Origin: Thermoplasmata archaeon
GTDB lineage: Archaea; Thermoplasmatota; Thermoplasmata; RBG-16-68-12; JAGMCJ01
Length of the DNA: 64,000 bases
NCBI GenBank assembly: GCA_023136265.1
Contig: JAGLRN010000025.1
Coordinates: 12,470 to 76,469 of the forward strand
Reading direction: 5' to 3'
Below, piece by piece: positions 1 to 64,000 of this stretch. Within the stretch, counting starts at the first letter, position 1. Each line of letters opens with the position of its first letter. The translations under genes and the position numbers were made by a program. The notes beneath the pieces were generated by a model. The model searched no databases, had not been told where the DNA came from, and was given only the letters and a program-made list of their open reading frames with translations.

Positions 1-41
1 CCAGTTAGGGCCGTCACAGGCAACGGACCTAAGGGCGGCTG

Positions 42-3000
42 TCACGGAAAGGGACCCAGAACAGTATCCACTTCGCGTTCCAGCAGATTGAGCTGGTGTT
101 CATCGAGTGTCGAAGGATTGACAGATATCAGGAGAATGGACCTGTTGATGGCGACCTGGTCGCGAAGGGATTGGATGAGTCGCAGGACGGTTATGAAGTT
201 GTTGTTCGTAATCAGGTATTCGATGCCGTCGAGGAGCACGACGCCGGATTTCTTCGTGATGAACTGCTCGAGGGAAAGGCTCAGTTTCTCCAAGTCCTTG
301 GGGCGGACCGAGTCCTCTTTCCCAACATTGCTTAGCCAGAGTATGGGAACATCTTCAAGGCCGTATGCCTCCCTCACTTTGTCAGGGAAAACGCGAGTGA
401 CGCAGAAGCCAGGTTTCCCTTTCTGGATGCTCTTCAGGAGCATTCTGAATGTGTACTCTGACCTCTCTTCCTTGACGAGATATGTGAAGGCGTCACTTAG
501 ATCGGGGACCTCGGCCTCTGCGACTGTGGGTTCAGGTTCCTCAACCTTGACTTCTGGTTTCCCTGTCACAGGTTCGGGTTCTTCGGCGGTCTCCTCGACC
601 GGTTCCTCGACTGCCCCCTCAACCTCCTCGGGAGCCTCGGGAGCAAGCTCTTCGGGGACTTCAGCCTCAACCGGGGGAGCTTTCTCCGGCTCCTCCTCGG
701 CGGGGACCAGCGATGTTCCGCACCGTCGGCACACGGTCGCCTCAGCCTCGACCTTCGTCCCGCAGAGCGGACAAACATGCTCGACTTTGCCGAAGTGGTC
801 AGCGAGAAGGAATGCAAGGCTCTCGCGTATGCCCTCGACCTGCCGTATCTCTTCGAGGTCGGCACCAGCGAGTCTGTCATAGTCGTATCCTTTCGAGAGC
901 AGCCACTCCGCATTCTCCGCAGAGACTCCCCCGATGCGCGTGAGGGTGTCGATCTTGTCCTTAATTACTGTTGCTGCCGCAGCCTCCATGAGCTGGGCCC
1001 CACAGTGCTCGCATATGATGGCTTCCGCCGAAACCTCGTTCTTACACTCCGGGCAGATGTGCTTATCTTCTTCGACAGACTCCCCGCACCGCGGGCAGAC
1101 CGTCGTTCCCGTGGACAGGTCTATGTCGCAGAAGGGACAGACGAAAGCGCGGTAGGCCCTTTCCTCGGGAGAGAGAGATAGGAAGTTTTCAATCCTCCTA
1201 ACATCGAGCTCATCTATTCCCTCGATCTCCCCGAGTTCTCCACTCGTGGCCTGTTCCAGAGAGGCGAGGCTATTGTACCCTGCATCATACATGAGCACCG
1301 CTTTCTTTTCATTGATACCTGGAATCTGTGTGAATGTGATTAACGCCTCCTTCATGTAGAGAGGCGTGATACCGATGGTGACCACCTCTCCCTCGATGTT
1401 CCATTCGACGACGTACTCTTCGTCGACATCTACCTTCGAGAGATGCATATCTCTTGACCTTGTCTCAGTTGCTATGAATTCCTTCCATTTGGCTATCAGT
1501 CTCAGCAGTTCCTCTCTTCCCTTTATTTTGGTGCTCACGAAATCCTCGACATCGAGGTCAATCTCTTTCCTCATCTCCTGGATTCTCCGGATGGTCTCGC
1601 GGGCGAACCCTTCGCCCTTGATTTCCGGAGTGATTTCCATATCAACAAATATCTCACCCTTGTCGTGGACCACGCTCATGACGTTCTTGGGCAGCTTCAT
1701 TCCGATCTCGACCATGCTCGGGTCAATCCGGATCACATGGCCTTCTATTCCAAGCACGTATTGACCTTTCTTTATCTCTTTGGCGACGGTCTCGGCAGGT
1801 CGGCTCTCAATGAGGGTCGCAATCTTGCTGGACCACTGCTTGTAGGCCTTTCCGATCGCGGCTTCCTTCGGTCGGATCTGGAGAACGTAGTCATCGAAGT
1901 CTTGACCTGGCTGCAGAATGTCCAACTCCTTGCAGTTGGTCTGATTCGCGAATACGTCACGAAGGACGTCGAAAGCCTTGTATGCGGAAGCGTCAGCTGG
2001 CTTCACCGTGATCTTTCTCACCGGCCAGCGGAGTTTGAGTCCCTGTTTCTGCCTGACCTTCAGCACGACCTCAACGATTCTCTGGATTACCTCCATCTGA
2101 TCCTCAAGCTCGGAATCGATTCGCGACTCGTCAGCCTCTGGCCAGTCGCACATGTGAACCGTCAGTTTCGTTCCATCCAAGTTCTGGTAAATGGCCTCCG
2201 CGATGTGCGGGGTAATCGGCGCCAATATCCTCGCGGTTGTAGTGAGGCATTCGTGAAGGACCTTGTAGGCAGAAAGCTTGCTTTTATCCTCTTCTTCAAG
2301 CCATGTCCGGCTCCTGATCAGTCTGACGTACCATCTGGACAGGCTGTTCAATATGAAGTCCTCGACCTCACGGCAAGCCTTGTGGATGTTGTAGTTCTCG
2401 AGTTCCTCCTCTGTGAGGATCTTGACCTTCTCCAGTCTCGAGAGTATCCATCGATCCTCGGGTCTCATGTGATCGGAGAGCTCGTCCAGGGACCACTTTC
2501 CAGGGTCGAAATCATCTATGGCCATGTAGGTGGATGCGAACCTCTGAACATTCCAAAGTATGTTCAGCGTCCTCTTGGCGTTCTTCACCTCATCCATCTG
2601 GAAGCTTATATCCTCCCAAGGGGCGCTGGTTCTGAGAAGATAGAATCTCAGAGCATCGGCGCCGAACTCATTGACTATTCCGGAAGGTTCTATCGTATTC
2701 CCCCGACTCTTGGACATGGGCAGGCCTTCGGAATCGTTCAACCAACCGTGCACAAGGACAGACTCGTAAGGCGCCCTGTCGAACGCTATCACTCCAGCCC
2801 CCAGCTGTGAATAGAACCAGCCTCTCGTCTGGTCGGGCGCCTCCGTAATCCATCTCGCCGGCCACCATCTCTTGAATCCGTCTCTTCTCCCAGGATATCC
2901 TAGCTGTGCCCATGAGCAGACTCCCGAGTCGAACCAGACATCGAGAATGTCGGTAATCCTGTGCATTTTCTTCTTGCAGGCTGGGCAAGTGAACACAACC

Positions 3001-4514
3001 ACATCAATGGAAGGTCTGTGAAGGTCCATTCCCTCGACATAGTTCTCCCCTTCCCTCAGTTCCGAGGAGGATCCGACGACGGTCATCTCCCCGCACTCGC
3101 ACTCCCAAATCGGAAGAGGGATGCCCCAATATCTCTGTCTCGAGATGCACCAGTCCCTTGCGTTCTGCACCCAGTCGTATTGTCTCGAAGCTCCCGCCCA
3201 TTCGGGCGTCCAGTGGATCTTGTCCACCTCCTTGAGCATCTTGTCTTTGAGCCCCTTCACCTTCAGGAACCACTGTTCCGTGACGCGGTATATGATCGGT
3301 GTCTGGCATCTCCAACAGTGCCCGTATCTGTGTGTGATCTCCTCTTCGTTGAAAAGGGCCCCTGAGGCCTTCAGATCATCGATTATCTTTCGATTGGCTT
3401 CCCTGACATGCATAGTCCTGTAGTCCCCGGCGTCCGTTGTGAAGTATCCCCTCTCATCCACTGGACAGAACGCCGGAAGGTCATGCTGCACGCCGATGTC
3501 GAAATCCTCAGGACCGTGGCCGGGGGCCATGTGGACAATTCCGGTGAACTCCTCCGCAACTATGTCGGATGCCAGAACCTTGTGGACCCAGTTTCCCCGT
3601 ATCTCATCCAGATAAGGCACATTGCTGGACAACGGATGCTTGTATTCAAGGCCGACGAGTTCCTTGCCAGGCACAGTCTCCTTCACGTCGTAGTTCAGGA
3701 CCTCCGGTGTGTCCATCACCTGCTCGACGCTTCCCTCGTAGAGCCATACGTATCGGCGGCTGCCTTCCTGGGTGACCAGCACCTTCACGTAGTTCAGATT
3801 AGGATGAACGGCCGCGGCCAGATTGGCGGGAAGCGTCCACGGCGTCGTCGTCCAGACGAGGATGTACTCGTCCTCGCGATCGACCAGCGGGAACATCACG
3901 TAGAGCGAAGGGTCGGTCTCGTCGAAGTACTCGATCTCGGCCTCCGCAAGGGCCGTCTCGCACCTCGGGCACCATTGAAGAACCCTCTGGGCCTGGTCAA
4001 GCAGTCCCTTCTCGTGGGCTTTCTTTATCGTCCACCACGCGCCTTCCATGTAGGAATTCTCGATCGTTCTATAGGGATTGTCCCAGTCCATCCAGACACC
4101 CAGTTCCTCGAACTGCTGGGTCATCTTCTCCTGGAACTGAAGAGCGAAATCCTTGCAGGTCTCCACGAACTTCTTGATTCCCAGCTCCTCAATCTGCTTC
4201 TTGTTCATGATGCCAAGAGAACGCTCGACCTGGACCTCGATCGGCAGGCCGTGCATGTCAAAGCCAGGCTGGTCCCTGACATTGTATCCATGCATGCGCC
4301 TGAAGCGGATGAATAGGTCCTTTATTATCTTGTTCCAGGCGGTTCCAAGGTGCGCGGACTCCGTTGTGTAAGGAGGTCCGTCCAAGAAGAAGTAGTCCTC
4401 GCCTTCCCTTCTGCTCTGTATGGTCTTTTCATACGCCTTGGATCTCTTCCAAAAGTCCCTTACCCTCTTCTCAATCTCATATGGGCTATATTCTTTTTCG
4501 GCTTGCTTTATCAT
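42..4514 (-). CDS. ileS: Isoleucine--tRNA ligase (archaeal/eukaryote type) with long C-terminal extension (HhH pairs, zinc ribbons, acidic linker, DUF835-like domain)
   Basis: FLDGPPY..HLGTAWNK (HIGH), GFDMHGLPIE, WTTTPWTLPAN, GIVHMAPGHG, DWCISRQRYWGIP, DQTRGWFYS, PMSKS (KMSKS). After about aa 1050 come HhH motifs, CxxC pairs and a DUF835-like VLLDGIEYLI motif. Confidence 0.97.
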   Translation of the reverse strand: MIKQAEKEYSPYEIEKRVRDFWKRSKAYEKTIQSRREGEDYFFLDGPPYTTESAHLGTAWNKIIKDLFIRFRRMHGYNVRDQPGFDMHGLPIEVQVERSLGIMNKKQIEELGIKKFVETCKDFALQFQEKMTQQFEELGVWMDWDNPYRTIENSYMEGAWWTIKKAHEKGLLDQAQRVLQWCPRCETALAEAEIEYFDETDPSLYVMFPLVDREDEYILVWTTTPWTLPANLAAAVHPNLNYVKVLVTQEGSRRYVWLYEGSVEQVMDTPEVLNYDVKETVPGKELVGLEYKHPLSSNVPYLDEIRGNWVHKVLASDIVAEEFTGIVHMAPGHGPEDFDIGVQHDLPAFCPVDERGYFTTDAGDYRTMHVREANRKIIDDLKASGALFNEEEITHRYGHCWRCQTPIIYRVTEQWFLKVKGLKDKMLKEVDKIHWTPEWAGASRQYDWVQNARDWCISRQRYWGIPLPIWECECGEMTVVGSSSELREGENYVEGMDLHRPSIDVVVFTCPACKKKMHRITDILDVWFDSGVCSWAQLGYPGRRDGFKRWWPARWITEAPDQTRGWFYSQLGAGVIAFDRAPYESVLVHGWLNDSEGLPMSKSRGNTIEPSGIVNEFGADALRFYLLRTSAPWEDISFQMDEVKNAKRTLNILWNVQRFASTYMAIDDFDPGKWSLDELSDHMRPEDRWILSRLEKVKILTEEELENYNIHKACREVEDFILNSLSRWYVRLIRSRTWLEEEDKSKLSAYKVLHECLTTTARILAPITPHIAEAIYQNLDGTKLTVHMCDWPEADESRIDSELEDQMEVIQRIVEVVLKVRQKQGLKLRWPVRKITVKPADASAYKAFDVLRDVFANQTNCKELDILQPGQDFDDYVLQIRPKEAAIGKAYKQWSSKIATLIESRPAETVAKEIKKGQYVLGIEGHVIRIDPSMVEIGMKLPKNVMSVVHDKGEIFVDMEITPEIKGEGFARETIRRIQEMRKEIDLDVEDFVSTKIKGREELLRLIAKWKEFIATETRSRDMHLSKVDVDEEYVVEWNIEGEVVTIGITPLYMKEALITFTQIPGINEKKAVLMYDAGYNSLASLEQATSGELGEIEGIDELDVRRIENFLSLSPEERAYRAFVCPFCDIDLSTGTTVCPRCGESVEEDKHICPECKNEVSAEAIICEHCGAQLMEAAAATVIKDKIDTLTRIGGVSAENAEWLLSKGYDYDRLAGADLEEIRQVEGIRESLAFLLADHFGKVEHVCPLCGTKVEAEATVCRRCGTSLVPAEEEPEKAPPVEAEVPEELAPEAPEEVEGAVEEPVEETAEEPEPVTGKPEVKVEEPEPTVAEAEVPDLSDAFTYLVKEERSEYTFRMLLKSIQKGKPGFCVTRVFPDKVREAYGLEDVPILWLSNVGKEDSVRPKDLEKLSLSLEQFITKKSGVVLLDGIEYLITNNNFITVLRLIQSLRDQVAINRSILLISVNPSTLDEHQLNLLEREVDTVLGPFP

Positions 4515-4625
4515 CGCAATCCTCCTGTGAGGTATTCCGACGCAGCTGCACTTTTTTCATCGGTGCAACCGCAACTGGTCCATACCCAAGACCGCGTATT
4601 TAACTGTATGCCAGATAGTTGGGAG

Positions 4626-4731
4626 GGCCGGGACCGAGAATTCCAGAGCCTCAGCCATCTCTGAGGTTCGTTTGAACTCGGGACAAGGGATCCACAGTCC
4701 CTGAGGATAACCAGGCTACCCCACCCCGGCC
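4626..4731 (-). tRNA. tRNA-His(GTG) with genome-encoded G-1 and a 31-nt intron at position 59/60 (4640-4670)
   Basis: Reverse strand reads G-GCCGGGG TG GGGT AGCCTGGTT ATCC TC AGGGA CT GTG GA TCCCT TGTC CCGAG TTCAAA [intron] T CTCGG TCCCGGC C. The cloverleaf is complete once the intron is removed, and the discriminator is C73. Confidence 0.93.
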
Positions 4732-4770
4732 ACTCAGCGTTTGATATATCACCTCAGATAAAGACTTTCC

Positions 4771-7700
4771 TCAGGCGGGACTTCCCGCTTCTTGCGATTG
4801 CCTCAAGGAAATCATGAATGTCTCGTCAGCGACCTGCCATTCTATTGTGTATCCATCCTCGCCTTCTATGTTCTCTTTGGTCACGAAATCGAGGCTCTTC
4901 GAATTCGTCTCTCGAGCGATTCTATCTTTCTGAGACTCAAGCTCCGCAAGGAGATCCTCATTCGCGGATATCTTCACTTCGACACGCTGCTCGTCTTCGA
5001 GATTCATGTCGCTCCTCATTTCCAGTATTCTTCCCACTATCTCGGTTGTGATGGACAGCTCATCCGCTCCGTCGGCCTCGGCTCCTTCTGCCAACCCGGA
5101 GGATGGTGTAGAATCGTCTGCTTCTGCGGTTTGGGGGAAACTGACGTACAGGGATCCGCCACTGAACTTCCGTCTCACGACGTTGTCTGGCAACAGAATC
5201 TCGAAGGAAACCATGCTTGGGCTGATCTCCACGCTCTGCCCCTCGATTCCCAGGAAGTACGCGCCCTTGTCAAGCCCTCTCTTGATCTTCCAGGCCGACT
5301 GGGATTTGAGCAGCGTCTCAATCTTCCTGGCCCAGAACCTGTATTTCCCCAGGATCATGTCCAAGTGGGGGATGGCCTCAATCTTGAGCCCGTCCCATTC
5401 ATCGCCCACGGGGACTGTTTCCAATCCCCTTATGTTGGCTTCGCCCTTGATCACTCTCTCAAAAGTCTCCACCGTTTCCCTGATTTCTTGAGTGTCTGGA
5501 AGCACGGCAACGAGAACGGGAACGTCCGAATCCACTACCTTCTCAGACCGAGCCGTCTCGACCGCACTAGTGATCCCGTTTATAAGGGCCAGGTAGTCCC
5601 TGAGCTTCTCCTCGTCATCCAGCTCTCCGACTTCGGATTTGAGGATTTCCACGCTGAGCGCAGAGAAGGCTTCGTCCCGGGTCATGCCGGGAGGCATCTC
5701 TCCCTCCTCCCCCTCTGCCGTTGGTATTGACTCAGCCACCTTCTTCCAGATGTCCTCGTAACCCATTTCCTCTATTTCCTTCGTTATGTCGGAGATGAGC
5801 TTTTCGGCTTCGTCCCTGGCGAGAGCGGGCTCGGGGGTTCTTCCAAGACCGAAAGCTCTGGATATCACACTGTCATCGAGAGCGCCGAGCTCTGCACCCG
5901 GGAACTCACTCATGAAGAGTAGCCTCCTTACGATCTCTCGGATTCCCTCCAGTCCTTCCATGCTCCCGTTCCAATCGAGGAGGACCCCACCGTAGGTCCC
6001 CTCTATCTCCTTCAGAATCTCGATTATGTAGAGCGACAGCAACCTGGGTTCATCTCCCATGACGACGGCGGCAAGGTGGACGGACTTCCCTCTCTCTACT
6101 AGGACCTTGCTCTCTCCGAAGTCGAGTTTGGAAAGACCGGTGCTTCCCTGCTGTGAGAAGGAGTCCTTCACGAAGCTCTGAACCGCCCCGATCATGGTGC
6201 TGAACTTCTTCTCGTTCAGGTCTTCCCTGTACTTCCTGGATTCGCGTACGACCAGGTTGCCCTGATTGTGTATCAGGAAGACATCCTCAACGAGATATGT
6301 TCCGGCATTCTCGACATTCAAGTTCTCTTGGGCATATGTCTCGTAGTTCTTGTCGTCAAAGGGACGCCTGTAGGATATGCTTGCATCGATCGGTATTTCA
6401 CCCGACTTTTTGGGCTTTATGCCCACATCGAGGTGCTTCTTCTCGTTGACATCCATTTCGGATATGGGTTCAAGACCCTTCACTTCGAAGTCACCGTCGA
6501 GCCTGACCTCAACATCCTTTGCTCCCAGGTTTCCTCTGTTCTCAACTTCGACACGATACCGGTTCCACGCATCCTCCTGGAACCCTTTCTTCGGCAGACG
6601 GACATGGAGCCTGGGCCTCTTGTCCTTCAGGAACTCATCGATCTTCTCTCCGGCAGAGCTCTCGACTGCCATGATGATGCGCTCCAGCTCGTCCAGATTC
6701 CCTTCATCTAGAATGGACCGAGCGTCGGACGTCAGTTGCGTTTCTTCTTCAACGCCCAGACCTGCTTCCTTCGCCCTGTTCACCAGAGTAACGATTTCAC
6801 TGAGGCGTTTTTCGGCCTCGGCGAGGAGAAGCTTCTTCTTGATTTCCTCAACAGGGGATTCGAGCCGCTCGAGGTAAGCCTCCATCTTGTCAATGTCGTC
6901 CGATTCGAGTACTTTCCTTGCATCCACCATGAGGCCATTGGCCTCGGTAACGTCGAAGCCGACCTCACGGGCTTTGGCCACAATGGAGGTCAGTGAATCT
7001 ACTCTCCTTTCGATCTCGCCCTTCCAGCGCTTGTTCCTCGACTTCTCAACAACTCCTCCTACGGAGGCGAGTAGGCTTGAGACCTCATCGACATCGGAAG
7101 ACTGGTAGGACGATTCAGCAGACCTGAGAAGACGCTCGGCCTCGAAGACATCGAGACCTTCCTGCTTAGCTGCCTCCACAAGGAGTCTTGCTTCGCGCAT
7201 ATTCTTCTCGGATTCGAGTCTCTCGATTTCCAAGCCGCCCCTGCTTATGATGTCCTTTATCCTGTCGATAATAGACGTGATTGTCGCAAACTGCCCGGTG
7301 TTAATCGCCTGCGTGGCTATCTCAAACAGCTCCTCTGCTTCATTCATCCTTATTCCAAGCTCATTGGCCTTGTCGACTATTTCCTTGGCAGCTGCAAGCT
7401 GGTCCTCCACCATTGCTATGTATTGGACTCTCGCCGAATTGGCGCTGTCCTCCGCCTCTCGAACGAGATCCCAGGCATTCTTCCAGTCTTGCTTGTCCAT
7501 GTTTTCCATAGCGTCCTGAATCAGTATCTCGGCCTCTGTGATGTCGGCTCCCGCTTTCTTCGCCTCCTCAATGGCGCCAATAGTCTGGACAACCCTGCTC
7601 TTTTCCAGTCCGACGAGGTCGGCGCCAGCGGCGTCGGAGACGTACATCAGTCTCCTGATAATTTCATCTACCCCCTCGAGCTCCGTGAGCAGGCCACTCC

Positions 7701-10467
7701 AGTTCTCCAGGACATCACTGTAATGCCCTTCAATCTCGCCTATTATCTCGACCATGTGAAGCGGCAGGAAGACGGGTTCGTCTCCCGCCACAACGCAGGC
7801 GAGGTACACGTGAGACCCTCTCTCGATGACGATCATACTGTTCCCGAAATCGAGCCTTTTAAGCCCTCCTTCACTTCTCGTCCTGAAGGAATCCTTGACG
7901 AATTCCTGCACAATGGTAAGCATGCCGGAGAAGATGTCCTCATCGATGTCCTCGCGGTACTTCCTAGTTTCATGTCCTATGAGCCTCCCATCGAGGTGGA
8001 CTAGGAAGACATCCTCCACCACATACGTCCCGTAGGACTTGATGGAGAGCTGTTTCGTCTCGTCGTGGCCGAAGACCTGATTATCGAAGGGCCTCTGGTA
8101 CGAGACAGACATGTCGACAGGGAGATCTCCTTCTTTCTTGGGTTTGACTCCCACCTCTATAGTCTTCGTCTCATTGGGATCTATCTCCGAGATTGTCTCT
8201 AGACCCCTGACTTCGAAATCACCTTCGAGTTTGATGTCGATGTTCTCGGACCTGAGGTTACCCTCGTTGATTATCTCCAGAATCAGGCGGTTCCATACGT
8301 CCGCCTCGAATCCCTTCGTAGGCATGTTGACAAATACCTTTGGATATTTGTCTTTGATGAAATCCTGAATCTTCTTTCCGGCTGACACCTCCGCTCTCCG
8401 AATAAGGTCCTTCGCCTGTACGATTTCCTGCTTCCCCAAGTACTCGTCTGCCATGCCAAGGAGCGCCTGCGCGTGTTCGATGTCGATGCCCATCGCCTTG
8501 GCTCCTGCAATCATCGTGGCTATACCCTGGCTCTTGGCTCCGAACCGCTCAATGATCTTCTCCTTCTCGGCCTCCCCCACTATGTCCCGAATCCTTCTGG
8601 AAAGCTCCATGACGGCGTCGTAATTCTCTTCGAAGAGGGCATCTCTTGCATCTTTCAGGAGGTCATTCGCATCTGAGACATCGGCCCCCATTCTCTCAAT
8701 ATCATCGATTGCGAACGATGCGCCCTCCAGTTCGTCCTGAGCCTTCGTGATGATATACAACCTCTTTGCCTTCTTGGCGGAGAGTTCAACTTTTGGAACG
8801 TAGGCCTCGATCTTCTGGAATTCCCCCCTCTCGAAGTCGGCGGACGCCTTGCGGTAGAAGGTTTCCGCTTCATCTACCTCCAGACCCAGCTTCTTCGAGT
8901 CGGTGATCATCACTTCCATTCTGAGAAGGCCGCCCTTTGCCAGGTCAACGACTCTCTCCTTCTTCGCCCTGTCAACGAGATTCCGCGCAATCTCAGCGTA
9001 CTGGAGTGCTTCGTCGATATGGCCCTCCTCAAGAGCTCTGAGTCCGTTCCTAACCGTTTCTCCTGCGGCTCCGATGTTGAGGTTCTCTTTTCTGGCCTCT
9101 TCTGCCTCCTTCTTGGCCTTTTGCAGGAGGTCCCTTGCAGCGACCGTGAGGGACTCCTTCAGACTCAGCGCCATCTCTTCGATTTCCGAGAGTATCTTCT
9201 CGGCCTTGGCCAGGTCTCTTACCTGGAAGGCCTGTTTCACTTCCTCGAATAAGTCCTCGACATAGGAGATGTCGACTCCGACCTTTCGAATCTCGTCAAC
9301 GATCTCCTTGATGTCCCCCAGTCTTTTCGACGCACCGAGCATTTGGATGGGAATGTCCTCATCCGTGGCTCCGAGTTTCCTCTTCTCCTTCGTGAGCCAG
9401 ATTCTAAGTTGAGACAGGTATCTGCGAGCGCGCCTATTGTCGCCCTTCTCCAGAGCTTCGCGCGCTTTCTCGGCTATGCCATCGGCCCGCGTTATGTCAA
9501 CCTCGATTGACTTGATGTACTCGATCTCCTGGCACATCGATTTGAGAGCGCTCTCGATTTCATTCCGGCGCGTCGCGCGATCCGCCTGTTTCCGAGCCTC
9601 CTTCGTCAGAGCCTTCACGTCATCGAATTCCCGCTTATGGAGAGCGGTCTCGGCCTGGCGGAGAGTCTCCTCGATTTCGCCAGTGTCCGCCCCTGTAGCC
9701 CTGGACGAATGCAGGGATTCCTCCGCTTTTTCGATGAGGTCGGAGGCTCTTTTGAACCGCTTGACCTCGTTGACCTCGGTGCGGGCTAGCTTCAGATATT
9801 CCTGGACTTCCCCATAGACAGCCCTTTCAAAGGACTCCTCGGCGCTCCTGAAGTATTCTCTGGCGACATCGATGTCTGCCCCGATTTCGTAGGCATAGTC
9901 GAGTTTTGGCTTGAAGTTCTGAATCATCACGCGGGCTCTTCTATTCCTCTTCGCCTCTGTGGCTTGCTTCTTTGCCTTCCTCACGAACTCGACGACATCA
10001 CCGTAGATGCCGCTTTCGAGAGCGATGTACGCCTTCTTGATGAGGTCGTGAGCTGTCGTGATGTCGGCACCGAGCTCTCGAGCCTTGTCGACGATGAGCT
10101 CGGCATTGAGAATCATGAGCTCTTTTTTCCTTTTCTCATTGGCCTCTCTTGACTTCCGAAGAAGGATCTTCGCCTTCCCCTCCGCCTCCTCGAAGTTCTC
10201 CTCTGACGCTATCCTTCTCACGTGGTCCAGAGCCACCTGTATGCTGGCGATCTCTGCACCGCTCTTCTTGGCGGACCTCAATGCTTTTTCCACGCTGGAG
10301 ATGAGCACCAGGACTCGCTTTTTCGCTGTGACGGCTCCAGTTTCTCTTCGAGGAACCTTCTCCTTCCCCGTCTCTGTGAGGGAATGACCGCAGTAGTTGC
10401 AGAATCTGCTACCCGCTTCCAGCTTCGCCTCGCAACGGGGACATCCTATCCTCTTCTCGTCTCCCAT
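4771..10467 (-). CDS. Giant cytoplasmic protein: N-terminal zinc ribbon, about 15 helical-bundle repeats, two [Ig-like + Roadblock/longin-like] modules, C-terminal IleRS-C-terminal-like domain
   Basis: 1898-aa ORF. It has CPRC..CNYC, recurring 'G(A/V)Dh..A..L...A...h..G.Y' repeats and a duplicated 'GTYhVEDVFLhH..G.Lh..E.RKYRED' module. Its C-terminus is collinear with the IleRS C-terminal region. No signal peptide or TM segment is visible. Confidence 0.9.
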   Translation of the reverse strand: MGDEKRIGCPRCEAKLEAGSRFCNYCGHSLTETGKEKVPRRETGAVTAKKRVLVLISSVEKALRSAKKSGAEIASIQVALDHVRRIASEENFEEAEGKAKILLRKSREANEKRKKELMILNAELIVDKARELGADITTAHDLIKKAYIALESGIYGDVVEFVRKAKKQATEAKRNRRARVMIQNFKPKLDYAYEIGADIDVAREYFRSAEESFERAVYGEVQEYLKLARTEVNEVKRFKRASDLIEKAEESLHSSRATGADTGEIEETLRQAETALHKREFDDVKALTKEARKQADRATRRNEIESALKSMCQEIEYIKSIEVDITRADGIAEKAREALEKGDNRRARRYLSQLRIWLTKEKRKLGATDEDIPIQMLGASKRLGDIKEIVDEIRKVGVDISYVEDLFEEVKQAFQVRDLAKAEKILSEIEEMALSLKESLTVAARDLLQKAKKEAEEARKENLNIGAAGETVRNGLRALEEGHIDEALQYAEIARNLVDRAKKERVVDLAKGGLLRMEVMITDSKKLGLEVDEAETFYRKASADFERGEFQKIEAYVPKVELSAKKAKRLYIITKAQDELEGASFAIDDIERMGADVSDANDLLKDARDALFEENYDAVMELSRRIRDIVGEAEKEKIIERFGAKSQGIATMIAGAKAMGIDIEHAQALLGMADEYLGKQEIVQAKDLIRRAEVSAGKKIQDFIKDKYPKVFVNMPTKGFEADVWNRLILEIINEGNLRSENIDIKLEGDFEVRGLETISEIDPNETKTIEVGVKPKKEGDLPVDMSVSYQRPFDNQVFGHDETKQLSIKSYGTYVVEDVFLVHLDGRLIGHETRKYREDIDEDIFSGMLTIVQEFVKDSFRTRSEGGLKRLDFGNSMIVIERGSHVYLACVVAGDEPVFLPLHMVEIIGEIEGHYSDVLENWSGLLTELEGVDEIIRRLMYVSDAAGADLVGLEKSRVVQTIGAIEEAKKAGADITEAEILIQDAMENMDKQDWKNAWDLVREAEDSANSARVQYIAMVEDQLAAAKEIVDKANELGIRMNEAEELFEIATQAINTGQFATITSIIDRIKDIISRGGLEIERLESEKNMREARLLVEAAKQEGLDVFEAERLLRSAESSYQSSDVDEVSSLLASVGGVVEKSRNKRWKGEIERRVDSLTSIVAKAREVGFDVTEANGLMVDARKVLESDDIDKMEAYLERLESPVEEIKKKLLLAEAEKRLSEIVTLVNRAKEAGLGVEEETQLTSDARSILDEGNLDELERIIMAVESSAGEKIDEFLKDKRPRLHVRLPKKGFQEDAWNRYRVEVENRGNLGAKDVEVRLDGDFEVKGLEPISEMDVNEKKHLDVGIKPKKSGEIPIDASISYRRPFDDKNYETYAQENLNVENAGTYLVEDVFLIHNQGNLVVRESRKYREDLNEKKFSTMIGAVQSFVKDSFSQQGSTGLSKLDFGESKVLVERGKSVHLAAVVMGDEPRLLSLYIIEILKEIEGTYGGVLLDWNGSMEGLEGIREIVRRLLFMSEFPGAELGALDDSVISRAFGLGRTPEPALARDEAEKLISDITKEIEEMGYEDIWKKVAESIPTAEGEEGEMPPGMTRDEAFSALSVEILKSEVGELDDEEKLRDYLALINGITSAVETARSEKVVDSDVPVLVAVLPDTQEIRETVETFERVIKGEANIRGLETVPVGDEWDGLKIEAIPHLDMILGKYRFWARKIETLLKSQSAWKIKRGLDKGAYFLGIEGQSVEISPSMVSFEILLPDNVVRRKFSGGSLYVSFPQTAEADDSTPSSGLAEGAEADGADELSITTEIVGRILEMRSDMNLEDEQRVEVKISANEDLLAELESQKDRIARETNSKSLDFVTKENIEGEDGYTIEWQVADETFMISLRQSQEAGSPA

Positions 10468-10701
10468 CGAATCGCACAGCCTCTTCCTCCATAAGTTGTT
10501 GGAAGCCGTGTATAAATGTGACTGCCTTGTTATCAGACTTGATACTTCCAGGTGTTCCGAATGAAATCACTTTTTGGCAGGAGAAATGAGATCGCAGGAA
10601 TGCATCTCTCGGGGCTACCGACGATTGGCAGAGTTAACCTTAAACAAGGTTAACCTGAATTCACTAGCTTGCGAGTGACTACTGGCCACAGTGCACAAGT
10701 G

Positions 10702-10709
10702 TTATATAG
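10702..10709 (+). promoter_or_regulatory. Putative TATA box of the ribosomal superoperon
   Basis: TTATATAG lies just upstream of the structured leader and about 150 nt before rpl3. Confidence 0.55.
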
Positions 10710-10725
10710 GGCTGCTATCATCTGA

Positions 10726-10840
10726 CTGACGCTCTGCCTTGGCCAGACGCTATGGGAGAACAAAGAACCCAGCGATATGTCCCACTCCTTTTGGGGCGTA
10801 CCTGAGGCGCCACGGTCAAGGACCCAACTCGGAGCGTCGG
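10726..10840 (+). promoter_or_regulatory. Structured 5' leader of the rpl3 operon (candidate ribosomal-protein autoregulatory leader)
   Basis: Nested helices 10726-10736/10830-10840 (11 bp), 10737-10744/10814-10821 (8 bp), 10748-10751/10771-10774 and 10776-10784/10792-10800. Confidence 0.55.
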
Positions 10841-10856
10841 AATCGGAGAAGCAAGA

Positions 10857-11855
10857 ATGCCGAAAAGACACAGGCCCAGACATGGCTCCATGGGGTATTC
10901 TCCCCGCAAGCGTGCCGCGAGTGAGGTCCCGAGATTCTCATCTTGGCCCGATATTAGCGATGGCCCTAGAATCCAGGGGTTCGCAGGATACAAGGCCGGA
11001 ATGACTCATGCGCTTGTCGTGGACTACAGAAAAACGAGCACGACCAGTGGCCAGGAGGTTCAGATCCCTGTCACGGTAATCGAGGTCCCTCCGATGAAGG
11101 TCGCTGCTGTACGACTATACAAGGAAACGCCTTACGGCCTCAAGACTATCACCGAGATCTGGTCCCAGAAGCTTGACAAGCAGCTCAGAAGGAGGCTCCC
11201 AGTACCGAAGAAGTATGATACTGACAAGGCGTGGAAGGAGGTTGACCCGGTCAAGGTGGACGAGGTCAGAGTGCTCGTGTACACACAGCCATATCTGGTC
11301 ACAGGCGTTCCCAAGAAATCGCCTGATATCATGGAGAACAGAATCGGTGGAGGGACGATTGAGGAGAGGCTTGAGTACGCGAGGAAGATCATCGGCAAGG
11401 ACATCAAGATCGAGGATTTCACCAGAGAAGGGGACGTCATTGACGTCGCAGCGGTGACAAAGGGCAAGGGCTTCGGCGGCCACCACAAGAGATGGGGAAC
11501 GAAGCTCCTCTCGCACAAGGACAGCAAGAAGCGAAGAGGCGTCGGAACGACCGGGACATTCAGACCGGGATACACGAGGCCGACTGTTCCGCAAGCTGGC
11601 CAGATTGGATACCACCAGAGGACGGAGTACAACAAGAGGGTCCTCAAGATGGGAGAGAACGGAGAGAGAATCACACCGGAAGGAGGATTCCTCTCGTACG
11701 GCGCCGTGAGGAATGGCTACATCCTCCTTCACGGTTCGGTCCCAGGTCCGACAAAGAGACTCGTGAGACTGAGGAATGCGATAAGACCAACCGTTGCACC
11801 CGTTGACAAGATTGATCTTGAATACATATCAACAACATCGAAGCAGGGAGCTTGA
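10857..11855 (+). CDS. rpl3: 50S ribosomal protein L3 (uL3)
   Basis: RPRHGSMGYSPRKRA, GFAGYKAGMTH, VTKGKGF, GQIGYHQRTEYNKR. Confidence 0.98.
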   Translation: MPKRHRPRHGSMGYSPRKRAASEVPRFSSWPDISDGPRIQGFAGYKAGMTHALVVDYRKTSTTSGQEVQIPVTVIEVPPMKVAAVRLYKETPYGLKTITEIWSQKLDKQLRRRLPVPKKYDTDKAWKEVDPVKVDEVRVLVYTQPYLVTGVPKKSPDIMENRIGGGTIEERLEYARKIIGKDIKIEDFTREGDVIDVAAVTKGKGFGGHHKRWGTKLLSHKDSKKRRGVGTTGTFRPGYTRPTVPQAGQIGYHQRTEYNKRVLKMGENGERITPEGGFLSYGAVRNGYILLHGSVPGPTKRLVRLRNAIRPTVAPVDKIDLEYISTTSKQGA

Positions 11856-12634
11856 TGGCGAAGAAGAAGATGAAGGACAACGAAGTGAATGTCTACTCGG
11901 TCGAGGGCAAGGTAGTCAAAACCATCGAGCTTCCAGAAGTGTTCATGACCAGCATCAGGACTGACCTCATACGGAGGGCGGTGGTCTCGGCTCAGGCCAA
12001 CAGACGGCAGTCATACGGTCCGAACCCCAGGTCAGGCATGAGACATGCGGTCTCCACGTGGGGAAAGGGTCGAGGAGTCTCCCGTGTCCAGAGGATGACA
12101 GGGCAGCGCACGGCGGCGGAATCTCCGGGTACCGTTGGCGGCAGAAAAGCGCATCCGCCAAGACCCGACCATGACTGGTCGAAGAAGATAAACAAGAAGG
12201 AGAGGATGATGGCAAGGGCATCGGCTCTCGCCGCGACAAGGGACACCGGGCTCGTGACAGGGCGCGGACACATCTTCGAGGCTGATCTGACGCTTCCAGT
12301 GGTTGTCGAGGACGACATCGAGGTCCTGAAGACGACGCAGGAAGCGACTGAGCTTCTCAGATCCGTCAAGGTCTATGATGACGTGCTCCGTGCGAGTAAG
12401 AAGAAGATCCGGGCGGGCCGCGGAAAGATGAGGGACAGGAAGTACAGACGGCCCAGGAGTGTTCTCGTTGCCCTCTCATCCAGCTCAGAATCGAGCCGCG
12501 CATTCACCAACATACCGGGCGTGGATGTCTCCTCTTCGAAGCAGTTGAACACGGAGATTCTTGCTCCTGGAGGAGAGCCGGGAAGGCTCGTTCTCTTCAG
12601 TGAGAGCGCTCTGGAGGAGTTGAGAGCATGGTAG
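11852..12634 (+). CDS. rpl4: 50S ribosomal protein L4 (uL4)
   Basis: RTDLIRRAV, WGKGRGVSRV, GGRKAHPP, KKIRAGRGKMR, LAPGGEPGRL. Confidence 0.97.
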   Translation: MMAKKKMKDNEVNVYSVEGKVVKTIELPEVFMTSIRTDLIRRAVVSAQANRRQSYGPNPRSGMRHAVSTWGKGRGVSRVQRMTGQRTAAESPGTVGGRKAHPPRPDHDWSKKINKKERMMARASALAATRDTGLVTGRGHIFEADLTLPVVVEDDIEVLKTTQEATELLRSVKVYDDVLRASKKKIRAGRGKMRDRKYRRPRSVLVALSSSSESSRAFTNIPGVDVSSSKQLNTEILAPGGEPGRLVLFSESALEELRAW

Positions 12635-12918
12635 ATGGTCGCGAGTTCGAGGTTCTCCTGCATCCCTACGTCACGGAGAAGACGATGACTGGCATCGATG
12701 GCTCGGCGAAGCAGGACCTCAAGGATGGGAACAGGCTGGAGTTCATAGTGAAGAGATCCGCGACCAAGGGGGAAATCAAGGAGGCCTTTGAGAGTCTCTT
12801 CGAGGTCAAGGTGGAGAAGGTCAACACGAAGATAAGAAAGGATGGAAAGCACGCGATAATCAAGCTCAAAGAAGGCTATTCCGCAAAGGATGTTGGCGAT
12901 AGGATCGGGGTGTTCTAA
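12628..12918 (+). CDS. rpl23: 50S ribosomal protein L23 (uL23)
   Basis: HPYVTEKT, NRLEFIV..ATKGEIK..FEVKVEKVNT, and operon position. Confidence 0.96.
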   Translation: MVDGREFEVLLHPYVTEKTMTGIDGSAKQDLKDGNRLEFIVKRSATKGEIKEAFESLFEVKVEKVNTKIRKDGKHAIIKLKEGYSAKDVGDRIGVF

Positions 12919-13620
12919 ATGGGGAAGAGACTAAGGTCGCAAAGAAGGGGCAAAGGCTCCCGCACGTACTCCTCACCCAGCCACAGGCATAGGGGACCGG
13001 TTAATCTGCCCAAGCTGGATGATCTTGATGGAGTGGTCGTGGACCTCGTCCATTCCCCGGGCCACACCGCCCCGCTCGCCAAGGTTAGGTTCGGTGAGAA
13101 GGAAGTGCTCATGCTTGCCTCTGATGGCCTGCAGGTCGGTGAGACCGTTAGCATCGGGAAGGTCTCGGTAGAGCGAGGTCATATCCTCCCACTGAGTAGG
13201 ATCCCGGAGAGCACTCTCGTTTTCGATGTGGAGTCCAAACCAGGAGATGGAGGGAAGTTCGCCCGCTCGGCTGGGACTGCCGCCATGATTGTCAGCCACG
13301 GTGCGGAGACGGTCATAAGGCTCCCGTCGGGGAAGTACAGATCATTCGATCCTAAATGCAGAGCCATTGTCGGCGTCGTTGCCGGAAGTGGAAGAGGAGA
13401 GAAACCCTTCGCAAAGGCAGGTAAGAAGGTGAACGCCTACAGGAGCAAAGCGAAGGCTCCATTCAGGACGAGCGGGGTCGCGATGAATCCGGTGAACCAC
13501 CCCCACGGAGGCGGCAGCCACCAGCATGTGGGCAAGCCGAGCACTGTCTCGGCCAACGCGCCACCAGGGAGAAAGGTCGGAAGGTTGTCCCAGAAGAAGA
13601 AGAAGAAGAGGAGGAATTGA
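12919..13620 (+). CDS. rpl2: 50S ribosomal protein L2 (uL2)
   Basis: MGKRLRSQRRGKG, PGDGGKFARSAG, GVAMNPVNHPHGGG. Confidence 0.98.
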   Translation: MGKRLRSQRRGKGSRTYSSPSHRHRGPVNLPKLDDLDGVVVDLVHSPGHTAPLAKVRFGEKEVLMLASDGLQVGETVSIGKVSVERGHILPLSRIPESTLVFDVESKPGDGGKFARSAGTAAMIVSHGAETVIRLPSGKYRSFDPKCRAIVGVVAGSGRGEKPFAKAGKKVNAYRSKAKAPFRTSGVAMNPVNHPHGGGSHQHVGKPSTVSANAPPGRKVGRLSQKKKKKRRN

Positions 13621-13621
13621 G

Positions 13622-14086
13622 ATGGCAAAGACAAAGACTTCAGGTTCCTCAAAAGCCGCCAGAAGGCGCTTGAGAAAGAAGAAAGGTGCTATTGAGGTTC
13701 GAAGGAAGAAGGAGTTCGCATACAGAGGATTCAGCCTTCCAGAACTGCAGGAAATGCCCTTCGACCAGTTCGTCGAGCTACTGCCAGCAAGAGCGAGAAG
13801 GACCATCACCAGAGGGCTCAACGACGAGCAGAAGACGCTCGTGGACAAGATCAGAGCAAGCGAAAAGGAAGTGCTGAGAACTCACAGAAGAGAGATAATC
13901 ATCCTCCCTGACTTCGTCGGAAAGAGGGTAGACGTCTATAACGGGAAAGAGTTCGTCAGGGTCGACATCAAACCAGAGATGATTGGCCACTATCTTGGCG
14001 AATTCGCCCTCACCCGGAAACCCGTGAAGCATTCGGGCCCGGGCGTGGGAGCTACACGATCATCCAAGTACATGCCACTGAAGTAG
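13622..14086 (+). CDS. rps19: 30S ribosomal protein S19 (uS19) with basic N-terminal extension
   Basis: KEFAYRG, RTHRR, YNGKEF, MIGHYLGEF, GVGATRSS. ATG is at 13622. Confidence 0.97.
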   Translation: MAKTKTSGSSKAARRRLRKKKGAIEVRRKKEFAYRGFSLPELQEMPFDQFVELLPARARRTITRGLNDEQKTLVDKIRASEKEVLRTHRREIIILPDFVGKRVDVYNGKEFVRVDIKPEMIGHYLGEFALTRKPVKHSGPGVGATRSSKYMPLK

Positions 14087-14093
14087 GAGGAGA

Positions 14094-14543
14094 ATGATGG
14101 GTTACACCGCAACACCGGAAGAAGAAGACATCGCGAAGGCAATCGGGAAGGAGATTCCAATATCACCGAAGAAGTCCGTGGAAGTTTGCACAGCACTAAG
14201 GGGAATGAACGTCGAGGACGCGAAGGAGCTCCTCGAGGAGGTCATCGAGAAGAGGAGAATCATCCCCTACAGAAGATACAGAAAGACGATTTCCCACAAG
14301 AAGGGCGGAGTGGCGGGAGGCTACCCAGTTCGCGTTGCCAAGGCCATACTCAAGATTCTCGAGGATGCGCAGTCGAACGCGGAGGTGAACGAGCTCGACC
14401 CGGAGACAATGAGAATCGAGGTCATTGCTGCCCATCTCGGTCGGCGGACGGAGGGATTCAAGGCGAGAGCGCGGGGAAGGAGCACGAGTTGGAACAAGGA
14501 GACGGTCAACATCGAGGTCATACTCAGGAGCGAGGAGGATTAG
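14094..14543 (+). CDS. rpl22: 50S ribosomal protein L22 (uL22)
   Basis: ISPKKSVEVC, GGYPVRVAK, RARGRS. Confidence 0.97.
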   Translation: MMGYTATPEEEDIAKAIGKEIPISPKKSVEVCTALRGMNVEDAKELLEEVIEKRRIIPYRRYRKTISHKKGGVAGGYPVRVAKAILKILEDAQSNAEVNELDPETMRIEVIAAHLGRRTEGFKARARGRSTSWNKETVNIEVILRSEED

Positions 14544-14544
14544 C

Positions 14545-15378
14545 TTGGCGAACGAGAGGAAGATTGTGGAAGAAAAAATCCGCAGGATACTCCTGAAGGA
14601 GCACCTCATGGCGAGGACGCGGAGAGCAGGCTTCGGCGGTCTGGACATTCAGAGGACTCCGATGGGATACAGGGTTACACTCGTCACTGAGAGACCTGGA
14701 TTGGTCATTGGACGGAAGGGAGCTACGATTAAGCAACTCACTCAGGCGGTCGAGGCGAAATTCGGGTTCGAGAATCCCCAGATCGAAGTCCAAGAGGTTG
14801 AGAATGCTAGCCTCAACTCGCAAATCATGGCCGAGAAACTGGCGAGTGCCCTCGAAAGAGGCTGGCACTTCAGGAGGGCGGGCCACTCAACGGTCAGGAG
14901 GATAATGGGATCCGGGGCCAAAGGATGCCTTGTGGTCATCTCGGGCAAGATAACAGGCCAGCGGCACAGGATGGAGAAGTTCAAGGCTGGGCACATCAAA
15001 TTCTGTGGTGAACCCAAGCAGCTCTGGATGAGAGAGGGATTCGCCATCGCCAAGGTCAAACTCGGAGTCATTGGAGTGAAGGTACAGATCATGGACCCGA
15101 GAGCGAAACTTCCAGATGAAATCGAAATCGTCGACAGGGAACCGGAAGCCGAGGCCGAAGAACCTGCGGCAGAGGAGCCGACTGAGGTCGAGGATGCCCC
15201 TAGAGCCGAAACAGAACCCCCTCCAGACAAGGAAGTCTCGAACAAGAAGGCCCAACCAGAAGAAGTGAAGGACGAAGCGGAAACCAAGGAGGTTGAAGAT
15301 GGCACTGCTGAGGACGAGCGAGATAAGGGAGATGAACATAGAGGAGAGGCAGAAGAAGCTAAAAGAGCTCAGGAATGA
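14545..15378 (+). CDS. rps3: 30S ribosomal protein S3 (uS3) with acidic C-terminal tail
   Basis: TTG start. RAGFGG, RPGLVIGRKGATI (KH domain), LERGWHFRRAG, KLGVIGVKVQI. Confidence 0.96.
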   Translation: MANERKIVEEKIRRILLKEHLMARTRRAGFGGLDIQRTPMGYRVTLVTERPGLVIGRKGATIKQLTQAVEAKFGFENPQIEVQEVENASLNSQIMAEKLASALERGWHFRRAGHSTVRRIMGSGAKGCLVVISGKITGQRHRMEKFKAGHIKFCGEPKQLWMREGFAIAKVKLGVIGVKVQIMDPRAKLPDEIEIVDREPEAEAEEPAAEEPTEVEDAPRAETEPPPDKEVSNKKAQPEEVKDEAETKEVEDGTAEDERDKGDEHRGEAEEAKRAQE

Positions 15379-15532
15379 CCTCATGCACGAAAGAGGAGTC
15401 GCAGCCATGGGCGGTGCCCCAGCAAGTCCAGGTAGGATTAGGGCGATTAGGTCCAACATATCACGATTACTCACGATAATCCGGGAAGAGGAGACGAAAG
15501 AGAAGGAGGCAGTCAAGGAGGATAAGAAATAA
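15299..15532 (+). CDS. rpl29: 50S ribosomal protein L29 (uL29)
   Basis: [31 protein letters not shown]. Confidence 0.95.
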
Positions 15533-15831
15533 TGGCTGGGATCTGCCCAGTTTGTGGGCTTCCACAAGAATTGTGCATGTGCGAAGAGATAGCAAGGGAA
15601 CAGCAGCGCATAAGGATCTACAGTGACAGGAGGCGTTATGGAAAGGTGGTCACAATCGTCGAGGGAATCGATGCCGCCGACATCGACGTCGAGGACCTGG
15701 CAAAGAGGCTGAAGACGAAGTGCGCTGCAGGCGGCACAGTGAAGGGAGGACGAATCGAGCTCCAGGGAGAACACAAGAAGAAGGTCAAGCTTGCCCTGGA
15801 GAAAATAGGGTTCACAGTCGAGATCAGATGA
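15532..15831 (+). CDS. sui1: Translation initiation factor SUI1/aIF1
   Basis: [35 protein letters not shown]. Confidence 0.95.
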
Positions 15832-15832
15832 T

Positions 15833-16096
15833 GTGAAGAGGTCTACGATGCTCCACAAACATGAGCTGATAGGGCTGGAAGCAGAGATCATCAGCTCGAC
15901 TTGCAGTACCCTTGTCGGGTTCAGGGGGACTGTGGTGGACGAGACCAAGAACACCATAGTGATTGAGGTGAAGGACGTGGAAAAGACGATACCGAAGCGG
16001 GGAACGCTGTTCAGGTTCCATATCGACGGAGGCATTGACATAGATGGAGCGAGACTCCTCCACCGTCCGGAAGACAGGACAAAACGAGCGAGGTGA
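15833..16096 (+). CDS. rnp1: Ribonuclease P protein subunit Rpp29/Pop4
   Basis: HELIGL, GTVVDETKNT, IPK, RPEDR. Confidence 0.93.
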   Translation: MKRSTMLHKHELIGLEAEIISSTCSTLVGFRGTVVDETKNTIVIEVKDVEKTIPKRGTLFRFHIDGGIDIDGARLLHRPEDRTKRAR

Positions 16097-16099
16097 AGC

Positions 16100-16438
16100 A
16101 TGCAGAAGAAGAAGGCGAGAGACATCGGAATCGACGTTCCCACTCCAAAGAAGAGTTGCGACGACGCATACTGTCCTTTCCATGGGAATCTTCCGGTAAG
16201 GGGTCAGATCCTGGAGGGGAAAGTGAAGTCCGACCGGATGAAGAACACAATAGTCGTGGAAAGGGAGTACATCAGGCTGATACCGAAGTACGAGAGATAC
16301 GAGAAGCGGACAAGGAAATACCTGGCTCACAGCCCCCCATGTCTGGAGGTCGAGCTCGGAGACAGGGTGGCGATAATGGAATGCCGCCCGCTCAGCAAGA
16401 CGGTCACATACGTTGCGATCGAGAAGAGGGAGGATTAG
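16100..16438 (+). CDS. rps17: 30S ribosomal protein S17 (uS17)
   Basis: [28 protein letters not shown]. Confidence 0.97.
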
Positions 16439-16442
16439 CCGA

Positions 16443-16841
16443 ATGAAGGGGATAGCCGGAAGACAGACAAGAGGTCTTCCAAAAGGAGCGTATCTGAGTT
16501 GCATAGACAACACGGGAGCGAGGGTCGTCCAGATCGTGGATGTCCCCAAATACCACGGCACGTTGAGACGGTATCCGAGCGCAGGAATCGGCGATCTACT
16601 TGTTGTCAGCGTGAAGAAGGGGACGCCTGAGATGAGGAAACAGCTTGTGTATGCTGTCATAGTCAGACAGAAAAGGCCGTTCAGAAGGTCGGACGGAGTG
16701 ATGGTCCAGTTTGAGGACAATGCCGTGGTGATTACGACGCCCACGGGCGAGACGAAGGGCACGGACATCAAAGGTCCCGTTGCGAGGGAAGCCGCCGAGA
16801 GATGGCCTCGCATCGCCGCGACGGCGTCGATTATAGTATGA
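16443..16841 (+). CDS. rpl14: 50S ribosomal protein L14 (uL14)
   Basis: [35 protein letters not shown]. Confidence 0.97.
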
Positions 16842-16845
16842 GGGT

Positions 16846-17226
16846 GTGAAGATGAAAAGCGGGAAGGCGAGAAAGCAAAGAAAGGATCTGTACACAGCCT
16901 CCTGGCATAAGAGGAGGAAGAGGATGTCTGCGCACCTGTCCGAGAAGTATCTCGGAGACGAGAAGAAGGCCTACCCGCGCGCGGTACCCATCCGCAAAGG
17001 GGACACCGTGCGCATCACCCGTGGGGCCGACAAAGGTCACGAAGGCAAGGTTGCCACGACGGATACGAAGAGCATGACGATTACAATCGAGGGCCTGACG
17101 AGAAAGAAGGCGGACGGTACTCAGATCGGAAAGAAGATCCATCCGTCGAACTTGACAATAACGAAGCTGGATCTCTCCGACCCTATGAGGAGAGAGAAAT
17201 TCGAAGCGTTGGGAGATAGAGAATGA
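16846..17226 (+). CDS. rpl24: 50S ribosomal protein L24 (uL24)
   Basis: RKQRK, IRKGDTVRITRG (KOW), IHPSNL.ITKLDL. Confidence 0.96.
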   Translation: MKMKSGKARKQRKDLYTASWHKRRKRMSAHLSEKYLGDEKKAYPRAVPIRKGDTVRITRGADKGHEGKVATTDTKSMTITIEGLTRKKADGTQIGKKIHPSNLTITKLDLSDPMRREKFEALGDRE

Positions 17227-17933
17227 AGAAACATCTGAAGCGACTGGCATCACCAAGGAGCTGGATGATTCCGAGGAAGAAACACAAGTGGGTGACAAGA
17301 CCTAGACCAGGACCCCACGGCATGGAAGAGTCGATTCCCCTGCAACTCATCCTGAGGGACATGCTCCACTACTGTGACAGTTCCAGGGAAGCTAGAATAC
17401 TCCTTTCCTCGAGAGGCGTCCTGGTAGACGGGAAGCCCGTGAGGGATCTGAAGAGAGGCGTCGGTCTGATGGACGTTCTCTCGTTCGAGCAGAAGAAGGA
17501 GCACTTCAGGATGCTTATCGACACGAAAGGTAGGCTTCAACTAGTTGGAATAGACGCCAAGCAGGCAAAGTGGAAGCTCTCAAGAATCGAGGGGAAGACG
17601 ACTGTGAGAGGCGGAAGGATTCAGCTCAATCTGTACGACGGCAGGAACATCCTCCTCGACAAGAATGCATACAAGCCCGGGGACGTCTTGAAGATCAGCG
17701 TTCCTGACCAAAAGATAAAGGATCACTACGAGTTGACGAAGGGAAACATCGCCCTCCTTGTCGGTGGAAAGCACGTTGGAGAGTTCGCCAAGCTTGAGGA
17801 GTATGGAAAAACCAGAAACCCGAGGGAGAACGAGGTCATGTTCGAGGAGGGCTTCAGCACATCCCTCAGGAATGTCTTCGTCGTAGGGAAGAAGGCCCCT
17901 GAAATCAAGATACCAGAAACAAAGGTCGTCTAG
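17223..17933 (+). CDS. rps4e: 30S ribosomal protein S4e (eS4)
   Basis: HLKRLASP.SW, PGPH, VGLMDV, GGKHVG. Confidence 0.97.
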   Translation: MKKHLKRLASPRSWMIPRKKHKWVTRPRPGPHGMEESIPLQLILRDMLHYCDSSREARILLSSRGVLVDGKPVRDLKRGVGLMDVLSFEQKKEHFRMLIDTKGRLQLVGIDAKQAKWKLSRIEGKTTVRGGRIQLNLYDGRNILLDKNAYKPGDVLKISVPDQKIKDHYELTKGNIALLVGGKHVGEFAKLEEYGKTRNPRENEVMFEEGFSTSLRNVFVVGKKAPEIKIPETKVV

Positions 17934-17941
17934 GCGAAGGT

Positions 17942-18451
17942 GTGAGTGACGTGAGAGACTTGAGAATCGAGAAAACCGTGGTCAACATCGGCGTGGGCGA
18001 GGCAGGAGAGAGACTCCTCAAGGCTCAGAAGGTCCTGGAGATGCTGACAGGCCAGAAGCCAGTGGAGACCATTTCGAAGACGACGAACAAGGATCTTGGC
18101 ATAAGAGAGGGCATGCCGATAGGGTGCAAAGTGACGTTGAGAGGCGAGAGGGCTGAGGATTTCCTCAAGCGGGCCCTTTGGGTGAAGAACAACAAACTCG
18201 CAAAGTACAACTTCGACCCTGAGGGGAACTTCTCGTTTGGCGTTCCTGACTACACGGAGTTCGAGGGGATGAAGTACAATCCCGAGATCGGAATCTTCGG
18301 GATGGACGTCTCCGTGAGTCTCAAGCGGCCTGGTTACAGGGTGACCAAGAGAAGGAGAAGAGCGTCAAAGCTCCCAGTCAGGCACAGAGTGACCCGTGAA
18401 GAAGGGGTTCAATTCATACAGGACACGTTTGACATTGAGGTAGTCGGATGA
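17942..18451 (+). CDS. rpl5: 50S ribosomal protein L5 (uL5)
   Basis: [38 protein letters not shown]. Confidence 0.97.
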
Positions 18452-18594
18452 AACCGAAGAAGGAGTTCGGAAGAAAGAGAGGCTGCAAGCGATGCGGGCG
18501 CAAGCGAGGCATAATCAGAAGGAGCAGAATCTATCTCTGCCGCCAATGCTTTCGCGAAGTTGCCTTCGAGCTCGGCTTCCGGAAGTACTCATAG
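18448..18594 (+). CDS. rps14: 30S ribosomal protein S14 (uS14, zinc-binding type), absent from the ORF track
   Basis: Translated by hand: [48 protein letters not shown] (48 aa), located between rpl5 and rps8. Confidence 0.96.
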
Positions 18595-18993
18595 GTGATA
18601 AGCGTGCAACATGACCCATTGAACGATGCCATGATTCGCATAAAGAATGCGGAACTCTCTGGGAAGAGGAAGTGCATGATCAGGCCATCCTCCAAACTCA
18701 TCGCCAGGGTACTCAAGGTGATGCAGGAGAATAGGTTCATCAGGAAGTTCGAATATGTAGAGGATGGTAAATCTGGGATATTCGAAGTGGAACTCAACGG
18801 AAACATAAACAACTGCGGTGTCATAAAGCCCCGCTTCTCCGTGAGGAGGGTGAACCTTGAGAAGTACGAATCGAGGTTTCTGCCCGCCCAAGACTTCGGT
18901 GTCCTCATCTTGACGACGACGGAAGGTGTACTATCTCACTCGAGAGCGAAGGAGCTGGGTGTCGGCGGAAAGCTGCTTGCGTTTGTGTATTAG
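18595..18993 (+). CDS. rps8: 30S ribosomal protein S8 (uS8)
   Basis: DPLNDA..IKNAE, INNCGVIKPRF, LPAQDFG, GGKLLAFVY. Confidence 0.97.
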   Translation: MISVQHDPLNDAMIRIKNAELSGKRKCMIRPSSKLIARVLKVMQENRFIRKFEYVEDGKSGIFEVELNGNINNCGVIKPRFSVRRVNLEKYESRFLPAQDFGVLILTTTEGVLSHSRAKELGVGGKLLAFVY

Positions 18994-19002
18994 GGGATAT
19001 CA

Positions 19003-19563
19003 ATGCCAGTATCAGGAAAGGTTGAGGAAAGAATCGGAATCCCCGACGGTGTCGATGTAACGGTCGAAGAGGATGACGTCACTGTCTCCAGCCAAGGCTC
19101 CACCGTCGAGAGACGTTTCGCCCATCCCTTAGTCTCGGTTGTCAAGGATGGAGATGAAATCGTGGTGTTATGCGGGTACCCGAAGAAAAAGGAAGCGGCT
19201 TTGGTGGGGACGTTTGCATCTCATATAAGAAACATGATACTGGGCATGGCGAAGGGATTCGAGTGCACAATGAGAATCGTCTACTCTCACTTCCCAATGA
19301 AGGTCTCCGTAAATGAGGAGCGGAAGATCGTGCTGATTGAGAACTTCCTGGGAGAAAGGCATCACAGGACGGCCAGGATAATGGGCGAGACCGAGGTTTC
19401 GATTAAGGGGGACACAGTGATACTGAAGGGGAACAACAAAGAGGACGTGGGTCAGTCGGCCGCGAATATCGAGCAGGCGACGAAGATTAGAGGATTCGAT
19501 CCTCGAGTCTTTCAGGACGGTGTCTACGTGACAGAGAAACCCAGGGTGCAGGAGAATGAGTGA
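19003..19563 (+). CDS. rpl6: 50S ribosomal protein L6 (uL6)
   Basis: YSHFPM, NFLGER, VGQSAANIEQ, DPRVFQDGVY. Confidence 0.97.
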   Translation: MPVSGKVEERIGIPDGVDVTVEEDDVTVSSQGSTVERRFAHPLVSVVKDGDEIVVLCGYPKKKEAALVGTFASHIRNMILGMAKGFECTMRIVYSHFPMKVSVNEERKIVLIENFLGERHHRTARIMGETEVSIKGDTVILKGNNKEDVGQSAANIEQATKIRGFDPRVFQDGVYVTEKPRVQENE

Positions 19564-20215
19564 GAAGAGGGCTAAGAAGGTCGAGAGAAAGGCAGAACTG
19601 CCAACGCTGACAGAGATAGGTAAGGCCAGAAAGGCTGAGCTCATCGAGATGTGCGAGTCTCAGGGCCTCGATACGGAAGGGACAGTCGCTGAACTCAGGA
19701 AGAGACTGAGGAGCCGTCTGAAAGAGGAAGAAGAGGAAATCGAAATCGTAGAGGAAGAGGCGGTACGACCAAAGATAAAACCCGTTCTGGATGACGAGAC
19801 AAAGATGCTTCTCAAGCTCAGGGAAAGACAGAAGCGGAAGAGACCCGCGTTCAGGAGACAGGAGTGGTTTAGATACAAGAAGTTGGGCAAGAGCTGGAGG
19901 AAACCACGCGGCCTTCATTCAAAGATGAGAAAGGGGTTGAAGTACAGACCCAAGATGGTGTCGGTCGGATATCGATCACCGCGAAAGGTCAGAGGACTCC
20001 ATCCTTCAGGCTTTAGGGATGCCCTCATCCACAATGTGAAAGAACTAGAAGTGCTTGACCCGAAGACCCAAGCGGCCCGCATCGGGCACTCAGTAGGGAC
20101 TAGGAAGCGTGTTGAGATTGAGGCAAGAGCGGACGAGATTGGAATCCGCATACTGAACAGGAGCATGGTTCATGAACCTGAAGAATCAGAGGAGAATGGC
20201 AGCCAGTCTTCTTAA
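19556..20215 (+). CDS. rpl32e: 50S ribosomal protein L32e (eL32) with N-terminal SAP-like motif
   Basis: PAFRRQEW, WRKPRG.HSKMR, VRGLHPSG. The N-terminal KAELIEMCESQGLDTEGTVAELRKRL segment is SAP-like. Confidence 0.95.
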   Translation: MSEKRAKKVERKAELPTLTEIGKARKAELIEMCESQGLDTEGTVAELRKRLRSRLKEEEEEIEIVEEEAVRPKIKPVLDDETKMLLKLRERQKRKRPAFRRQEWFRYKKLGKSWRKPRGLHSKMRKGLKYRPKMVSVGYRSPRKVRGLHPSGFRDALIHNVKELEVLDPKTQAARIGHSVGTRKRVEIEARADEIGIRILNRSMVHEPEESEENGSQSS

Positions 20216-20627
20216 GTGCGGGGTCAATAGAGTGTGGATCGACCCGCTCCGAATGGAAGATGTAGCCGATGCCATAACAAGGACAGACATCCGAATCCAG
20301 ATTGATGCAGGAGCGATAAAGGCAAAGCAGAAGAGAGGAATCTCAAGAGGCAGGACAAGATACTACAGGGACCAGAGAAAGAAGGGCAGAGGCAGAGGCC
20401 AAGGAAGCCGGAAGGGCACCAGCAAGGCCAGGAAGCCGAAGAAGGAGAGGTGGATTCAGACGATCCGACCGATAAGAGAGAGACTGCGTGAGCTCCGAGA
20501 CGAGGGGAAGATAGAGGTATCGACGTACAGGAAATTCTATCTCCAGGCGAAGGGCGGGGTCTTCAAGAGCAAATCACATCTCGAGACCCACCTCAGGTCA
20601 GGCGGATATCTTAAGGAGGATGAGTGA
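20172..20627 (+). CDS. rpl19e: 50S ribosomal protein L19e (eL19)
   Basis: QRRMAASLLKCG.NRVWIDP, GRGQGSRKG, YRKFY..AKGG.F. Confidence 0.97.
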   Translation: MNLKNQRRMAASLLKCGVNRVWIDPLRMEDVADAITRTDIRIQIDAGAIKAKQKRGISRGRTRYYRDQRKKGRGRGQGSRKGTSKARKPKKERWIQTIRPIRERLRELRDEGKIEVSTYRKFYLQAKGGVFKSKSHLETHLRSGGYLKEDE

Positions 20628-21130
20628 TGGTCAGGGGTCCGAGAAAGAGGGTGGCCTTCCGGAGGAGACGCAATGGAAGGACGGACTACAGGCTCAGGTC
20701 GAGATTGCTGAGGTCCGGTCTACCCAGAGCTGTCGTCAGAGCCTCCAACAGGAGCACGGTGGTCCAAATCATGAGTTTCGATCCGCGTGGTGACAGAGTG
20801 CTCAGCTCGGCGGTCTCGACCGAGCTCAGGAAGCTAGGTTGGGAGAAATCGACATCCAACATCCCGGCAGCCTATCTCACGGGATATCTGGCAGGGAAAA
20901 GGGCGCTTGAGAGTGGCATTGAGGAGGCGGTGCTCGATATGGGCTTGCACGTGCCTACGAAAGGATCCAGGATTTTCGCTTCTCTGAAGGGTATGTTGGA
21001 CGCCGGCCTCCGGATACCCTGCGGCGAGGAGATACTTCCAAGTGATGAGAGGACAAGGGGAGAACACATCGGTGAGGACACTGTCAAAGCGTTTGAGGCG
21101 GTGAAGTCCAAGATGGAGGATGACAAATGA
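20624..21130 (+). CDS. rpl18: 50S ribosomal protein L18 (uL18)
   Basis: [29 protein letters not shown]. Confidence 0.97.
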
Positions 21131-21900
21131 GACGTGACAGGCCAGACTGGCAACCCAAGACAAGACTCGGGAAGATGGTTCTCCGCGGGGAGATATCGAA
21201 TATGCGGGAAGCACTGGATACAGGCTTTCCGCTCAAGGAGCCGGAGATAGTGGACATACTGCTCCCTAATCTCGGAGATGAGGTTCTTGATGTTAACATG
21301 GTCCAGAGGATGACAGATAGTGGACGGAGAGTCAACTTCGTCATCGTGGCCGTCGTCGGCAATGAAGACGGTTACGTCGGGCTCGGAAGGACCAAGGGGA
21401 AAGAGGTCGGCCCGGCAATAAGAAAGACGATAGATGCTGCGAAGCTCAACGTCGTCGAAGTGAAGAGGGGTTGCGGATCATGGGAATGCGGGTGTGGAAG
21501 AGCCCACTCCCTTCCGTTCCAGGTCAAGGGCAAGAGCGGGTCGGTCGAGGTCGTTCTGAAACCCGCACCGAGGGGCATCTCCCTCGCCGTGGGAGGTGTC
21601 GCAAAAAGCATACTCAGGCTGGCCGGCATAAGGGACGCCTGGGGATTCACCAAGGGACACTCAAGGACGACGGTGAACTACGCTTTCGCCGCGTTTGATG
21701 CACTGAAGCAGACGGGTGCCATGAAGATGTCCCAAGAGCAGTCCAAGAAGCTCTGCATAGTCTCTGGGCCAATTGAGATTCGGGCAGAAGATGACACGCT
21801 GGAACCACCCGTGGTGACCGAGGACGAACCGAAGGAAAAGGAGAAAACCTCGGAGGCACAGGGAAAGGAAGGAGAGAAAGCAAAGGAGAAGTCTGAATGA
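21127..21900 (+). CDS. rps5: 30S ribosomal protein S5 (uS5)
   Basis: [32 protein letters not shown]. Confidence 0.97.
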
Positions 21901-22373
21901 CATATGCGGTCATCAGGGTCAGGGGCACTATAGAAATCTCGAAGGACATCGCCGACACGATGAAATTCCTCAGGCTGAACAAGCCGAACCACTGTGTCGT
22001 TATCCCAGAGAATCCCCAATACAAGGGGATGCTTCAGAAGGCGAAGGACTACATCACATGGGGCGAGATTCAGCCAGAAACACTGGCTAGAATGCTTGTC
22101 ACGAGAGGCGCGGTCGCTGGCCAGAAGGTAACTGACTCATACGTCAAGAAGAACTCCAAGTACAAATCAGTAATCGCGTTTGCGAAGGCTGTCGCAAAAG
22201 GAGATGAGGCCATGGGTTCGCTGAGCGGGCTCAGTCCCGTCATGCGACTCCATCCGCCGCTGAAGGGTTTCGAGGGCATCAAGAAGCCATATACGCTTGG
22301 GGGCTCTCTCGGATACCGAGGGGAAAAGATAAATGACCTGTTGACCAGAATGCTGTTCGTTCACGAGGACTAG
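21897..22373 (+). CDS. rpl30: 50S ribosomal protein L30 (uL30, archaeal long form)
   Basis: [38 protein letters not shown]. Confidence 0.96.
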
Positions 22374-22375
22374 GA

Positions 22376-22825
22376 ATGGGAAGAACATCAAAGCTCAGAG
22401 GGAAGAGGACTCACGGAAGAGGCAAGAAGGCCGGTAGGGGCGCAGGCAAGCGAGGGGGCAGAGGTAACGCTGGCCTTCACAAGCACAAGTACATGACTAC
22501 AGTCAAGATGAAGGACCCCCACTTCGGTGACTACGGCTTCAGGAGACATTTCAGTCTCCTGGTGAAGAAGAACACAATCAATCTCGCAGAAGTCGAGGAG
22601 AGGCTCGACGAGATCATACTGGAAGGGTTCGCAGAAAAGTCCAAGAACCTCGTCACTGTGGACCTGGGAAAGATGGGGGTAGACAAGCTGCTTGGGCGAG
22701 GGCATGTCAGGATGAAGATGAAGATAGTCGTTAACGAAGCGTCTGAATCTGCCATCCGAAAAGTCCAGAAGGCGGGAGGAGAAGTAGTCATACCAGAAAC
22801 GGAGGAATCGGAGAGGAACGACTGA
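22376..22825 (+). CDS. rpl15: 50S ribosomal protein L15 (uL15)
   Basis: RGKRTHGRG, RGGRGNAG..KHK, KLLGRG, KAGGEV. Confidence 0.96.
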   Translation: MGRTSKLRGKRTHGRGKKAGRGAGKRGGRGNAGLHKHKYMTTVKMKDPHFGDYGFRRHFSLLVKKNTINLAEVEERLDEIILEGFAEKSKNLVTVDLGKMGVDKLLGRGHVRMKMKIVVNEASESAIRKVQKAGGEVVIPETEESERND

Positions 22826-24396
22826 TGGTCGAAGAGGGAAAGAGCAAGTTGTACGCCCTGAAACCCATCACGGACAGGCTCCCCGCGGTTGCGAAGCCTG
22901 TTGGACACGTCCACTTCAGGACCAAGATGCTCTGGGTCGTTCTCATCCTCGTTCTGTACTTCGCCCTGACCAACGTATTCATCTACGGCCTTGACCCCCA
23001 AGAAACCATAGACGTATTCGCGAGTCTCAGAGCCATCCTCGCTGGGGCACAGGGCTCGCTGATGCATCTGGGCATAGGTCCAATCGTGACCGGGTCCATC
23101 ATAATGCAGCTCTTCGCGGGATCGAAGATCATCAAGCTTGACCTGACCAACGACGAAGACAAGTCCGTGTACCAGGGCACACAGAAGCTCCTCGTCATCA
23201 TCATGATAGTCGTGGAAGCCATACCGCAGGTCTTCGGCTTCCTTCACCCTTCGGGGGACTTCGTTTCGAGAATGGAGGGGTTCGCCCCAGGACAGGGAAT
23301 GCTAATGGCGAACTCTCTGATAGTGGGCCAGCTGGTCATCGGCAGCTATCTGGTCTTCCTGATGGACGAGGTCGTCTCGAAATGGGGCATAGGAAGCGGC
23401 GTCAGCCTGTTCATTGCTGGCGGAGTCTCTCAGCAGATCTTCGTCGGTACGTTCAACTGGATCCCCACTGAGGCCGGTGGAGTACCCCCGGGTACCATAC
23501 CAAAGACAATGTGGTACCTGAACAACATGAGCGTTTCTGGTGTTTCCCAGGGAGGTTTTGAGCAAATCCTTCTCCAGGATCCAAATCCTGTGATTGCCTT
23601 GGTCGGGACTATGGTTATCTTCCTCATCGTGGCATATGCGGAGTCCATGAGAATCGAGCTTCCCTTGGCGCACGGCGCTGCCCGTGGTGCTAGGGGGAGG
23701 TATCCGATACGTCTCATCTACGCATCCAACATACCGGTCATACTGATGGCAGCCGTGCTGGCAAACGTGAGCATGTTTTCCCTCCTCTTCTGGAACAACC
23801 CGGACTGGCCCTTGGTCGGACAGAATTGGATGATTGGTTCATACCCAACGTCGGCAGCGGACGCGGAAGCTTTAGGTATCTCGCGTACGACGCCCATGAC
23901 GGGAGTAGCCTACTACCTCTCGACCGTGATGGGTGTGAGTGATTGGCTCCTCCCGCTTTTAGGTCCAGACAGGTACGAGCACCTCCTTAGAGGCCACACG
24001 TACCTGCAAGTGATCGCTCACCTTCTAATCTACGTGACGGTGATGATCGTAGGCTCGATAATCTTCGCCAAGTTTTGGATCGAGACTACGAACATGGGAC
24101 CGGAGGCGGTCGCCAAGCAAATCGAGGGTAGCGGAATGCAGATTCCAGGGTTCAGGCGGGACCCGCGGGTTCTCAGGAGAGTGCTGGAGAGGTATATCCC
24201 TGTGGTGACTGTCATTAGCGGAGCGGCTGTCGGCTCCTTGGCCGCGGGTGCAGACCTGCTGGGGACGGTCGGAAATGCCAGCGGAACGGGGGTCCTGCTA
24301 GCTGTGGGCATATTAATCCAGTTCTACGAGGCGATGGGCAGAGAACAGATGATGGAGATGCACCCGGTCTTAAGAGGGTTCTTCGGCTCGGAATGA
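22825..24396 (+). CDS. secY: Preprotein translocase subunit SecY (Sec61alpha)
   Basis: LGIGPIVT, SKWGIGSGVSLFI, YPIRLIYASNIP, QIPGFRRD, GTGVLLAVGI, and many TM segments. Confidence 0.98.
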   Translation: MVEEGKSKLYALKPITDRLPAVAKPVGHVHFRTKMLWVVLILVLYFALTNVFIYGLDPQETIDVFASLRAILAGAQGSLMHLGIGPIVTGSIIMQLFAGSKIIKLDLTNDEDKSVYQGTQKLLVIIMIVVEAIPQVFGFLHPSGDFVSRMEGFAPGQGMLMANSLIVGQLVIGSYLVFLMDEVVSKWGIGSGVSLFIAGGVSQQIFVGTFNWIPTEAGGVPPGTIPKTMWYLNNMSVSGVSQGGFEQILLQDPNPVIALVGTMVIFLIVAYAESMRIELPLAHGAARGARGRYPIRLIYASNIPVILMAAVLANVSMFSLLFWNNPDWPLVGQNWMIGSYPTSAADAEALGISRTTPMTGVAYYLSTVMGVSDWLLPLLGPDRYEHLLRGHTYLQVIAHLLIYVTVMIVGSIIFAKFWIETTNMGPEAVAKQIEGSGMQIPGFRRDPRVLRRVLERYIPVVTVISGAAVGSLAAGADLLGTVGNASGTGVLLAVGILIQFYEAMGREQMMEMHPVLRGFFGSE

Positions 24397-24398
24397 TC

Positions 24399-25316
24399 TC
24401 ATCTGAGTAGAGCGAGGAGCAATGCCTTCTGCGCGTGGAGGCGGTTCTCGGCCTGGTCGAACACGATTGATTGGGGGCCATCGATCACTTCACCGGTTAT
24501 CTCCTGTCCGCGGTGCGCGGGAAGGCAGTGCATTATGAGGCAGTCGGGTGAGGCCAGCGCAACCAACTCCGAGTTCACTTGGTAGTCGCTGAGGGCCTCG
24601 AGCCTCTTCTTGACCTCCCCCTCGTCGCCCATTGAGACCCATACATCCGTATAAATCACGTCGGACTCGTGGACTGCTTCCTTCGGGTCCCTCAGAATAT
24701 CGCACGTGGACCCTGCTCGCGAAGCCAGCCTTTTAGAATCTTCGACGATGCCCTGATCCGGCTCGTATCCCTCAGGACAGGCAACCGAGATATCGATGCC
24801 GATGAGTGAGCACGCGAGTAGAAGAGAGTTGCATACGTTGTTTCCATCACCGACATAGGTCAGCTTCAGTCCCCTGGGTGTCCTCCTCTCAGTGATCGTC
24901 ACGATATCCGCCAGGGCCTGGCAAGGGTGCTCCAGATCGTCGAGTGCATTGATCACCGGGATGGATGAATTGCTCGCCAGATCGAGAACCATCTCGTGGT
25001 CAGAGGCCCTGTAGGCGATGCAATCAACGTACCTGCTCAGTGTTCTCGCCGTGTCTGGAATCGTCTCCCCCCTCCCAAGCTGCATATCCTGCGGATTGAG
25101 GAACAGCGATTTCCCGCCCAGCTGGTTCATTGCGACCTCAAAAGAGACGCGTGTCCGGGTGCTGCTTTTCTCGAATATCAGTGCTAGCGTCTTACCTTTC
25201 AGAACCTCGTCAGTCTCACCTGACCGGCATCCCTTCTTCAGGTCGAGCGCCGACTGAACCAGTTCTGCGAACTCGTCCTCCGCGTCGAGCACCGAGACGT
25301 AATCCTTTTGCATCAT
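24399..25316 (-). CDS. argF: Ornithine carbamoyltransferase
   Basis: SSTRTRVSFE, HPCQALAD, GDGNNV, DVWVSMG, HCLP, FDQAENR. Confidence 0.97.
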   Translation of the reverse strand: MMQKDYVSVLDAEDEFAELVQSALDLKKGCRSGETDEVLKGKTLALIFEKSSTRTRVSFEVAMNQLGGKSLFLNPQDMQLGRGETIPDTARTLSRYVDCIAYRASDHEMVLDLASNSSIPVINALDDLEHPCQALADIVTITERRTPRGLKLTYVGDGNNVCNSLLLACSLIGIDISVACPEGYEPDQGIVEDSKRLASRAGSTCDILRDPKEAVHESDVIYTDVWVSMGDEGEVKKRLEALSDYQVNSELVALASPDCLIMHCLPAHRGQEITGEVIDGPQSIVFDQAENRLHAQKALLLALLR

Positions 25317-25409
25317 CGGGTCCTAGATGTCACAGGCTAACAATAAGTTTTCGACACGACAGAGAATATCGGCATTGATAACACAATACAAATCCTTATA
25401 TGATTTCAA

Positions 25410-26003
25410 GTGTTCGGAAAGACCCGAGGAATGAGCATTGGGGGAATCCCTTTGAAAAAGAAGATGAAGATGAAGATATGCATGGTCGGCGAAGGTGCAG
25501 TTGGAAAGACCAGCCTGATTCGAAGGTTCGTTCTCGATGAGTTCGACGACAAGTATCTCCAGACCCTGGGGACCAAGGTCTCCAAGAAGGAAATCGTTGT
25601 GGACGTCAAGGAAAAGGATGTGGAGCTTCAGATCGACATGACGATATGGGACATAATGGGTCAGAAAGGATTCCGAGAACTCCTGAAGGAAGCGTATTTC
25701 TACGGAGCCAAAGGCGTAATCGCGGTCTGTGATATGACCCGTAAGGACACGCTTTCCGAGCTGGACGACTGGATCGAGGGAGTCTACAGCGTGACCGGGA
25801 GGGTTCCGATAGAGTTCCTCGCGAACAAGGTTGATCTGAAAGATGATGTGGCCATCGACGAGAATGACCTAGAACAGGCAAGCCGGGCCTACGACTCAAG
25901 GTTCTTCTACACGAGCGCCAAGACCGGTGAGAACGTAGAGGACGCGTTCAAGGAGCTGGCCGAAAAGATATCCCGCACGAAGCTGGGAGAGCTCGAGGAC
26001 TAG
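25410..26003 (+). CDS. Rab-like small GTPase 1 (true start may be up to about 55 nt downstream)
   Basis: G1 GEGAVGKTS, G2 T, G3 WDIMGQ, G4 NKVD, G5 SAKTG. Confidence 0.93.
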   Translation: MFGKTRGMSIGGIPLKKKMKMKICMVGEGAVGKTSLIRRFVLDEFDDKYLQTLGTKVSKKEIVVDVKEKDVELQIDMTIWDIMGQKGFRELLKEAYFYGAKGVIAVCDMTRKDTLSELDDWIEGVYSVTGRVPIEFLANKVDLKDDVAIDENDLEQASRAYDSRFFYTSAKTGENVEDAFKELAEKISRTKLGELED

Positions 26004-26084
26004 TATCAACGCTGATAATCTCGTAGAAACCTATATCTGAGAACTTCCGTCTTTTTCAACCGCATCCATAGGGGATGGTGACAG

Positions 26085-26633
26085 ATGTTCGAAAGTAGCG
26101 ACACCATGAAAATGAAGATATGCTTGGTGGGCGAGGGAGCGGTCGGCAAGACGAGCCTCATCAGGAAATATGTGCTCGATGAGTTTGATGACAGGTACAT
26201 ATCCACTCTGGGAGCGAAGATCACGAAGAAGGAACTGATGTTTGAATACCCAGACAATGGCGGCGAGCTTCGAATTGACATGACGATATGGGACATCATG
26301 GGAGAGAAGGGCTTCCGCGAACTGCTCAAAGAAGCGTATTTCCACGGTGCACAGGGGGTCCTCGCGGTCTGCGATGTTACAAGGAAGAACACTCTACCTG
26401 AACTAGAAAGCTGGATAGCCGCTATCGAGACTGTCACCGGAAAGATACCTATCCGGTTCCTGGCCAACAAGGCGGACCTAAAGGACCAACTCACATTCAC
26501 TGAGAGTGAATTACGCGAAATGAGTGCCAAGTATCAGTCTGCCTACCTTTTCACAAGCGCCAAGACGGGCGACAATGTGGACAAGGCCTTCATCGAGATT
26601 GCCGACGCAATCGCGAAGAGAAAGGTCGCCTAG
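26085..26633 (+). CDS. Rab-like small GTPase 2
   Basis: GEGAVGKTS, WDIMGE, NKAD, SAKTG. Confidence 0.93.
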   Translation: MFESSDTMKMKICLVGEGAVGKTSLIRKYVLDEFDDRYISTLGAKITKKELMFEYPDNGGELRIDMTIWDIMGEKGFRELLKEAYFHGAQGVLAVCDVTRKNTLPELESWIAAIETVTGKIPIRFLANKADLKDQLTFTESELREMSAKYQSAYLFTSAKTGDNVDKAFIEIADAIAKRKVA

Positions 26634-26726
26634 TCTGAGAATACAGACTGATAATCAACATTGATAGCCGTACAAGAAGTGCTATTTATCGTGCGGATTA
26701 TTCGTAGAGGCGAAGGAGGCACCAAA

Positions 26727-27275
26727 ATGAGTGACGTCAGAAACATCAAGATGAAGGTCTGTCTCATTGGAGAGTTTGCCGTCGGCAAGACGAGTCTGAT
26801 ACAGAGATATGTCTACGACACTTTCAGTGATAGGTACATACAGACGATTGGTGCGAAGATCACGAAAAAGGCCCTATTGCTCCAATATCCTGAGCGGAAC
26901 ACGAATCTTGATGTCGACCTAACGCTTTGGGACATCATGGGGGAGAAGGGGTTCCGAGAGCTCCTCAAAGAGGCGTACTTCTACGGCGCCCAGGGTCTCT
27001 TGGCGGTTTGCGATATGACAAGGGAAGACACGTACTACGAACTCCCCACGTGGATCAGCGCTGTAGAGAGAATAGCAGGATCCGTTCCCATTGTCTTCTT
27101 GGGAAACAAGGTGGATCTCACGGAGTCCAAGACCGTAGAGGAAAACGACATGAAGATGATCGGAGATTCCTACGACTCGTCATATCTTCTGACAAGCGCG
27201 AGAACGGGAAGGAACGTGGAGACCGCATTCATGAGAATCGCAGACAAAATCGCGGGAAAGGATGTCCTTGCATAG
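26727..27275 (+). CDS. Rab-like small GTPase 3
   Basis: ATG follows a GGAGG. GEFAVGKTS, WDIMGE, NKVD, SARTG. Confidence 0.93.
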   Translation: MSDVRNIKMKVCLIGEFAVGKTSLIQRYVYDTFSDRYIQTIGAKITKKALLLQYPERNTNLDVDLTLWDIMGEKGFRELLKEAYFYGAQGLLAVCDMTREDTYYELPTWISAVERIAGSVPIVFLGNKVDLTESKTVEENDMKMIGDSYDSSYLLTSARTGRNVETAFMRIADKIAGKDVLA

Positions 27276-27316
27276 GCTTCATTCTCAATCTCGATAATTG
27301 CGGGGTAGGGTTCTTA

Positions 27317-27901
27317 ATGGCGTCTTCAGATGTGTTTCCTGCAATGTCTCTGGAATCGAAGGACCTCGAGATAGTGAAGACGAAGATCTGCCTTGTCGGA
27401 GAGGCGGCAGTAGGCAAGACCAGCCTGATTCGGAGGTATGTCCTTGACATGTTCGAGGATCTCTACATAGCTACGCTGGGAGCCAAGGTAACGAAGAAAG
27501 GCTTGCTGCTCCCGAAGCTCGATGGCGGCAACGACATTAAGGTCAACCTGATGATCTGGGACATCATGGGAGAGAAGGGGTTCCGAGAACTCCTCAAGGA
27601 AGCTTACTTCCATGGAGCTCAGGGCATACTGGCAGTCTGTGATGTCACCCGAAAGGACACGCTCCTGGAACTGAAGAACTGGATCGACTCGGTCACCAAG
27701 GTCACCGGCGAAGTCCCCGTAAGGTTCGTTGCCAACAAGATCGACTTGAAGGATGAGGCGCAGTTCGGAGAGGACGATGTGAGGGAGCTGAGCGAGGAAA
27801 TAGGTTCATCCTACCTCATGACCAGTGCAATGACTGGAGACGGAGTGGAGCAAGTTTTCGAGGAGATCGCGAGACTCATCGTGAAGAACATTGAGAGATA
27901 A
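27317..27901 (+). CDS. Rab-like small GTPase 4 (alternative start 27344)
   Basis: GEAAVGKTS, WDIMGE, NKID, SAMTG. Confidence 0.92.
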   Translation: MASSDVFPAMSLESKDLEIVKTKICLVGEAAVGKTSLIRRYVLDMFEDLYIATLGAKVTKKGLLLPKLDGGNDIKVNLMIWDIMGEKGFRELLKEAYFHGAQGILAVCDVTRKDTLLELKNWIDSVTKVTGEVPVRFVANKIDLKDEAQFGEDDVRELSEEIGSSYLMTSAMTGDGVEQVFEEIARLIVKNIER

Positions 27902-28041
27902 TCCTCCAGAGTCTCTTTTCTTCGTTCTGTGGTTCGAGAAATCATCTTGCCAGAGTCCGCCGTTCATATACAAACATTTAAGAGGGTGCAGAATTTATAT
28001 CAGAATTGCCTAGGTATGAGTGCATCCAGATTGGTGAATCG

Positions 28042-30027
28042 ATGAGTGGGGAGCCTACGAACTCTTCAGATGATGAGGACTTGCCTCCGATAGATGAGTG
28101 GATGGTGGGTCAGGACATCGGGTCCACTGCGGAGATTGAGATACCTTCAAGCCTCGTGGAACAGGTGATAGGTCAGGACGAGTCCGTTGTGGTCATCAAG
28201 AAAGCCGCAGAGCAGAAAAGGCATGTGATGCTCATAGGCGATCCAGGGACTGGAAAGTCGATGCTCGCCAACTCCATGGTAGAGCTGCTCTCAAAGGAGG
28301 AACTCCAGGACATTCTCGTCTATCACAATCCGGAGGACCCCAACGAGCCTAGGATAAGGGTAGTGCCCGCTGGCAAGGGAAAGGAGATAGTGAGTGCCCA
28401 GAAAGCGGAGGCCATGCAGAGAAGGGAGCAAAAAGCCTCTCTAATGATGACCATCATGTTCATAATCGTGGGGCTGGCCGTGATGCTCTCCATAAGGTAC
28501 GATTCTGCCACTGGAGCTATCTCCATCGACCCCACACCCCTGATGATAGGCATCTTGATAGCATTCCTGATTTTTATGTTCTCCAGATACACTGGACATA
28601 GGCAGGAAGCTCAGATGATACCCAAACTGCTGGTGTCCCACGATCCTGATGATCTTCCGCCTTTCATCGATGCCACAGGATCTCATGCCGGCGCTCTTCT
28701 TGGAGATGTTAAGCACGATCCCTTCCAGTCGGGCGGTCTGGAGACGCCGTCTCACGACAGAGTGGACGCAGGTGCAATCCACCGCGCCCACAAGGGCGTT
28801 CTCTTCCTCGATGAGATCAACATGCTAAGGTTGGAGAGCCAGCAGAGCCTGCTTACCGCCTTGCAGGAGAAGAAGTTCAGCATAGTCGGTCAGAGCGAGA
28901 GAAGCTCTGGAGCCATGGTGAAGACGGAAGCGGTGCCTTGCGATTTCATACTCGTGGCGGCTGGGAATCTGGATGCGGTCTCTGGCATGCATCCCGCCCT
29001 GAGGTCCAGAATAAGAGGCTACGGCTACGAGGTCTATATGAAGAGCATCATGAACGACACGCATAGCAACAGAGTGAAGCTCATCAGATTCGTAGCGCAA
29101 GAAGTGTCCAAAGACAAGAAGATCCCTCACTTCGATAAGGGTGCCGTCACCGAGATCCTCCGAGAGGCGAGAAGGCGGAGCGGGAGGAAGGGAAGGCTGA
29201 CCTTGCGCTTGAGAGAGCTGGGCGGCCTCATCCGAGTCGCTGGGGACATCGCCACAGAGGATAAGGCTCCGCTCGTCACAGCCGATCACGTTTACAGAGG
29301 AAAGAAGATTGCCAGGTCGCTCGAGCAGCAGATCGCAGACAGGATAATAGAAGACAGGAAGATGTACGCCACATCCATGGTCGAGGGAGAGGCTGTCGGA
29401 GTTGTCAACGGTCTGGCGGTCCTGCACGGTGCAAGCGGCATGGTGGAATTCTCCGGCATCCTTCTTCCGATTGTGGCTGAGGTGACTCCAGCCCAGACGA
29501 AGGACGGCGGGAAGATAATCGCAACGGGGAAGCTGGGAGAGATAGCCAGAGAATCCGTGCAGAACGTGTCCGCCCTAATCAAGAAGTTCACGGGCCAGGA
29601 CATAAGTAATCACGATATTCACGTTCAGTTCGTCGGAAGCAGTGAAGGAACAGAAGGGGATTCCGCTTCCATATCGGTTGCCACGGCTGTGATATCCGCA
29701 CTTGAGGATGTGGAGGTCGACCAGAGCGTCGGAATGACAGGGTCGCTGAGCGTCAGAGGGCAGGTCCTTCCGGTTGGTGCCGTGACGGCCAAGATAGAGG
29801 CGGCTGCAGAGATGGGTCTCAAGAAGGTAATCATTCCCAAGTCCAATATGAAGGATGTCCTGCTGGAGGACAAGTACATAGGGGAGATCGAAGTGATCCC
29901 AGTCGAGACGCTCAAGGATGTTCTAGTGCACGCGCTCGTCGGAAAGAGGAAGGAGGGTCTTCTGGAGAAACTGGCTGCGTTGGTCTCGAAATCGACGACA
30001 CCGATCGATAGAGCCATTCCCCAATAA
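28042..30027 (+). CDS. lonB: Archaeal membrane-anchored Lon protease LonB
   Basis: Walker A GDPGTGKS, two TM helices inside the AAA+ domain, Walker B LFLDE, catalytic EGDSAS and a later K (TAKIEAA). Confidence 0.96.
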
Positions 30028-30039
30028 GAAGGGGTTCAT

Positions 30040-30192
30040 TTGAGCCAGACGGAAAGCTGCGACGAATATGCCTTTCACAAGGAATTGGACAGCGATCTCG
30101 ACGACGAATCTTGCGAGCATTGCTCGAAGTACCTGACAGTCTACTGCCCCCACATAGATGAGTTCTTTGAGGAGGGTTTCGATGAGGACTGA
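30040..30192 (+). CDS. Small acidic Cys/His-rich protein (50 aa), absent from the ORF track
   Basis: TTG start after GAAGGGG. MSQTESCDEYAFHKELDSDLDDESCEHCSKYLTVYCPHIDEFFEEGFDED* fills the lonB-nadM gap and overlaps the nadM start. Confidence 0.7.
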   Translation: MSQTESCDEYAFHKELDSDLDDESCEHCSKYLTVYCPHIDEFFEEGFDED

Positions 30193-30736
30193 CTCATGGC
30201 CACTCTTCATTGGCAGATTTCAACCTTTCCACAGAGGACACCTGGCCATGGTGAAACTGATACTAGAAGAACACGGCGGTATCAGGTTCGGAATAGGGAG
30301 TTCCCAGTACAAGGATACTGAGAAGAACCCCTTCTCATTTGAGGAGAGGGCCGTGATGATAAGGTCAACGATGGAGAAGGAGGGGTTCGAGGATTACGGG
30401 ATCGTGGCAATTGAGGACTTGCACAACGACAAACTGTGGGTCGACCAATTTGCGGATCTCGTCCCTGACCTGCAGGTTGTCTACTCGAATGACCCACTGA
30501 CAATCAGACTCCTCCAGGAAAGGGGCTTTGACGCGAGGGTCATGCCCCTGGTGGAGAGGGACGCGCTCTCAGGAACCGAGGTCAGAAAGCGCATGCTGGA
30601 GGACAGAGACTGGGAGGCACTGGTTCCTCCCACTGTTCGAGACGTCCTCGTCGAAGTGGATGGACCCGAGAGAATCCGAAGAACAGCCGGGGAGACCTCA
30701 GATACAGACGAGGACCAGAAGCACGGAGACGGATAG
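30182..30736 (+). CDS. nadM: Nicotinamide-nucleotide adenylyltransferase
   Basis: FIGRFQPFHRGH, GIGSSQ, NPFSFEER, SGTEVR, W..LVP. Confidence 0.93.
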   Translation: MRTDSWPLFIGRFQPFHRGHLAMVKLILEEHGGIRFGIGSSQYKDTEKNPFSFEERAVMIRSTMEKEGFEDYGIVAIEDLHNDKLWVDQFADLVPDLQVVYSNDPLTIRLLQERGFDARVMPLVERDALSGTEVRKRMLEDRDWEALVPPTVRDVLVEVDGPERIRRTAGETSDTDEDQKHGDG

Positions 30737-31150
30737 ACCCGCGAGTATCAGGTGAGATCTTCTCCTTCTCGATTGCCTGGGTCTTCTAGCTCTGCGGAAC
30801 GGAGCGATCCTCTTGCTGTTCCGAGGCACGACGTAGACCCCCTCGCCATCGGTCACGTCCAGGGAGATATGGCTCACGAATCCCACAACGATGGAGATGA
30901 GGAGGAGACCCGTCCACACGTCACCAGCCACAACCGCGATTGCGACACAAATAGCGGAGAGCAGTGACGTCGTGAAGAAGGAATGAATCGCCGAAGACCT
31001 CTTCTCATCAGAGCGATGGTCCAAGTCGACAAGAATGGACACGATGGCCGCGTAGAAAGTGAACTCGTTGATGCCTTGGCCGACCAGTGGGAAGCTAACC
31101 AGTCCCTGAACCGCGGCCGCGAATAGAACATGAATGAGGAGAGTGGGCAT
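30698..31150 (-). CDS. Membrane-bound metal-dependent hydrolase (YdjM-like)
   Basis: N-terminal H, DLDH, HS and SHISLD motifs within hydrophobic helices. Confidence 0.7.
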   Translation of the reverse strand: MPTLLIHVLFAAAVQGLVSFPLVGQGINEFTFYAAIVSILVDLDHRSDEKRSSAIHSFFTTSLLSAICVAIAVVAGDVWTGLLLISIVVGFVSHISLDVTDGEGVYVVPRNSKRIAPFRRARRPRQSRRRRSHLILAGLSVSVLLVLVCI

Positions 31151-31154
31151 GCGA

Positions 31155-32813
31155 TCACCCCACGAACAGGATTATGAGAGGGAAAATCAGACAACCCATC
31201 AAGTGGACTCTCTTGACGCCGACCAGAGGCGGAATCATCCCAAGACACGTGGCAAGGAAAGCGATCACCAGTCCGAGGATCCCGCTCAATAGGAAGACCA
31301 TCCCGACCAGAAGGATCATGATCGTGTAGACCAGCTTCCTGTAGTCCAGATCTGAGCAGGCAAGAGCGAACCTCCGCCCAATCTTCTTCGTGAGGATGAA
31401 GCCCACACACGCTGCAATGACTCCCGAAAGGAGAAGAGTCGCCATTGCCAGAGGAACGAGCTCGATCTCGGTCCACGGCACGAGAGCGTCACCCAACTCG
31501 CTTATCATTGCATTCATGACACCGCTCCTTGCCCTGAGCAACACAAAGAGCGCCAGAAGTGTGAAGAAGCAGCTGGATGTGTTCACCGCCGAGACCGCGA
31601 CAATGAAATCCCTCTCCGAATCATCCTTCTTGTCCCGATCGTCCAGCATCTTGGCAATCACAGTCGCCGTTGCGTTGCTGATTCCAGGAAACCAGCCCGC
31701 GACGCATCCCGCCACTGCACCCTTCAGACCTGAGGAGAAACGACCGCGGAAGAGCTCTCCTTCGCTGATCTCCACGCATTGCTCAGGGATTCCGGTGTTC
31801 CTCGCAAGACTCAGAATCAGTGTGGAAAGCCCGAACAACCCAGTGAAGAGAGGGAAGAGGCCGACGGAGCTTTTGTCGATAACGAGTGAAGGGAAAGGGA
31901 ACCAGTTGGTTCCAAAGAGGCCGGTCGAAAGAACGACGTATCCCAATAGCCCGGAGACCAGAAACACGCCGAGTGCCCAGATCTTAGTCAGAAGGGCCTG
32001 TCGATACGAGGGAGATGGCTCAACAATCCCCGCTACGTACGCCTTGTCGCCCTCCTTGAGTCTGCACGGTGACTCGAACTCCAATCTCACCGATCCATTC
32101 CCATTCGAAAGCAGGGCGAATCGAGACTTTCGCCTCAGAATCGTTCCCTCAACAACGACCGCCTTCCAGAAGTGATGCGAGGATGGGGTCCCTGTCCCCG
32201 CTCCTACGAGTTCATGCATCCGCCGGAATTCCCGCTCGTCTCTCAGTATGCCGCCAGAAGTGCAGCGGAGCATGGGCTTGCATCTTTCCATTCTCGTCCG
32301 CTCACTCACGATAAGCAGGGCGACGACCGTCACGAGTATGAGCGGTATCGACCACGAGAGCTTCTCGTAGACGTGAAGCGGACTTCCCATCAGAAACCTG
32401 GCAGGGAACATCAGGCACAGGAAGAAGAACAGTGCAACCAAGCTCCCGAATGCGGACAGGAGGACCGCTTCGTATCCTCTGCCCTTCAGCAGCATTCTGT
32501 GACCTGGCAGGACGGAGAGTGCTGTGTCCGCATCAGGCGCGCCAAGAAACACAGATGGTATGTAGTCGAGGAATGTGTGCGAAACCGCGTTGGCGATGAT
32601 GACGCAGCATATCAGGATGAGGATGTCTGCGTATGTTGGTTCGGCCCAGCCAACGAGAAAGGTGACGAGGGTGGTCAGCTGAGTGTGGAGAGCCACGAAG
32701 GAGGCGGCAACGAGATTCACGTGGATGCCAGGAGTCAAGCCTGTGATCACTCCGAGCGCCGTGCCAACCATTGAGAGGAGGACAACGCACAGCACAAGCA
32801 AGACTGGTTCCAT
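31155..32813 (-). CDS. Tripartite tricarboxylate transporter TctA-family (DUF112) membrane protein with a soluble insertion
   Basis: TGLTPGIHVN, HTFLDYIPSVFLGAPD..TALSVLPGHRMLL.GRG, RARSG, VKRVHLMG. Confidence 0.85.
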   Translation of the reverse strand: MEPVLLVLCVVLLSMVGTALGVITGLTPGIHVNLVAASFVALHTQLTTLVTFLVGWAEPTYADILILICCVIIANAVSHTFLDYIPSVFLGAPDADTALSVLPGHRMLLKGRGYEAVLLSAFGSLVALFFFLCLMFPARFLMGSPLHVYEKLSWSIPLILVTVVALLIVSERTRMERCKPMLRCTSGGILRDEREFRRMHELVGAGTGTPSSHHFWKAVVVEGTILRRKSRFALLSNGNGSVRLEFESPCRLKEGDKAYVAGIVEPSPSYRQALLTKIWALGVFLVSGLLGYVVLSTGLFGTNWFPFPSLVIDKSSVGLFPLFTGLFGLSTLILSLARNTGIPEQCVEISEGELFRGRFSSGLKGAVAGCVAGWFPGISNATATVIAKMLDDRDKKDDSERDFIVAVSAVNTSSCFFTLLALFVLLRARSGVMNAMISELGDALVPWTEIELVPLAMATLLLSGVIAACVGFILTKKIGRRFALACSDLDYRKLVYTIMILLVGMVFLLSGILGLVIAFLATCLGMIPPLVGVKRVHLMGCLIFPLIILFVG

Positions 32814-32964
32814 CAGCTTAGTATCGAGGGATTCCAGCTTAACCCTGATTGAAAACACACTTGTCCGATTGTCTCACATCGAACCTGTATTCCGGAACCG
32901 TTTGACAGCTGGACGTTTTGTTCAGGAAAGACCTTTAATATCCATTGGCCAATCGTGTTTCAGG

Positions 32965-34380
32965 ATGCACTACCTCGCGAGGAAGCTGTCGGAAGAGATG
33001 CTGAAGAAGAGGGAAGTCCTTATTGTCACTCACATAGACGCCGATGGAATCACCGCGGGCTCCATTGCCCACAGTTCCCTCACGCGAGCAGGAATCGACC
33101 ACGACATTCTGTTCGTGAAGAGCCTTGACGATGAGGCGGTCGGAAGAATCCTCGAACGAAGCCCTGAGTTCGTGTGGTTCACAGACATCGGTGCCGGCAG
33201 TTACGACCTGATCTCCGAGATTCCAGGAATCGTCACCGATCATCACGTCCCATCGGAATCGTTCGCTGGATGCAGCAGCGGTCGTCTGCTTCCCCCAATC
33301 CGGGCCGAAGGGCCCAATATGTTGAACCCACACTTGTACGGCCTGGATGGTGCTCTGGACTTGAGCGGAGCGGGAGTAACGTACATCCTCGCGAAGGAGA
33401 TGAGCAGCGAGAATGTGCACCTTTCTGGTCTGGCGGTCGTGGGTGCAGTTGGAGATATGCAGGACCAGAACCACAGGCGGCTCATCGGTTCGAACAGGAG
33501 AATACTCAGAGACGCTGAGGAATACGGCTCTGTGAGAATCGATACGGACATCCGGTACTTCGGCAGAGAGACTCGCCCCGTGACCAGGCTCCTCAAGTAC
33601 TCGACCGACCCGTTATTGCCTGGCCTCAACGGCAACCACAGTGCTTGCGTTAGGTTCCTTGAAGAGATCGGGATACCCGTCAAGGCAGGAGATGAGTGGA
33701 GATGCTGGTCCGATCTGAGCTCCTCTGAGAAGCAGAGCCTTGTCTCTGCTCTCGTGACACTGTTGCTGGAATCGGGTCTAGGCCGTGAGCACATCGAGAG
33801 AATCGTGGGGGAGTGCTACACGCTCGTTCGAGAAAAGGAGGGATCGGTCCTCCGCGACGCAAAGGAGTTCGCCACGCTGTTGAATTCTTGTGGCAGATAT
33901 GACAAGGCAGAGGTCGGCATGGAAATCTGTCTCGGGAACAGAGAGGAGAGCCTCGATGAGGCACTCGGTCTGCTCCGGACGCACAGGAAGTATCTCGTCG
34001 AATCCCTCGAAGTGGCTGCCGACATGGGAATCATCGTGTTGGACCATCTCCAGTATTTTCATGGAGGAACAAGAATAAAAGACACGGTCATCGGAATCAC
34101 GGCGGGGATCATGATGTCCTCTCCCGAGGTTGACAAGTCGCGTCCTCTCTTCGCCTTCGCGCATTCAGACGAGGGAGTGAAGGTCTCTGCCAGAGCAACG
34201 AAGTCCCTCGTTTCGAGGGGTCTTGACCTTTCCGTTGTCATGAGGGAAGCCGCCGAAACTATGGGCGGGGCGGGAGGAGGTCACAATATCGCCGCCGGTG
34301 CGACCATCCCGTACAACAGAGAAGATGAGTTTCTCGAACTGGCGCAGAACATCATTATGAACCAAATGAGACCCGAGTGA
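32965..34380 (+). CDS. RecJ-like DHH/DHHA1 phosphoesterase
   Basis: HIDADG, FTDIG, TDHH, GAVGD, GGGHNIAAGA. Confidence 0.92.
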   Translation: MHYLARKLSEEMLKKREVLIVTHIDADGITAGSIAHSSLTRAGIDHDILFVKSLDDEAVGRILERSPEFVWFTDIGAGSYDLISEIPGIVTDHHVPSESFAGCSSGRLLPPIRAEGPNMLNPHLYGLDGALDLSGAGVTYILAKEMSSENVHLSGLAVVGAVGDMQDQNHRRLIGSNRRILRDAEEYGSVRIDTDIRYFGRETRPVTRLLKYSTDPLLPGLNGNHSACVRFLEEIGIPVKAGDEWRCWSDLSSSEKQSLVSALVTLLLESGLGREHIERIVGECYTLVREKEGSVLRDAKEFATLLNSCGRYDKAEVGMEICLGNREESLDEALGLLRTHRKYLVESLEVAADMGIIVLDHLQYFHGGTRIKDTVIGITAGIMMSSPEVDKSRPLFAFAHSDEGVKVSARATKSLVSRGLDLSVVMREAAETMGGAGGGHNIAAGATIPYNREDEFLELAQNIIMNQMRPE

Positions 34381-34386
34381 GGCTCC

Positions 34387-35499
34387 TCATTTCTTCAGTC
34401 TTCTTATCCCGCCCAGGATGACCGCAACCGATAGAAACGCGACCAGAAGAAGTGCGGTATCGAAGCCAGGGACGGGCTCCTCGTTTTTCACCGTGATGGA
34501 CAAGACGTCTGTCTGCGAGTAGGTTCCGGCAATGTCGTAGACCTTTGCGTATATCGTATGGGACCCGTCGGAGAGCGTTGTCGTGTCGATATCGTGCTGC
34601 CATGTCGATGTTCCTTCCACCTCAACCCAGAGCCCGTCATCGATCTTCAGGAAGACCTCGGATAGTGTCCGGCCGCCTGTGCAGCTCCCCTCAACGGTCA
34701 AGTCGCCTGAAACGGTGCCATCCGAGGAATCGGCGATCGTGGTCACTGGAGGTTCCCCGAACATGACATTGACTGACTGATAGATCCCGCCATCTGAATC
34801 CACCTGAAGAAAGGCCGCGGCACCCATGTTCTCGACGATCCACGAGCCGTCCAGTGCGAAGGTCACCGACTGGGTCGTTGGGGAACTCACCAAATCCACC
34901 GAAGTCTCGTTGTAAGCCCTCATGGTGTAGTTGTAGATCTTACCACCAACCTCCAGGATGTTCTCGAACAAGACGACTCTGAGAAAGAGATTCTGGCCCG
35001 CCAGCGATTCGCTGCTATCCATTGACGCGTTGAGCGTTGCAGATCCGCTGCCCAGGTCGTATTTGAGTCCCATGCTCACCGGTGTATCAACCTGAAGGCT
35101 CTCCTGGACAAAGGTGAGATACCTGTCGAAGGCCTCTTCGTAAGATGTCGCTCTGTCACTTTTGAACTCACCATCGAGGAATAGAGAGGGGAGCCCGGAA
35201 TCTCCATACGTGTGCCAACGAGCATCCGATTCATTGGTTCTCAACGGGTCCGTCAGGGTCACGTGATACTGAATGACGGACAGTCGTTCAGGACCGATGA
35301 CTCTCAGCAGTCTGTCGGCAACCGCATCGGCGTATGGGCAGCCTGAGCACCAAGTTGCCGTGAGCAACTCGAGTGTGACGGTTCTATCGCCATTCGATCG
35401 CGTTCCTGGCGGGTCCGCCGATACGCTCTCATGCGCCTGAGTGACTGTCAGCAACAAGCAAACAAGGCTCAGGACCGCAACTACTCTCAGGAGATTCAA
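34387..35499 (-). CDS. Secreted thioredoxin-like (Omp28-like) + Ig-like protein with PGF-CTERM sorting signal
   Basis: Signal peptide, LELLTATWCSGCP, Ig-like 'DTTTLSDGSHTI', and C-terminal VPGF + TM + RRLKK. Confidence 0.8.
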   Translation of the reverse strand: MNLLRVVAVLSLVCLLLTVTQAHESVSADPPGTRSNGDRTVTLELLTATWCSGCPYADAVADRLLRVIGPERLSVIQYHVTLTDPLRTNESDARWHTYGDSGLPSLFLDGEFKSDRATSYEEAFDRYLTFVQESLQVDTPVSMGLKYDLGSGSATLNASMDSSESLAGQNLFLRVVLFENILEVGGKIYNYTMRAYNETSVDLVSSPTTQSVTFALDGSWIVENMGAAAFLQVDSDGGIYQSVNVMFGEPPVTTIADSSDGTVSGDLTVEGSCTGGRTLSEVFLKIDDGLWVEVEGTSTWQHDIDTTTLSDGSHTIYAKVYDIAGTYSQTDVLSITVKNEEPVPGFDTALLLVAFLSVAVILGGIRRLKK

Positions 35500-35768
35500 G
35501 TTCCCACCGTATCCTGGCGATAAACAGGCAATCGGTTATTAATAGTCCACGTCTGTGATTGCTCTCCCTTGACCCGTGTCCCCTCTACTGGAGATATGAC
35601 ATGGGACGATCCAAATATCTGAAGGCAGTAGGGCGGTGCGGACTGATCGAAACCCTCAATCCGAGAGGCCCCTATCTCGGTCATCACGTCAGCGGCGGTA
35701 TTCGTGTCATTGAACCCGGGGAATGCCGAAATCATACCCACTCCTCCACCCTTTGACGCCAGTCTCAA
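35496..35768 (-). pseudogene. Possible degenerate fragment of a surface-protein C-terminal domain
   Basis: FPGFN....ADV..EIGASRIEGFD..APPY.L..., ending in WTI, resembles from memory the C-terminal module of Thermoplasmata surface proteins. There is no signal peptide and no N-terminal part. Confidence 0.35.
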
Positions 35769-35829
35769 CCGAGGTATTCTGGAATCCTATGGATGCTATG
35801 CAATGTTTGTCGCGAAGTTGTCGCGCCCG

Positions 35830-38800
35830 CTAGTCGCCATCATCTACTTCGGGTGGTGGAAGCATCTCCGAGGGCACCTTGTAGCCCTTCTTCGACACGA
35901 CTATGTCGACGGAAATCCCGACGATGAGAATTACTAGGTTGACCACTAATCCCACCGTAATCCAGTTGCCTCCTTCAGGCACTCTCAGGATACCCGTCAG
36001 ACTGGAAAGGATTGCGATGGCGATCTCAAGCAGTGATAGAGGAAGGGCAAGGATGGCGATCGTGAACATCCTGTCTCGAGAGAATTTCCTCAGAAGTGCA
36101 TCCTGGTCGAGAGGACTCAGTTTCTCTCCTATGGGTTGACTCCTCATCTGCCTTCTGTACACGTCAATCTCCTCATCCGGCATGTCTTCCGGTATCGGAA
36201 CGAATCTGTCGAGAGGTCTCACGTATCCGACGAGGATTCCGAGAAGAACAAGAATGATGGCAAGGATCAGGGCAAGGAGGGGTTTCCAGTTGTACTCTTC
36301 CTCCTCTTCAACGACCTCGATTATGTAGGAGAGCACGTTGTTGGTCTCGTTTGCCTCGGATATGGAGTCCATGTAGTCCACGTGGAAGACGACAACGTAA
36401 GTTCCAGCCTTCTCGGGAGCCCTCCAAGTGGCTTCGATCTCAGCTGTCATCCTGCCTACAATCAGCGTTCCCTCCACTTCCCTGGCAAACGGGAGACTGG
36501 ACATCGTATCGTTGTAGAACGCGTTGTCGAACGGGCCTCCGGTAGTGTAGTTCCCTATGTTGACTATGGAGGCTGAGAGAGTGAGGGTTTCACCTGCCTT
36601 GGCTGGATGGGGCCCGTCATAGGGAAGCCCGTTGATCTTAGGACCCACTGCCACGAGGTCAGGTGGGAGTGGGGTCACAATGAGGACGACCTCGAGCACA
36701 TTGTTTGCTTCGTCTACCTCGAGAACGTCATCGTAGAAATCGACCTCGAAGACAATGGTGACGTTCAGATAGTCCATGGGGGCGTGCCAGGTGGCGTTGT
36801 GCCATTGTGATAATCCTGGCGAGAGCTTTGGAGCGCCCGAGAGGAGGAGTGGATTATTCCTCTCAGTGGAGTTGTAGATGCCGACGTAGAAGCTAGAAGG
36901 CGTCACGTTGGTCCCAGCGTTGACCAAGACTCCGGTCAGGAGAATGGTCTCGCCCCCCGTGACCAAGACTGGATTGGTGTAGTGTACAGTGTTCACAAGG
37001 AAATCAAGAGCCACGAGGTCAGGACCCACCAAGCGGAACAGGATGTTGAACTCGTTGTTGTCCTCATCAGCTTCTGATACATTGTCCAGATGATCAACGG
37101 AAATGACAACAAGGTAGTCTCCCAAGGACTGCGGAGTCTGCCAAGCGACGTCAATCAGGGAAATGGACGCCGATGCATCCAATGGCCCCAAAGGGCCGCT
37201 CAAATCAAACAGCTGGCCATCTTCGATGTATCCTACGGTAAACATATCGATGGAGAGAGCTCCCTGATTGTGAATGGTCACATCGATGAGAACCTCGTCG
37301 GAGATGTCTACAATAACGGGACCAACCGGGGAATCCGAGTATTCGTACTGGTTGCTGTTCCCGCTCACGTCTATTGTGACATACAGAGGTATCAAGTCAG
37401 GACCCTTGACTACGATGGTCAGTGTGAAAACGTTGTTTGTCTCATTCAGCTCGACGATGTCGTTGGCGGAGTCAGCCACTATCGTGATTAGGTGGAGTCC
37501 TAGGACACCGGGATTCGTCCAGCTGGAGTTAGTCAGGATGCGCTCGCCGGGACCCAAGGACGGACAGAGGTTCGAGTAGAAACCAACGGAGTCAGCGAAG
37601 TACTCCGTTAGGAATGTCCCATTCGTTCCGATGCCCCCATGATTCTCTATCGCTACTTCGATATGGACTATGGATGAGATGTTCACCTCTACGGTTGGCG
37701 TCTCTGGATAAATGTACTGCGTTGTCAGCCCGTCCACCGTCAGATTCACCTGCCACGGGATGATGTCGGGACCTTTGACGATGATTGTCAAGGTGAAGAT
37801 GTTGTTTGACTCGTTCACCTCCACGATCTCGTCCGCAGAGTCTGCGACTATCGTAATAGTGTGCAGGCTCGGGACTCCGGGATTAGTCCAGCTGGAGTTT
37901 ATCGGGCTCGTTGCACCGGGACCCAAGGCATCGCTCAGGTTCGAGTGAAAGGCAATTGAGTTGTCCAAGAACTCCGTGAAGAACGTCCCATTCGTTCCGA
38001 AGTTGCCCCGGTTCGCGATCTCGGCTTCCAGGCTAACGACTGAGGTTATGTCCACTTCTATAGTCGGCGTCTGAGGATACGCGTACTGGGTTGTCACGCC
38101 ATCAACGGTCAGATTGACCTGGCTCGGGATGAGATCGGGACCGCCGATGACAAGGTGTATCGTGAACGTATTGTTGATTTCGCTTTCCTCCTGGATCTGG
38201 CTTCTATTGTCGACGGTGATGTTGATGTACCGGTCCCCCATGTCAGAAGGGACACTGTACCCGAGAACCCCAAAGGGTCCGTCCGTAGAACCTGGAAGCA
38301 GTGGTGGAACGTTGCTCCATTCGGCAATGTGGTCCTGGATTGGATTCAAGGGACCGTCACCGACATAGTAAAACGAAAGCTGAGTGTCGATGCCCACTGG
38401 GGACTGGAAGACGCCGACATTGCGGACGCTGGCAGTCATGTTCATCAGATCCCCGGGAAAGACGTAGATCGGATCCGAGATGTAGCTCGCGGCCGATGCG
38501 TCAGGATAGGTGAGGCTTGATCCGTCCTGGAGCTCGACTACGATGTCAACTGGCGTCAGGTCGGGAACGTCCACGCCGAAGCAAACGACGAACGTATTGT
38601 TCGTCTCCGAAACCTCACTGATGTTTCCAGTCCCGTCAATCCCGTAATCGACCGTGAGATTCAGGCAGTGATAGCCCGTTTGGTTGGGGATTCGTAGGTT
38701 GGACACAAAGGGACCTGTCGAACTGCCCGCCATGAGCGGACCCACCTGTCCGCTATTGAAGAGTATCGAAACTGGCGGTCCGCCAGATATGCTCCCCGTG

Positions 38801-39855
38801 CTTACGATCACGACGTTGAACTGCGCACCGGTCTCGTATCCACCGACGTTTGTCGCGTTCAGGCTGATGGTTATGTCGTCGCCGGGGTTCACGGGAATCA
38901 CATCAGAATAGAAGGGCGGGATGGTTATTGACGGGTCGGCGTAAGAGTAGTTCCCCGACGGCGTTTCGATCAGGATATCGCTTGGCGAGAGGTCGGGTCC
39001 CTCCACGTAGAAGAGAATCGTCGCGGAGTTGTTGCCCTCGTCGTATTCGGTCACGTTATCGTAGAAATCCACAGTGTAGTTGAGGAGGCATTCCCCGACG
39101 AAGGGCAGGGCTGGCGCGGTCCAGATCATGCTGAACCTCGTTCCGAGCGGCGCGGAGGATCCTGCATCTATCTCTTGTATCTCCCCGATATGCTCGAAGG
39201 CCCCGCAGGAGTCATCAAGCGTGGCTGTGTTCAAGATTCTTATGAGGGGTGTACCCGCGTTCGTCACGTTGGCCTCGACCAGGTGAGAAGTGCCCGCGAG
39301 AACGACTATCGGGCCTATCGGCACGGCCGGGTCATAGGGACCGGGATACTCGATTCCGTCGACGGCGATGGCGAAAGGCTGGAGGTCGGGTATCGGAACG
39401 ACGACGTCCCACTGTTGAGTGTTGTCCGGATCGTTCCACATTATGATGTTGTCGAGCTCGCCGTAAGGAGGGAACTCACCGGGATCGCCTGTCCCGTGGC
39501 TCGTGGCGTTCGTATCGAGCCCGCCAAAGGCAGTTGCATCCAATTGGACGCGGTATGTGTCACCGTTGCTCCAGTTGACGTCCCGCTCAGCCGCCTCAAG
39601 CGTGTACGCGTACCAGCCACCGCTGGTGAGGACCCAACCGGCTTTCGGAAATCGATTCCAAGAACCGCTGTGGAGCACCCAGATGGCGAAGGGCGTGCTA
39701 TCTTCCCACGGGAGGCCCTGGAGAGGTGTGTCGTCCCAGAGGAAGATCCTCCCCTCCAGATTCATCTCCTCAGGTTGGCCTGTTGTTGATTGTGCCAGCG
39801 TCACGATCGTAAGGAGCACGAGGAAGGACACCGCAATCGACCGCAGCTTCATCAT
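35830..39855 (-). CDS. Large membrane-anchored surface protein with about 9 CARDB (Ig-like) repeats
   Basis: Signal peptide, repeated 'PDL...N.G...VD....h.E.NE.NN' units, and three C-terminal TM helices. Confidence 0.88.
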   Translation of the reverse strand: MMKLRSIAVSFLVLLTIVTLAQSTTGQPEEMNLEGRIFLWDDTPLQGLPWEDSTPFAIWVLHSGSWNRFPKAGWVLTSGGWYAYTLEAAERDVNWSNGDTYRVQLDATAFGGLDTNATSHGTGDPGEFPPYGELDNIIMWNDPDNTQQWDVVVPIPDLQPFAIAVDGIEYPGPYDPAVPIGPIVVLAGTSHLVEANVTNAGTPLIRILNTATLDDSCGAFEHIGEIQEIDAGSSAPLGTRFSMIWTAPALPFVGECLLNYTVDFYDNVTEYDEGNNSATILFYVEGPDLSPSDILIETPSGNYSYADPSITIPPFYSDVIPVNPGDDITISLNATNVGGYETGAQFNVVIVSTGSISGGPPVSILFNSGQVGPLMAGSSTGPFVSNLRIPNQTGYHCLNLTVDYGIDGTGNISEVSETNNTFVVCFGVDVPDLTPVDIVVELQDGSSLTYPDASAASYISDPIYVFPGDLMNMTASVRNVGVFQSPVGIDTQLSFYYVGDGPLNPIQDHIAEWSNVPPLLPGSTDGPFGVLGYSVPSDMGDRYINITVDNRSQIQEESEINNTFTIHLVIGGPDLIPSQVNLTVDGVTTQYAYPQTPTIEVDITSVVSLEAEIANRGNFGTNGTFFTEFLDNSIAFHSNLSDALGPGATSPINSSWTNPGVPSLHTITIVADSADEIVEVNESNNIFTLTIIVKGPDIIPWQVNLTVDGLTTQYIYPETPTVEVNISSIVHIEVAIENHGGIGTNGTFLTEYFADSVGFYSNLCPSLGPGERILTNSSWTNPGVLGLHLITIVADSANDIVELNETNNVFTLTIVVKGPDLIPLYVTIDVSGNSNQYEYSDSPVGPVIVDISDEVLIDVTIHNQGALSIDMFTVGYIEDGQLFDLSGPLGPLDASASISLIDVAWQTPQSLGDYLVVISVDHLDNVSEADEDNNEFNILFRLVGPDLVALDFLVNTVHYTNPVLVTGGETILLTGVLVNAGTNVTPSSFYVGIYNSTERNNPLLLSGAPKLSPGLSQWHNATWHAPMDYLNVTIVFEVDFYDDVLEVDEANNVLEVVLIVTPLPPDLVAVGPKINGLPYDGPHPAKAGETLTLSASIVNIGNYTTGGPFDNAFYNDTMSSLPFAREVEGTLIVGRMTAEIEATWRAPEKAGTYVVVFHVDYMDSISEANETNNVLSYIIEVVEEEEEYNWKPLLALILAIILVLLGILVGYVRPLDRFVPIPEDMPDEEIDVYRRQMRSQPIGEKLSPLDQDALLRKFSRDRMFTIAILALPLSLLEIAIAILSSLTGILRVPEGGNWITVGLVVNLVILIVGISVDIVVSKKGYKVPSEMLPPPEVDDGD
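37404..38142 (-). repeat. Tandem duplication of a CARDB unit (period about 369 nt)
   Basis: GPDLIPSQVNLTVDGVTTQYAYPQTPT... versus GPDIIPWQVNLTVDGLTTQYIYPETPT..., with clearly similar DNA. Confidence 0.8.
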
Positions 39856-39924
39856 TGCCCTCCAAGAAGCGTTGTCGGCGCTTGGCTTCTCTCCAGCACA
39901 ACGGAAGCTCATATCGATACAACC

Positions 39925-42900
39925 TCAGACTCCGGCAAACCCAAAGACCACATCTGATGAAACGTTGATCTTCAGGGTGACGAACATCGCGAATTCCCTG
40001 TCGTAGACTCCTGCCTCCATGGCCGGAATATGGGGAACCCACCTCGACTCGGACTGCTTGAACCAAAGGACTACAAGCGCGTCCGTGATGTAGTCAGCGT
40101 AGTAAGAAACGTTATGATAGGCGTACTGCCCGTTCGAGAATGGTTTCAAGGGAAGCGAGATGGCTTGATAACCCTGCGTGAAGCGCCCAATCCATATGCC
40201 TGAGCTGTAGCTACCAGAACCCGTACCAAGCGAGGCGTTCAGCGGGAAAATCATGTAGTAGAACTCGTCATATGGCTCGAAGATGGCGTTCACGTGATCC
40301 ACGCTGACCACGGGGCCCGCCGGAGGCACGTAGGAACTGTACAGCGACCAGTAATCCAACCCTGGCTCTCCATAGAACCCTACTCTGCTGTTCGAATAGT
40401 AAATGTCATACGCGTCAGAGCCAATGGGCTGTTGCCAGACGATCCTGATGTTATTGCCCACGATGCCGAGCTCCAGGTTCTTGGCGTTTCCCGTGTGGTC
40501 AAAGCCGCCGAAGAGGAGCTCATCGTACCTGATCATGGTCCCAGGCAGACCCACGAATGTGAAGCGCACGTCGGACCCGAGTTCCACCACACAGCCTTCC
40601 CCCACCTCAATTGCCCGGGTAGGATCGCCACTGCCAGGAACCCTCAGCCAACGCTCCGCCTCCATGTATTCGAGGTAGCCCGCGCCGAGCGCGGTCCTAT
40701 ATTCGTCCGTCGTGTCTATTCGAGCGGCCCCGTCGTACTCGACCCATGGGAAGTATTCCAGGGGAATCGAGAACGTGTTGAATCCTGCGGAGAAAGTGTT
40801 GGTCCATGCACCAGCTGTGTTACTGGTCTCACTGACATCGCTCTCGTTCGCGTTCGCCGCTCTTATCAGGTAATAGTACTCACCGTCATGGCTGGCTGCT
40901 CCTCCCGCCTCTGGATCCACCCAATCGGTCGTCCCCGCTGGAACCTCGTCATACGCCGCGGCGGGAGACAGGTCGGGGAACCCGTTCTGTGTCTGTGACC
41001 TGAAGATGAGGTAATGGTCCAGTTCTGGCCAGGGAACCTCGACCCATCTGAGACCTACGTCGGCTCCACCGTCCCAGTATGTCTCCACGTGCTTGGGCGG
41101 GGCGGTGTAGTATGTCACCGTAATCAAGACGAGAGGGAAGGGGACCGTGGTCTGGTTGCCATCCCATTTCACATATGCAACGCGGGCATCAGGATAAACT
41201 CCCACGGGATTAGTGCCAATGAGGTCGGAGGTGACATCGTACTCAACCTCCCAAGTCTCATTAATCAACAGTCTACTGATATTCCACTGCATGAATGTGT
41301 ACAAGCCTCTGCTGCCAATGAAGTGTGGCAGCTTGGGCAGGCCTGAGACAGGATCTCGGAAAGAGCCAGTCACGATGTGTATGTAGGACGGAAGGACGTC
41401 CTCGATCATCGGGAAGTCATCGGAGACATCCAAGTCCCGACCCGCCACCTGGTCGACTATCGTTCCGATCTGCTGGTAGATGCCTACCAGATCCTCGGGC
41501 GTCTCAGCATAGAAGTACTCACCCCCGGTTATGGCGGCGATGTTCTGGAGCATGCCATGGTCGGCGTCTAAACCTAAGCCAATCGTATAGATGACCACGT
41601 TGTTGGCCGCAGCGTTCTGAGCCTCAGTGACGGGATCGAGGCCTGAACCGCTCCGCCCGTCTGTTAGAAGAATACATACCCAGATATGGTTTGGGTCAGC
41701 GTCCGACACGAGGTCATTCCAGCATGCATTTATTCCAGTTCCAACTGCGGTTCCTCCGCCAGCAACAAGAACACTGTCTATGTCCGCCTTGATCTGCGGG
41801 TAATTCGTGCTGAGCGGGTTCCTTCGCGTCACAACCGTATCGAAGAATATCACCGCGCCTTGATCGGGAAACTTCATGTCGTCGACGTAGCTCTTTGCGC
41901 CTAGCTTGGCATAATCGAATTTCGTGGGTGGCTCGGGTGGATTGGTTTGCTGGTTCATGCTGCCAGACTTATCTATGAGGAAAATGACATCCTGGGGAAC
42001 GGATTTGACTACCCCAGAGCCCTGGCCTGTGACAGTTAGCCGGACAGTCGCGACGGTCGGATAGCCAGGACCCGCGCTTTCGTGGAAGATTGTGGACGGT
42101 GCCACGCTTTTCACTGGCTCGATGTGGGGGTATACCCTCACGAGAAGGCTTGCGCTGTCCGACGCCAGTGTGGTTGACGAGGCTGTGCCAGTGACAATGA
42201 CCGACTGATAGCTCCCGACTGGGGGACTTGAGGGGATGTTCACACCGATTTTGAACTGCAACGTTTGTTCCGGGCTGAGAAGTCCAGAGTCCGGGATGCC
42301 GTCACCGTCTCCAGGGGAATCCAATAGAGGGAAGATGCCATTGTCCTGAAGTATTTCAATCGTCCAATTGTTCGGTGTACTCGTCAACGTTATGTCGATG
42401 TAGTCCGAGACAAGTTGCTTATTAGTCACCGTCAGATTCAGGAGCAGTCGTTCTCCGACCTCCCCATGAGTCTCATAGTCGGGACCCAGCACCACAAGCG
42501 GGAGCGTCGGAGCCATATCGAATTTCCAACCTGCATTTGCGGAGCTGAGGTCATCGTAGCCATTCGACGTCCCATTCCCGTTGGGGACCCGGGTCATGGA
42601 GAAACCCTGTGTATGAGGAGAGCTCCATCCTGCCATGTCGAGCAGCTGTCCAGTTGAATCGTAAAGGTAGACGTTATCCGCCATAGAACTCAAGGAGTCG
42701 AAGAATCCCGAGTTCATTGGATACCTCAGCACGTAATAGGGATTGGCCTCAGTAAGGACGATTCCACCCACAAGATAATCCTGATTGCAGACAATCGAAT
42801 AACCCATGAGGTCGACAGACCCGGCGCCTCTGTAGTACGTCTCTACGAATGCTTCATCAGGAGCATTTGGATAGAACAGAACCTCATTGAGCACAACTTC

Positions 42901-44634
42901 TGGGTTCCCAACGACGCCTGGAACGCTGTTGTCTGCTCCGAATGTCGGAACCTCTTCCCGGACCCATTCATCCGTGTAGCCGTCGCCCACCCTGCGCCTC
43001 GAAACGGACTCCCCCCAAAGAGGGTCAGGTGCTGTTCCCATCTGACCATATCCGACTTCGTCTATGAAGGTCATGCTCACGGGGTCAAACAGGAAAAGTC
43101 TGGAGCCTTGGTCGTCCAGGTCGAGTGGAATGACCAGGTCCGCAGAAGGGTCGTCGCCAAGCGTCCTGTACTCAAGCGAAGGTATAGTCCCTAGTGCCGT
43201 CAAGGAATAGAGCTGGGTATCATCGACTTGAAGTACATATCCGTTCAGGTCAACTGGTTTGAAGCCGAAGTTGTATATCTCCACGAGTTCCGCGTTGTTG
43301 GGTGCATCCCTCAGCTCGGTCATCAGGATCTGCCCCATATCGTAGGATGAGAAGTAAACCTCGTTGAAGATACCGCTTCTGAAATCGTCCCAGGAGATGA
43401 ACACGCCAAATGTCCCAGTGGCAATCGACGGATAGAATTGGGATGAGGAGTCGTCCGAGGGATCCACATTTTCGTCTGTGTCATCAACACGGATATCATT
43501 GTTGTTGAGGATCCCGTCTCCCCACGTGATACCCCCATCCTCCGAATAAGAAGAGAAGATGTCCTGATCTCCGGCCCTGTTGTCGCTCCACGCGACGTAC
43601 AGACCTCTGGGCCCCGAAACGATCGCCGGGGCTGTGTACGATGATGAAGACAGGTAGTCATCCACTCTGACTGGAGTGGACCAAGTCAGGCCGTCGTCGT
43701 TGGAGTTCGAATAGCTAATCTCTCTCTCGCCCATCGGGCTCTGATAGTCCCACACAGCGTGAAGAATCCCATTCATGTCGGTCGTCACGTGAGGGTATCT
43801 GGAAACGGAGTTGAGCGGTCCCGCGAAAACAATCCGAGGGGCCCACGTGGAACCGTAATCATAGGAACCCGCTATCCAGAGTGTGACAAGCCCGCTCAGA
43901 TCCTGCTTCCAGGACACGAAGACCACGTCACCGACAGTAGTCAGGGAGGGGAATGAGTTCATCGCATCTTGGTCAGAGACCTGGACTTCAGAGTCGAAAC
44001 TCAAACCGCCATCCACGGACTTCGATATGAAGATGTGGTTGTAGGAGGCATCGCGGTCATCAAACCAGGCAACATACACGTTGCCCGACGAATCGACGAC
44101 CACATCAGGCTCGAGACAACGCACGTCCTGGACTGCCGTGTCAATCCTTGTTGGCGCCGCCCAGGTCGATCCCGAATTGACGGAAAAAGTGGCGAAAATG
44201 TGAACACCACCGGCCGTAGACGACTCCTGCCAGACGACGTACACTCTGTCGTTAAAGGCGCCTCCGGTCCTGTCAATTGTCATTGAGGGTAAGCGGGCGT
44301 TTGCACCAAACACGCCCGAATCGATTCTCCTGGATGATGACCAGGACAATCCCTGGTCAGTCGACTTGGAGTAGTGGATGCCGTAGTAGTTAGTCCTGTC
44401 GTCAGACCAGACGACATGGAGGTCTTCGTTTCCATCAACCCCAATGTCAGAGCTCCGAGAGTTAGCGGAGCCGTCATCCACTTTCTGATTCGGGCGACTG
44501 AAGGAGATGCCTAATGTTGTCTCGGGATTATCATCGCTCGCGACAACAACGAGACTCGTTACGAGCAGAGTAATGGTAAGGACTCCAAATAACCTGGAAT
44601 AATCACGCCAAATGCTGGATGCCGCGTCCTTCAT
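39925..44634 (-). CDS. Secreted multidomain protein: BNR/sialidase-like propeller, two lamin-tail domains, vWA domain, FN3-like and C-terminal domains
   Basis: ATG follows GGAGGAGG, then a signal/TM segment. Repeated S.D.G.(T/S)W Asp-boxes, LTD-like ILMTEL and VVLNEV..FVE.Y, vWA MIDAS DKSGS, LLTDG, IYTIGLG. Confidence 0.87.
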   Translation of the reverse strand: MKDAASSIWRDYSRLFGVLTITLLVTSLVVVASDDNPETTLGISFSRPNQKVDDGSANSRSSDIGVDGNEDLHVVWSDDRTNYYGIHYSKSTDQGLSWSSSRRIDSGVFGANARLPSMTIDRTGGAFNDRVYVVWQESSTAGGVHIFATFSVNSGSTWAAPTRIDTAVQDVRCLEPDVVVDSSGNVYVAWFDDRDASYNHIFISKSVDGGLSFDSEVQVSDQDAMNSFPSLTTVGDVVFVSWKQDLSGLVTLWIAGSYDYGSTWAPRIVFAGPLNSVSRYPHVTTDMNGILHAVWDYQSPMGEREISYSNSNDDGLTWSTPVRVDDYLSSSSYTAPAIVSGPRGLYVAWSDNRAGDQDIFSSYSEDGGITWGDGILNNNDIRVDDTDENVDPSDDSSSQFYPSIATGTFGVFISWDDFRSGIFNEVYFSSYDMGQILMTELRDAPNNAELVEIYNFGFKPVDLNGYVLQVDDTQLYSLTALGTIPSLEYRTLGDDPSADLVIPLDLDDQGSRLFLFDPVSMTFIDEVGYGQMGTAPDPLWGESVSRRRVGDGYTDEWVREEVPTFGADNSVPGVVGNPEVVLNEVLFYPNAPDEAFVETYYRGAGSVDLMGYSIVCNQDYLVGGIVLTEANPYYVLRYPMNSGFFDSLSSMADNVYLYDSTGQLLDMAGWSSPHTQGFSMTRVPNGNGTSNGYDDLSSANAGWKFDMAPTLPLVVLGPDYETHGEVGERLLLNLTVTNKQLVSDYIDITLTSTPNNWTIEILQDNGIFPLLDSPGDGDGIPDSGLLSPEQTLQFKIGVNIPSSPPVGSYQSVIVTGTASSTTLASDSASLLVRVYPHIEPVKSVAPSTIFHESAGPGYPTVATVRLTVTGQGSGVVKSVPQDVIFLIDKSGSMNQQTNPPEPPTKFDYAKLGAKSYVDDMKFPDQGAVIFFDTVVTRRNPLSTNYPQIKADIDSVLVAGGGTAVGTGINACWNDLVSDADPNHIWVCILLTDGRSGSGLDPVTEAQNAAANNVVIYTIGLGLDADHGMLQNIAAITGGEYFYAETPEDLVGIYQQIGTIVDQVAGRDLDVSDDFPMIEDVLPSYIHIVTGSFRDPVSGLPKLPHFIGSRGLYTFMQWNISRLLINETWEVEYDVTSDLIGTNPVGVYPDARVAYVKWDGNQTTVPFPLVLITVTYYTAPPKHVETYWDGGADVGLRWVEVPWPELDHYLIFRSQTQNGFPDLSPAAAYDEVPAGTTDWVDPEAGGAASHDGEYYYLIRAANANESDVSETSNTAGAWTNTFSAGFNTFSIPLEYFPWVEYDGAARIDTTDEYRTALGAGYLEYMEAERWLRVPGSGDPTRAIEVGEGCVVELGSDVRFTFVGLPGTMIRYDELLFGGFDHTGNAKNLELGIVGNNIRIVWQQPIGSDAYDIYYSNSRVGFYGEPGLDYWSLYSSYVPPAGPVVSVDHVNAIFEPYDEFYYMIFPLNASLGTGSGSYSSGIWIGRFTQGYQAISLPLKPFSNGQYAYHNVSYYADYITDALVVLWFKQSESRWVPHIPAMEAGVYDREFAMFVTLKINVSSDVVFGFAGV

Positions 44635-44813
44635 AGGTCCTCCTCCAAGGAAGATCCGCAGAACAAACGGTAGGTTCGCGCCTCCGTCTCTGCCCACTAT
44701 GCCAATTAATGGCATGGCGTGTATATATATTTTCCCTGCCAGCCCCCAGGTCACATCCGCCCTCGAAGTTGATAAATATCTTCTTGCCCATCGTTCCCCG
44801 AGGAGCTGGAAAC

Positions 44814-45248
44814 GTGACCAAGGAAATCCCGGCCTCGTCCGAAGATATCCAAGACATACTTCAGAAGTCGCAAACCATTGCCGTGGTGGGGATGTCTAAC
44901 AAGCCGGAGAGAGCCAGCTATCAAGTGGCAATGTATCTGAAGAATGCCGGATATGACATCGTCCCCGTCAATCCTGCTTACCCTGAGATCGAGGGAATGA
45001 AGAGCTATCCCGACGTCGAATCCGTACCAGGGAACGTGGATGTCGTCGACATCTTTCGAAGACCGGAGTTCGTTGAGCCTATCGTCGAATCAGCAATAAG
45101 GAAGGGTGCACGAGTCGTGTGGATGCAGGAGGGCGTTGTCAACCCGAAGGCTGCAGAGAGGGCGAAGGAGGCCGGACTCCGGGTCGTCATGGACAGGTGC
45201 ATGATGAAGGAGCATCACAGGTTGATGGCCCATGGGACAGGGCAATAG
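44814..45248 (+). CDS. CoA-binding protein (YccU-like)
   Basis: IAVVGMS.KPERAS, PVNP, VDVVDIFR, VWMQEG, VMDRC. Confidence 0.92.
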   Translation: MTKEIPASSEDIQDILQKSQTIAVVGMSNKPERASYQVAMYLKNAGYDIVPVNPAYPEIEGMKSYPDVESVPGNVDVVDIFRRPEFVEPIVESAIRKGARVVWMQEGVVNPKAAERAKEAGLRVVMDRCMMKEHHRLMAHGTGQ

Positions 45249-45271
45249 TGCCTTCACACGCAAGAAGGAAG

Positions 45272-45373
45272 TGGGCCCGCCGAGAATTTCAGGCCCTCGC
45301 GAGAGCAAGAGCCTTTTGAACTCGAGTTACCAGCACCCCAAGCTGGAAGGATACCAAACTACCCCACGGGCCC
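45272..45373 (-). tRNA. tRNA-Pro(GGG) with a 29-nt intron at position 59/60 (45286-45314)
   Basis: Reverse strand reads GGGCCCG TG GGGT AGTTTGGT ATCC TT CCAGC TT GGG GT GCTGG TAAC TCGAG TTCAAA [intron] T CTCGG CGGGCCC A. It lies downstream of rpoN. Confidence 0.93.
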
Positions 45374-45412
45374 TGACCGTGCATGGGACTGTAGAACAAA
45401 AAGGCTTCGCAT

Positions 45413-45604
45413 CTAACCGAATGGCAGGACATCATCAATCGTGTCAGCATTCGAAAGCAGCATCCGGCGGCAACAATAGCGGGTCAGTCCAAGAGAATCG
45501 AGAACCTCCTGCGGATCCTCGCCCATCCCGATTTTCTTCTGGTACTCTTCCCACTCAGAGGCAACGACCCTTCCGCAGCTGAAACATCTCACAGGTATTA
45601 TCAC
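45413..45604 (-). CDS. rpoN: DNA-directed RNA polymerase subunit N (Rpo10)
   Basis: GTG start. IIPVRCFSCG, LD.LG..RYCCRRM. Confidence 0.97.
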   Translation of the reverse strand: MIIPVRCFSCGRVVASEWEEYQKKIGMGEDPQEVLDSLGLTRYCCRRMLLSNADTIDDVLPFG

Positions 45605-45608
45605 AGAA

Positions 45609-46007
45609 TCACCTATAGGACTTCTGCCTTTTCTTCCTTGCGCCTCTGCCCATCGGCTTCTTGGGCATTTTCCTTCTTGGATCGCTTGCGAGCAGGGTCC
45701 TGTCCCGTTCCTTGTAGAGCGATTCCAGCTCCTTGCTCTCGAGATATGCCACGATGCCCCTAGCAATAGCGGTCCGTGTCGCATCCGCCTGACCCATGAT
45801 GCCCCCGCCCTGCACGTTGACCTCGATGTCCAGTTTCTTGATCTTATCTCCGGCCATGACGATGGGTTCAAGGATCTTCTGGCGGGCCAGTTCCGGACTC
45901 AAGATCTGGACTGGCCTCTTGTTCACCCTGACCAGGCCCTTCCCTGGCTTGATTGTGGCTCGCGCAATCGCCTTCTTCCTCTTTCCGCTTGTCTGGATGA
46001 CTTTCAT
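45609..46007 (-). CDS. rps9: 30S ribosomal protein S9 (uS9)
   Basis: SGKRKKAIARA, GGGIMGQA, GARKKRQKSYR. Confidence 0.97.
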   Translation of the reverse strand: MKVIQTSGKRKKAIARATIKPGKGLVRVNKRPVQILSPELARQKILEPIVMAGDKIKKLDIEVNVQGGGIMGQADATRTAIARGIVAYLESKELESLYKERDRTLLASDPRRKMPKKPMGRGARKKRQKSYR

Positions 46008-46015
46008 TGGACCAC

Positions 46016-46429
46016 CTAGAACTTGGCCCCGAGCTTCCTTGAGAGGTCGCCGACCTTCGTGTACTGGCACGTCAGTTTCCCGAGGGCCTCCTCGATCCTC
46101 TCCAAAGTGGACTCGGCATACGAGTCAGGAACGCCTATGTATACTCTCAACCTCTTGAACGCTTCCCTTCCTCTGGGCTTCTGGTAGGGGATCATGCCTC
46201 TGATCGTTCTCGTTACAATCTTGTCCGGCATTCTCGGGAAAAAGGGACCTGACGTCTGGCTACCTATGTCCCTAATCTCCTTGTATTCGTTGAGGACGGA
46301 TACCCTGTCCCCCGAAATGACCGCGAGCTCGGCATTGACCACAACGATTTCCTCCCCTTCGAGAAGCCTCTTGGCTATAACGCTGGCAAGCCTGCCAAGC
46401 ACGGAGCCAGTCGCATCGATCACTGCCAT
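46016..46429 (-). CDS. rpl13: 50S ribosomal protein L13 (uL13)
   Basis: IDA...LGRLAS..AK.LL, GPFFPRMP, RGMIP. Confidence 0.97.
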   Translation of the reverse strand: MAVIDATGSVLGRLASVIAKRLLEGEEIVVVNAELAVISGDRVSVLNEYKEIRDIGSQTSGPFFPRMPDKIVTRTIRGMIPYQKPRGREAFKRLRVYIGVPDSYAESTLERIEEALGKLTCQYTKVGDLSRKLGAKF

Positions 46430-46432
46430 GGT

Positions 46433-46795
46433 TCACCTCATTATTCTAACGCCACTTCCCTTCGGGTTCTTGTTCATGAGCTCCTCAATCGTCAGAACGA
46501 GGCCCCCGGAGTCCGTGATCTTCCTCCTTGCCACTTCGGAAGCGTGAAAGGAGGCCACGGTCACAGGCCTGTCTATGTTGCCAGAACCGAGAAGCTTGCC
46601 GGGGACGAGAATGACTTCCCCCTTCTTGGCGTATCTGGATATCCTGCTGATGTTCACTTCGGCCCAATTCCTCCGAGGTTTGCTCAGCCTGCAAGCTGTG
46701 TCCTTCCAAATGGGTGCTTTGTTCTCATAAGAGTGTCTCTTCAGCTCCTCTATGAGTTCCAATAATCTGGGGTTGGACTTCCCACTGCCAGGCAT
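46433..46795 (-). CDS. rpl18e: 50S ribosomal protein L18e (eL18)
   Basis: KSNPRL..LI, VNISRI, VPGKLLGSG, NPKG. Confidence 0.96.
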   Translation of the reverse strand: MPGSGKSNPRLLELIEELKRHSYENKAPIWKDTACRLSKPRRNWAEVNISRISRYAKKGEVILVPGKLLGSGNIDRPVTVASFHASEVARRKITDSGGLVLTIEELMNKNPKGSGVRIMR

Positions 46796-47064
46796 CGGAT
46801 ATCCTCTGAGGAGGGTCTAAAGAAGGGTCTTCATATAAACCTTTTGTCCATCCGGATTGGGAGAAATCGACATGCCAGACTAACGTTTTTTCGGGCTTCG
46901 AGCGGCCCATTGGAGATAGCTCCGGGACCTAAGTGTCCCGGGCAACGGGGTTCTCGGTGCGATCGGAGGTCGCAAACGAGCTTTTCTTGGGGACATTATC
47001 AAAAACTATAAATATAAATGCGCGCCAAATAGTAAGACCTTCGAGTTAACAGTCTGGTGGAGTA

Positions 47065-48087
47065 ATGATACGTTTCGGTCCTGCGGGCATTCCCCTATCG
47101 TGCAAAGGGAGAACCTTGCGAGATGGAATCGAGGACGTCCATAACCTGGGTCTGACCGCGATGGAAGTTCAGCTGGTCAGAGTGGGGCTCCTTGAACGAC
47201 ATCCCACTGAGGAAGAGGTCGGTCTTATAGCGAGGGACTTGCCGAACGAGCTGGTAGTTGAGATCATCAGGACGGAGGGATCGAGGGAGAGAGTGATTGC
47301 CAACCTCGACGCCGAGGTCAAGAAGGGGGACGTCCTTCGCATTCTGGCATCGGGCATAGCGAAGGATTATCACGAACTCGCCGAGCTGGGGAGGCTATCC
47401 AGGGACCTCGACATAGAGCTGAACCTTCACGCACCGTACTACATGGATCTCATCGGCGTAGAGGAGGTGCCAGAGAGGAGCGTGGACAGCGTAAAATGGG
47501 GCGGGCTCCTTGCCAATGAAATGGGAGCAAAGGTCGTGGTGACCCATCTCGGTCTCTACGGTGACCTGACGAACAGGCAAGCAAGCATAAGACTCCGGAA
47601 GAACCTAGATTCGATTCTCAAATGGTTCAGGTCAAGGAGAATCAAGACCAAGCTCGGGCTGGAGTCCAGCGGAAGACAGGAGGTGTTTGGGAGCGTGAAG
47701 GAGATCATCTCCCTCTGCGAGAAGTACAAAGGTGTCGTTCCCGTGCTCAACTTCTCACACATACACTCGCGGGAAGGTGGCTCGCTGAGGACCAGCGAAG
47801 ACTTCCAGAAGCTCTTCAACAGGTTCAAGAAGTACACGAAAGGCCACTTCCACACGCATTTCTCTGGAGTGGAACATGCGGACGGGAACGAGCTGAGATA
47901 CACGCCAATCAAGAAGGGTGATCTCAGGTTCGAACCTCTCGCTGAATGCATTCTGGACAACAACTATGACATCACACTGATCTCCGGTTCCCCACTCCTG
48001 GAACATGACGCGATGTACATGAAGGTCATGCTGGAGAGGGTCTTGGCCAGGAGAGTTGCGAAGTCCGCCAAGGGGGGAAAGAAATGA
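47065..48087 (+). CDS. AP endonuclease family 2 (endonuclease IV-like TIM barrel)
   Basis: RFGPAG.P, HAPYY, H.G, LE..G....FG, F.H.H.R, HFSG. Confidence 0.85.
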   Translation: MIRFGPAGIPLSCKGRTLRDGIEDVHNLGLTAMEVQLVRVGLLERHPTEEEVGLIARDLPNELVVEIIRTEGSRERVIANLDAEVKKGDVLRILASGIAKDYHELAELGRLSRDLDIELNLHAPYYMDLIGVEEVPERSVDSVKWGGLLANEMGAKVVVTHLGLYGDLTNRQASIRLRKNLDSILKWFRSRRIKTKLGLESSGRQEVFGSVKEIISLCEKYKGVVPVLNFSHIHSREGGSLRTSEDFQKLFNRFKKYTKGHFHTHFSGVEHADGNELRYTPIKKGDLRFEPLAECILDNNYDITLISGSPLLEHDAMYMKVMLERVLARRVAKSAKGGKK

Positions 48088-48635
48088 CCAACAGGGCAAA
48101 CGAGTCATCGCAATACATAGCGAAGAAGATAACCGAGATCCTCGCGAACGGGGATGAGAAGTCCATCGAGGAGGTCATCAGGCTCCTGCTGACCTCGGAC
48201 AAGGTGTTCATCTACGGTGCTGGCAGGTCCGGTCTGATAGGAAAGGCCTTCGCCATACGCCTGGTTCAGCTCGGTCTCAAGGTCTTCTTCATCGGTGAGA
48301 CAACGACCCCAATCGTTGACGACACTGATGTTGCGCTGATTATCTCGAACACAGGCGAGACTATGTCAGCGATCCAGACGGCGAACATCATCAGGCGCGT
48401 CGGGGCGAAGGTAGTAGTGATAACCAGCAAGAAGCTTTCCAAGCTCGCACACGCGGGTAACGTAGTCGTCACTCTGGATCCCGAGCCAGATGATGGCACC
48501 GCGGCTCTCGCCCCACTTGGCACCCTTTTCGAGGATTCAACACTCATATTCTTGGATGGGATCATTGCGCAAATCATGGAGAAAAGGAAGGAAACGGAGT
48601 CCAAGATGAGAGGCAGGCACGCTATCTGGGTTTGA
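48084..48635 (+). CDS. hxlB: SIS-domain 6-phospho-3-hexuloisomerase-like protein
   Basis: GAGRSGLIGKAFAIRL, GETTTP, APLGTLFE, MRGRHA. Confidence 0.85.
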   Translation: MTNRANESSQYIAKKITEILANGDEKSIEEVIRLLLTSDKVFIYGAGRSGLIGKAFAIRLVQLGLKVFFIGETTTPIVDDTDVALIISNTGETMSAIQTANIIRRVGAKVVVITSKKLSKLAHAGNVVVTLDPEPDDGTAALAPLGTLFEDSTLIFLDGIIAQIMEKRKETESKMRGRHAIWV

Positions 48636-49048
48636 GCGGGAGCTTCTTTCTTCATCCTTCCGTATGGATCTTCATATTCCTCCCAGTAGACGGCGAAAGG
48701 TGCGACCACGCATTCCTCCCCAGAGAGCGTGAAGGCCTCGATTTGCAGCTCCAACGGGTCCAGGACGATTGCGAAGGGGAACTCCTCCCGGAACATCCGC
48801 CGCTGCGTCTCGATGTCCTTGGGCGACATGAAGCAGGTGTATCCAGGGTGGGAGTGGTACCAACCAACGATGACGTAGTCGAAATCTGCCTTGTCGAGGC
48901 GATCGAAGAGCGCTTCGAACCCGTTCCTGTCGAAACTCACGGAGATGCCCGTTGCCTGGAGTTACGTTGTAACTGCGTCCTTGACTATGGCGTAGGCTTT
49001 GCCCAAATGAGCGAAGACATCGCCCAGAAGCAGCCCCATGACATGCAC
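48622..49048 (-). pseudogene. Disrupted Rpn11/CSN5-type JAMM (MPN+) metalloprotease gene
   Basis: Frame reads VHVMGLLLG...AVTT*LQATGISV...VGWYHSHPGYTCFMSPKDIETQ..., with an in-frame TAA at 48962-48964. The N-terminal strand and catalytic Glu are absent. The C-terminus has no stop unless a 1-nt shift near 48650 leads to the TAG at 48622-48624. Confidence 0.75.
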
Positions 49049-49294
49049 CTAGCCGCCCTCGGGGTCAGGTATCAGCTCGACCACGTCACCCTCGCGAATC
49101 TCCGCATCCACAATCGTGGATTGCCCGCGCAGTACCGTCTTGCCCCGCCAGAGAACATAGGCACCGGGAGAGACCTCCCAGTAGCTGGCCGCGCTCTCGA
49201 TTATCTCTTCCACGGTATTCTCGGCCTCCAACTCCATCTCGACCGAGGACCCTGTTTCCGCGTTCTTCACCGTGATTCTCGTTGTCACAACCAC
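49049..49294 (-). CDS. Ubiquitin-like beta-grasp protein with C-terminal Gly-Gly
   Basis: 81 aa. RITVKN..TG..VEMEL....TVEEII and T..D..IREGDVVELIPDPEGG*. Confidence 0.85.
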   Translation of the reverse strand: MVVTTRITVKNAETGSSVEMELEAENTVEEIIESAASYWEVSPGAYVLWRGKTVLRGQSTIVDAEIREGDVVELIPDPEGG

Positions 49295-49457
49295 TCCCCC
49301 GTGAGGTTATTGCCTGAGGCGGTCTTAAAGGTTTTCGGAACTGACACATCTAGCGTTCGACGTGATTGGGGCAATCTGGATTCTTTGCGATCTCGAGGGT
49401 TTCGGCAACGTTTCTGAACCCGTAGATGTGCGTACGACTATCGTTCGGACCGATGTT

Positions 49458-50156
49458 CTATTTGCGACCGCGCTCGATCATTCCCATAATCAACAGACAT
49501 GCCAGCAAGACCCTGCGGTCGAAATCCGGAGGCACGCTCATGCAGTTCAAATCCCAGATGTCTCCTATGATCTTGAACCTCTGATCGATCGCCGCGACCG
49601 GAACGCCGTGCAACTTGAAGGTCATCTTCTCGGGGATCAACGCTCCACCGGGTACGTATTTCCTAGCTAGACCACGTCCTTTCTCTTCGTATATTCCACC
49701 GATGAGCTGGTCGTGGGCGTTGTAGACCTCCCACTCGTCCCTCACGAACATCGAAGCCAAGGCCTTCCTCTTGATGAAGCCCAGAGTGGTGTTCGTCTGA
49801 GAGTCGATGACCGCGAAGGTCGCCCAAACATCCAGTATCTGCTGTTGCTTGATTCTGAAGAGCTCCTGCTTCATTTTCTCGTCAGTGTAGATCCTGATGT
49901 CCTCCTTCAGCCTGAACATTTTCTGCTTTGCGAACCCCAGGGTCCTTCCTCTTCGGTCCTCGATCCAGTACTTGTTCCACACGGTCAAGACCTTCTTCCT
50001 GATGCTGTAGGCATTCTGAAACCATATGGCTGCGGAAGATGGGGGCTGTTGCGGCGTAGGCTTGGCTTGGATGTATTTCTTGCACTGATAGCAATACCAT
50101 TTACCATACTTCTTCACCCAGGTCAGTTGACCTTTGCATGTTGGACACACGCTCAT
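49458..50156 (-). CDS. Zinc ribbon + LURP-one/scramblase (Tubby C-like) domain protein
   Basis: CPTC..WYCYQC followed by 'Y.IRKK......Y.I.D..G..LG..KQK...LKE.I' beta-barrel strands and a terminal hydrophobic helix. Confidence 0.72.
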   Translation of the reverse strand: MSVCPTCKGQLTWVKKYGKWYCYQCKKYIQAKPTPQQPPSSAAIWFQNAYSIRKKVLTVWNKYWIEDRRGRTLGFAKQKMFRLKEDIRIYTDEKMKQELFRIKQQQILDVWATFAVIDSQTNTTLGFIKRKALASMFVRDEWEVYNAHDQLIGGIYEEKGRGLARKYVPGGALIPEKMTFKLHGVPVAAIDQRFKIIGDIWDLNCMSVPPDFDRRVLLACLLIMGMIERGRK

Positions 50157-50348
50157 GTATCACCCTCCCTTATTCCCTTCTCAAGCTACGTTGACTCGGG
50201 CTTGTTCCCTCCAGCCCGAAGTCGTAGGAGAATCCCCCACCTTACTTATATTCCTATCCCTCATTCGTCTGTGGGCCCGTGAATTCGCTCAGTGATGGCC
50301 GAAAGGCGAAGGATTATTACTCGTGAGTTCATTGGGAAGGCGAATCCG

Positions 50349-51467
50349 ATGCCAGAAGATTTCATTGTCACGCCATGGGAGGTCAAGGGCGAGATCGACT
50401 ACGACAAGCTAGTGGAAAGGTTCGGAACTCAGTTGATCTCCCAGGAGATTCTGGATAGACTGGAGAAGCATGCTTCACCTCTGCACCACCTCTTGAGAAG
50501 AGGGATCTTCTATTCGCATCGCGACTTCGATCGAATCCTGGACGAGTACGAGAAGGGCAATGGCTTCTTCCTGTACACTGGTCGAGGTCCCTCGGGTCAC
50601 ATCCATCTGGGCCACTTGCTGCCTTGGATTCTCACGAAATGGCTTCAGGACAACTTCAAGATCAAGTTCTACTTCCAGCTGACAGACGATGAGAAGTTCA
50701 TGTTCGATGATCGCCTCACGAGAGAGGACACCAAGAAGTACGCTTACGAGAACATGCTGGATGTCATTGCCTTGGGATTCGATCCCAAACTGACGAGGAT
50801 ATTCCTGGACACTGAGCTGATTCACACGCTCTACCCGATAGCGATTGACGTCGCCAGGAGGATCAATTTCTCTAAGGTCCGCGCGGTCTTCGGCTTCGAC
50901 AGCAGCCACAACATCGGAAGCATCTTTTACACGAGCGTTCAGGCGGTTCCCTGTTTTCTCGAGTCGGTGCTCGAGGGCAGGAACATCGCTTGTCTGATTC
51001 CCTGCGGGATTGACCAGGACCCTCATTTCAGAATCGCCAGAGATGTCGCTCCCTTGCTCGGATACTACAAGCCAGCGCTCCTGCACAACAAGCTTCTCCC
51101 GAGCTTGGCGGGTGGAGACAAGATGTCCGCCTCGCTTCCCCACACGAGCGTGTTCACGACGGACCAACCTGATGACGTAAGGAAGAAGATCGTCAACGCC
51201 TTCACAGGCGGGCGGGTCTCCGTGGAGGAGCAGAAGAGACTGGGAGCCAGTCCGGACATCTGCACGGTCTATCACTATTACATGCACTTCTTCATGCCAG
51301 AGGATGATGAGCTGAGAGACATCTATCTCAAGTGCAAGGGCGGCGAGATCCTCTGCGGGGAATGCAAGCAGATCCTCACCGAAAAGATCAATGGGTTCTT
51401 GAAGGAGCACCAGCAGAAGCGTGAAGAAGCCAAGGACAGGATCGAGGATTTCATACTCCGGGACTGA
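50349..51467 (+). CDS. trpS: Tryptophan--tRNA ligase (archaeal/eukaryote type)
   Basis: VTPWEV, YTGRGPS, HLGH, DQDPHFR, KMSAS. Confidence 0.97.
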   Translation: MPEDFIVTPWEVKGEIDYDKLVERFGTQLISQEILDRLEKHASPLHHLLRRGIFYSHRDFDRILDEYEKGNGFFLYTGRGPSGHIHLGHLLPWILTKWLQDNFKIKFYFQLTDDEKFMFDDRLTREDTKKYAYENMLDVIALGFDPKLTRIFLDTELIHTLYPIAIDVARRINFSKVRAVFGFDSSHNIGSIFYTSVQAVPCFLESVLEGRNIACLIPCGIDQDPHFRIARDVAPLLGYYKPALLHNKLLPSLAGGDKMSASLPHTSVFTTDQPDDVRKKIVNAFTGGRVSVEEQKRLGASPDICTVYHYYMHFFMPEDDELRDIYLKCKGGEILCGECKQILTEKINGFLKEHQQKREEAKDRIEDFILRD

Positions 51468-51493
51468 AAAGAATAAATCGCAAGTGACCATTC

Positions 51494-53029
51494 GTGATTG
51501 TGATGGATGTCGACGACCTAATGGACGAACTGAGCCTCCTCGAGAAGAGAGTCCTTCTCGCGTTCGGAGATGTCAGCTCGGCCGCTCCGGAGGAGCTTCT
51601 GAAGCGCGGAAGGTTCGCGGAGCTCGTCGAGGTCATGAACGCCTCCTCCTGGCTCCAGTCCAAGGGACTCGTCACGATAACTGAGAAGGTCATCAGCTAC
51701 TACTCTCTGGCCAAGAAGCAGTGGGCGACGAAGAGCCTTCCCGAGAGAAGAGCGCTGAAGGCACTGAGGAAAGCCAGGGGAAGGACCGACCTCGGAACAC
51801 TCCAGGAGAGGGCACGGCTCTCACCGAAGGAGGTTCGGATTGCCATTGGATGGATGAAGAGAAAGGCGTGGGCGACCATAGAGAAGGAAGACGGAGGCAC
51901 GGTTCTGATCATCACCGAGCACGGAAAGAGGGCCGTCACCGAGAAGGGCAGGGACGAGGAGCTCATTCAGCGCCTCTCAGAAGGAGAGCTGTCCGAGAGC
52001 GATGTCGACGCCGCAACGATCGGAATGCTGCTGAGAAGGCAGGATGTGGTCAGGGAAAGGGAAAGAGTCCTCCGCGAGATCTCGCTCACTGACCTGGGAA
52101 AGGAGTGCATACAGAAGGGCATCAAGATGGGAGAGGAGGTTGCACAGCTGACACCTGAACTGCTGCAGACGGGGAAGTGGAAGGAAGTCAGCTTCAGGAA
52201 GTACGATATAGATGCCTTTGCTCCGCCGGTCTCTGGCGGGAGGAAGCATCCCCTTGTGGAGCACATCAGAAAGGTCAAGCGCATCTTCGCGGAGATGGGC
52301 TTCGAGGAGATCGAGGGCGACTTCGTCGAGCTCAGCTTTTGGGACTTCGATGCGCTCTTTCAACCCCAGGACCACCCGGCTCGGGACATGCAGGACACGT
52401 TCTACCTGTCAGAGCCAAGGACACTGCCTCTTCCTCCGGAGGAGCTGGTCCAGAGAATCAAGGAGATGCATGAATCCGGCGGGGACACCGCCTCGGAAGG
52501 CTGGAAGTACGACTGGGACGTCGACGAGGCCAGGAAGGCGATACTGAGAACACACACAACGGTGAACACGCTCAGATATCTCTCAGAGCACCCGGACCCG
52601 CCAATCAAGGTCTTCTCCGTCGGCAGAGTCTTCAGACGGGAGGCGATGGACTCGAAGCATCTTCCCGAATTCATCCAGGTCGAGGGAATCGTCATGGAGG
52701 AAGGGGCCAATCTCGCAATGCTCATCGGCGTGCTGAAGGAGTTCTACAGGAAGATGGGATATGACAAGATCAACATCAGACCGGGCTATTTCCCGTACAC
52801 AGAGCCTAGCCTGGAAGTGGAGATGTACTTGAACGGGGAGTGGGTCGAGCTCGGCGGTGCCGGGATACTCAGACCAGAAGTCACTCGTCCGTTCGGTGTG
52901 AAGCATCCTGTTCTTGCCTGGGGACTCGGACTCGAAAGGCTGGTCATGGCCCTAACAAGCACTGCCGACATGCGAACAATATACGTGAGTGATATCGAGT
53001 GGCTGAAGAAAGCCAAACCCATATTCTGA
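51494..53029 (+). CDS. pheS: Phenylalanine--tRNA ligase alpha subunit
   Basis: FDALFQPQDHPARDMQDTF, LRTHTT, FRRE, GYFPYTEPS, GLGLERL. Confidence 0.97.
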   Translation: MIVMDVDDLMDELSLLEKRVLLAFGDVSSAAPEELLKRGRFAELVEVMNASSWLQSKGLVTITEKVISYYSLAKKQWATKSLPERRALKALRKARGRTDLGTLQERARLSPKEVRIAIGWMKRKAWATIEKEDGGTVLIITEHGKRAVTEKGRDEELIQRLSEGELSESDVDAATIGMLLRRQDVVRERERVLREISLTDLGKECIQKGIKMGEEVAQLTPELLQTGKWKEVSFRKYDIDAFAPPVSGGRKHPLVEHIRKVKRIFAEMGFEEIEGDFVELSFWDFDALFQPQDHPARDMQDTFYLSEPRTLPLPPEELVQRIKEMHESGGDTASEGWKYDWDVDEARKAILRTHTTVNTLRYLSEHPDPPIKVFSVGRVFRREAMDSKHLPEFIQVEGIVMEEGANLAMLIGVLKEFYRKMGYDKINIRPGYFPYTEPSLEVEMYLNGEWVELGGAGILRPEVTRPFGVKHPVLAWGLGLERLVMALTSTADMRTIYVSDIEWLKKAKPIF

Positions 53030-53320
53030 CTACATTTGGGAAGTCTTGGATCTCCCCTGAAGACTGATCTTGTAGGACATCCTCAGGATCTTCAAAACAT
53101 AGCTGGCTCGATTCAAGGCTTCGAGCGTCTCCAAGACCCGGCCCGAGTCATCGACGTTGAACTCCCTTTCCGATAGCGGATAGACGAGCTTGTCCCCTCG
53201 AACCCTCCAACCATAGGGACGTGTTGCGGAAACAACCGACCGCGGTGGATTCTTCGTTCCCTCAAGCCTCAACTCCAGATAGGCGCCAGATATCATGATC
53301 GCAACCATTACGAAGAGCAT
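53030..53320 (-). CDS. Hypothetical protein
   Basis: 96-aa ORF that fills the gap between pheS and the TPR gene. No motif recognised. Confidence 0.5.
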   Translation of the reverse strand: MLFVMVAIMISGAYLELRLEGTKNPPRSVVSATRPYGWRVRGDKLVYPLSEREFNVDDSGRVLETLEALNRASYVLKILRMSYKISLQGRSKTSQM

Positions 53321-53433
53321 TCTGAGCCATTAAGCCACTTTCGTCAGGATTATCATCCGTGATAATCTGGTTTCCGACTCCTGACCAAACTTTTATCTCG
53401 GTGTTGTCAATACGGCACTTGAGAGGACTGCTC

Positions 53434-53925
53434 ATGAAAGAAGTCGAGGAAGAAATCGCCGACGGCGAGAGGCTATTGGGGATGTACCAATACGATGAGG
53501 CGCTCAAGCATTTCAACAAGGCAACGAAGATGGCCCCGGAGAACGCGAGGGGATTCTTCGGCAAGGCGGAGGCGAGCATTGGGAATCCGAAGGCCAAACC
53601 CGAGAAGATCGCCGACCTCTACAAGAAGGCGATAGAGCTGGAACCGGACAACCCTCAGTACATTGAGGCCTACGCTTCTTTCTGCATGGACGTTGGAAGA
53701 TTCAATGAAGCAGAGCAGTTCTACGTCAAGGCCAGCGAACTCGATTCGGAAAGCGCGCCGTACTACCTTTCGGAATTCGCCATTCAATACTATCTAAAGG
53801 CACCCATAATAATGGAGAGGTTCCTCGATGAGAAGACGAAGGACATGATAGCCTCGAAGTCGCTGGAGTATCTGTTGAGGGCGTTGGGCATAGAGCGCGA
53901 CGAGGCGCTCCGACTACTGAAATAG
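53434..53925 (+). CDS. Tetratricopeptide repeat protein
   Basis: YDEALKHFNKA..MAPEN, YKKAIELEPDN, AEQFYVKASELD. Confidence 0.88.
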   Translation: MKEVEEEIADGERLLGMYQYDEALKHFNKATKMAPENARGFFGKAEASIGNPKAKPEKIADLYKKAIELEPDNPQYIEAYASFCMDVGRFNEAEQFYVKASELDSESAPYYLSEFAIQYYLKAPIIMERFLDEKTKDMIASKSLEYLLRALGIERDEALRLLK

Positions 53926-54093
53926 GCGTGTCCTCGGTCTCTCCTGTTTTTCGGGCTTTTGCCTCTTGGAGAGGCACGCCTTGCACGTGGTCATGCGGAA
54001 ATCGAAATCGTTTCTGCACACGGGCTTTCCACAGAATGAGCATGTGTGCGTCGCGGGAGCACCGCAGATGTGACATATGGATATCAGACTCAA
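53914..54093 (-). CDS. Small zinc-finger protein (59 aa), absent from the ORF track
   Basis: TTG start. MSLISICHICGAPATHTCSFCGKPVCRNDFDFRMTTCKACLSKRQKPEKQERPRTRLFQ*, with three CxxC pairs plus one Cys, downstream of mptA. Confidence 0.75.
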   Translation of the reverse strand: MSLISICHICGAPATHTCSFCGKPVCRNDFDFRMTTCKACLSKRQKPEKQERPRTRLFQ

Positions 54094-54133
54094 CGTGGGT
54101 GTATGGGATTAGCGGAATAAACCTTTGCGGGAG

Positions 54134-55000
54134 CTATCCCCGCAGTTCTCCCAGAGTGGTTACCCTCTCTGCGAAGGCGTTGTGCTTGTGGATCGATTCC
54201 TCGCTCTCGCTCTTGACCTGGACCTGAACCCAGTCGGGCAAGTCCTTGAACGCCTCCAGAATGTGCGCCAGGACCCCTCTCACGACGTCCTCGACGAATC
54301 TCGGGTTCGAGTGTGCCCGTCTGACGAGCTCCGCCTCGTCCTCCCTTTTCAGTATCTCATACGTCGGGCTGCTCATCGATCTCTCCACTATGTGCACAAG
54401 GTCATCTGCCTCAACGGTCATACCCTCTGGAACGTCCATCATCACGAATGTCTTGTTTCTCTGATTGTGAGTGATGGCTTGCTCCACCCTTAAACCGCTG
54501 GTGCTGCCGCTGATGGTCTCCATGGCACAGGGACACGTGGTCATGCCAACGACCTCGACTCCGATTGATTTCTTGGTTCCTGGCTCCTCACCGCCGCGGG
54601 CTTCGGCCCTGGCAACGAGCTTGTACCTCTCGAGGCTCTTCGTCCCCAGCGGGGTCTCCTTCTCCAAGAAGTAGTACGCGCTGGCCCTGGCCTCAGAGTA
54701 AGAGGCGTACTCATGCCGCTCAAGGAGTTTCCTGCATATCATCAGTGAGAGGTCCTCCAGGCCAGCGACCGGCTGCCTGACGGAGCTGTCAACGATCTCG
54801 CCGATGGCCTCCAGGTTCCTGGACATATGGCTGCCCTTCATTGAGGAGGGCAGGTCAACAAAAACGTCAAGGTCGACGGTGAGTGTTGTCGCTCTATCTG
54901 GTCTCCTCACTCTCACGGGCTTCTTGACGTCCGTAACGCCGACACGAGTGAGGATGAACTTGTTATCGGACCGTTCGTTCTGAATATCTCTGGAAGCCAT
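54134..55000 (-). CDS. mptA: GTP cyclohydrolase MptA (FolE2 family)
   Basis: LTRVGV, KGSHMSR, GMTTCPCA, THNQR, NPRFVED, ESIHKHNA. Confidence 0.94.
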   Translation of the reverse strand: MASRDIQNERSDNKFILTRVGVTDVKKPVRVRRPDRATTLTVDLDVFVDLPSSMKGSHMSRNLEAIGEIVDSSVRQPVAGLEDLSLMICRKLLERHEYASYSEARASAYYFLEKETPLGTKSLERYKLVARAEARGGEEPGTKKSIGVEVVGMTTCPCAMETISGSTSGLRVEQAITHNQRNKTFVMMDVPEGMTVEADDLVHIVERSMSSPTYEILKREDEAELVRRAHSNPRFVEDVVRGVLAHILEAFKDLPDWVQVQVKSESEESIHKHNAFAERVTTLGELRG

Positions 55001-55034
55001 TGTCTCCCCCGCAAATATGACTGCCTCCCTTAAA

Positions 55035-56408
55035 TTATTTCTCACTGATTCTCTCCTTTCTGGCCTTCATCGGTTCCCTGACGTAGAGCATGATCAACGT
55101 CAGAGTGATGAACCCGAGGATCGCTGAGATGATGAATGGAACTCCCTCCCCGGGCAAGACGAAAGGAGGGATGCCGAAGAAGCGGCCCTCAAAGGCCATG
55201 TAGACGGCCCCACCTATCGGGGCGCCGATTATCGCCCCCACGTTGAACATCGTCTGCATCATTCCTATCAATCTCCCTCGGACGGCCTTAGGGATTATGT
55301 CCACCTGCAAGGCTCTCAATGCAGGCTGACTGATCTGGAAAGCGAAGAATCGGAATGCCAGCACGCCACTGATGGCCACAAGACCGTAGAGATAAGGATC
55401 CGCAAACGAGTTCGCCCTCCCCAATGCCCGTAAAGGCAGGAGCCCAATAAACGGAAGAATCAGCATAGAGAACCTTGCCAGATAACCGCCCAAGAGAAGA
55501 ACAGGTTTTCGTCCGATCTTGTCCGCCTGTCTCCCAGCAGGGATGTTCGCAATCATTCCAATCGCACCAGTAAGGCCGATTATTATGCCAATCAGATACA
55601 CCTCGATATCGATGACGTCCTTCATGAAGAGAACCGTGACAAAACTCAGTATGCCCATGCTGAACCCATTGACCAACGCGTTGAGGTAGAGAATCCTGAG
55701 CTCGAAAGATGTCCTCGAGTCCAGGACGGTCTTATGCTTTGTCCTTGAACTCCTGTCCCCCTTCTTGCGCTTCTCTGGCTTGATCACATCCTCAACCGTG
55801 GCGAAGAAGAGGCCCGCCGCGATAAGAGACAGAATCGCGAGGACGTAGAAGGGAAACCGATAGCTCGAGAGCGTATCCAGGCCTAGGACGTTCTGCCCCA
55901 TGAAAAGGAGCAGCCCGCCAATGAGGGGGCCGAGAACCCAGCCCGAATTGGACGCAAATATGTAGAATCCCATCGCCTGTCCCCGTTGCCTCTCGGGCAC
56001 GGAGTCCACAAGTAGAGCTTCGCCTACTGGCCAGACCATTGCGGACGCCACACCCTGAAAGGCGCGGACGAAAATCAGACCGACCCAGTCCCCTGGGAGA
56101 GTGAAAAAGAAGGCGAGAAATGCATACATCACGGCCCCTACACCGATTATCCCCTTCCTCCCGATTCTGTCCGATAGGTTGCCGAACGGAGTGGCCAGGA
56201 GAGCACGAGTTACCATGAAAGAAGACAGGAGTATCCCGATTGCGATGACGTCGGCGCCGAGGAACTCGGCATAGAAGGGCAGAAACGGTGCGATCAGCCC
56301 GAACCCGAGGCTGATGAAGAAGGCGAGCGTTGACAGAACATAGAGGTTGACTTTCCTCTGCCTTTCCCCTACAGAAGTAGTTGTGGGCACTGCGAGGAGG
56401 ATATCCAA
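55035..56408 (-). CDS. MFS transporter
   Basis: About 12 TM segments. Motif A GNLSDRIGRK and ADKIGRKP. Confidence 0.92.
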   Translation of the reverse strand: MDILLAVPTTTSVGERQRKVNLYVLSTLAFFISLGFGLIAPFLPFYAEFLGADVIAIGILLSSFMVTRALLATPFGNLSDRIGRKGIIGVGAVMYAFLAFFFTLPGDWVGLIFVRAFQGVASAMVWPVGEALLVDSVPERQRGQAMGFYIFASNSGWVLGPLIGGLLLFMGQNVLGLDTLSSYRFPFYVLAILSLIAAGLFFATVEDVIKPEKRKKGDRSSRTKHKTVLDSRTSFELRILYLNALVNGFSMGILSFVTVLFMKDVIDIEVYLIGIIIGLTGAIGMIANIPAGRQADKIGRKPVLLLGGYLARFSMLILPFIGLLPLRALGRANSFADPYLYGLVAISGVLAFRFFAFQISQPALRALQVDIIPKAVRGRLIGMMQTMFNVGAIIGAPIGGAVYMAFEGRFFGIPPFVLPGEGVPFIISAILGFITLTLIMLYVREPMKARKERISEK

Positions 56409-56446
56409 CCGCGTATAAAAGCCCGATTTGGCGGGCTCTTCCTAGG

Positions 56447-56866
56447 CTACTCCCCGACCATCTGGACGATAAGCTTCCGGCTTCTCCGCTTGTTGTCGAG
56501 CTCCACGAATACGATCTGCTGCCACGTCCCCAGAAGCAGGTTCCCATCCACGAAGGGCACTGTCAGGCTCGGCTTCAAGAACGCAGCCCGAACGTGGCTG
56601 TGTCCGTTGCCATCATGCCACATCTGCTCGTGTCCGTATTCCATGTTCTTCGGGAAGAGCCTCTCCAAAGCATCGGGGATATCCCTCAGAAGGCCTGGCT
56701 CATACTCGATCGTCGTGACCGTGCTTGTGGAACTCCTCGTGAAGATGCAGGCTATCCCGCTGTTCATCCCACAATCGGAAACGACCCGTCTGACATCCTC
56801 CGTCACGTCGATAATGTCAACCTCACCCTGGGTACTGAGCTCAACTGAACCAGTGACTACTGTCAA
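56447..56866 (-). CDS. YjbQ/UPF0047 family protein
   Basis: IDVT, EYEPGL, NGHSHVRA, LGTWQQIVFVELD. Confidence 0.92.
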   Translation of the reverse strand: MTVVTGSVELSTQGEVDIIDVTEDVRRVVSDCGMNSGIACIFTRSSTSTVTTIEYEPGLLRDIPDALERLFPKNMEYGHEQMWHDGNGHSHVRAAFLKPSLTVPFVDGNLLLGTWQQIVFVELDNKRRSRKLIVQMVGE

Positions 56867-56914
56867 ATCATCACCAAGCTTGCATGGGCTGGAGAGATAA
56901 AACGGTGTCGCACT

Positions 56915-57718
56915 CTAGTCGGTGTCGAAGGCTCTGAACTCTTCCGGATACGACTGGATTTCTCCCTGGGCCTCGAGTGGAGGGAGAGGGGAGAGCCTGC
57001 TCTCCCCCGATTCCTGAACGTCAACCGCCACCTGTATGCTCCTTGCCATCACCACGACCTCGTCTTCGAGCACTGTCAGGAAGGTCCTCGATATCCTCTC
57101 CACAACGCACTCTATCAAGCCGGCGATCACACCGTTCAGAACGGAGAAGGCCCCGGTCAGCGGTACGTCCGTTCCGAACTTGAGAAGTGAGTCGTTCTCC
57201 AGCACGATCGTGGAGTCCGAAGCGGTGCGTAGCTCCCGCAACCCCTTCTCAGCTGTGGTGTCTCGGCCCTCCACGGAGAAAGGCATCACGGGGATTGAGA
57301 TGACGACAGCGCCGGAATCGCGGATGATTCCGGAGACTTCGGGAGCGCAGCCAGTTCCTATGCCTCCGCCCAACCCGACAATGAGGAATGCAATGTCAGC
57401 CCTGATCGCAGAAGAGATGCTGTCCCTAGCGGCACGAGCAAGGTCCCTTCCCACATCGGGAACGCCCTTTGCACCTCTGGAATGCTCCGGACCCTTCCCT
57501 AAGCGGATCTTGATGTCGGAGACGACGCTACTGAGACTCTCCTCGTCGGAGTTGATGGCGACTGTCTCATATCTTAGCCCGGACCGTTCCCGAACCTGAC
57601 CGGCGATGTTGCATCCCGCACCGCCGCACCCAACGATGACGATTCGGGGCTCTGGCAGATCTTTCGATAGTATTCCCATGACGTGGTTCACGATTTCCTG
57701 TTCTGTTACTGCGCTCAT
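56915..57718 (-). CDS. FtsZ/tubulin-family protein, GTPase domain only (267 aa)
   Basis: IVGCGGAGCNI, AINSD, GAKG.P..G, GLGGGIGTG (tubulin signature variant), PF.VEG, LEND. No T7 loop or C-terminal domain is seen. Confidence 0.85.
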   Translation of the reverse strand: MSAVTEQEIVNHVMGILSKDLPEPRIVIVGCGGAGCNIAGQVRERSGLRYETVAINSDEESLSSVVSDIKIRLGKGPEHSRGAKGVPDVGRDLARAARDSISSAIRADIAFLIVGLGGGIGTGCAPEVSGIIRDSGAVVISIPVMPFSVEGRDTTAEKGLRELRTASDSTIVLENDSLLKFGTDVPLTGAFSVLNGVIAGLIECVVERISRTFLTVLEDEVVVMARSIQVAVDVQESGESRLSPLPPLEAQGEIQSYPEEFRAFDTD

Positions 57719-57870
57719 CGGTTGCCTCCAAAGGTGTTTGCACGGAAATCTGTGTCCCGAAGGTTTGCATCCCATCCCTTCAGTGAGCAGTGCTTCACGG
57801 CCCTCGCCGTTCCCATCTTTCTGGCTAGCGTTTGAGTCGCACAGACTTCCGCGCCTTGCACGTCCTTTGT

Positions 57871-58254
57871 CTATCGTTCGAGAAGCTCTCTTTTGTCGCC
57901 GAAATCAACCGAGACCTCCGTCCCAGAGGCTATTCCCATTGTCCTCTTGTGTTCGTCGAGCCTTTTCACGTTCTCTGGGGAGAGGAATTCCTCGATGCAT
58001 TTGAGAACCACATATTCCCGAGAGAGGAAATAGCCGTCCCTGATCAAAGCATCGATGAACCCGAGGTACTTCGCTGGTATTTTCACCGATATCTCTTCCT
58101 GGGTCTTCTCCGTGCTGTCAATGAAGGCCTCTACAGCCACCCTCAGGAACTGGGACCGATTCGAGAATTCCTTGCTCTTCAGCAGGAAAGAATCCATCCT
58201 TTCCAGGTTGTCTTTCTCCAGTCTGAGGGTCACGCGTTCGTTGATTTCCTTCAT
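57871..58254 (-). CDS. Ribbon-helix-helix (CopG/CdrS-like) regulator with two RHH units
   Basis: ERVTLRL......MD.......FSNRSQFLRVAV and ISVKIP......IDALI..GYF.SRE, located upstream of the ftsZ-like gene. Confidence 0.82.
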   Translation of the reverse strand: MKEINERVTLRLEKDNLERMDSFLLKSKEFSNRSQFLRVAVEAFIDSTEKTQEEISVKIPAKYLGFIDALIRDGYFLSREYVVLKCIEEFLSPENVKRLDEHKRTMGIASGTEVSVDFGDKRELLER

Positions 58255-58279
58255 TGAGCCACCGCCTGCCCTCGAGGAG

Positions 58280-58297
58280 GTATGACTTGGGTCATAC
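58280..58297. promoter_or_regulatory. Perfect inverted repeat GTATGAC-N4-GTCATAC (candidate RHH operator)
   Basis: Lies between a TATA-like element (58344-58353, minus strand) and the ATG of the RHH gene. Related half-sites are nearby. Confidence 0.5.
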
Positions 58298-58429
58298 AAA
58301 TCGAGAACATAAGGACGTGTTGCAGACGGTATCTGCAGGACGGTATTTAATAATATCGTGATGTGTCTTATCCCGTAGGACAAGGCGAAAGCCTTTTTTC
58401 CGCCCTGGGATTAGTGGGTGAGAACCGAC

Positions 58430-61306
58430 ATGAAAACCGACGAAATACTAGCCATGGAGTCGAAGTGGCAGAAGAAGTGGGAGGAGTCCGGCGCTTTCGA
58501 GGCCGACGCCCGCGAAGGTCAGCCGAAGTTCTTCCTCAATGTCCCGTACCCATACATGAACGGATACCTCCATTTGGGGTTCGGGGTCACGTTTCTGCAC
58601 GCGGAGATCCTGGCCAGGCACCTGCGGATGAAAGGGTACAACGTGCTAATGCCACAGGCATTCCACTGCACGGGCCTGCCGATTGTCGCGGCGGCCAACA
58701 GAATCTCCGAAGGAGAGGAGATGCAGTTCCGAATCATGAGAGACATGGGCATCCCGCAGGACGAAATCATAAGGTTCAAGGATCCCGTCCATTGGACGCA
58801 GTACTTCCCGCCGCAGGCAATGAGCGACCTGAAGAGCCTTGGAGCGTCCGTTGACTGGAGAAGGTCATTCATCACCACTCACCTGAATCCCTTCTACGAC
58901 AGTTTCGTCAAGTGGCATTTCAGAAAACTGAAGGACAATGGCTTCGCGCGTCTCGGAGAACATCCGGTCATCTGGTGTCCGAAGGACGAGGCCCCGGTGG
59001 GCGACCATGACAGATTGGAGGGCGAGGGCGAGACCCCCGCTGAGTTCGTTCTTCTGAAGTTCCCGACCGATGGGAAGTTCCTCTTGGCCGCGACGCTGAG
59101 ACCCGAGACGGTCTACGGGCAGACAAACCTCTGGGTGGATCCTGACGTGGAGTACAAGGAGGTGCGAGTCGGATCCGAGATCTGGGTGGTCAGCGACGAA
59201 ACCGTGAAGAAGCTGGCGGAGCAGAAGAAGGACGTCGAGATTGTTGGTTCCGTGAACGGCAGGGACCTCGTAGGGAAGATGGTCAGAGCGCCCGAGATAG
59301 GGTCGGAGATACCGGTCCTTCCATCGAAGTTCATAGACCCGGCAAAGGGCACGGGAATAGTGACGAGCGTGCCTTCGGACGCCCCCGACGATTGGATAGC
59401 ACTCAAGGATTTGCAGGAAGATGACGAGACCCTCGCCGAGTTCGTTTTGGACCCTGACGAGATCAGGAAGATAGAACCAATCGCGATCATCACGTCCGAA
59501 GGATGGGGGCCCCTCCCAGCAGTGGAGATCGTAGACCGCATGGGAATAGAGAACCAGATGGAAAGGGACAAGCTCGAGAAGGCGAAGGACGAGATATACA
59601 GGACAGGCTACTACACAGGGGTCATGAACGAGGACTGCGGGGACATCTCTGGAATGAAGGTCGAGGAGGCGAAGGACGTAATCAAGCGGAAGATGATCGA
59701 GGCGGGTGAGGCCGATATCTTGTACGAGCCCAGCGGGGAGGTCATCTGCCGTTGCCTGACACCAGCCGTCGTCAAACTCGTTCGCGATCAGTGGTTCCTG
59801 GACTACGGGGATCCGGAGTGGAAGAAGCTCACCTACGAAGCTCTGGAGAAGATGAAGCTGTTCCCGGAAATCTCGAGGAGGCAGTTCGAGTACGTCGTGG
59901 ACTGGCTGCGAGAGTGGGCGTGTGCCCACCACCACGGGCTCGGCACGTACCTTCCCTGGGACGAGAGCTGGGTGATCGAGTCGCTTTCCGACTCCACCAT
60001 CTACATGTCATACTACACGTTCTGCCACCTGTTCCCTGACGAGAGCGCTGACAAGGTCGATGATGATTTCTTTGACTACGTCCTGTTCGAAAGCGGGGAC
60101 GCGAAGTCGGTTGCGGAGAAAACGGGAATCGATGTGGGAACGCTGGACGCGATGAGGAAGGAGTTTCTCTACTGGTATCCCTTCGATCTCAGAAACTCGG
60201 GCAAGGACCTGATCCAGAACCACCTCGTGTTCTGCATATTCAACCATGTCGCGATATTCCCCCAAGAGTGCTGGCCGAGAGCCTTCGGAGTGAACGGGTT
60301 CGTAAAGCTGGAAGGACAGAAGATGTCGAAATCCCACGGGAGAGTGATCTACATAAGGAAGGCGATAAAGGCCTGGGGCGCCGATGCGACACGAATCACG
60401 CTCGCGCAAGGCGGGGAAGGGCTTGATGATCCCTCCTTTGACGGGGATTTCGCCGACTCCGTCGGAAGGAAGCTGCAACTGTGGATGAGGTTCGCACTTG
60501 GTGATCATAGAACTCGAAGTGACGTACGACAGACAGACAGATGGTTCAGATCGATAATGAACGGAGCTCTGAGGAAATACAACGAAGCCATGGGTCTCCT
60601 TAACCTGAGGACAGCGTTGAAACACGCGTATTTCGACCTTCAAGGAGACTGGAACTGGTATCTCAGGAGGTGCAACGACATCCCCAACTCGGAGCTTCTG
60701 GCAGACTTCGTTGAGCTGCAGACAATGCTTCTTGCCCCCTTCGTTCCACACGTGTGCGAAGAGATATGGGAAGGAATCGGAAGGGAGGGTTTCGTATCGC
60801 TCGCCAGACTCCCTGAGATTGATGAAGACAGCATCAAGGTGGAACTGGAGGCGTCCGAGAAGTTCTTCCGGAACACGCTGGATGATGTGAGGCAGATTAC
60901 CAGGGCGACGGGCATGAGCCCCGCGCGGCTTGTGTTCTACACTCATCCGAAATGGATGGCGAACATTTTCGAGGTCGCTGTCGGATTGAAGAAGGAGGGC
61001 AGACTCGAAGTCGGAGTCCTGATGAAAGAGGCCATGAAGGATGACCTCGTAAGGGCGAGTTCGAAGCAGGCCTCCAAGTGGGCGCCCAAGCTTGTGGACC
61101 AGGTCACCAAGATGAAGCCATCCGATGTCGAAATGTTCTCTCAGTGCATCAACGAGAGAGACTACTTGGAGGAGTCGAAGGACTTCCTGGAAAGGGTGTT
61201 CAAGTGCGAGGTCTCGATATTCACCGCGGATGACCCGGAACGACACGATCCCGGGTCAAGGGCCACGGGCGCAAGGCCTTGGCGCCCCGCAATCTCCATC
61301 GAATAA
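58430..61306 (+). CDS. leuS: Leucine--tRNA ligase (archaeal type)
   Basis: PYPYMNGYLHLG, ATLRPET, GTGIVTSVPSDAP, IESLSDSTIY, KMSKS. Confidence 0.97.
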   Translation: MKTDEILAMESKWQKKWEESGAFEADAREGQPKFFLNVPYPYMNGYLHLGFGVTFLHAEILARHLRMKGYNVLMPQAFHCTGLPIVAAANRISEGEEMQFRIMRDMGIPQDEIIRFKDPVHWTQYFPPQAMSDLKSLGASVDWRRSFITTHLNPFYDSFVKWHFRKLKDNGFARLGEHPVIWCPKDEAPVGDHDRLEGEGETPAEFVLLKFPTDGKFLLAATLRPETVYGQTNLWVDPDVEYKEVRVGSEIWVVSDETVKKLAEQKKDVEIVGSVNGRDLVGKMVRAPEIGSEIPVLPSKFIDPAKGTGIVTSVPSDAPDDWIALKDLQEDDETLAEFVLDPDEIRKIEPIAIITSEGWGPLPAVEIVDRMGIENQMERDKLEKAKDEIYRTGYYTGVMNEDCGDISGMKVEEAKDVIKRKMIEAGEADILYEPSGEVICRCLTPAVVKLVRDQWFLDYGDPEWKKLTYEALEKMKLFPEISRRQFEYVVDWLREWACAHHHGLGTYLPWDESWVIESLSDSTIYMSYYTFCHLFPDESADKVDDDFFDYVLFESGDAKSVAEKTGIDVGTLDAMRKEFLYWYPFDLRNSGKDLIQNHLVFCIFNHVAIFPQECWPRAFGVNGFVKLEGQKMSKSHGRVIYIRKAIKAWGADATRITLAQGGEGLDDPSFDGDFADSVGRKLQLWMRFALGDHRTRSDVRQTDRWFRSIMNGALRKYNEAMGLLNLRTALKHAYFDLQGDWNWYLRRCNDIPNSELLADFVELQTMLLAPFVPHVCEEIWEGIGREGFVSLARLPEIDEDSIKVELEASEKFFRNTLDDVRQITRATGMSPARLVFYTHPKWMANIFEVAVGLKKEGRLEVGVLMKEAMKDDLVRASSKQASKWAPKLVDQVTKMKPSDVEMFSQCINERDYLEESKDFLERVFKCEVSIFTADDPERHDPGSRATGARPWRPAISIE

Positions 61307-61341
61307 GGATAATATAGTGAGTGCGCTCTCAGTCACCAGAT

Positions 61342-61415
61342 GGGCCTGTAGCTTAGCTAGGTTGAGCGATCGGCTCTTAACCGATAGGTCAAGGGTTCGA
61401 ATCCCTTCAGGCCCG
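61342..61415 (+). tRNA. tRNA-Lys(CTT), intronless
   Basis: GGGCCTG TA GCTT AGCTAGGTT GAGC G ATCGG CT CTT AA CCGAT AGGTC AAGGG TTCGAAT CCCTT CAGGCCC G. Confidence 0.95.
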
Positions 61416-61466
61416 TACTAATTGCGGTACGAAACCATTATATTGGGGTTAACTGATAGTCTCATC

Positions 61467-62756
61467 GTGACGAAGCGGAAGGGAAGAGGAACTGCTTACA
61501 AGTCGCTACTCGAAGACAAAGAGGTCAAGCGCTGGTATGACAACGTGGCAAGAGGTTCCATCGTGACTGCTGATGTCTATTTGCGTCGATTGGGCAACTT
61601 CTGCAGAGGCCACGAGCTCACGCCAAGAAAGTTCGCTGCAAAATCGAAGAAGGAACTCTACAAGGTTCTTTTGGACTACGTGACCGAGTTGGAGGACAAG
61701 GAACTGACAGGTTCATACATAACGTCGATACTGAAGGCACTCAGATCCTGGCTTGGCCACAACGACAAGGTCATACAGAAGAAGATCAAGGTCAGAGACT
61801 CTGGGATTCATCCTACATTGAAGGACGAGAGAGTGCCAACTCCTCAGGAACTCAAAGGGATCTTTCTTTCTGGAGACAAGAAGACCAGGGTCATGTGTGC
61901 TCTGGTGGCACATTCAGGATTGAGGATACAGACACTGGGCAGCTACACAGGAGACGATGGACTTGTCGTTGGTGATCTTCCTGAGATGAAGGTAAAGGGC
62001 GATTCGATTGCTTTCGAAAAGACACCGACCATAGTCGTGGTCAGGCATGAACTGAGCAAGGCTGGACAGAGGTACTTCTCATTCCTGTCCGAAGAGGGTT
62101 GCGAATATCTGAAGGATTACCTTGAGGAGAGACTCCGCAATGGAGAGAAGATGAAGATGGATTCTCCCATTCTCACGCCAAAAACTGCCAGGAAGCCTTT
62201 CATATCAACGACCAAAGTCTCACACGCGATTAGGGGAGCCATAAGGAAATCTGGCTTTCAATGGCGGCCCTACGTTCTCCGATCCTATTTCGACACACAG
62301 CTCATGCTTGCAGAATCGAAGGGGTGTGTCCTCCGTGATTACAGAACTTTTTGGATGGGGCATGTGGGAGACATTGAGCATAGGTACACCACTAACAAGG
62401 CCAAACTGCCTGCTCAGGTCGTTGAGGATATGAGGGAAGCCTACAGTAGGAGCCAGGAATTCCTGCAGACAAAGGTCCCCGAACTTCCCAAAGAGGAAGA
62501 GCTGAAGCGAATATTCCGCACAGAGCTGTTGCGCATGTCCGGGTTCACTGAGGAGGAGATAGAGAAGGACTCGCTCTGCAACATCTCAGATGAGGAACTG
62601 AGAGACATCATCAGGAACCGTCTGGTCGGGGCCAATCCAAACAACAATCATCAGAAGGTCGTGGGCGTAGATCAAGTCGAAAAATATGTTGCCGAAGGAT
62701 GGGAGTTCGTGACAGCCCTTCCGGACAACAGAATCATCCTCCGATATCCCTCTTGA
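61467..62756 (+). CDS. Tyrosine recombinase / site-specific integrase
   Basis: N-terminal T...Y...L..F SAM-like region, catalytic HSGLR, RPYVLRSYF (HxxR variant), FWMGH and Tyr in HRYTT. Confidence 0.9.
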   Translation: MTKRKGRGTAYKSLLEDKEVKRWYDNVARGSIVTADVYLRRLGNFCRGHELTPRKFAAKSKKELYKVLLDYVTELEDKELTGSYITSILKALRSWLGHNDKVIQKKIKVRDSGIHPTLKDERVPTPQELKGIFLSGDKKTRVMCALVAHSGLRIQTLGSYTGDDGLVVGDLPEMKVKGDSIAFEKTPTIVVVRHELSKAGQRYFSFLSEEGCEYLKDYLEERLRNGEKMKMDSPILTPKTARKPFISTTKVSHAIRGAIRKSGFQWRPYVLRSYFDTQLMLAESKGCVLRDYRTFWMGHVGDIEHRYTTNKAKLPAQVVEDMREAYSRSQEFLQTKVPELPKEEELKRIFRTELLRMSGFTEEEIEKDSLCNISDEELRDIIRNRLVGANPNNNHQKVVGVDQVEKYVAEGWEFVTALPDNRIILRYPS

Positions 62757-63291
62757 AAAGGTGAAGCCAGATATCTAGCTTTGCAAGAAATTCCTCAGCT
62801 GTCAGCTTCTCATTCTCCGCCATGAGAACCTCTCGAAGAACGGATGATGAAGGAAGTTTTTCTGAAGCAAAGCGACGCAGACTCGAGGTCTTGATGATTC
62901 TATTCTCGGGTGAGGGCTGGCTATCCTCATTCTCACTGTGGGTGACCTCGGTTCCAGCCTCTGGCATGACGATATCCCTCCTTGGGGTCCTTTCTTGGAC
63001 CATCGGGTAGACCTCGATCTCACTCGTCTCAATGAATGCACGTCTTCTTGGCACGCGTTTACGTGCCTTCCTAGTCCATCTTCTTGGGACGATAGCAAGC
63101 GGCGTCTCAGACTGTGCAACGCTCATAGAACGCGTTTCTGCGGGCTTGGCGGCGAAACTGGTGAAGACCACCTTGACCTCCCGTTCGGGAACACGACGCA
63201 GGCCTTTTCTACGAACTCGCGCCCTCCTAATAATGGTCGTGTCTTTCTCTGATTGAGACTTCTCCTTACAAGTATCATCAGATTCCGTCAT
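62734..63291 (-). CDS. Hypothetical protein (Arg-rich N-terminal half, helical C-terminal domain)
   Basis: 185-aa ORF convergent with the integrase. Confidence 0.6.
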   Translation of the reverse strand: MTESDDTCKEKSQSEKDTTIIRRARVRRKGLRRVPEREVKVVFTSFAAKPAETRSMSVAQSETPLAIVPRRWTRKARKRVPRRRAFIETSEIEVYPMVQERTPRRDIVMPEAGTEVTHSENEDSQPSPENRIIKTSSLRRFASEKLPSSSVLREVLMAENEKLTAEEFLAKLDIWLHLFKRDIGG

Positions 63292-63427
63292 TCGTCAGAC
63301 CTCGTACCTGGAGCTATGTTTCTGTCGCAGTTCGCACGACGTCGCGGTGTTGGACATTCCATCCCCTCCTTTTGATCTGCCTCCACTGCCGTCACAACAT
63401 TGCCGATATCTCCAGTCCAATCGTGGC

Positions 63428-63943
63428 CTATTCCGCATCATCCTGATCCTCTTCCTCGGGATGACGCCAGAAGTAGCATCCAGTGTCGTTGCAGTTCTGG
63501 CAATTTTCGTCGCAATGTGTGCCTGATGGATAACGGCGTTCGCAATCAAAGCCCTCACAATGTCTCTTGTCGCAATCCTTTGGCGCTTCCGTGCACCTGA
63601 TCCTGCAATCATCAAACTTCTCACAGGTCTTGCAGAATCCATCGTTCTCGCACCTATCCCCGCAAGCATCGAAACTGCAATAGTTGCAGAGCCCATCACA
63701 GAATCTTCCAATGCAATCCGCTTCTTGGCAGGTCATGCATGCCTCCTCTTTAGGGATGCCATCACACATCTCCACAAACTCCTCCCCACCTTCGTCTGTC
63801 GACTCCTGTTCTTCCGGGATGGCATCTTCTTCGTTGTCATTCTCTTGAGGCACCTTTTCCTCTCGTCCAGTCTTTCTTCCGTCATTCCCATCCATTGACT
63901 TCACCACACAATCTTTGCATTCCGCATTCTTCCTATTGTCCAT
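63428..63943 (-). CDS. Acidic cysteine-rich repeat protein
   Basis: 171 aa with 22 Cys and repeated CxxCx4-5C units. Confidence 0.65.
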   Translation of the reverse strand: MDNRKNAECKDCVVKSMDGNDGRKTGREEKVPQENDNEEDAIPEEQESTDEGGEEFVEMCDGIPKEEACMTCQEADCIGRFCDGLCNYCSFDACGDRCENDGFCKTCEKFDDCRIRCTEAPKDCDKRHCEGFDCERRYPSGTHCDENCQNCNDTGCYFWRHPEEEDQDDAE

Positions 63944-64000
63944 TCGACACTCATTCAGACACTTCTCACTGCAGAGGTATTGATGACAATAGCCAGGTAT

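Follow-up and report, generated by a model that had tools for sequence, protein, structure and literature searches.

In the 64,000-nucleotide stretch of DNA analysed here (the window), from a Thermoplasmata archaeon, one uninterrupted open reading frame encodes a protein of 1,898 amino acids (P0001), hereafter the giant. The gene lies on the reverse strand behind a putative promoter, and its downstream neighbour encodes an IleRS. The features, in window coordinates, are:

10511..10536, (-): putative promoter, with CTGATAAC (10536-10529), a 12-nt gap and a TTTATA box (10516-10511), ~45 nt upstream of the ATG
4771..10467, (-): open reading frame of the giant, stop codon included
10378..10443, (-): N-terminal Zn ribbon, residues 9-30, CxxC...CxxC (Pfam Zn_Ribbon_1, E 1.3e-5)
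8398..10323, (-): first rod, ~10 units of 63 aa, residues ~49-690 (repeat HMM and AlphaFold model)
8038..8355, (-): CARDB Ig-like beta-sandwich, copy 1, residues 705-810 (Pfam CARDB; strands at 12-111 of the model)
7633..8031, (-): predicted longin-fold domain, copy 1, residues 813-945 (model m6c64729ab2f3, match to Sec22 3egd_C)
6679..7575, (-): second rod, 5 units of 63 aa, residues 965-1263 (repeat HMM; aligns with the first rod, E 2e-19)
6310..6627, (-): CARDB Ig-like beta-sandwich, copy 2, residues 1281-1386 (best Pfam CARDB stretch 1292-1365)
5905..6303, (-): predicted longin-fold domain, copy 2, residues 1389-1521 (53% identical to copy 1; own-genome HMM i-E 5e-56)
4804..5604, (-): IleRS-like domain, residues ~1622-1888 (BLASTP to the adjacent IleRS; PF19302 on orthologs)
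42..4514, (-): IleRS with HhH, double Zn ribbon, Zn ribbon and DUF835, 1,490 aa, the downstream neighbour (Pfam)

We confirmed a layout of Zn ribbon, a rod of 10 + 5 repeats, two Ig-longin modules and an IleRS-like C-terminus. A preliminary description of this DNA had placed the gene at 5900..10467. The open reading frame is real, but that lower limit cuts off the last ~376 residues (~1522-1898), which include the IleRS-like domain. The two modules, described at 8343-7640 and 6618-5910, were found at 8355-7633 and 6627-5905, and the zinc ribbon, the roughly 10 + 5 repeats of ~60-65 aa and the extended multi-module architecture were all recovered. The Zn_Ribbon_1 match scored 25.2 bits (cut-off 25). 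The giant has 70 full-length or partial orthologs in Thermoplasmata, 38 of which carry a CxxC-N8-20-CxxC motif within their first 80 residues. Residues 425-999 aligned with residues 1001-1574 (35% identity over 586 aa, E 8e-107), and by this alignment an internal duplication appears far beyond chance. A TM segment had been said to be missing; indeed, a scan of the whole protein found no 19-residue window with a Kyte-Doolittle value of 1.6 or more. Our results support the giant being a soluble, extended, multi-module scaffold. NCBIfam had no match to the whole protein below E 0.01, and a full-text literature search, with subscription journals outside its coverage, returned no paper on the giant or its domain family in Thermoplasmata.

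We found that ~950 of the 1,898 residues form a helical rod. A repeat HMM built from four units detected 10 units at residues 49-683 and 5 units at 965-1263, with a period of 63 aa; in each unit, a G-A-D loop connects a helix of ~40 residues to one of 15 residues. The AlphaFold model of residues 100-420, in the first rod (pLDDT 89.1), contained 63-aa three-helix bundles linked through continuous helices. This resembles the rods of EzrA, EbhA and BibA, in which serial three-helix bundles share a continuous long helix to give an extended rod. Among the 50 best matches of each structure search, the only ones to span several units were rod proteins: EzrA (4uxv_A, 266 residues aligned, Z 7.7), BibA (6poo_A, 236 residues aligned, Z 8.0) and EbhA (2dgj_A, TM 0.31). 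Multi-unit matches at Z 7.7-8.0 with rmsd > 10 Å are inside the search tool's non-specific range for helical repeats, as are the matches of single units to generic three-helix bundles at Z 8-12 in the wide structure search.

The name spectrin-like, given to the rod previously, holds as an analogy only. A spectrin repeat is a three-helix bundle of ~106 residues, in contrast to the 63-aa unit of the giant; EzrA also carries the label 'spectrin-like'. No spectrin entry was among the 50 best matches in either structure search of the rod, Pfam Spectrin did not match the giant, and Foldseek with the rod model returned 0 matches at E <= 1e-3. Because the rod matches are in the non-specific range and Foldseek found none at that threshold, we do not claim a relationship to spectrin.

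These properties might indicate that the giant is a structural or cytoskeletal rod or tether, with the 15 units acting as a spacer or ruler (as in EzrA or EbhA) and the modules as generic adaptors without GTPase control. The confident rod model, the rod proteins among its matches and its large share of the protein are consistent with this, as is the lack of an adjacent GTPase gene at most giant loci (below). However, the rod is the least conserved part of the giant, with 22-33% identity between families, and the longin and IleRS-like domains are the best conserved, which points to specific binding functions. A rod or tether would also leave the GTPase co-occurrence, adjacency and common promoter motif described below unexplained, and we consider it unlikely.

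We found that each module joins an Ig-like domain to an alpha/beta domain whose model has the longin fold and not the Roadblock fold. The first part, described before as beta-sandwich-like, matched CARDB (PF07705) in 2 stretches of the giant (29.5 bits, cut-off 22.7). The Ig domain of copy 1 matched that of 7e1y_A (Z 10.8), and Foldseek also matched the module model to the CARDB structures 3idu_B and 2kl6. An AlphaFold and Foldseek check had been proposed for the module, and the resulting model (pLDDT 87.7, pTM 0.80) contained a longin fold. By DSSP, its alpha/beta domain has the topology bb-a-bbb-a-a with no N-terminal helix (E118-125, E130-135, H144-163, E171-175, E178-184, E188-195, H202-222, H228-231, H234-243). 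A passage in Tran et al. 2024 (PMC10933270) defines the longin fold in the same way, as a five-stranded antiparallel sheet, bb-a-bbb, with two C-terminal helices and no N-terminal helix. The best structure match was Sec22 (3egd_C, Z 13.4, rmsd 2.4 Å, 124 of 137 Sec22 residues), and longin domains filled 10 of the 11 top places of the search. Further matches included VAMP7 (Z 11.9), AP-3 sigma (11.8), CPLANE (11.3), synbindin (11.2) and a Lokiarchaeal Roadblock-Longin protein (10.9). In contrast, Roadblock3 (9jue_D) reached only Z 8.9, over only 96 residues. The module had been called Roadblock/longin-like; of this, the profilin-like longin type stands and Roadblock does not. Roadblock/LC7 domains carry a helix ahead of strand 1 and only one helix at the C-terminus; the model of the module has no helix between the Ig domain and strand 1, and the best Robl_LC7 (PF03259) match in family members had E 0.2, in 1 of 10.

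The alpha/beta domain has the fold and the bb-a-bbb-a-a topology of SNARE and adaptor longins (Sec22b, VAMP7 and Ykt6; AP sigma and mu N-terminal domains), and VAMP7, AP-3 sigma, Ykt6 and AP-2 sigma matched it at Z 11-12. However, its sequence identity to these longins is only 6-14%, the giant lacks a SNARE motif, and its longin domain follows a rigidly attached Ig domain and occurs twice in a rod protein of 1,898 aa. Structures from GTPase platforms (7q3d_C, 2zmv_A, 2j3w_A, 5ldd_E and 8yqg_B, the last an Asgard Roadblock-Longin protein) matched at Z 9.0-11.3.

The module could also be read as part of an adaptor or coat-like protein of membrane remodelling, in which the Ig and platform parts would correspond to an adaptin appendage and the longin domain to the sigma and mu adaptin cores. 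For the whole module, Foldseek placed the appendage domains of three coat proteins at the top, namely gamma-COP, alpha-adaptin and beta2-adaptin (E 1e-5 to 2e-4), and the longin part matched the sigma and mu subunits of AP complexes (Z 9.4-11.8). Asgard proteins that join an adaptin appendage region to a longin domain appear in a section of Makarova et al. 2024 (PMC10936438). However, the appendage matches were poor (TM 0.26-0.30, rmsd 11.7-13.6 Å), the second domain has a longin fold instead of the TBP-like platform of appendages, and none of the other coat components was seen near the giant gene. A coat-like role seems very improbable.

By profile search, the alpha/beta domain belongs to a large unannotated family. 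With a profile of both copies, 4,140 clusters had a representative that matched at E <= 1e-3; at E <= 1e-10 the number was 2,041. Architectures were tallied for the 136 representatives (P0077-P0212) first returned by the profile search, among 150 listed. A TM-like segment lay within 60 residues upstream of the domain in 69/136, two or more domains were present in 23/136, and 44/136 had neither. Close homologs in which the domain stands alone (74-238 aa) numbered only 4, all short and probably fragments. Sequence models missed the fold: no Pfam longin model matched the whole giant at E <= 1; Pfam on 10 family members gave nothing significant (best longin model Intu_longin_1, E 0.12, in 1/10); phmmer of the module against PDB gave one chance match (E 0.54); and PDB searched with a profile of 10 family members yielded 5 matches, every one at E >= 0.38.

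The domain family is associated with Ras-like GTPases. The preliminary description had proposed Rab-like GTPases as possible partners of the protein and had named a lack of co-occurrence among the grounds on which to reject the link. We found Ras-family genes in 233 of 235 domain-positive genomes, so that the link was not rejected on this ground. Across 401 genomes of the class, 233 had both the domain and the Ras family, 2 the domain only, 11 the Ras family only and 155 neither. This co-occurrence is phylogenetically structured. In family f17, 2/59 genomes were domain-positive, both among its 3 Ras-positive genomes; likewise in f24, with 2/43 and 3. Among five small families lumped together (16 genomes), the same 5 genomes, in f31, f32, f33 and f35, carried the domain and Ras.

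Gene order also connects the family to GTPases. The window's genome encodes 16 GTPases in 1.8 Mb, and 2 of its 5 domain proteins directly flank GTPase genes. A GTPase gene was directly adjacent at 18/70 non-giant family loci. Since a single group of homologous surface proteins accounts for 15 of these 18 loci, the 18 represent few independent events, roughly 4 to 6 contexts. In strain MK-D1, an Asgard archaeon, GTPase genes generally lie outside operons with longin or Roadblock genes, according to a passage in Tran et al. 2024 (PMC10933270); in contrast, direct longin-GTPase adjacency is common in the domain family of the giant.

Among the giants themselves, adjacency was found in f15, where a co-directional GTPase gene lay directly beside the giant gene in 3/3 fetched loci (downstream in 2, upstream in 1). 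From coordinates, genomes G089, G181 and G132 (the last from family f23) have the same giant-GTPase neighbourhood. No GTPase was found within the flanks examined at 17/20 further giant loci, or in the flanks of any of 7 giant genes taken from relatives both near and more distant (0/7). The giant of the window has no neighbouring GTPase gene. The window's four GTPases lie 14.9 kb away, across a ribosomal-protein operon, and its only tie to them is a promoter motif common to two of the four. At the level of the family, the proposed tie to Rab-like GTPases has indirect support from co-occurrence and adjacency; for the window's four it comes down to the motif at two.

The GTPase beside f15 giants is of a long type. 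At E <= 1e-40 it was found in none of 11 f3 genomes (0/11) and was not found in 5/6 other same-genus genomes, with giants present in both sets. Because it was not found at this cut-off in giant-bearing genomes of f3 and most of f1, we rejected the long-type GTPase as a universal partner of giants. Co-folding of longin domain 1 (alignment residues 108-252) with the genome's sole long-type Ras-like GTPase, a single pair run without controls, gave ipSAE 0.00/0.00, which speaks neither for nor against binding.

A rare TGATAAY-TATA motif was found both in the promoter of the giant and upstream of GTPase genes, and this holds for two families. The TGATAAY core was spotted by eye in five upstream regions, including that of the giant, and then tested genome-wide. 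In the window's genome, TGATAAY-N8-18-TATA/TTTA occurred 23 times, compared to 6 times for a reversed control. An ORF followed 21 of the occurrences, among them the giant and 5 GTPase genes. The hypergeometric probability of the motif at >=3 of the 12 GTPases outside the motif definition was ~2e-4, and the chance of the giant itself bearing it was ~1% (~21 of ~1,800 promoters). The motif was conserved upstream of the giant gene in f1 and f3 (4/4 same-genus loci and 3/3 f3 loci). It occurred 16, 19 and 14 times in three f3 genomes, in contrast to 0, 2 and 1 times for controls, and it preceded GTPase genes at 4/24 distinct f3 sites examined. No 9-mer (one mismatch allowed) was common to the upstream regions of the giant and >=3 GTPase genes.

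The C-terminal domain relates the giant to its neighbour. It aligned with residues 803-1049 of the adjacent IleRS (27% identity over 268 residues, E 7e-25, BLASTP), a stretch that includes the Pfam DUF5915 match of that enzyme (857-1049) and itself matches solved IleRS chains at E 4e-22. The alignment identifies the domain as clearly paralogous to IleRS, over the last part of its anticodon-binding domain plus the DUF5915 region, and by this comparison the adjacent IleRS represents the family from which the domain came. PF19302 (DUF5915) was precomputed on 48/70 orthologs; on the giant itself the Pfam model did not reach E <= 1, and phmmer of the C-terminal region against PDB gave 0 matches at E <= 10, so that the identity comes from the comparison with the neighbouring IleRS. 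The region is homologous to the C-terminal domain of archaeal/eukaryote-type IleRS (PF19302; 8c8u-8c9d, 9w01, 8wnd). In contrast to IleRS, the giant's copy stands apart from catalytic, editing and main anticodon-binding domains; it is joined to a scaffold instead.

Our results might also indicate a translation-linked factor, whose IleRS-derived domain would bind or sequester tRNA(Ile) or join IleRS-DUF835, with the longins as accessories. The clear paralogy favours this, as does the presence of the domain, one of the best conserved parts, in 19/20 distant giant loci. In families f1 and f2 the giant is directly upstream of the IleRS gene at 7/7 loci with enough flank (3/3 and 4/4), and in f1 it is divergent from the L3 ribosomal operon. 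DUF835, present on the adjacent IleRS, is also fused to longin-family members (3/50 scanned). However, the IleRS adjacency is missing in f3, f4, f5, f6, f9 and f15, and the IleRS-DUF835 fusion is far wider than the giants, with its tail matched in 280/401 genomes, including families without giants. Of the anticodon-binding apparatus, the giant has just a partial copy. A primary role in translation is, in our view, quite unlikely.

Our preferred reading, to which we give a probability of roughly one half, is that the giant is a soluble cytoplasmic scaffold whose longin domains dock Ras-like GTPases and whose rod and IleRS-derived domain couple GTPase state to a partner. The two rod runs, of 10 and 5 units, would hold the two rigid Ig(CARDB)-longin modules apart; the two longin domains would be docking platforms for small Ras-like GTPases; and the partner to which the rod and IleRS-derived domain relay the state of the GTPase would be tRNA(Ile) or else the enzyme IleRS-DUF835. 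We infer the physical binding of GTPases, the GEF, GAP or effector role and the partner of the IleRS-like domain. The longin fold, the size of the family, the co-occurrence, the adjacency and the shared motif give indirect support to a GTPase platform. Points against it are that giants mostly lack an adjacent GTPase gene, that no Pfam longin or Roadblock model matched, and that some longin domains, for example in SNAREs and adaptins, have no part in GTPase regulation.

Longin and Roadblock domains dock Ras-like GTPases in Mon1-Ccz1, TRAPP, CPLANE, MglB and Ragulator (see also Tran et al. 2024). The domain family of the giant resembles such platforms (Mon1-Ccz1, TRAPP synbindin/sedlin, CPLANE Intu/Fuzzy, MglB, Ragulator) in its genomic tie to small Ras-like GTPases, and the two or three longin domains per protein in the giant family recall the pairing of known platforms. 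In contrast to the Asgard and eukaryotic platforms, the giant is found in a Thermoplasmata archaeon.

The pairing of a longin or Roadblock platform with a small GTPase counts as a hallmark of membrane and nutrient signalling in eukaryotes; in prokaryotes it is discussed mainly for Asgard archaea and MglA/MglB. Our results show that a very large family with the longin fold, missed by sequence models, exists in Thermoplasmata, and that its phyletic pattern, its gene order and a common promoter element link it tightly to Ras-like GTPases. In one branch of this family, two longin domains have been fused to a rod and to part of an aminoacyl-tRNA synthetase. Should binding be confirmed, the giant would make the workings and origin of longin-GTPase modules tractable outside Asgard archaea, and would possibly be a first longin-GTPase link to the archaeal translation apparatus.

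The giant might also be the hub of an archaeal circuit that senses amino acids or tRNA charging, by analogy to the eukaryotic LeuRS-Rag-Ragulator/FLCN system; we regard this as speculative and improbable. The aaRS-derived domain would provide the input by reading either tRNA(Ile) or IleRS-DUF835, DUF835 being an inactive KaiC; the two longin platforms would pass the charging state to Ras-like GTPases, and TGATAAY would co-regulate these genes with KaiC-family ATPases. Such a circuit would couple longin-GTPase signalling to an aaRS module outside Asgard archaea and eukaryotes.

In the window's genome, none of the 13 DUF835 domains over the cut-off was directly adjacent to a GTPase gene (0/13). 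One sub-threshold DUF835 match was located 0.7 kb from a GTPase gene.

We found that the open reading frame is longer than the preliminary description had proposed. A rod with two modules, each combining an Ig-like and a Roadblock/longin-like part, had been placed at 5900-10467. The frame is real, but this span covers residues 1-1522 only, and the C-terminus was overlooked. The genome around the window (1.8 Mb, 92% complete) is from an uncultured Thermoplasmata archaeon. The gene, whose product we call the giant, and its surroundings are:

42-4514 (-), downstream of the giant: 1,490-aa protein with IleRS, HhH, double Zn ribbon, Zn ribbon, and DUF835 (IleRS-DUF835)
10467 to 4771 (-): the giant, 1,898 aa
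upstream of the giant, divergent: ribosomal-protein operon L3-to-L30, then SecY
after SecY, before the GTPase array: ornithine/aspartate carbamoyltransferase gene
25410-27901, after the carbamoyltransferase gene: four tandem Ras-family GTPase genes

The elements described earlier were all recovered with Pfam, a repeat HMM, and self-alignment. Pfam matched the N-terminal Zn ribbon (residues 9-30), and CARDB, the Ig-like part, scored over its Pfam cut-off. Rod repeats with a 63-aa period form two runs (10 units in residues 49-683 and 5 in 965-1263). The module is present twice by segmental duplication (residues 425-999 versus 1001-1574; 35% identity over 586 aa, E 8e-107), and the duplicated unit runs from five rod repeats through CARDB to an alpha/beta domain, whose two copies share 53% identity. 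We looked for a hydrophobic, TM-like stretch in the giant and found none, as had been reported. The overlooked C-terminus (residues ~1622-1888) resembles residues 803-1049 of the neighboring IleRS (27% identity, E 7e-25), which comprise the end of the anticodon-binding domain and a Pfam DUF5915 match (PF19302).

We suggest, with a probability of roughly one half, that the giant is a cytoplasmic scaffold. Its two longin domains would dock Ras-like GTPases, acting as GEF, GAP, or effector. The IleRS-derived end might bind tRNA(Ile) or the IleRS-DUF835 enzyme, and the rods would fix the distances between these parts. Our data show the architecture, fold, family, and genomic association; the docking, its direction, and the C-terminal ligand are inferred.

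The modeled alpha/beta domain has a longin fold. We modeled module 1 with AlphaFold2, using 38 aligned sequences that represent both copies at 30 loci (mean pLDDT 87.7, pTM 0.80). A beta-sandwich (model residues 12-111) is followed by a beta-beta-alpha-beta-beta-beta-alpha-alpha domain without an N-terminal helix (residues 118-243). This topology matches the definition of a longin domain given by Tran et al. 2024 (PMC10933270). We compared the model with 48,161 PDB chains, independently of Foldseek, and longin domains filled 10 of the 11 best rows. The matches included Sec22 (Z 13.4, rmsd 2.4 Å, 124 residues), VAMP7 (Z 11.9), AP-3 sigma (Z 11.8), CPLANE (Z 11.3), synbindin (Z 11.2), Ykt6 (Z 11.1), AP-2 sigma (Z 11.0), and a Lokiarchaeal Roadblock-Longin protein (Z 10.9). 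A Roadblock homodimer reached Z 8.9 over 96 residues only. Thus, the longin half of the original guess holds and the Roadblock half does not.

The sigma-subunit matches might also indicate an adaptin-like coat component, and Asgard proteins that join adaptin appendage and longin domains are described in PMC10936438. Whole-module Foldseek matches to adaptin and COPI appendage domains were weak (TM ~0.3, rmsd ~12 Å), and we consider a coat function very improbable. Our full-text literature search found no description of the giant or of a Thermoplasmata longin family; the nearest reports are of Asgard longin and Roadblock proteins (PMC10933270) and of the Asgard appendage-longin proteins just mentioned (PMC10936438).

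The rod is modeled as short three-helix bundles linked through continuous helices. In this model (residues 100-420, 21 sequences, pLDDT 89.1), helices of ~40 residues alternate with a G-A-D loop and a 15-residue helix. Foldseek gave no significant match to the rod model. The only multi-unit matches to the rod among those listed were EzrA, BibA, and EbhA, all rod proteins, with scores in the range that the search tool rates as non-specific. "Spectrin-like" is therefore apt as an analogy of construction and not as a family assignment. The giant could be a purely structural rod, as its long repeat runs would allow. The rod is the least conserved part (22-33% identity between families), and the longin and IleRS-like domains are the best conserved; we regard this alternative as rather unlikely.

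Giants form a family. We collected 70 orthologs of 1,159-2,465 aa, every one from a Thermoplasmata-type source. PF19302 is on record for 48 of them, and 38 carry the Zn-ribbon motif. We sampled 401 genomes of the class, divided into numbered families (f1 being that of the window's genus). A two-module protein is found in all sampled genomes of the window's order and also in f9, f13, f15, and part of f23. Giants of f9 have three modules instead of two (L037 / L115, CP070751.1, G059; and L123, G039), so module number varies through duplication of the whole unit.

The longin-like domain extends well beyond giants. A profile of its two copies, searched against 1.84 billion representatives, matched 4,140 proteins at E <= 1e-3, of which 2,041 also passed E <= 1e-10. 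No Pfam model covered the domain in 50 scanned members, and at E <= 10 none did so in a set of 10 short members. Partners in the 50 include PKD, Big, DUF11, and similar ectodomains, as well as TIR, CHAT, WD40, and Zn ribbons. DUF835 is fused to the domain in three of the 50, and DUF5915 occurs on two, which are probably fragments of giants. We surveyed 136 representatives (P0077-P0212; 150 matches listed minus 14 already among the giant orthologs). A TM-like segment lies within 60 residues before the domain in 69, at least two longin-like domains are present in 23, and 44 have neither a TM-like segment nor an extra domain. Thus, the commonest form is a single-pass surface protein whose cytoplasmic tail holds the longin domain. 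Five longin-domain proteins are encoded in the window's genome. Besides the giant, these are two large surface proteins, each with a TM segment and tail, an AAA_16-longin-TPR protein, and a REC-longin response regulator. The latter is a 274-aa frame on another contig (G000:C4:22843-23664, (-)), with REC called by eye; judging from its sequence, the longin-like domain may serve there as a two-component output domain.

Four lines of indirect evidence tie the longin-domain family to small GTPases. The module or domain was found in 235 of the 401 genomes and a Ras-family match (E <= 1e-15) in 244. Both were present in 233, the domain only in 2 (G371 and G101, both weak matches), Ras only in 11, and neither in 155. 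The two kinds of gene coincide in the same genomes where both are rare. Two of the three Ras-positive genomes carry the domain in f17 (G325 and G364; 59 genomes) and likewise in f24 (G195 and G237; 43 genomes). In five small families pooled (16 genomes), the same five genomes, in f31, f32, f33, and f35, carry both. Because related genomes are not independent, we attach no P value to this co-occurrence. The tallies take in two f17 genomes flagged as unpublished (G098 and G302), which have neither domain nor Ras-family match, both match the IleRS tail, and support no specific claim.

Gene order is consistent with this association. In the window's genome, a surface-protein gene (contig C99) is immediately preceded by two GTPase genes, and another contig (C94, locus L128) contains:

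1870-4524: AAA_16 (STAND-like)-longin-TPR protein, 884 aa
4550-5428: long-type Ras-like GTPase, 292 aa, starting 25 nt after the preceding gene

The latter has a G domain followed by a C-terminal extension of ~100 residues. Overall, two of five domain genes in this genome flank GTPase genes, with 16 GTPase genes per 1.8 Mb. GTPase-plus-longin pairs were found at 6/30 long-type GTPase loci with flanks of merely 1.5 kb. In other genomes we examined 70 non-giant loci; 21 had a GTPase gene, directly adjacent in 18. One homologous surface-protein group accounts for 15 of these 18, which therefore represent approximately four to six independent contexts.

For giants themselves, no GTPase was found in the available flanks of seven loci, nor in 17 of 20 further loci. 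In f15, a long-type GTPase adjoins the giant co-directionally in 3/3 loci (downstream in two, upstream in one), and among the proteins of the window's genome it matches the C94 GTPase best. Coordinates place a GTPase beside the giant likewise in G089 and G181 (f15) and G132 (f23). We considered the long-type GTPase as a universal partner of giants. At E <= 1e-40 it was not found in f3 or most of the window's genus, which rules this out.

We found a rare promoter-like motif common to the giant and GTPase genes. TGATAAY lies upstream of the giant and the window's GTPase genes (10511-10536 (-); 25335-25360 region; 26012-26019 (+); 26648-26655 (+)), with a CGATAAT variant in the fourth GTPase. A TATA-like box, where present, is 12-15 nt downstream; the third GTPase has none ahead of its annotated start. 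The motif was picked by eye in five sequences, the giant's own among them, and its chance expectation for the giant alone is ~1%. Across the genome, we counted 23 occurrences of the composite TGATAAY-N8-18-TATA/TTTA versus 6 of a reversed control. An ORF of at least 100 aa follows within 110 nt at 21/23, versus 49% of random positions. Among the 21 are the giant gene and five GTPase genes; of these five, three had no part in defining the motif (hypergeometric P ~2e-4). The remaining genes include those for two KaiC-family ATPases, for an M6 peptidase with CARDB, and for a TPR/FG-GAP giant. Another encodes a protein with TPR and an AsnC-type winged HTH, a candidate regulator with the motif before its own gene. 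In the window's genome, the genes with the motif look like a small signaling regulon. Motif and TATA spacing are kept upstream of the giant in 4/4 same-genus and 3/3 f3 loci; the motif was not found there in 15 other loci examined. Three f3 genomes contain it 16, 19, and 14 times (controls 0, 2, and 1), and it precedes GTPase genes at 4/24 distinct f3 sites examined.

The giant is also connected to IleRS. Its gene immediately precedes that of IleRS-DUF835 in f1 (3/3 loci with enough flank) and f2 (4/4), and not in f3, f4, f5, f6, f9, or f15. IleRS-DUF835 is far more widespread than giants, its tail being matched in 280/401 genomes (G098 and G302 counted), and in families without giants the tail matches lie in open frames of 1,300-1,500 aa. 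Galperin et al. 2018 (PMC5847659) list DUF835, an inactivated KaiC-like domain, among the output domains of response regulators in archaea. Fusions form a ring: longin-DUF835 in some proteins, DUF835-IleRS, and an IleRS piece with longin in the giant. By Rosetta-stone logic, this is suggestive of a possible contact between giant and IleRS. A translation-centred factor is an alternative to which we give little credence; we favor the scaffold.

In five f2 genomes, the coordinates place a long-type Ras-like GTPase next to a standalone DUF835 protein of ~221 aa (G114:C42:115114-116970; G304:C1:1430577-1432437; G047:C31:264029-265803; G135:C86:2084-3945; G196:C158:179-2037). These pairs suggest that DUF835 is also part of the GTPase network.

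We made two other observations in the window. Ribosomal protein L32e (19556-20215, (+)) has an N-terminal SAP-like domain (Pfam SAP_new25 E 8e-5, SAP E 1e-4, each below its own cut-off). Two very large adjoining genes (35830-44754, (-)) encode a 1,360-aa protein with four CARDB domains and a 1,609-aa protein with BNR, lamin-tail, and VWA domains; both are probably surface proteins.

Follow-up and report, generated by a model that had tools for sequence, protein, structure and literature searches.

Expanded repertoires of Ras- and Rab-like GTPases are widely taken as a eukaryotic signature of the Asgard archaea. Several families of small GTPases have been delineated in prokaryotes. In the MglA family the Asp of the G3 motif is lost, and the gene is coupled to an adjacent mglB (PMC4316618, in the sections accessible to us). 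ArvA genes are followed by arvB (DUF2073) and arvC (DUF2072), according to the available part of PMC10927574. The Rup proteins were divided into a bacterial (Rup1), a Thermoproteaceae (Rup2) and a Heimdallarchaeia group (Rup3), next to the Asgard RasL proteins; in the portions of these classifications at hand (PMC4316618; bioRxiv 10.1101/2024.02.28.582541) we found no group from the Thermoplasmatota. For Rup2, strong duplication (a genome can contain up to six copies) and a lack of conserved neighbours are described there (PMC4316618). In a Thermoplasmatales archaeon and in Aciduliprofundum, single Rab-like genes were reported, with one copy per species, long branches and, as far as the accessible text states, no prenylation Cys (PMC4915359, Surkont and Pereira-Leal 2016).

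The window analysed here, i.e. the whole stretch of 64,000 nt from a Thermoplasmata archaeon, contains a tandem array of four GTPase ORFs on the plus strand, the start codons of which were re-read. GTPase 1 (25431..26003) has 190 aa from the ATG at 25431, with its ORF open from a GTG at 25410, and GTPase 2 (26085..26633) has 182 aa. GTPase 3 (26727..27275) starts at ATG 26727, preceded by GGAGG, in an ORF open from a TTG at 26661, and GTPase 4 (27344..27901) starts at ATG 27344 or ATG 27317. On one side, as the preliminary description had it, lie secY (22825-24396, plus strand) and an ornithine/aspartate carbamoyltransferase gene (argF; 24399-25316, minus strand), and on the other lonB for the archaeal membrane Lon protease (28006..30027, plus strand, likely start ATG 28042).

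All four proteins match the entire PF00071 Ras model at about 1e-34 (E 5.5e-35, 8.7e-34, 5.1e-35 and 8.4e-34 for GTPases 1-4; 116.9-120.9 bits, cut-off 21.6), which bears out the initial view of four co-oriented, stand-alone Rab/Ras-like GTPases with complete G1-G5 motifs. The TIGR00231 small_GTP model gave 57.8-68.6 bits (cut-off 42.5). Within the 182-194 aa of the four proteins, the G domain was the sole domain detected at E<=0.01; the earlier statement that COR and LRR domains are missing thus stands. GTPases 2-4 are 51-60% identical to GTPase 1, with GxxxVGKT, the switch-I T, WDIMG, NKxD and SA invariant in the alignment, and the motif strings given in the preliminary description are in agreement with it. 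The family signature reads KxK[IV]CL[VI]G[ED]xAVGKTSLI ... [IV]WDIMG[QE]K ... NKxDL ... TSAKTGxNVE. With G1-G5 in one domain of about 170 aa, the array proteins have the features that define members of the Ras superfamily, and GTP binding and hydrolysis would be expected of them.

The four genes are one quarter of a larger family. PF00071 has 16 matches in this genome, and the same 16 ORFs are matched by the array profile, with E values from 1e-44 to 4e-106. The G1 motif GxxxxGK[ST], the switch-I Thr, G3 DxxG and G4 NKxD are kept in 16/16 paralogs, with SAK, SAR or SAM as G5. A non-Asgard genome of 1.8 Mb hence spends about 0.9% of its ORFs on one Rab-like family, and so do all 40 relatives searched within the order: 7-21 PF00071 matches were found in each of 41/41 genomes, numbers that may include a few other GTPases because PF00071 at E<=0.001 also matches in 13/14 control genomes. 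Other classes of the Thermoplasmatota have up to 10 or more Ras-family matches, and the family itself was found in 54 of the 301 genomes sampled across the phylum. A 16-member Rab-like family in the Thermoplasmata implies that small-GTPase families of large size also exist outside the Asgard archaea and eukaryotes. In metagenomic clusters, each of the 150 best-scoring representatives reached at least 206 bits against the family profile.

Like Rup and RasL, these are stand-alone prokaryotic Ras-like GTPases uncoupled from MglB (PMC4316618, as far as its accessible sections describe the former). Duplication is shared with Rup2, here to a copy number of 16. Rup1 likewise lacks the G3 Gln, and its neighbourhood as given in the available text of PMC4316618 (a coiled-coil protein, an OmpA-domain protein, and a diguanylate cyclase or kinase) is absent around the Thermoplasmata family. 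The genes of PMC4915359, judged by the extracts at hand, come from the same phylum and share the absence of a prenylation Cys; what sets the present family apart are its 16 copies, a conserved array and a common candidate operator.

The array is an ancient module made up of three positional orthogroups, to which one copy was added in this genus. Arrays of relatives contain three positionally orthologous genes at 44 loci and four at 10 loci. GTPase 1 falls into a single clade with the position-1 genes (SH-like support of 0.957 in a FastTree tree of 215 sequences; aLRT 82.4 in an IQ-TREE tree of 52 sequences), middle genes cluster with GTPase 3 (0.965 and 90.9, respectively), and the third genes of three-gene arrays form a separate clade (0.949 and 92.6). 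The pairing of GTPase 2, the genus-level copy, with GTPase 4 received an aLRT of 1.1 in IQ-TREE versus 0.768 in FastTree. The orthogroups differ at the position of Ras-Q61, which is Gln in 59/59 position-1 genes, whereas in three-gene arrays it is Glu in 47/47 middle and 48/48 third genes. In the window, GTPase 1 has the P-loop GEGAVGKTS and Gln at this position (WDIMGQK), and GTPase 2 has Glu (WDIMGEK). GTPase 3 combines Glu with Phe at the Ras-G12 position (GEFAVGKT), and GTPase 4 combines Glu with Ala at the G12 position and SAM as G5 motif. The previously proposed local amplification holds only in part: the array is old and conserved throughout the order, not recently amplified, and most of the 16 paralogs are dispersed.

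A feature missed by the preliminary description seems to tie the GTPase genes together, namely a TATC-N6-GATA palindrome in front of them, which is a new observation. Exact copies are located upstream of GTPase 1 (25367..25380; C39:37836), followed by a TATA-like TTATAT at 25396-25401, and, immediately past the stop codon of GTPase 1, ahead of GTPase 2 (26004..26017). Copies with one mismatch precede GTPase 3 (AATC-N6-GATA, 26653..26666) and GTPase 4 (TCTC-N6-GATA, 27283..27296). The element lies just upstream of the TATA box, about 12 nt before the promoter of each gene. Throughout the genome, it occurs in exact form before 7/16 paralogs and with one mismatch before 4 more, where about 0.08 exact sites would be expected in 16 x 200 nt (Poisson P 5e-12). 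In relatives, the GTPase 1 element is found at the equivalent place in 43/67 position-1 loci. Among 201 array genes of relatives, 134 have an exact palindrome 75-107 nt upstream of the KxK core and a further 50 one with at most one mismatch; as background, exact sites occur in 139/5387 windows of the same loci, array sites themselves included. Only the placement of the palindrome is exceptional and not its number in the genome, as it occurs 47 times, counts for palindromes of equal composition lie between 1 and 47, and TTCA-N6-TGAA alone reaches 45. For 20 family genes from 16 genomes that belong to other orders and classes, no upstream copy was found, which argues for an order-specific regulon. 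An alternative motif, YBGATAAY, was discarded: it undercounts the element, is not enriched in the window (17 occurrences versus 13.4 expected) and seemed to be missing before genes 2 and 3.

Further palindromes with a downstream TATA element are located in front of two DUF835 genes, one KaiC-like gene, a cluster of three small winged helix-turn-helix (wHTH) genes on contig C49 and a wHTH gene of 240 aa on contig C40. The three small wHTH proteins match TrmB/HTH_20 models weakly, with E values of 5e-7 to 4e-5 and about 24-30 bits, which equal the Pfam cut-offs or fall slightly short of them; their genes carry the palindrome themselves. In the Thermococcales, the glycolytic motif TATCAC-N5-GTGATA is bound by TrmBL1, an activator or repressor depending on the binding position (PMC4706686, accessible sections). 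TATC/GATA half-sites near archaeal BRE/TATA elements are common to both motifs; the spacing differs (TATC-N6-GATA versus TATC-N9-GATA), and the genes concerned are those of GTPases and KaiC-type proteins rather than of sugar metabolism.

The surroundings of the dispersed paralogs are of the signalling type. One paralog shares its gene row with two KaiC-like genes and the gene of a PAS/GAF histidine kinase, and STAND AAA_16+TPR genes adjoin two paralogs. Among 78 long relatives, four are fusions of the family G domain with DUF835 and about five are fusions with TPR. DUF835 is tabulated as 'iKaiC', an inactivated KaiC-like domain, in the available part of PMC5847659. Such a neighbourhood suggests that KaiC-type and DUF835 proteins may be partners of the GTPases. 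None of the 11 GTPase-containing proteins searched with PADLOC matched a defence family, and for the two STAND neighbours TPR models alone were matched. That no mglB adjoins the array, as noted before, holds true for the genome as well: the three Roadblock/LC7 genes above the Pfam cut-off sit on other contigs (C8, C48 and C36), without a neighbouring GTPase.

According to our proposal, the array proteins are probably Rab-like GTPase switches in a co-regulated signalling network. They would be soluble single-domain members of the Ras superfamily, acting as nucleotide-dependent switches of a Rab-like family specific to the Thermoplasmatota. An old three-gene module, "Gln-type" in the first and "Glu-type" in the second and third position, gained one further copy in this genus. 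Each gene has its own predicted promoter with TATC-N6-GATA upstream, and the palindrome also precedes most dispersed paralogs and the DUF835, KaiC-like and small winged-helix genes; one dimeric transcription factor might thereby switch on the GTPase genes together, and the GTPases could operate with KaiC-type, STAND/TPR and histidine kinase partners as cytosolic switches. A farther-reaching version is put forward only tentatively: an order-wide network of a dozen or more Rab-like GTPases outside the Asgard-eukaryote line, forming one TATC-N6-GATA regulon with DUF835, KaiC-like and winged-helix genes, in which the Gln/Glu/Glu trio beside lonB acts as a single switch unit. If the network exists, large paralog networks of small GTPases have more than one origin in archaea, and such networks alone are no signature of eukaryote-like membrane trafficking. 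The short palindrome conserved before most paralogs offers a route to the transcription factor, to the condition that induces the genes and to partners under the same control. A literature search of main texts retrieved no earlier description of this arrangement.

The conserved gene order raises the question if the array is instead functionally coupled to the LonB membrane protease, with the GTPases controlling its activity, localisation or substrate choice, or the reverse. At 56 of the 59 related loci with room for it, lonB follows the last array GTPase within 1.5 kb on the same strand, and the upstream side is variable: argF lies beside the array in 5/69 loci, and secY in those five plus four more. 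The secY/argF side is thus conserved in the closest relatives only, the lonB side order-wide. Yet lonB has its own conserved BRE/TATA-like element (TTTATA at 27994-27999), and the interval from GTPase 4 to lonB in the window contains no palindrome, which together suggest that lonB is a separate transcription unit. Moreover, none of 20 family matches in five genomes from other orders of the class lies on the contig of lonB. In five genomes of other classes, none of the matches listed adjoins lonB, the nearest among them being 9 kb away on the opposite strand (G076). Synteny inside one order may also reflect inheritance rather than selection, so that we regard a coupling to LonB as rather unlikely.

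We rate equally low the chance that the three ancestral array proteins assemble into a heteromeric complex, one Gln-type and two Glu-type subunits activating each other across their nucleotide sites in the manner of dimerisation-activated G proteins. The fixed gene order and the strict catalytic-site signature of each orthogroup are in its favour, as are polypeptides with 2-4 tandem Ras-like domains among more distant relatives. With the array orthogroup profiles, however, each domain of these multi-domain proteins scores only about 100 bits, where true members reach 200-350 bits; they are thus not fused orthologues. The separate promoter and operator predicted for each array gene also speak against a complex.

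As to the relationship with true Rabs, the proteins appear to be Rab-like by similarity ranking, not by phylogeny. The best 60 PDB matches to the profile of the 16 paralogs are all Rab/Ypt/Sec4 proteins, a "Thorarchaeota Rab" among them (7ezb, the top match; 9.9e-41, 142.9 bits), with Rab1A at 140.2 bits; for GTPase 2 alone, 59 of the best 60 are Rab-type and one is Ran. Family members score >200 bits against each other and at most 143 bits against any Rab. NCBI already annotates relatives as "Rab family GTPase". Like the Rabs and Thor-Rab (7ezb), the proteins consist of one G domain, about 170 residues long, in which the G1-G5 motifs are complete. The G3 motif of the family is WDIMG[Q/E]K, unlike the WDTAGQE of Rab27B, and the catalytic Gln is replaced by Glu in three of the four proteins of the array. 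Alignment to Rab27B gave partial matches (LGAKI to VGIDF, GFREL to RFRSL, YFHGA to FFRDA, AVCDVT to LMFDLT) in segments that we take to be the RabF1-F5 motifs.

In view of such similarity, with Rab1, Rab8, Rab6, Ypt and Sec4 as top solved structures, the proteins might be functional Rabs that mark the membranes of a vesicle or endomembrane system of the kind suggested for Asgard archaea. We consider this improbable, given that the putative RabF segments are matched only in part, that neighbours and fusions are not of the trafficking type, and that the C terminus is different. The last six residues of all four window proteins are free of Cys, as had been noted for lipidation motifs, and 0/198 array members from relatives have a Cys in the last five. 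Since a median of only four residues follows the G domain in array members, there is no hypervariable region either; array members thus lack both the C-terminal prenylation motif and the tail characteristic of Rabs, from which they also differ in their Thermoplasmata host. Absence of a Cys-containing C-terminal extension is shared with Thor-Rab, according to the accessible part of PMC10933270.

That the genes are foreign, i.e. an Asgard or eukaryotic fragment, part of a chimeric contig or a recent transfer, is very improbable: the 26001-28000 bin has the lowest GC content of the window (0.498 versus 0.506-0.570 elsewhere), and an Asgard protein is one of the two best PDB matches, but the order L30-L15-secY-argF-four GTPases-lonB-NMNAT recurs in five MAG records (L013-L017), with a TctA gene in the three that extend further, the 41/41 genomes searched in the order and 54/301 sampled in the phylum carry the family, all 69 related loci come from records named Thermoplasmata, Thermoplasmatota, Methanomassiliicoccales, Methanobacteriota or Euryarchaeota archaeon, and the contamination estimate of the genome is 0.75%, so that the non-Asgard, non-chimeric origin assumed in the preliminary description is upheld. 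Just as little speaks for Roc, MglA, Arf/ArvA or ribosome-biogenesis GTPases mislabelled by a broad Ras model, for although the Roc model gives 89.9-93.6 bits over its 119 positions (per position about equal to Ras) and a ribosomal protein cluster lies 3 kb from the array, the COR domain of Roc is absent from proteins of this size, the G3 Asp (WD) missing in MglA is present in 16/16 paralogs and no Roadblock gene adjoins, Arf reaches 36.8-51.8 bits versus 117-121 for Ras, with GTPases and lonB downstream in place of DUF2073/DUF2072 genes, Era, Der, EngB and Obg remain at 15-22 bits against cut-offs of 124-406, and the ribosomal neighbourhood is limited to close relatives.

Short contigs from two RNA-labelled runs, the libraries of which may contain DNA, cover parts of the region 25300-30100, with 249 nt on GTPase 2 (1 difference), 208 nt on GTPase 4 (4 differences) and pieces on lonB; none from the runs on record as RNA bridges two genes. 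Two of the dispersed paralogs (C4_28115 and C21_1802) carry an N-terminal domain of roughly 110 aa, which a search of 61 genomes of the order found only in the eight that belong to this genus. Foldseek gave no PDB match for this domain at E<=0.001, the ESM Atlas no usable match, and Roadblock or longin folds were absent from the Foldseek and VIA-wide lists. The AF2 model (pLDDT 80.9) predicts a beta-alpha-beta-beta-alpha-beta topology, and the best VIA-wide matches, up to Z 6.1, are generic ferredoxin-like folds.

The array proteins in the window are of a kind already known but make up a new, well-defined variant of it, marked by a conserved array and an operator shared across the family. The observation stands and reaches further than the preliminary description had it. 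Between a carbamoyltransferase gene (24399-25316, -) and lonB (28006/28042-30027) we found four ORFs in one orientation (+), referred to as GTPases 1-4: 25431..26003, 26085..26633, 26727..27275 and 27344..27901. Their likely start codons are ATG 25431, ATG 26085, ATG 26727 (preceded by GGAGG) and ATG 27344 or 27317, respectively. All four match PF00071 (E 5.5e-35 to 8.7e-34) over model positions 1-160/161, as complete single-domain Ras-family GTPases, and score above the cut-off of TIGR00231. The Roc model gave 90-94 bits and the Arf model 37-52 bits; the Era, Der, EngB and Obg models stayed far under their cut-offs. Identity to GTPase 1 is 51-60%, with the P-loop, the switch-I Thr, WDIMG, NKxD and SA invariant. 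These searches and the alignment confirm four co-oriented, stand-alone Ras-type GTPases with full motifs, as first described. Inspection of the C-terminal ends likewise bore out the reported absence of a terminal Cys, and the domain search returned the G domain as the sole domain, in agreement with the claimed lack of LRR or COR.

The window belongs to contig C39 of a 1.80-Mb assembly of 120 contigs (estimated 92% complete, 0.75% contaminated). All 69 related loci, found in species-representative genomes, belong to records whose titles read Thermoplasmata, Thermoplasmatota, Methanomassiliicoccales, Methanobacteriota or Euryarchaeota archaeon. The order L30-L15-secY-argF-four GTPases-lonB-NMNAT recurs in loci from five separate MAG records, and the three loci long enough to include it have the TctA gene too; the remaining window genes are archaeal housekeeping genes. 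Because of these record titles, the repeated gene order and the housekeeping genes, the contig is neither Asgard nor chimeric, and the non-Asgard host proposed initially stands.

Among the best 60 PDB matches of GTPase 2, 59 are of Rab type and one is Ran; for the family profile all 60 are Rab/Ypt/Sec4, the first being the Thorarchaeota Rab 7ezb. "Rab-like" is to be read as a statement of sequence similarity. Close relatives are already called "Rab family GTPase [Thermoplasmata archaeon]" at NCBI and "small GTP-binding protein" at JGI. MglA proteins are described as missing the G3 Asp (PMC4316618), whereas it is kept in all 16 paralogs of the source genome. No COR domain occurs in the array proteins, and ArvB/ArvC neighbours are absent at the array. 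As the preliminary description held, no MglB-type gene is adjacent: the three Roadblock genes and the single V4R gene of the source genome lie elsewhere, none adjoining a GTPase. At one such locus (L093, contig C48, 4749-6107, -) a Roadblock/LC7 gene directly adjoins genes with a V4R domain and a CBS pair; the products may be GTPase regulators whose genes stand apart from the GTPases. The descriptions of Rup1, Rup2, Rup3, RasL and ArfR, as far as the consulted parts of PMC4316618 and bioRxiv 10.1101/2024.02.28.582541 go, name no Thermoplasmatota group, and single Rab-like genes are on record from a Thermoplasmatales archaeon and Aciduliprofundum (Surkont and Pereira-Leal, PMC4915359).

Sixteen PF00071 matches, spread over 11 contigs, were found in the source genome, about 0.9% of its roughly 1750 non-overlapping ORFs (minimum 60 aa). 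The same 16 ORFs are recovered (E 1e-44 to 4e-106) by a profile built from the array's four proteins, and the family signature is common to all of them. Each of the 41 genomes searched in the order (besides the source genome, seven others of the genus and 33 from six other families) has 7-21 PF00071 matches; since such matches (E<=0.001) were also found in 13 of 14 control genomes, a few of the relatives' counts may be other GTPases. Of 301 genomes sampled from the phylum, 54 have a match to the array profile at E<=1e-10, several other classes having at least 10 matches. Family matches from certain small genomes belonging to another class (G068, G271, G301 and others) show a single in-frame TGA; recoding, sequencing error or pseudogenes could account for it. 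Searching 1.84 billion cluster representatives with a 16-paralog profile yielded 2909 proteins at E<=1e-30; the best 150 of these all score 206 bits or more, compared with 143 bits for the top solved structure.

The array had been viewed as a locally amplified switchboard. The array of four is real, but it is part of this large 16-paralog family, and it is old and differentiated. In relatives, lonB-linked arrays comprise three genes in 44 loci and four in 10. Trees of 215 (FastTree) and 52 (IQ-TREE) sequences both sort array genes by position: position-1 genes form one clade with GTPase 1, GTPase 3 groups with the middle genes, and the third genes of three-gene arrays form a clade of their own; the pairing of GTPases 2 and 4 is poorly supported in the IQ-TREE tree (aLRT 1.1; 0.768 in FastTree). 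The position of Ras Q61 is Gln in 59/59 position-1 genes and Glu in 47/47 and 48/48 genes of the other two ancestral groups, with Val, Phe or Ile taking the place of Ras G12 in the middle group. Since these residue signatures are strictly group-specific, they point to non-redundant roles of the three groups. Same-strand lonB follows next in 56 of the 59 loci with room, the upstream side being variable. A functional GTPase-lonB link may exist, but the lonB gene carries a conserved promoter-like element of its own, and no such linkage turned up in 10 genomes from other orders and classes (in five, among the matches listed).

A palindrome read as the shared operator, TATC-N6-GATA, precedes the array genes, about 12 nt ahead of a BRE/TATA-like element. 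Of 201 array genes in relatives, 134 have the exact palindrome in front of them, between -107 and -75 relative to the KxK core that starts the family signature, and a further 50 have it at one mismatch or none; across all 130-nt windows of the same loci it occurs in 139 of 5387, array sites included. In the source genome, 47 sites (26 outside long ORFs) are not an unusual total in itself, yet the exact palindrome precedes 7 of the 16 paralogs, with 0.08 expected (P 5e-12), and a one-mismatch version four more. Other TATA-followed sites stand before two genes for DUF835 proteins, one KaiC-like gene, a cluster of three small wHTH genes and a 240-aa wHTH gene; another (10531-10544) lies upstream of a gene for a 1898-aa protein (4771-10467, -). 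This protein has a CxxC...CxxC zinc-ribbon-like N-terminus and a weak CARDB match. The regions upstream of 20 family genes, from 16 genomes belonging to other orders and classes, yielded no such palindrome. Its half-sites resemble those of the TrmBL1 motif as given in PMC4706686 (TATCAC-N5-GTGATA), but the spacer is shorter here. The three small wHTH genes stand in a row (L099, contig C49, 7712-8949, -), are paralogous (114-129 aa) and have a palindrome before each, with weak HTH_20/TrmB matches in two; their products are candidates for the palindrome-binding factor.

As to function, among 78 long relatives the family G domain is joined to DUF835 in four and to TPR in about five; DUF835 is listed as an inactivated KaiC-like domain in a table of PMC5847659. 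In the source genome a C-terminal TPR occurs in one paralog, and STAND AAA_16+TPR genes adjoin two paralogs. At locus L087 (contig C4, 5101-11825, -) a one-strand gene row contains a 1358-aa PAS/GAF-HisKA-HATPase kinase, a KaiC-like/DUF7504 gene, a second KaiC-like gene to which an Arf-like GTPase domain is fused, and a family GTPase. Defence-system models gave no match to the GTPases. From these fusions and neighbours, and the lack of a defence match, we infer a role in cytosolic signalling, in connection with the KaiC-type network of archaea, rather than in membrane trafficking. RNA-library contigs for the array region were short and ambiguous. Two paralogs (L087:17116-18039, contig C4; L088:1802-2692, contig C21) carry an N-terminal domain of ~110 aa, confined to the source genus (8 of 61 genomes); a ferredoxin-like fold is predicted for it, and structure comparison found no clear relative.

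Elsewhere in the window, in a single 1490-aa ORF (42-4514, -), an IleRS-like class I tRNA synthetase (tRNA-synt_1, Anticodon_1, DUF5915) is joined to helix-hairpin-helix and double zinc-ribbon segments and, C-terminally, to DUF835, which would be an unusual fusion if this is one gene. Two very large proteins encoded side by side (1360 and 1609 aa; 35830-44754, -), with CARDB repeats and BNR/lamin-tail/VWA domains, are probably surface proteins. A 286-aa protein with a Tubulin/FtsZ GTPase domain (56915-57775, -; E 2.3e-27) is encoded next to a ribbon-helix-helix gene.
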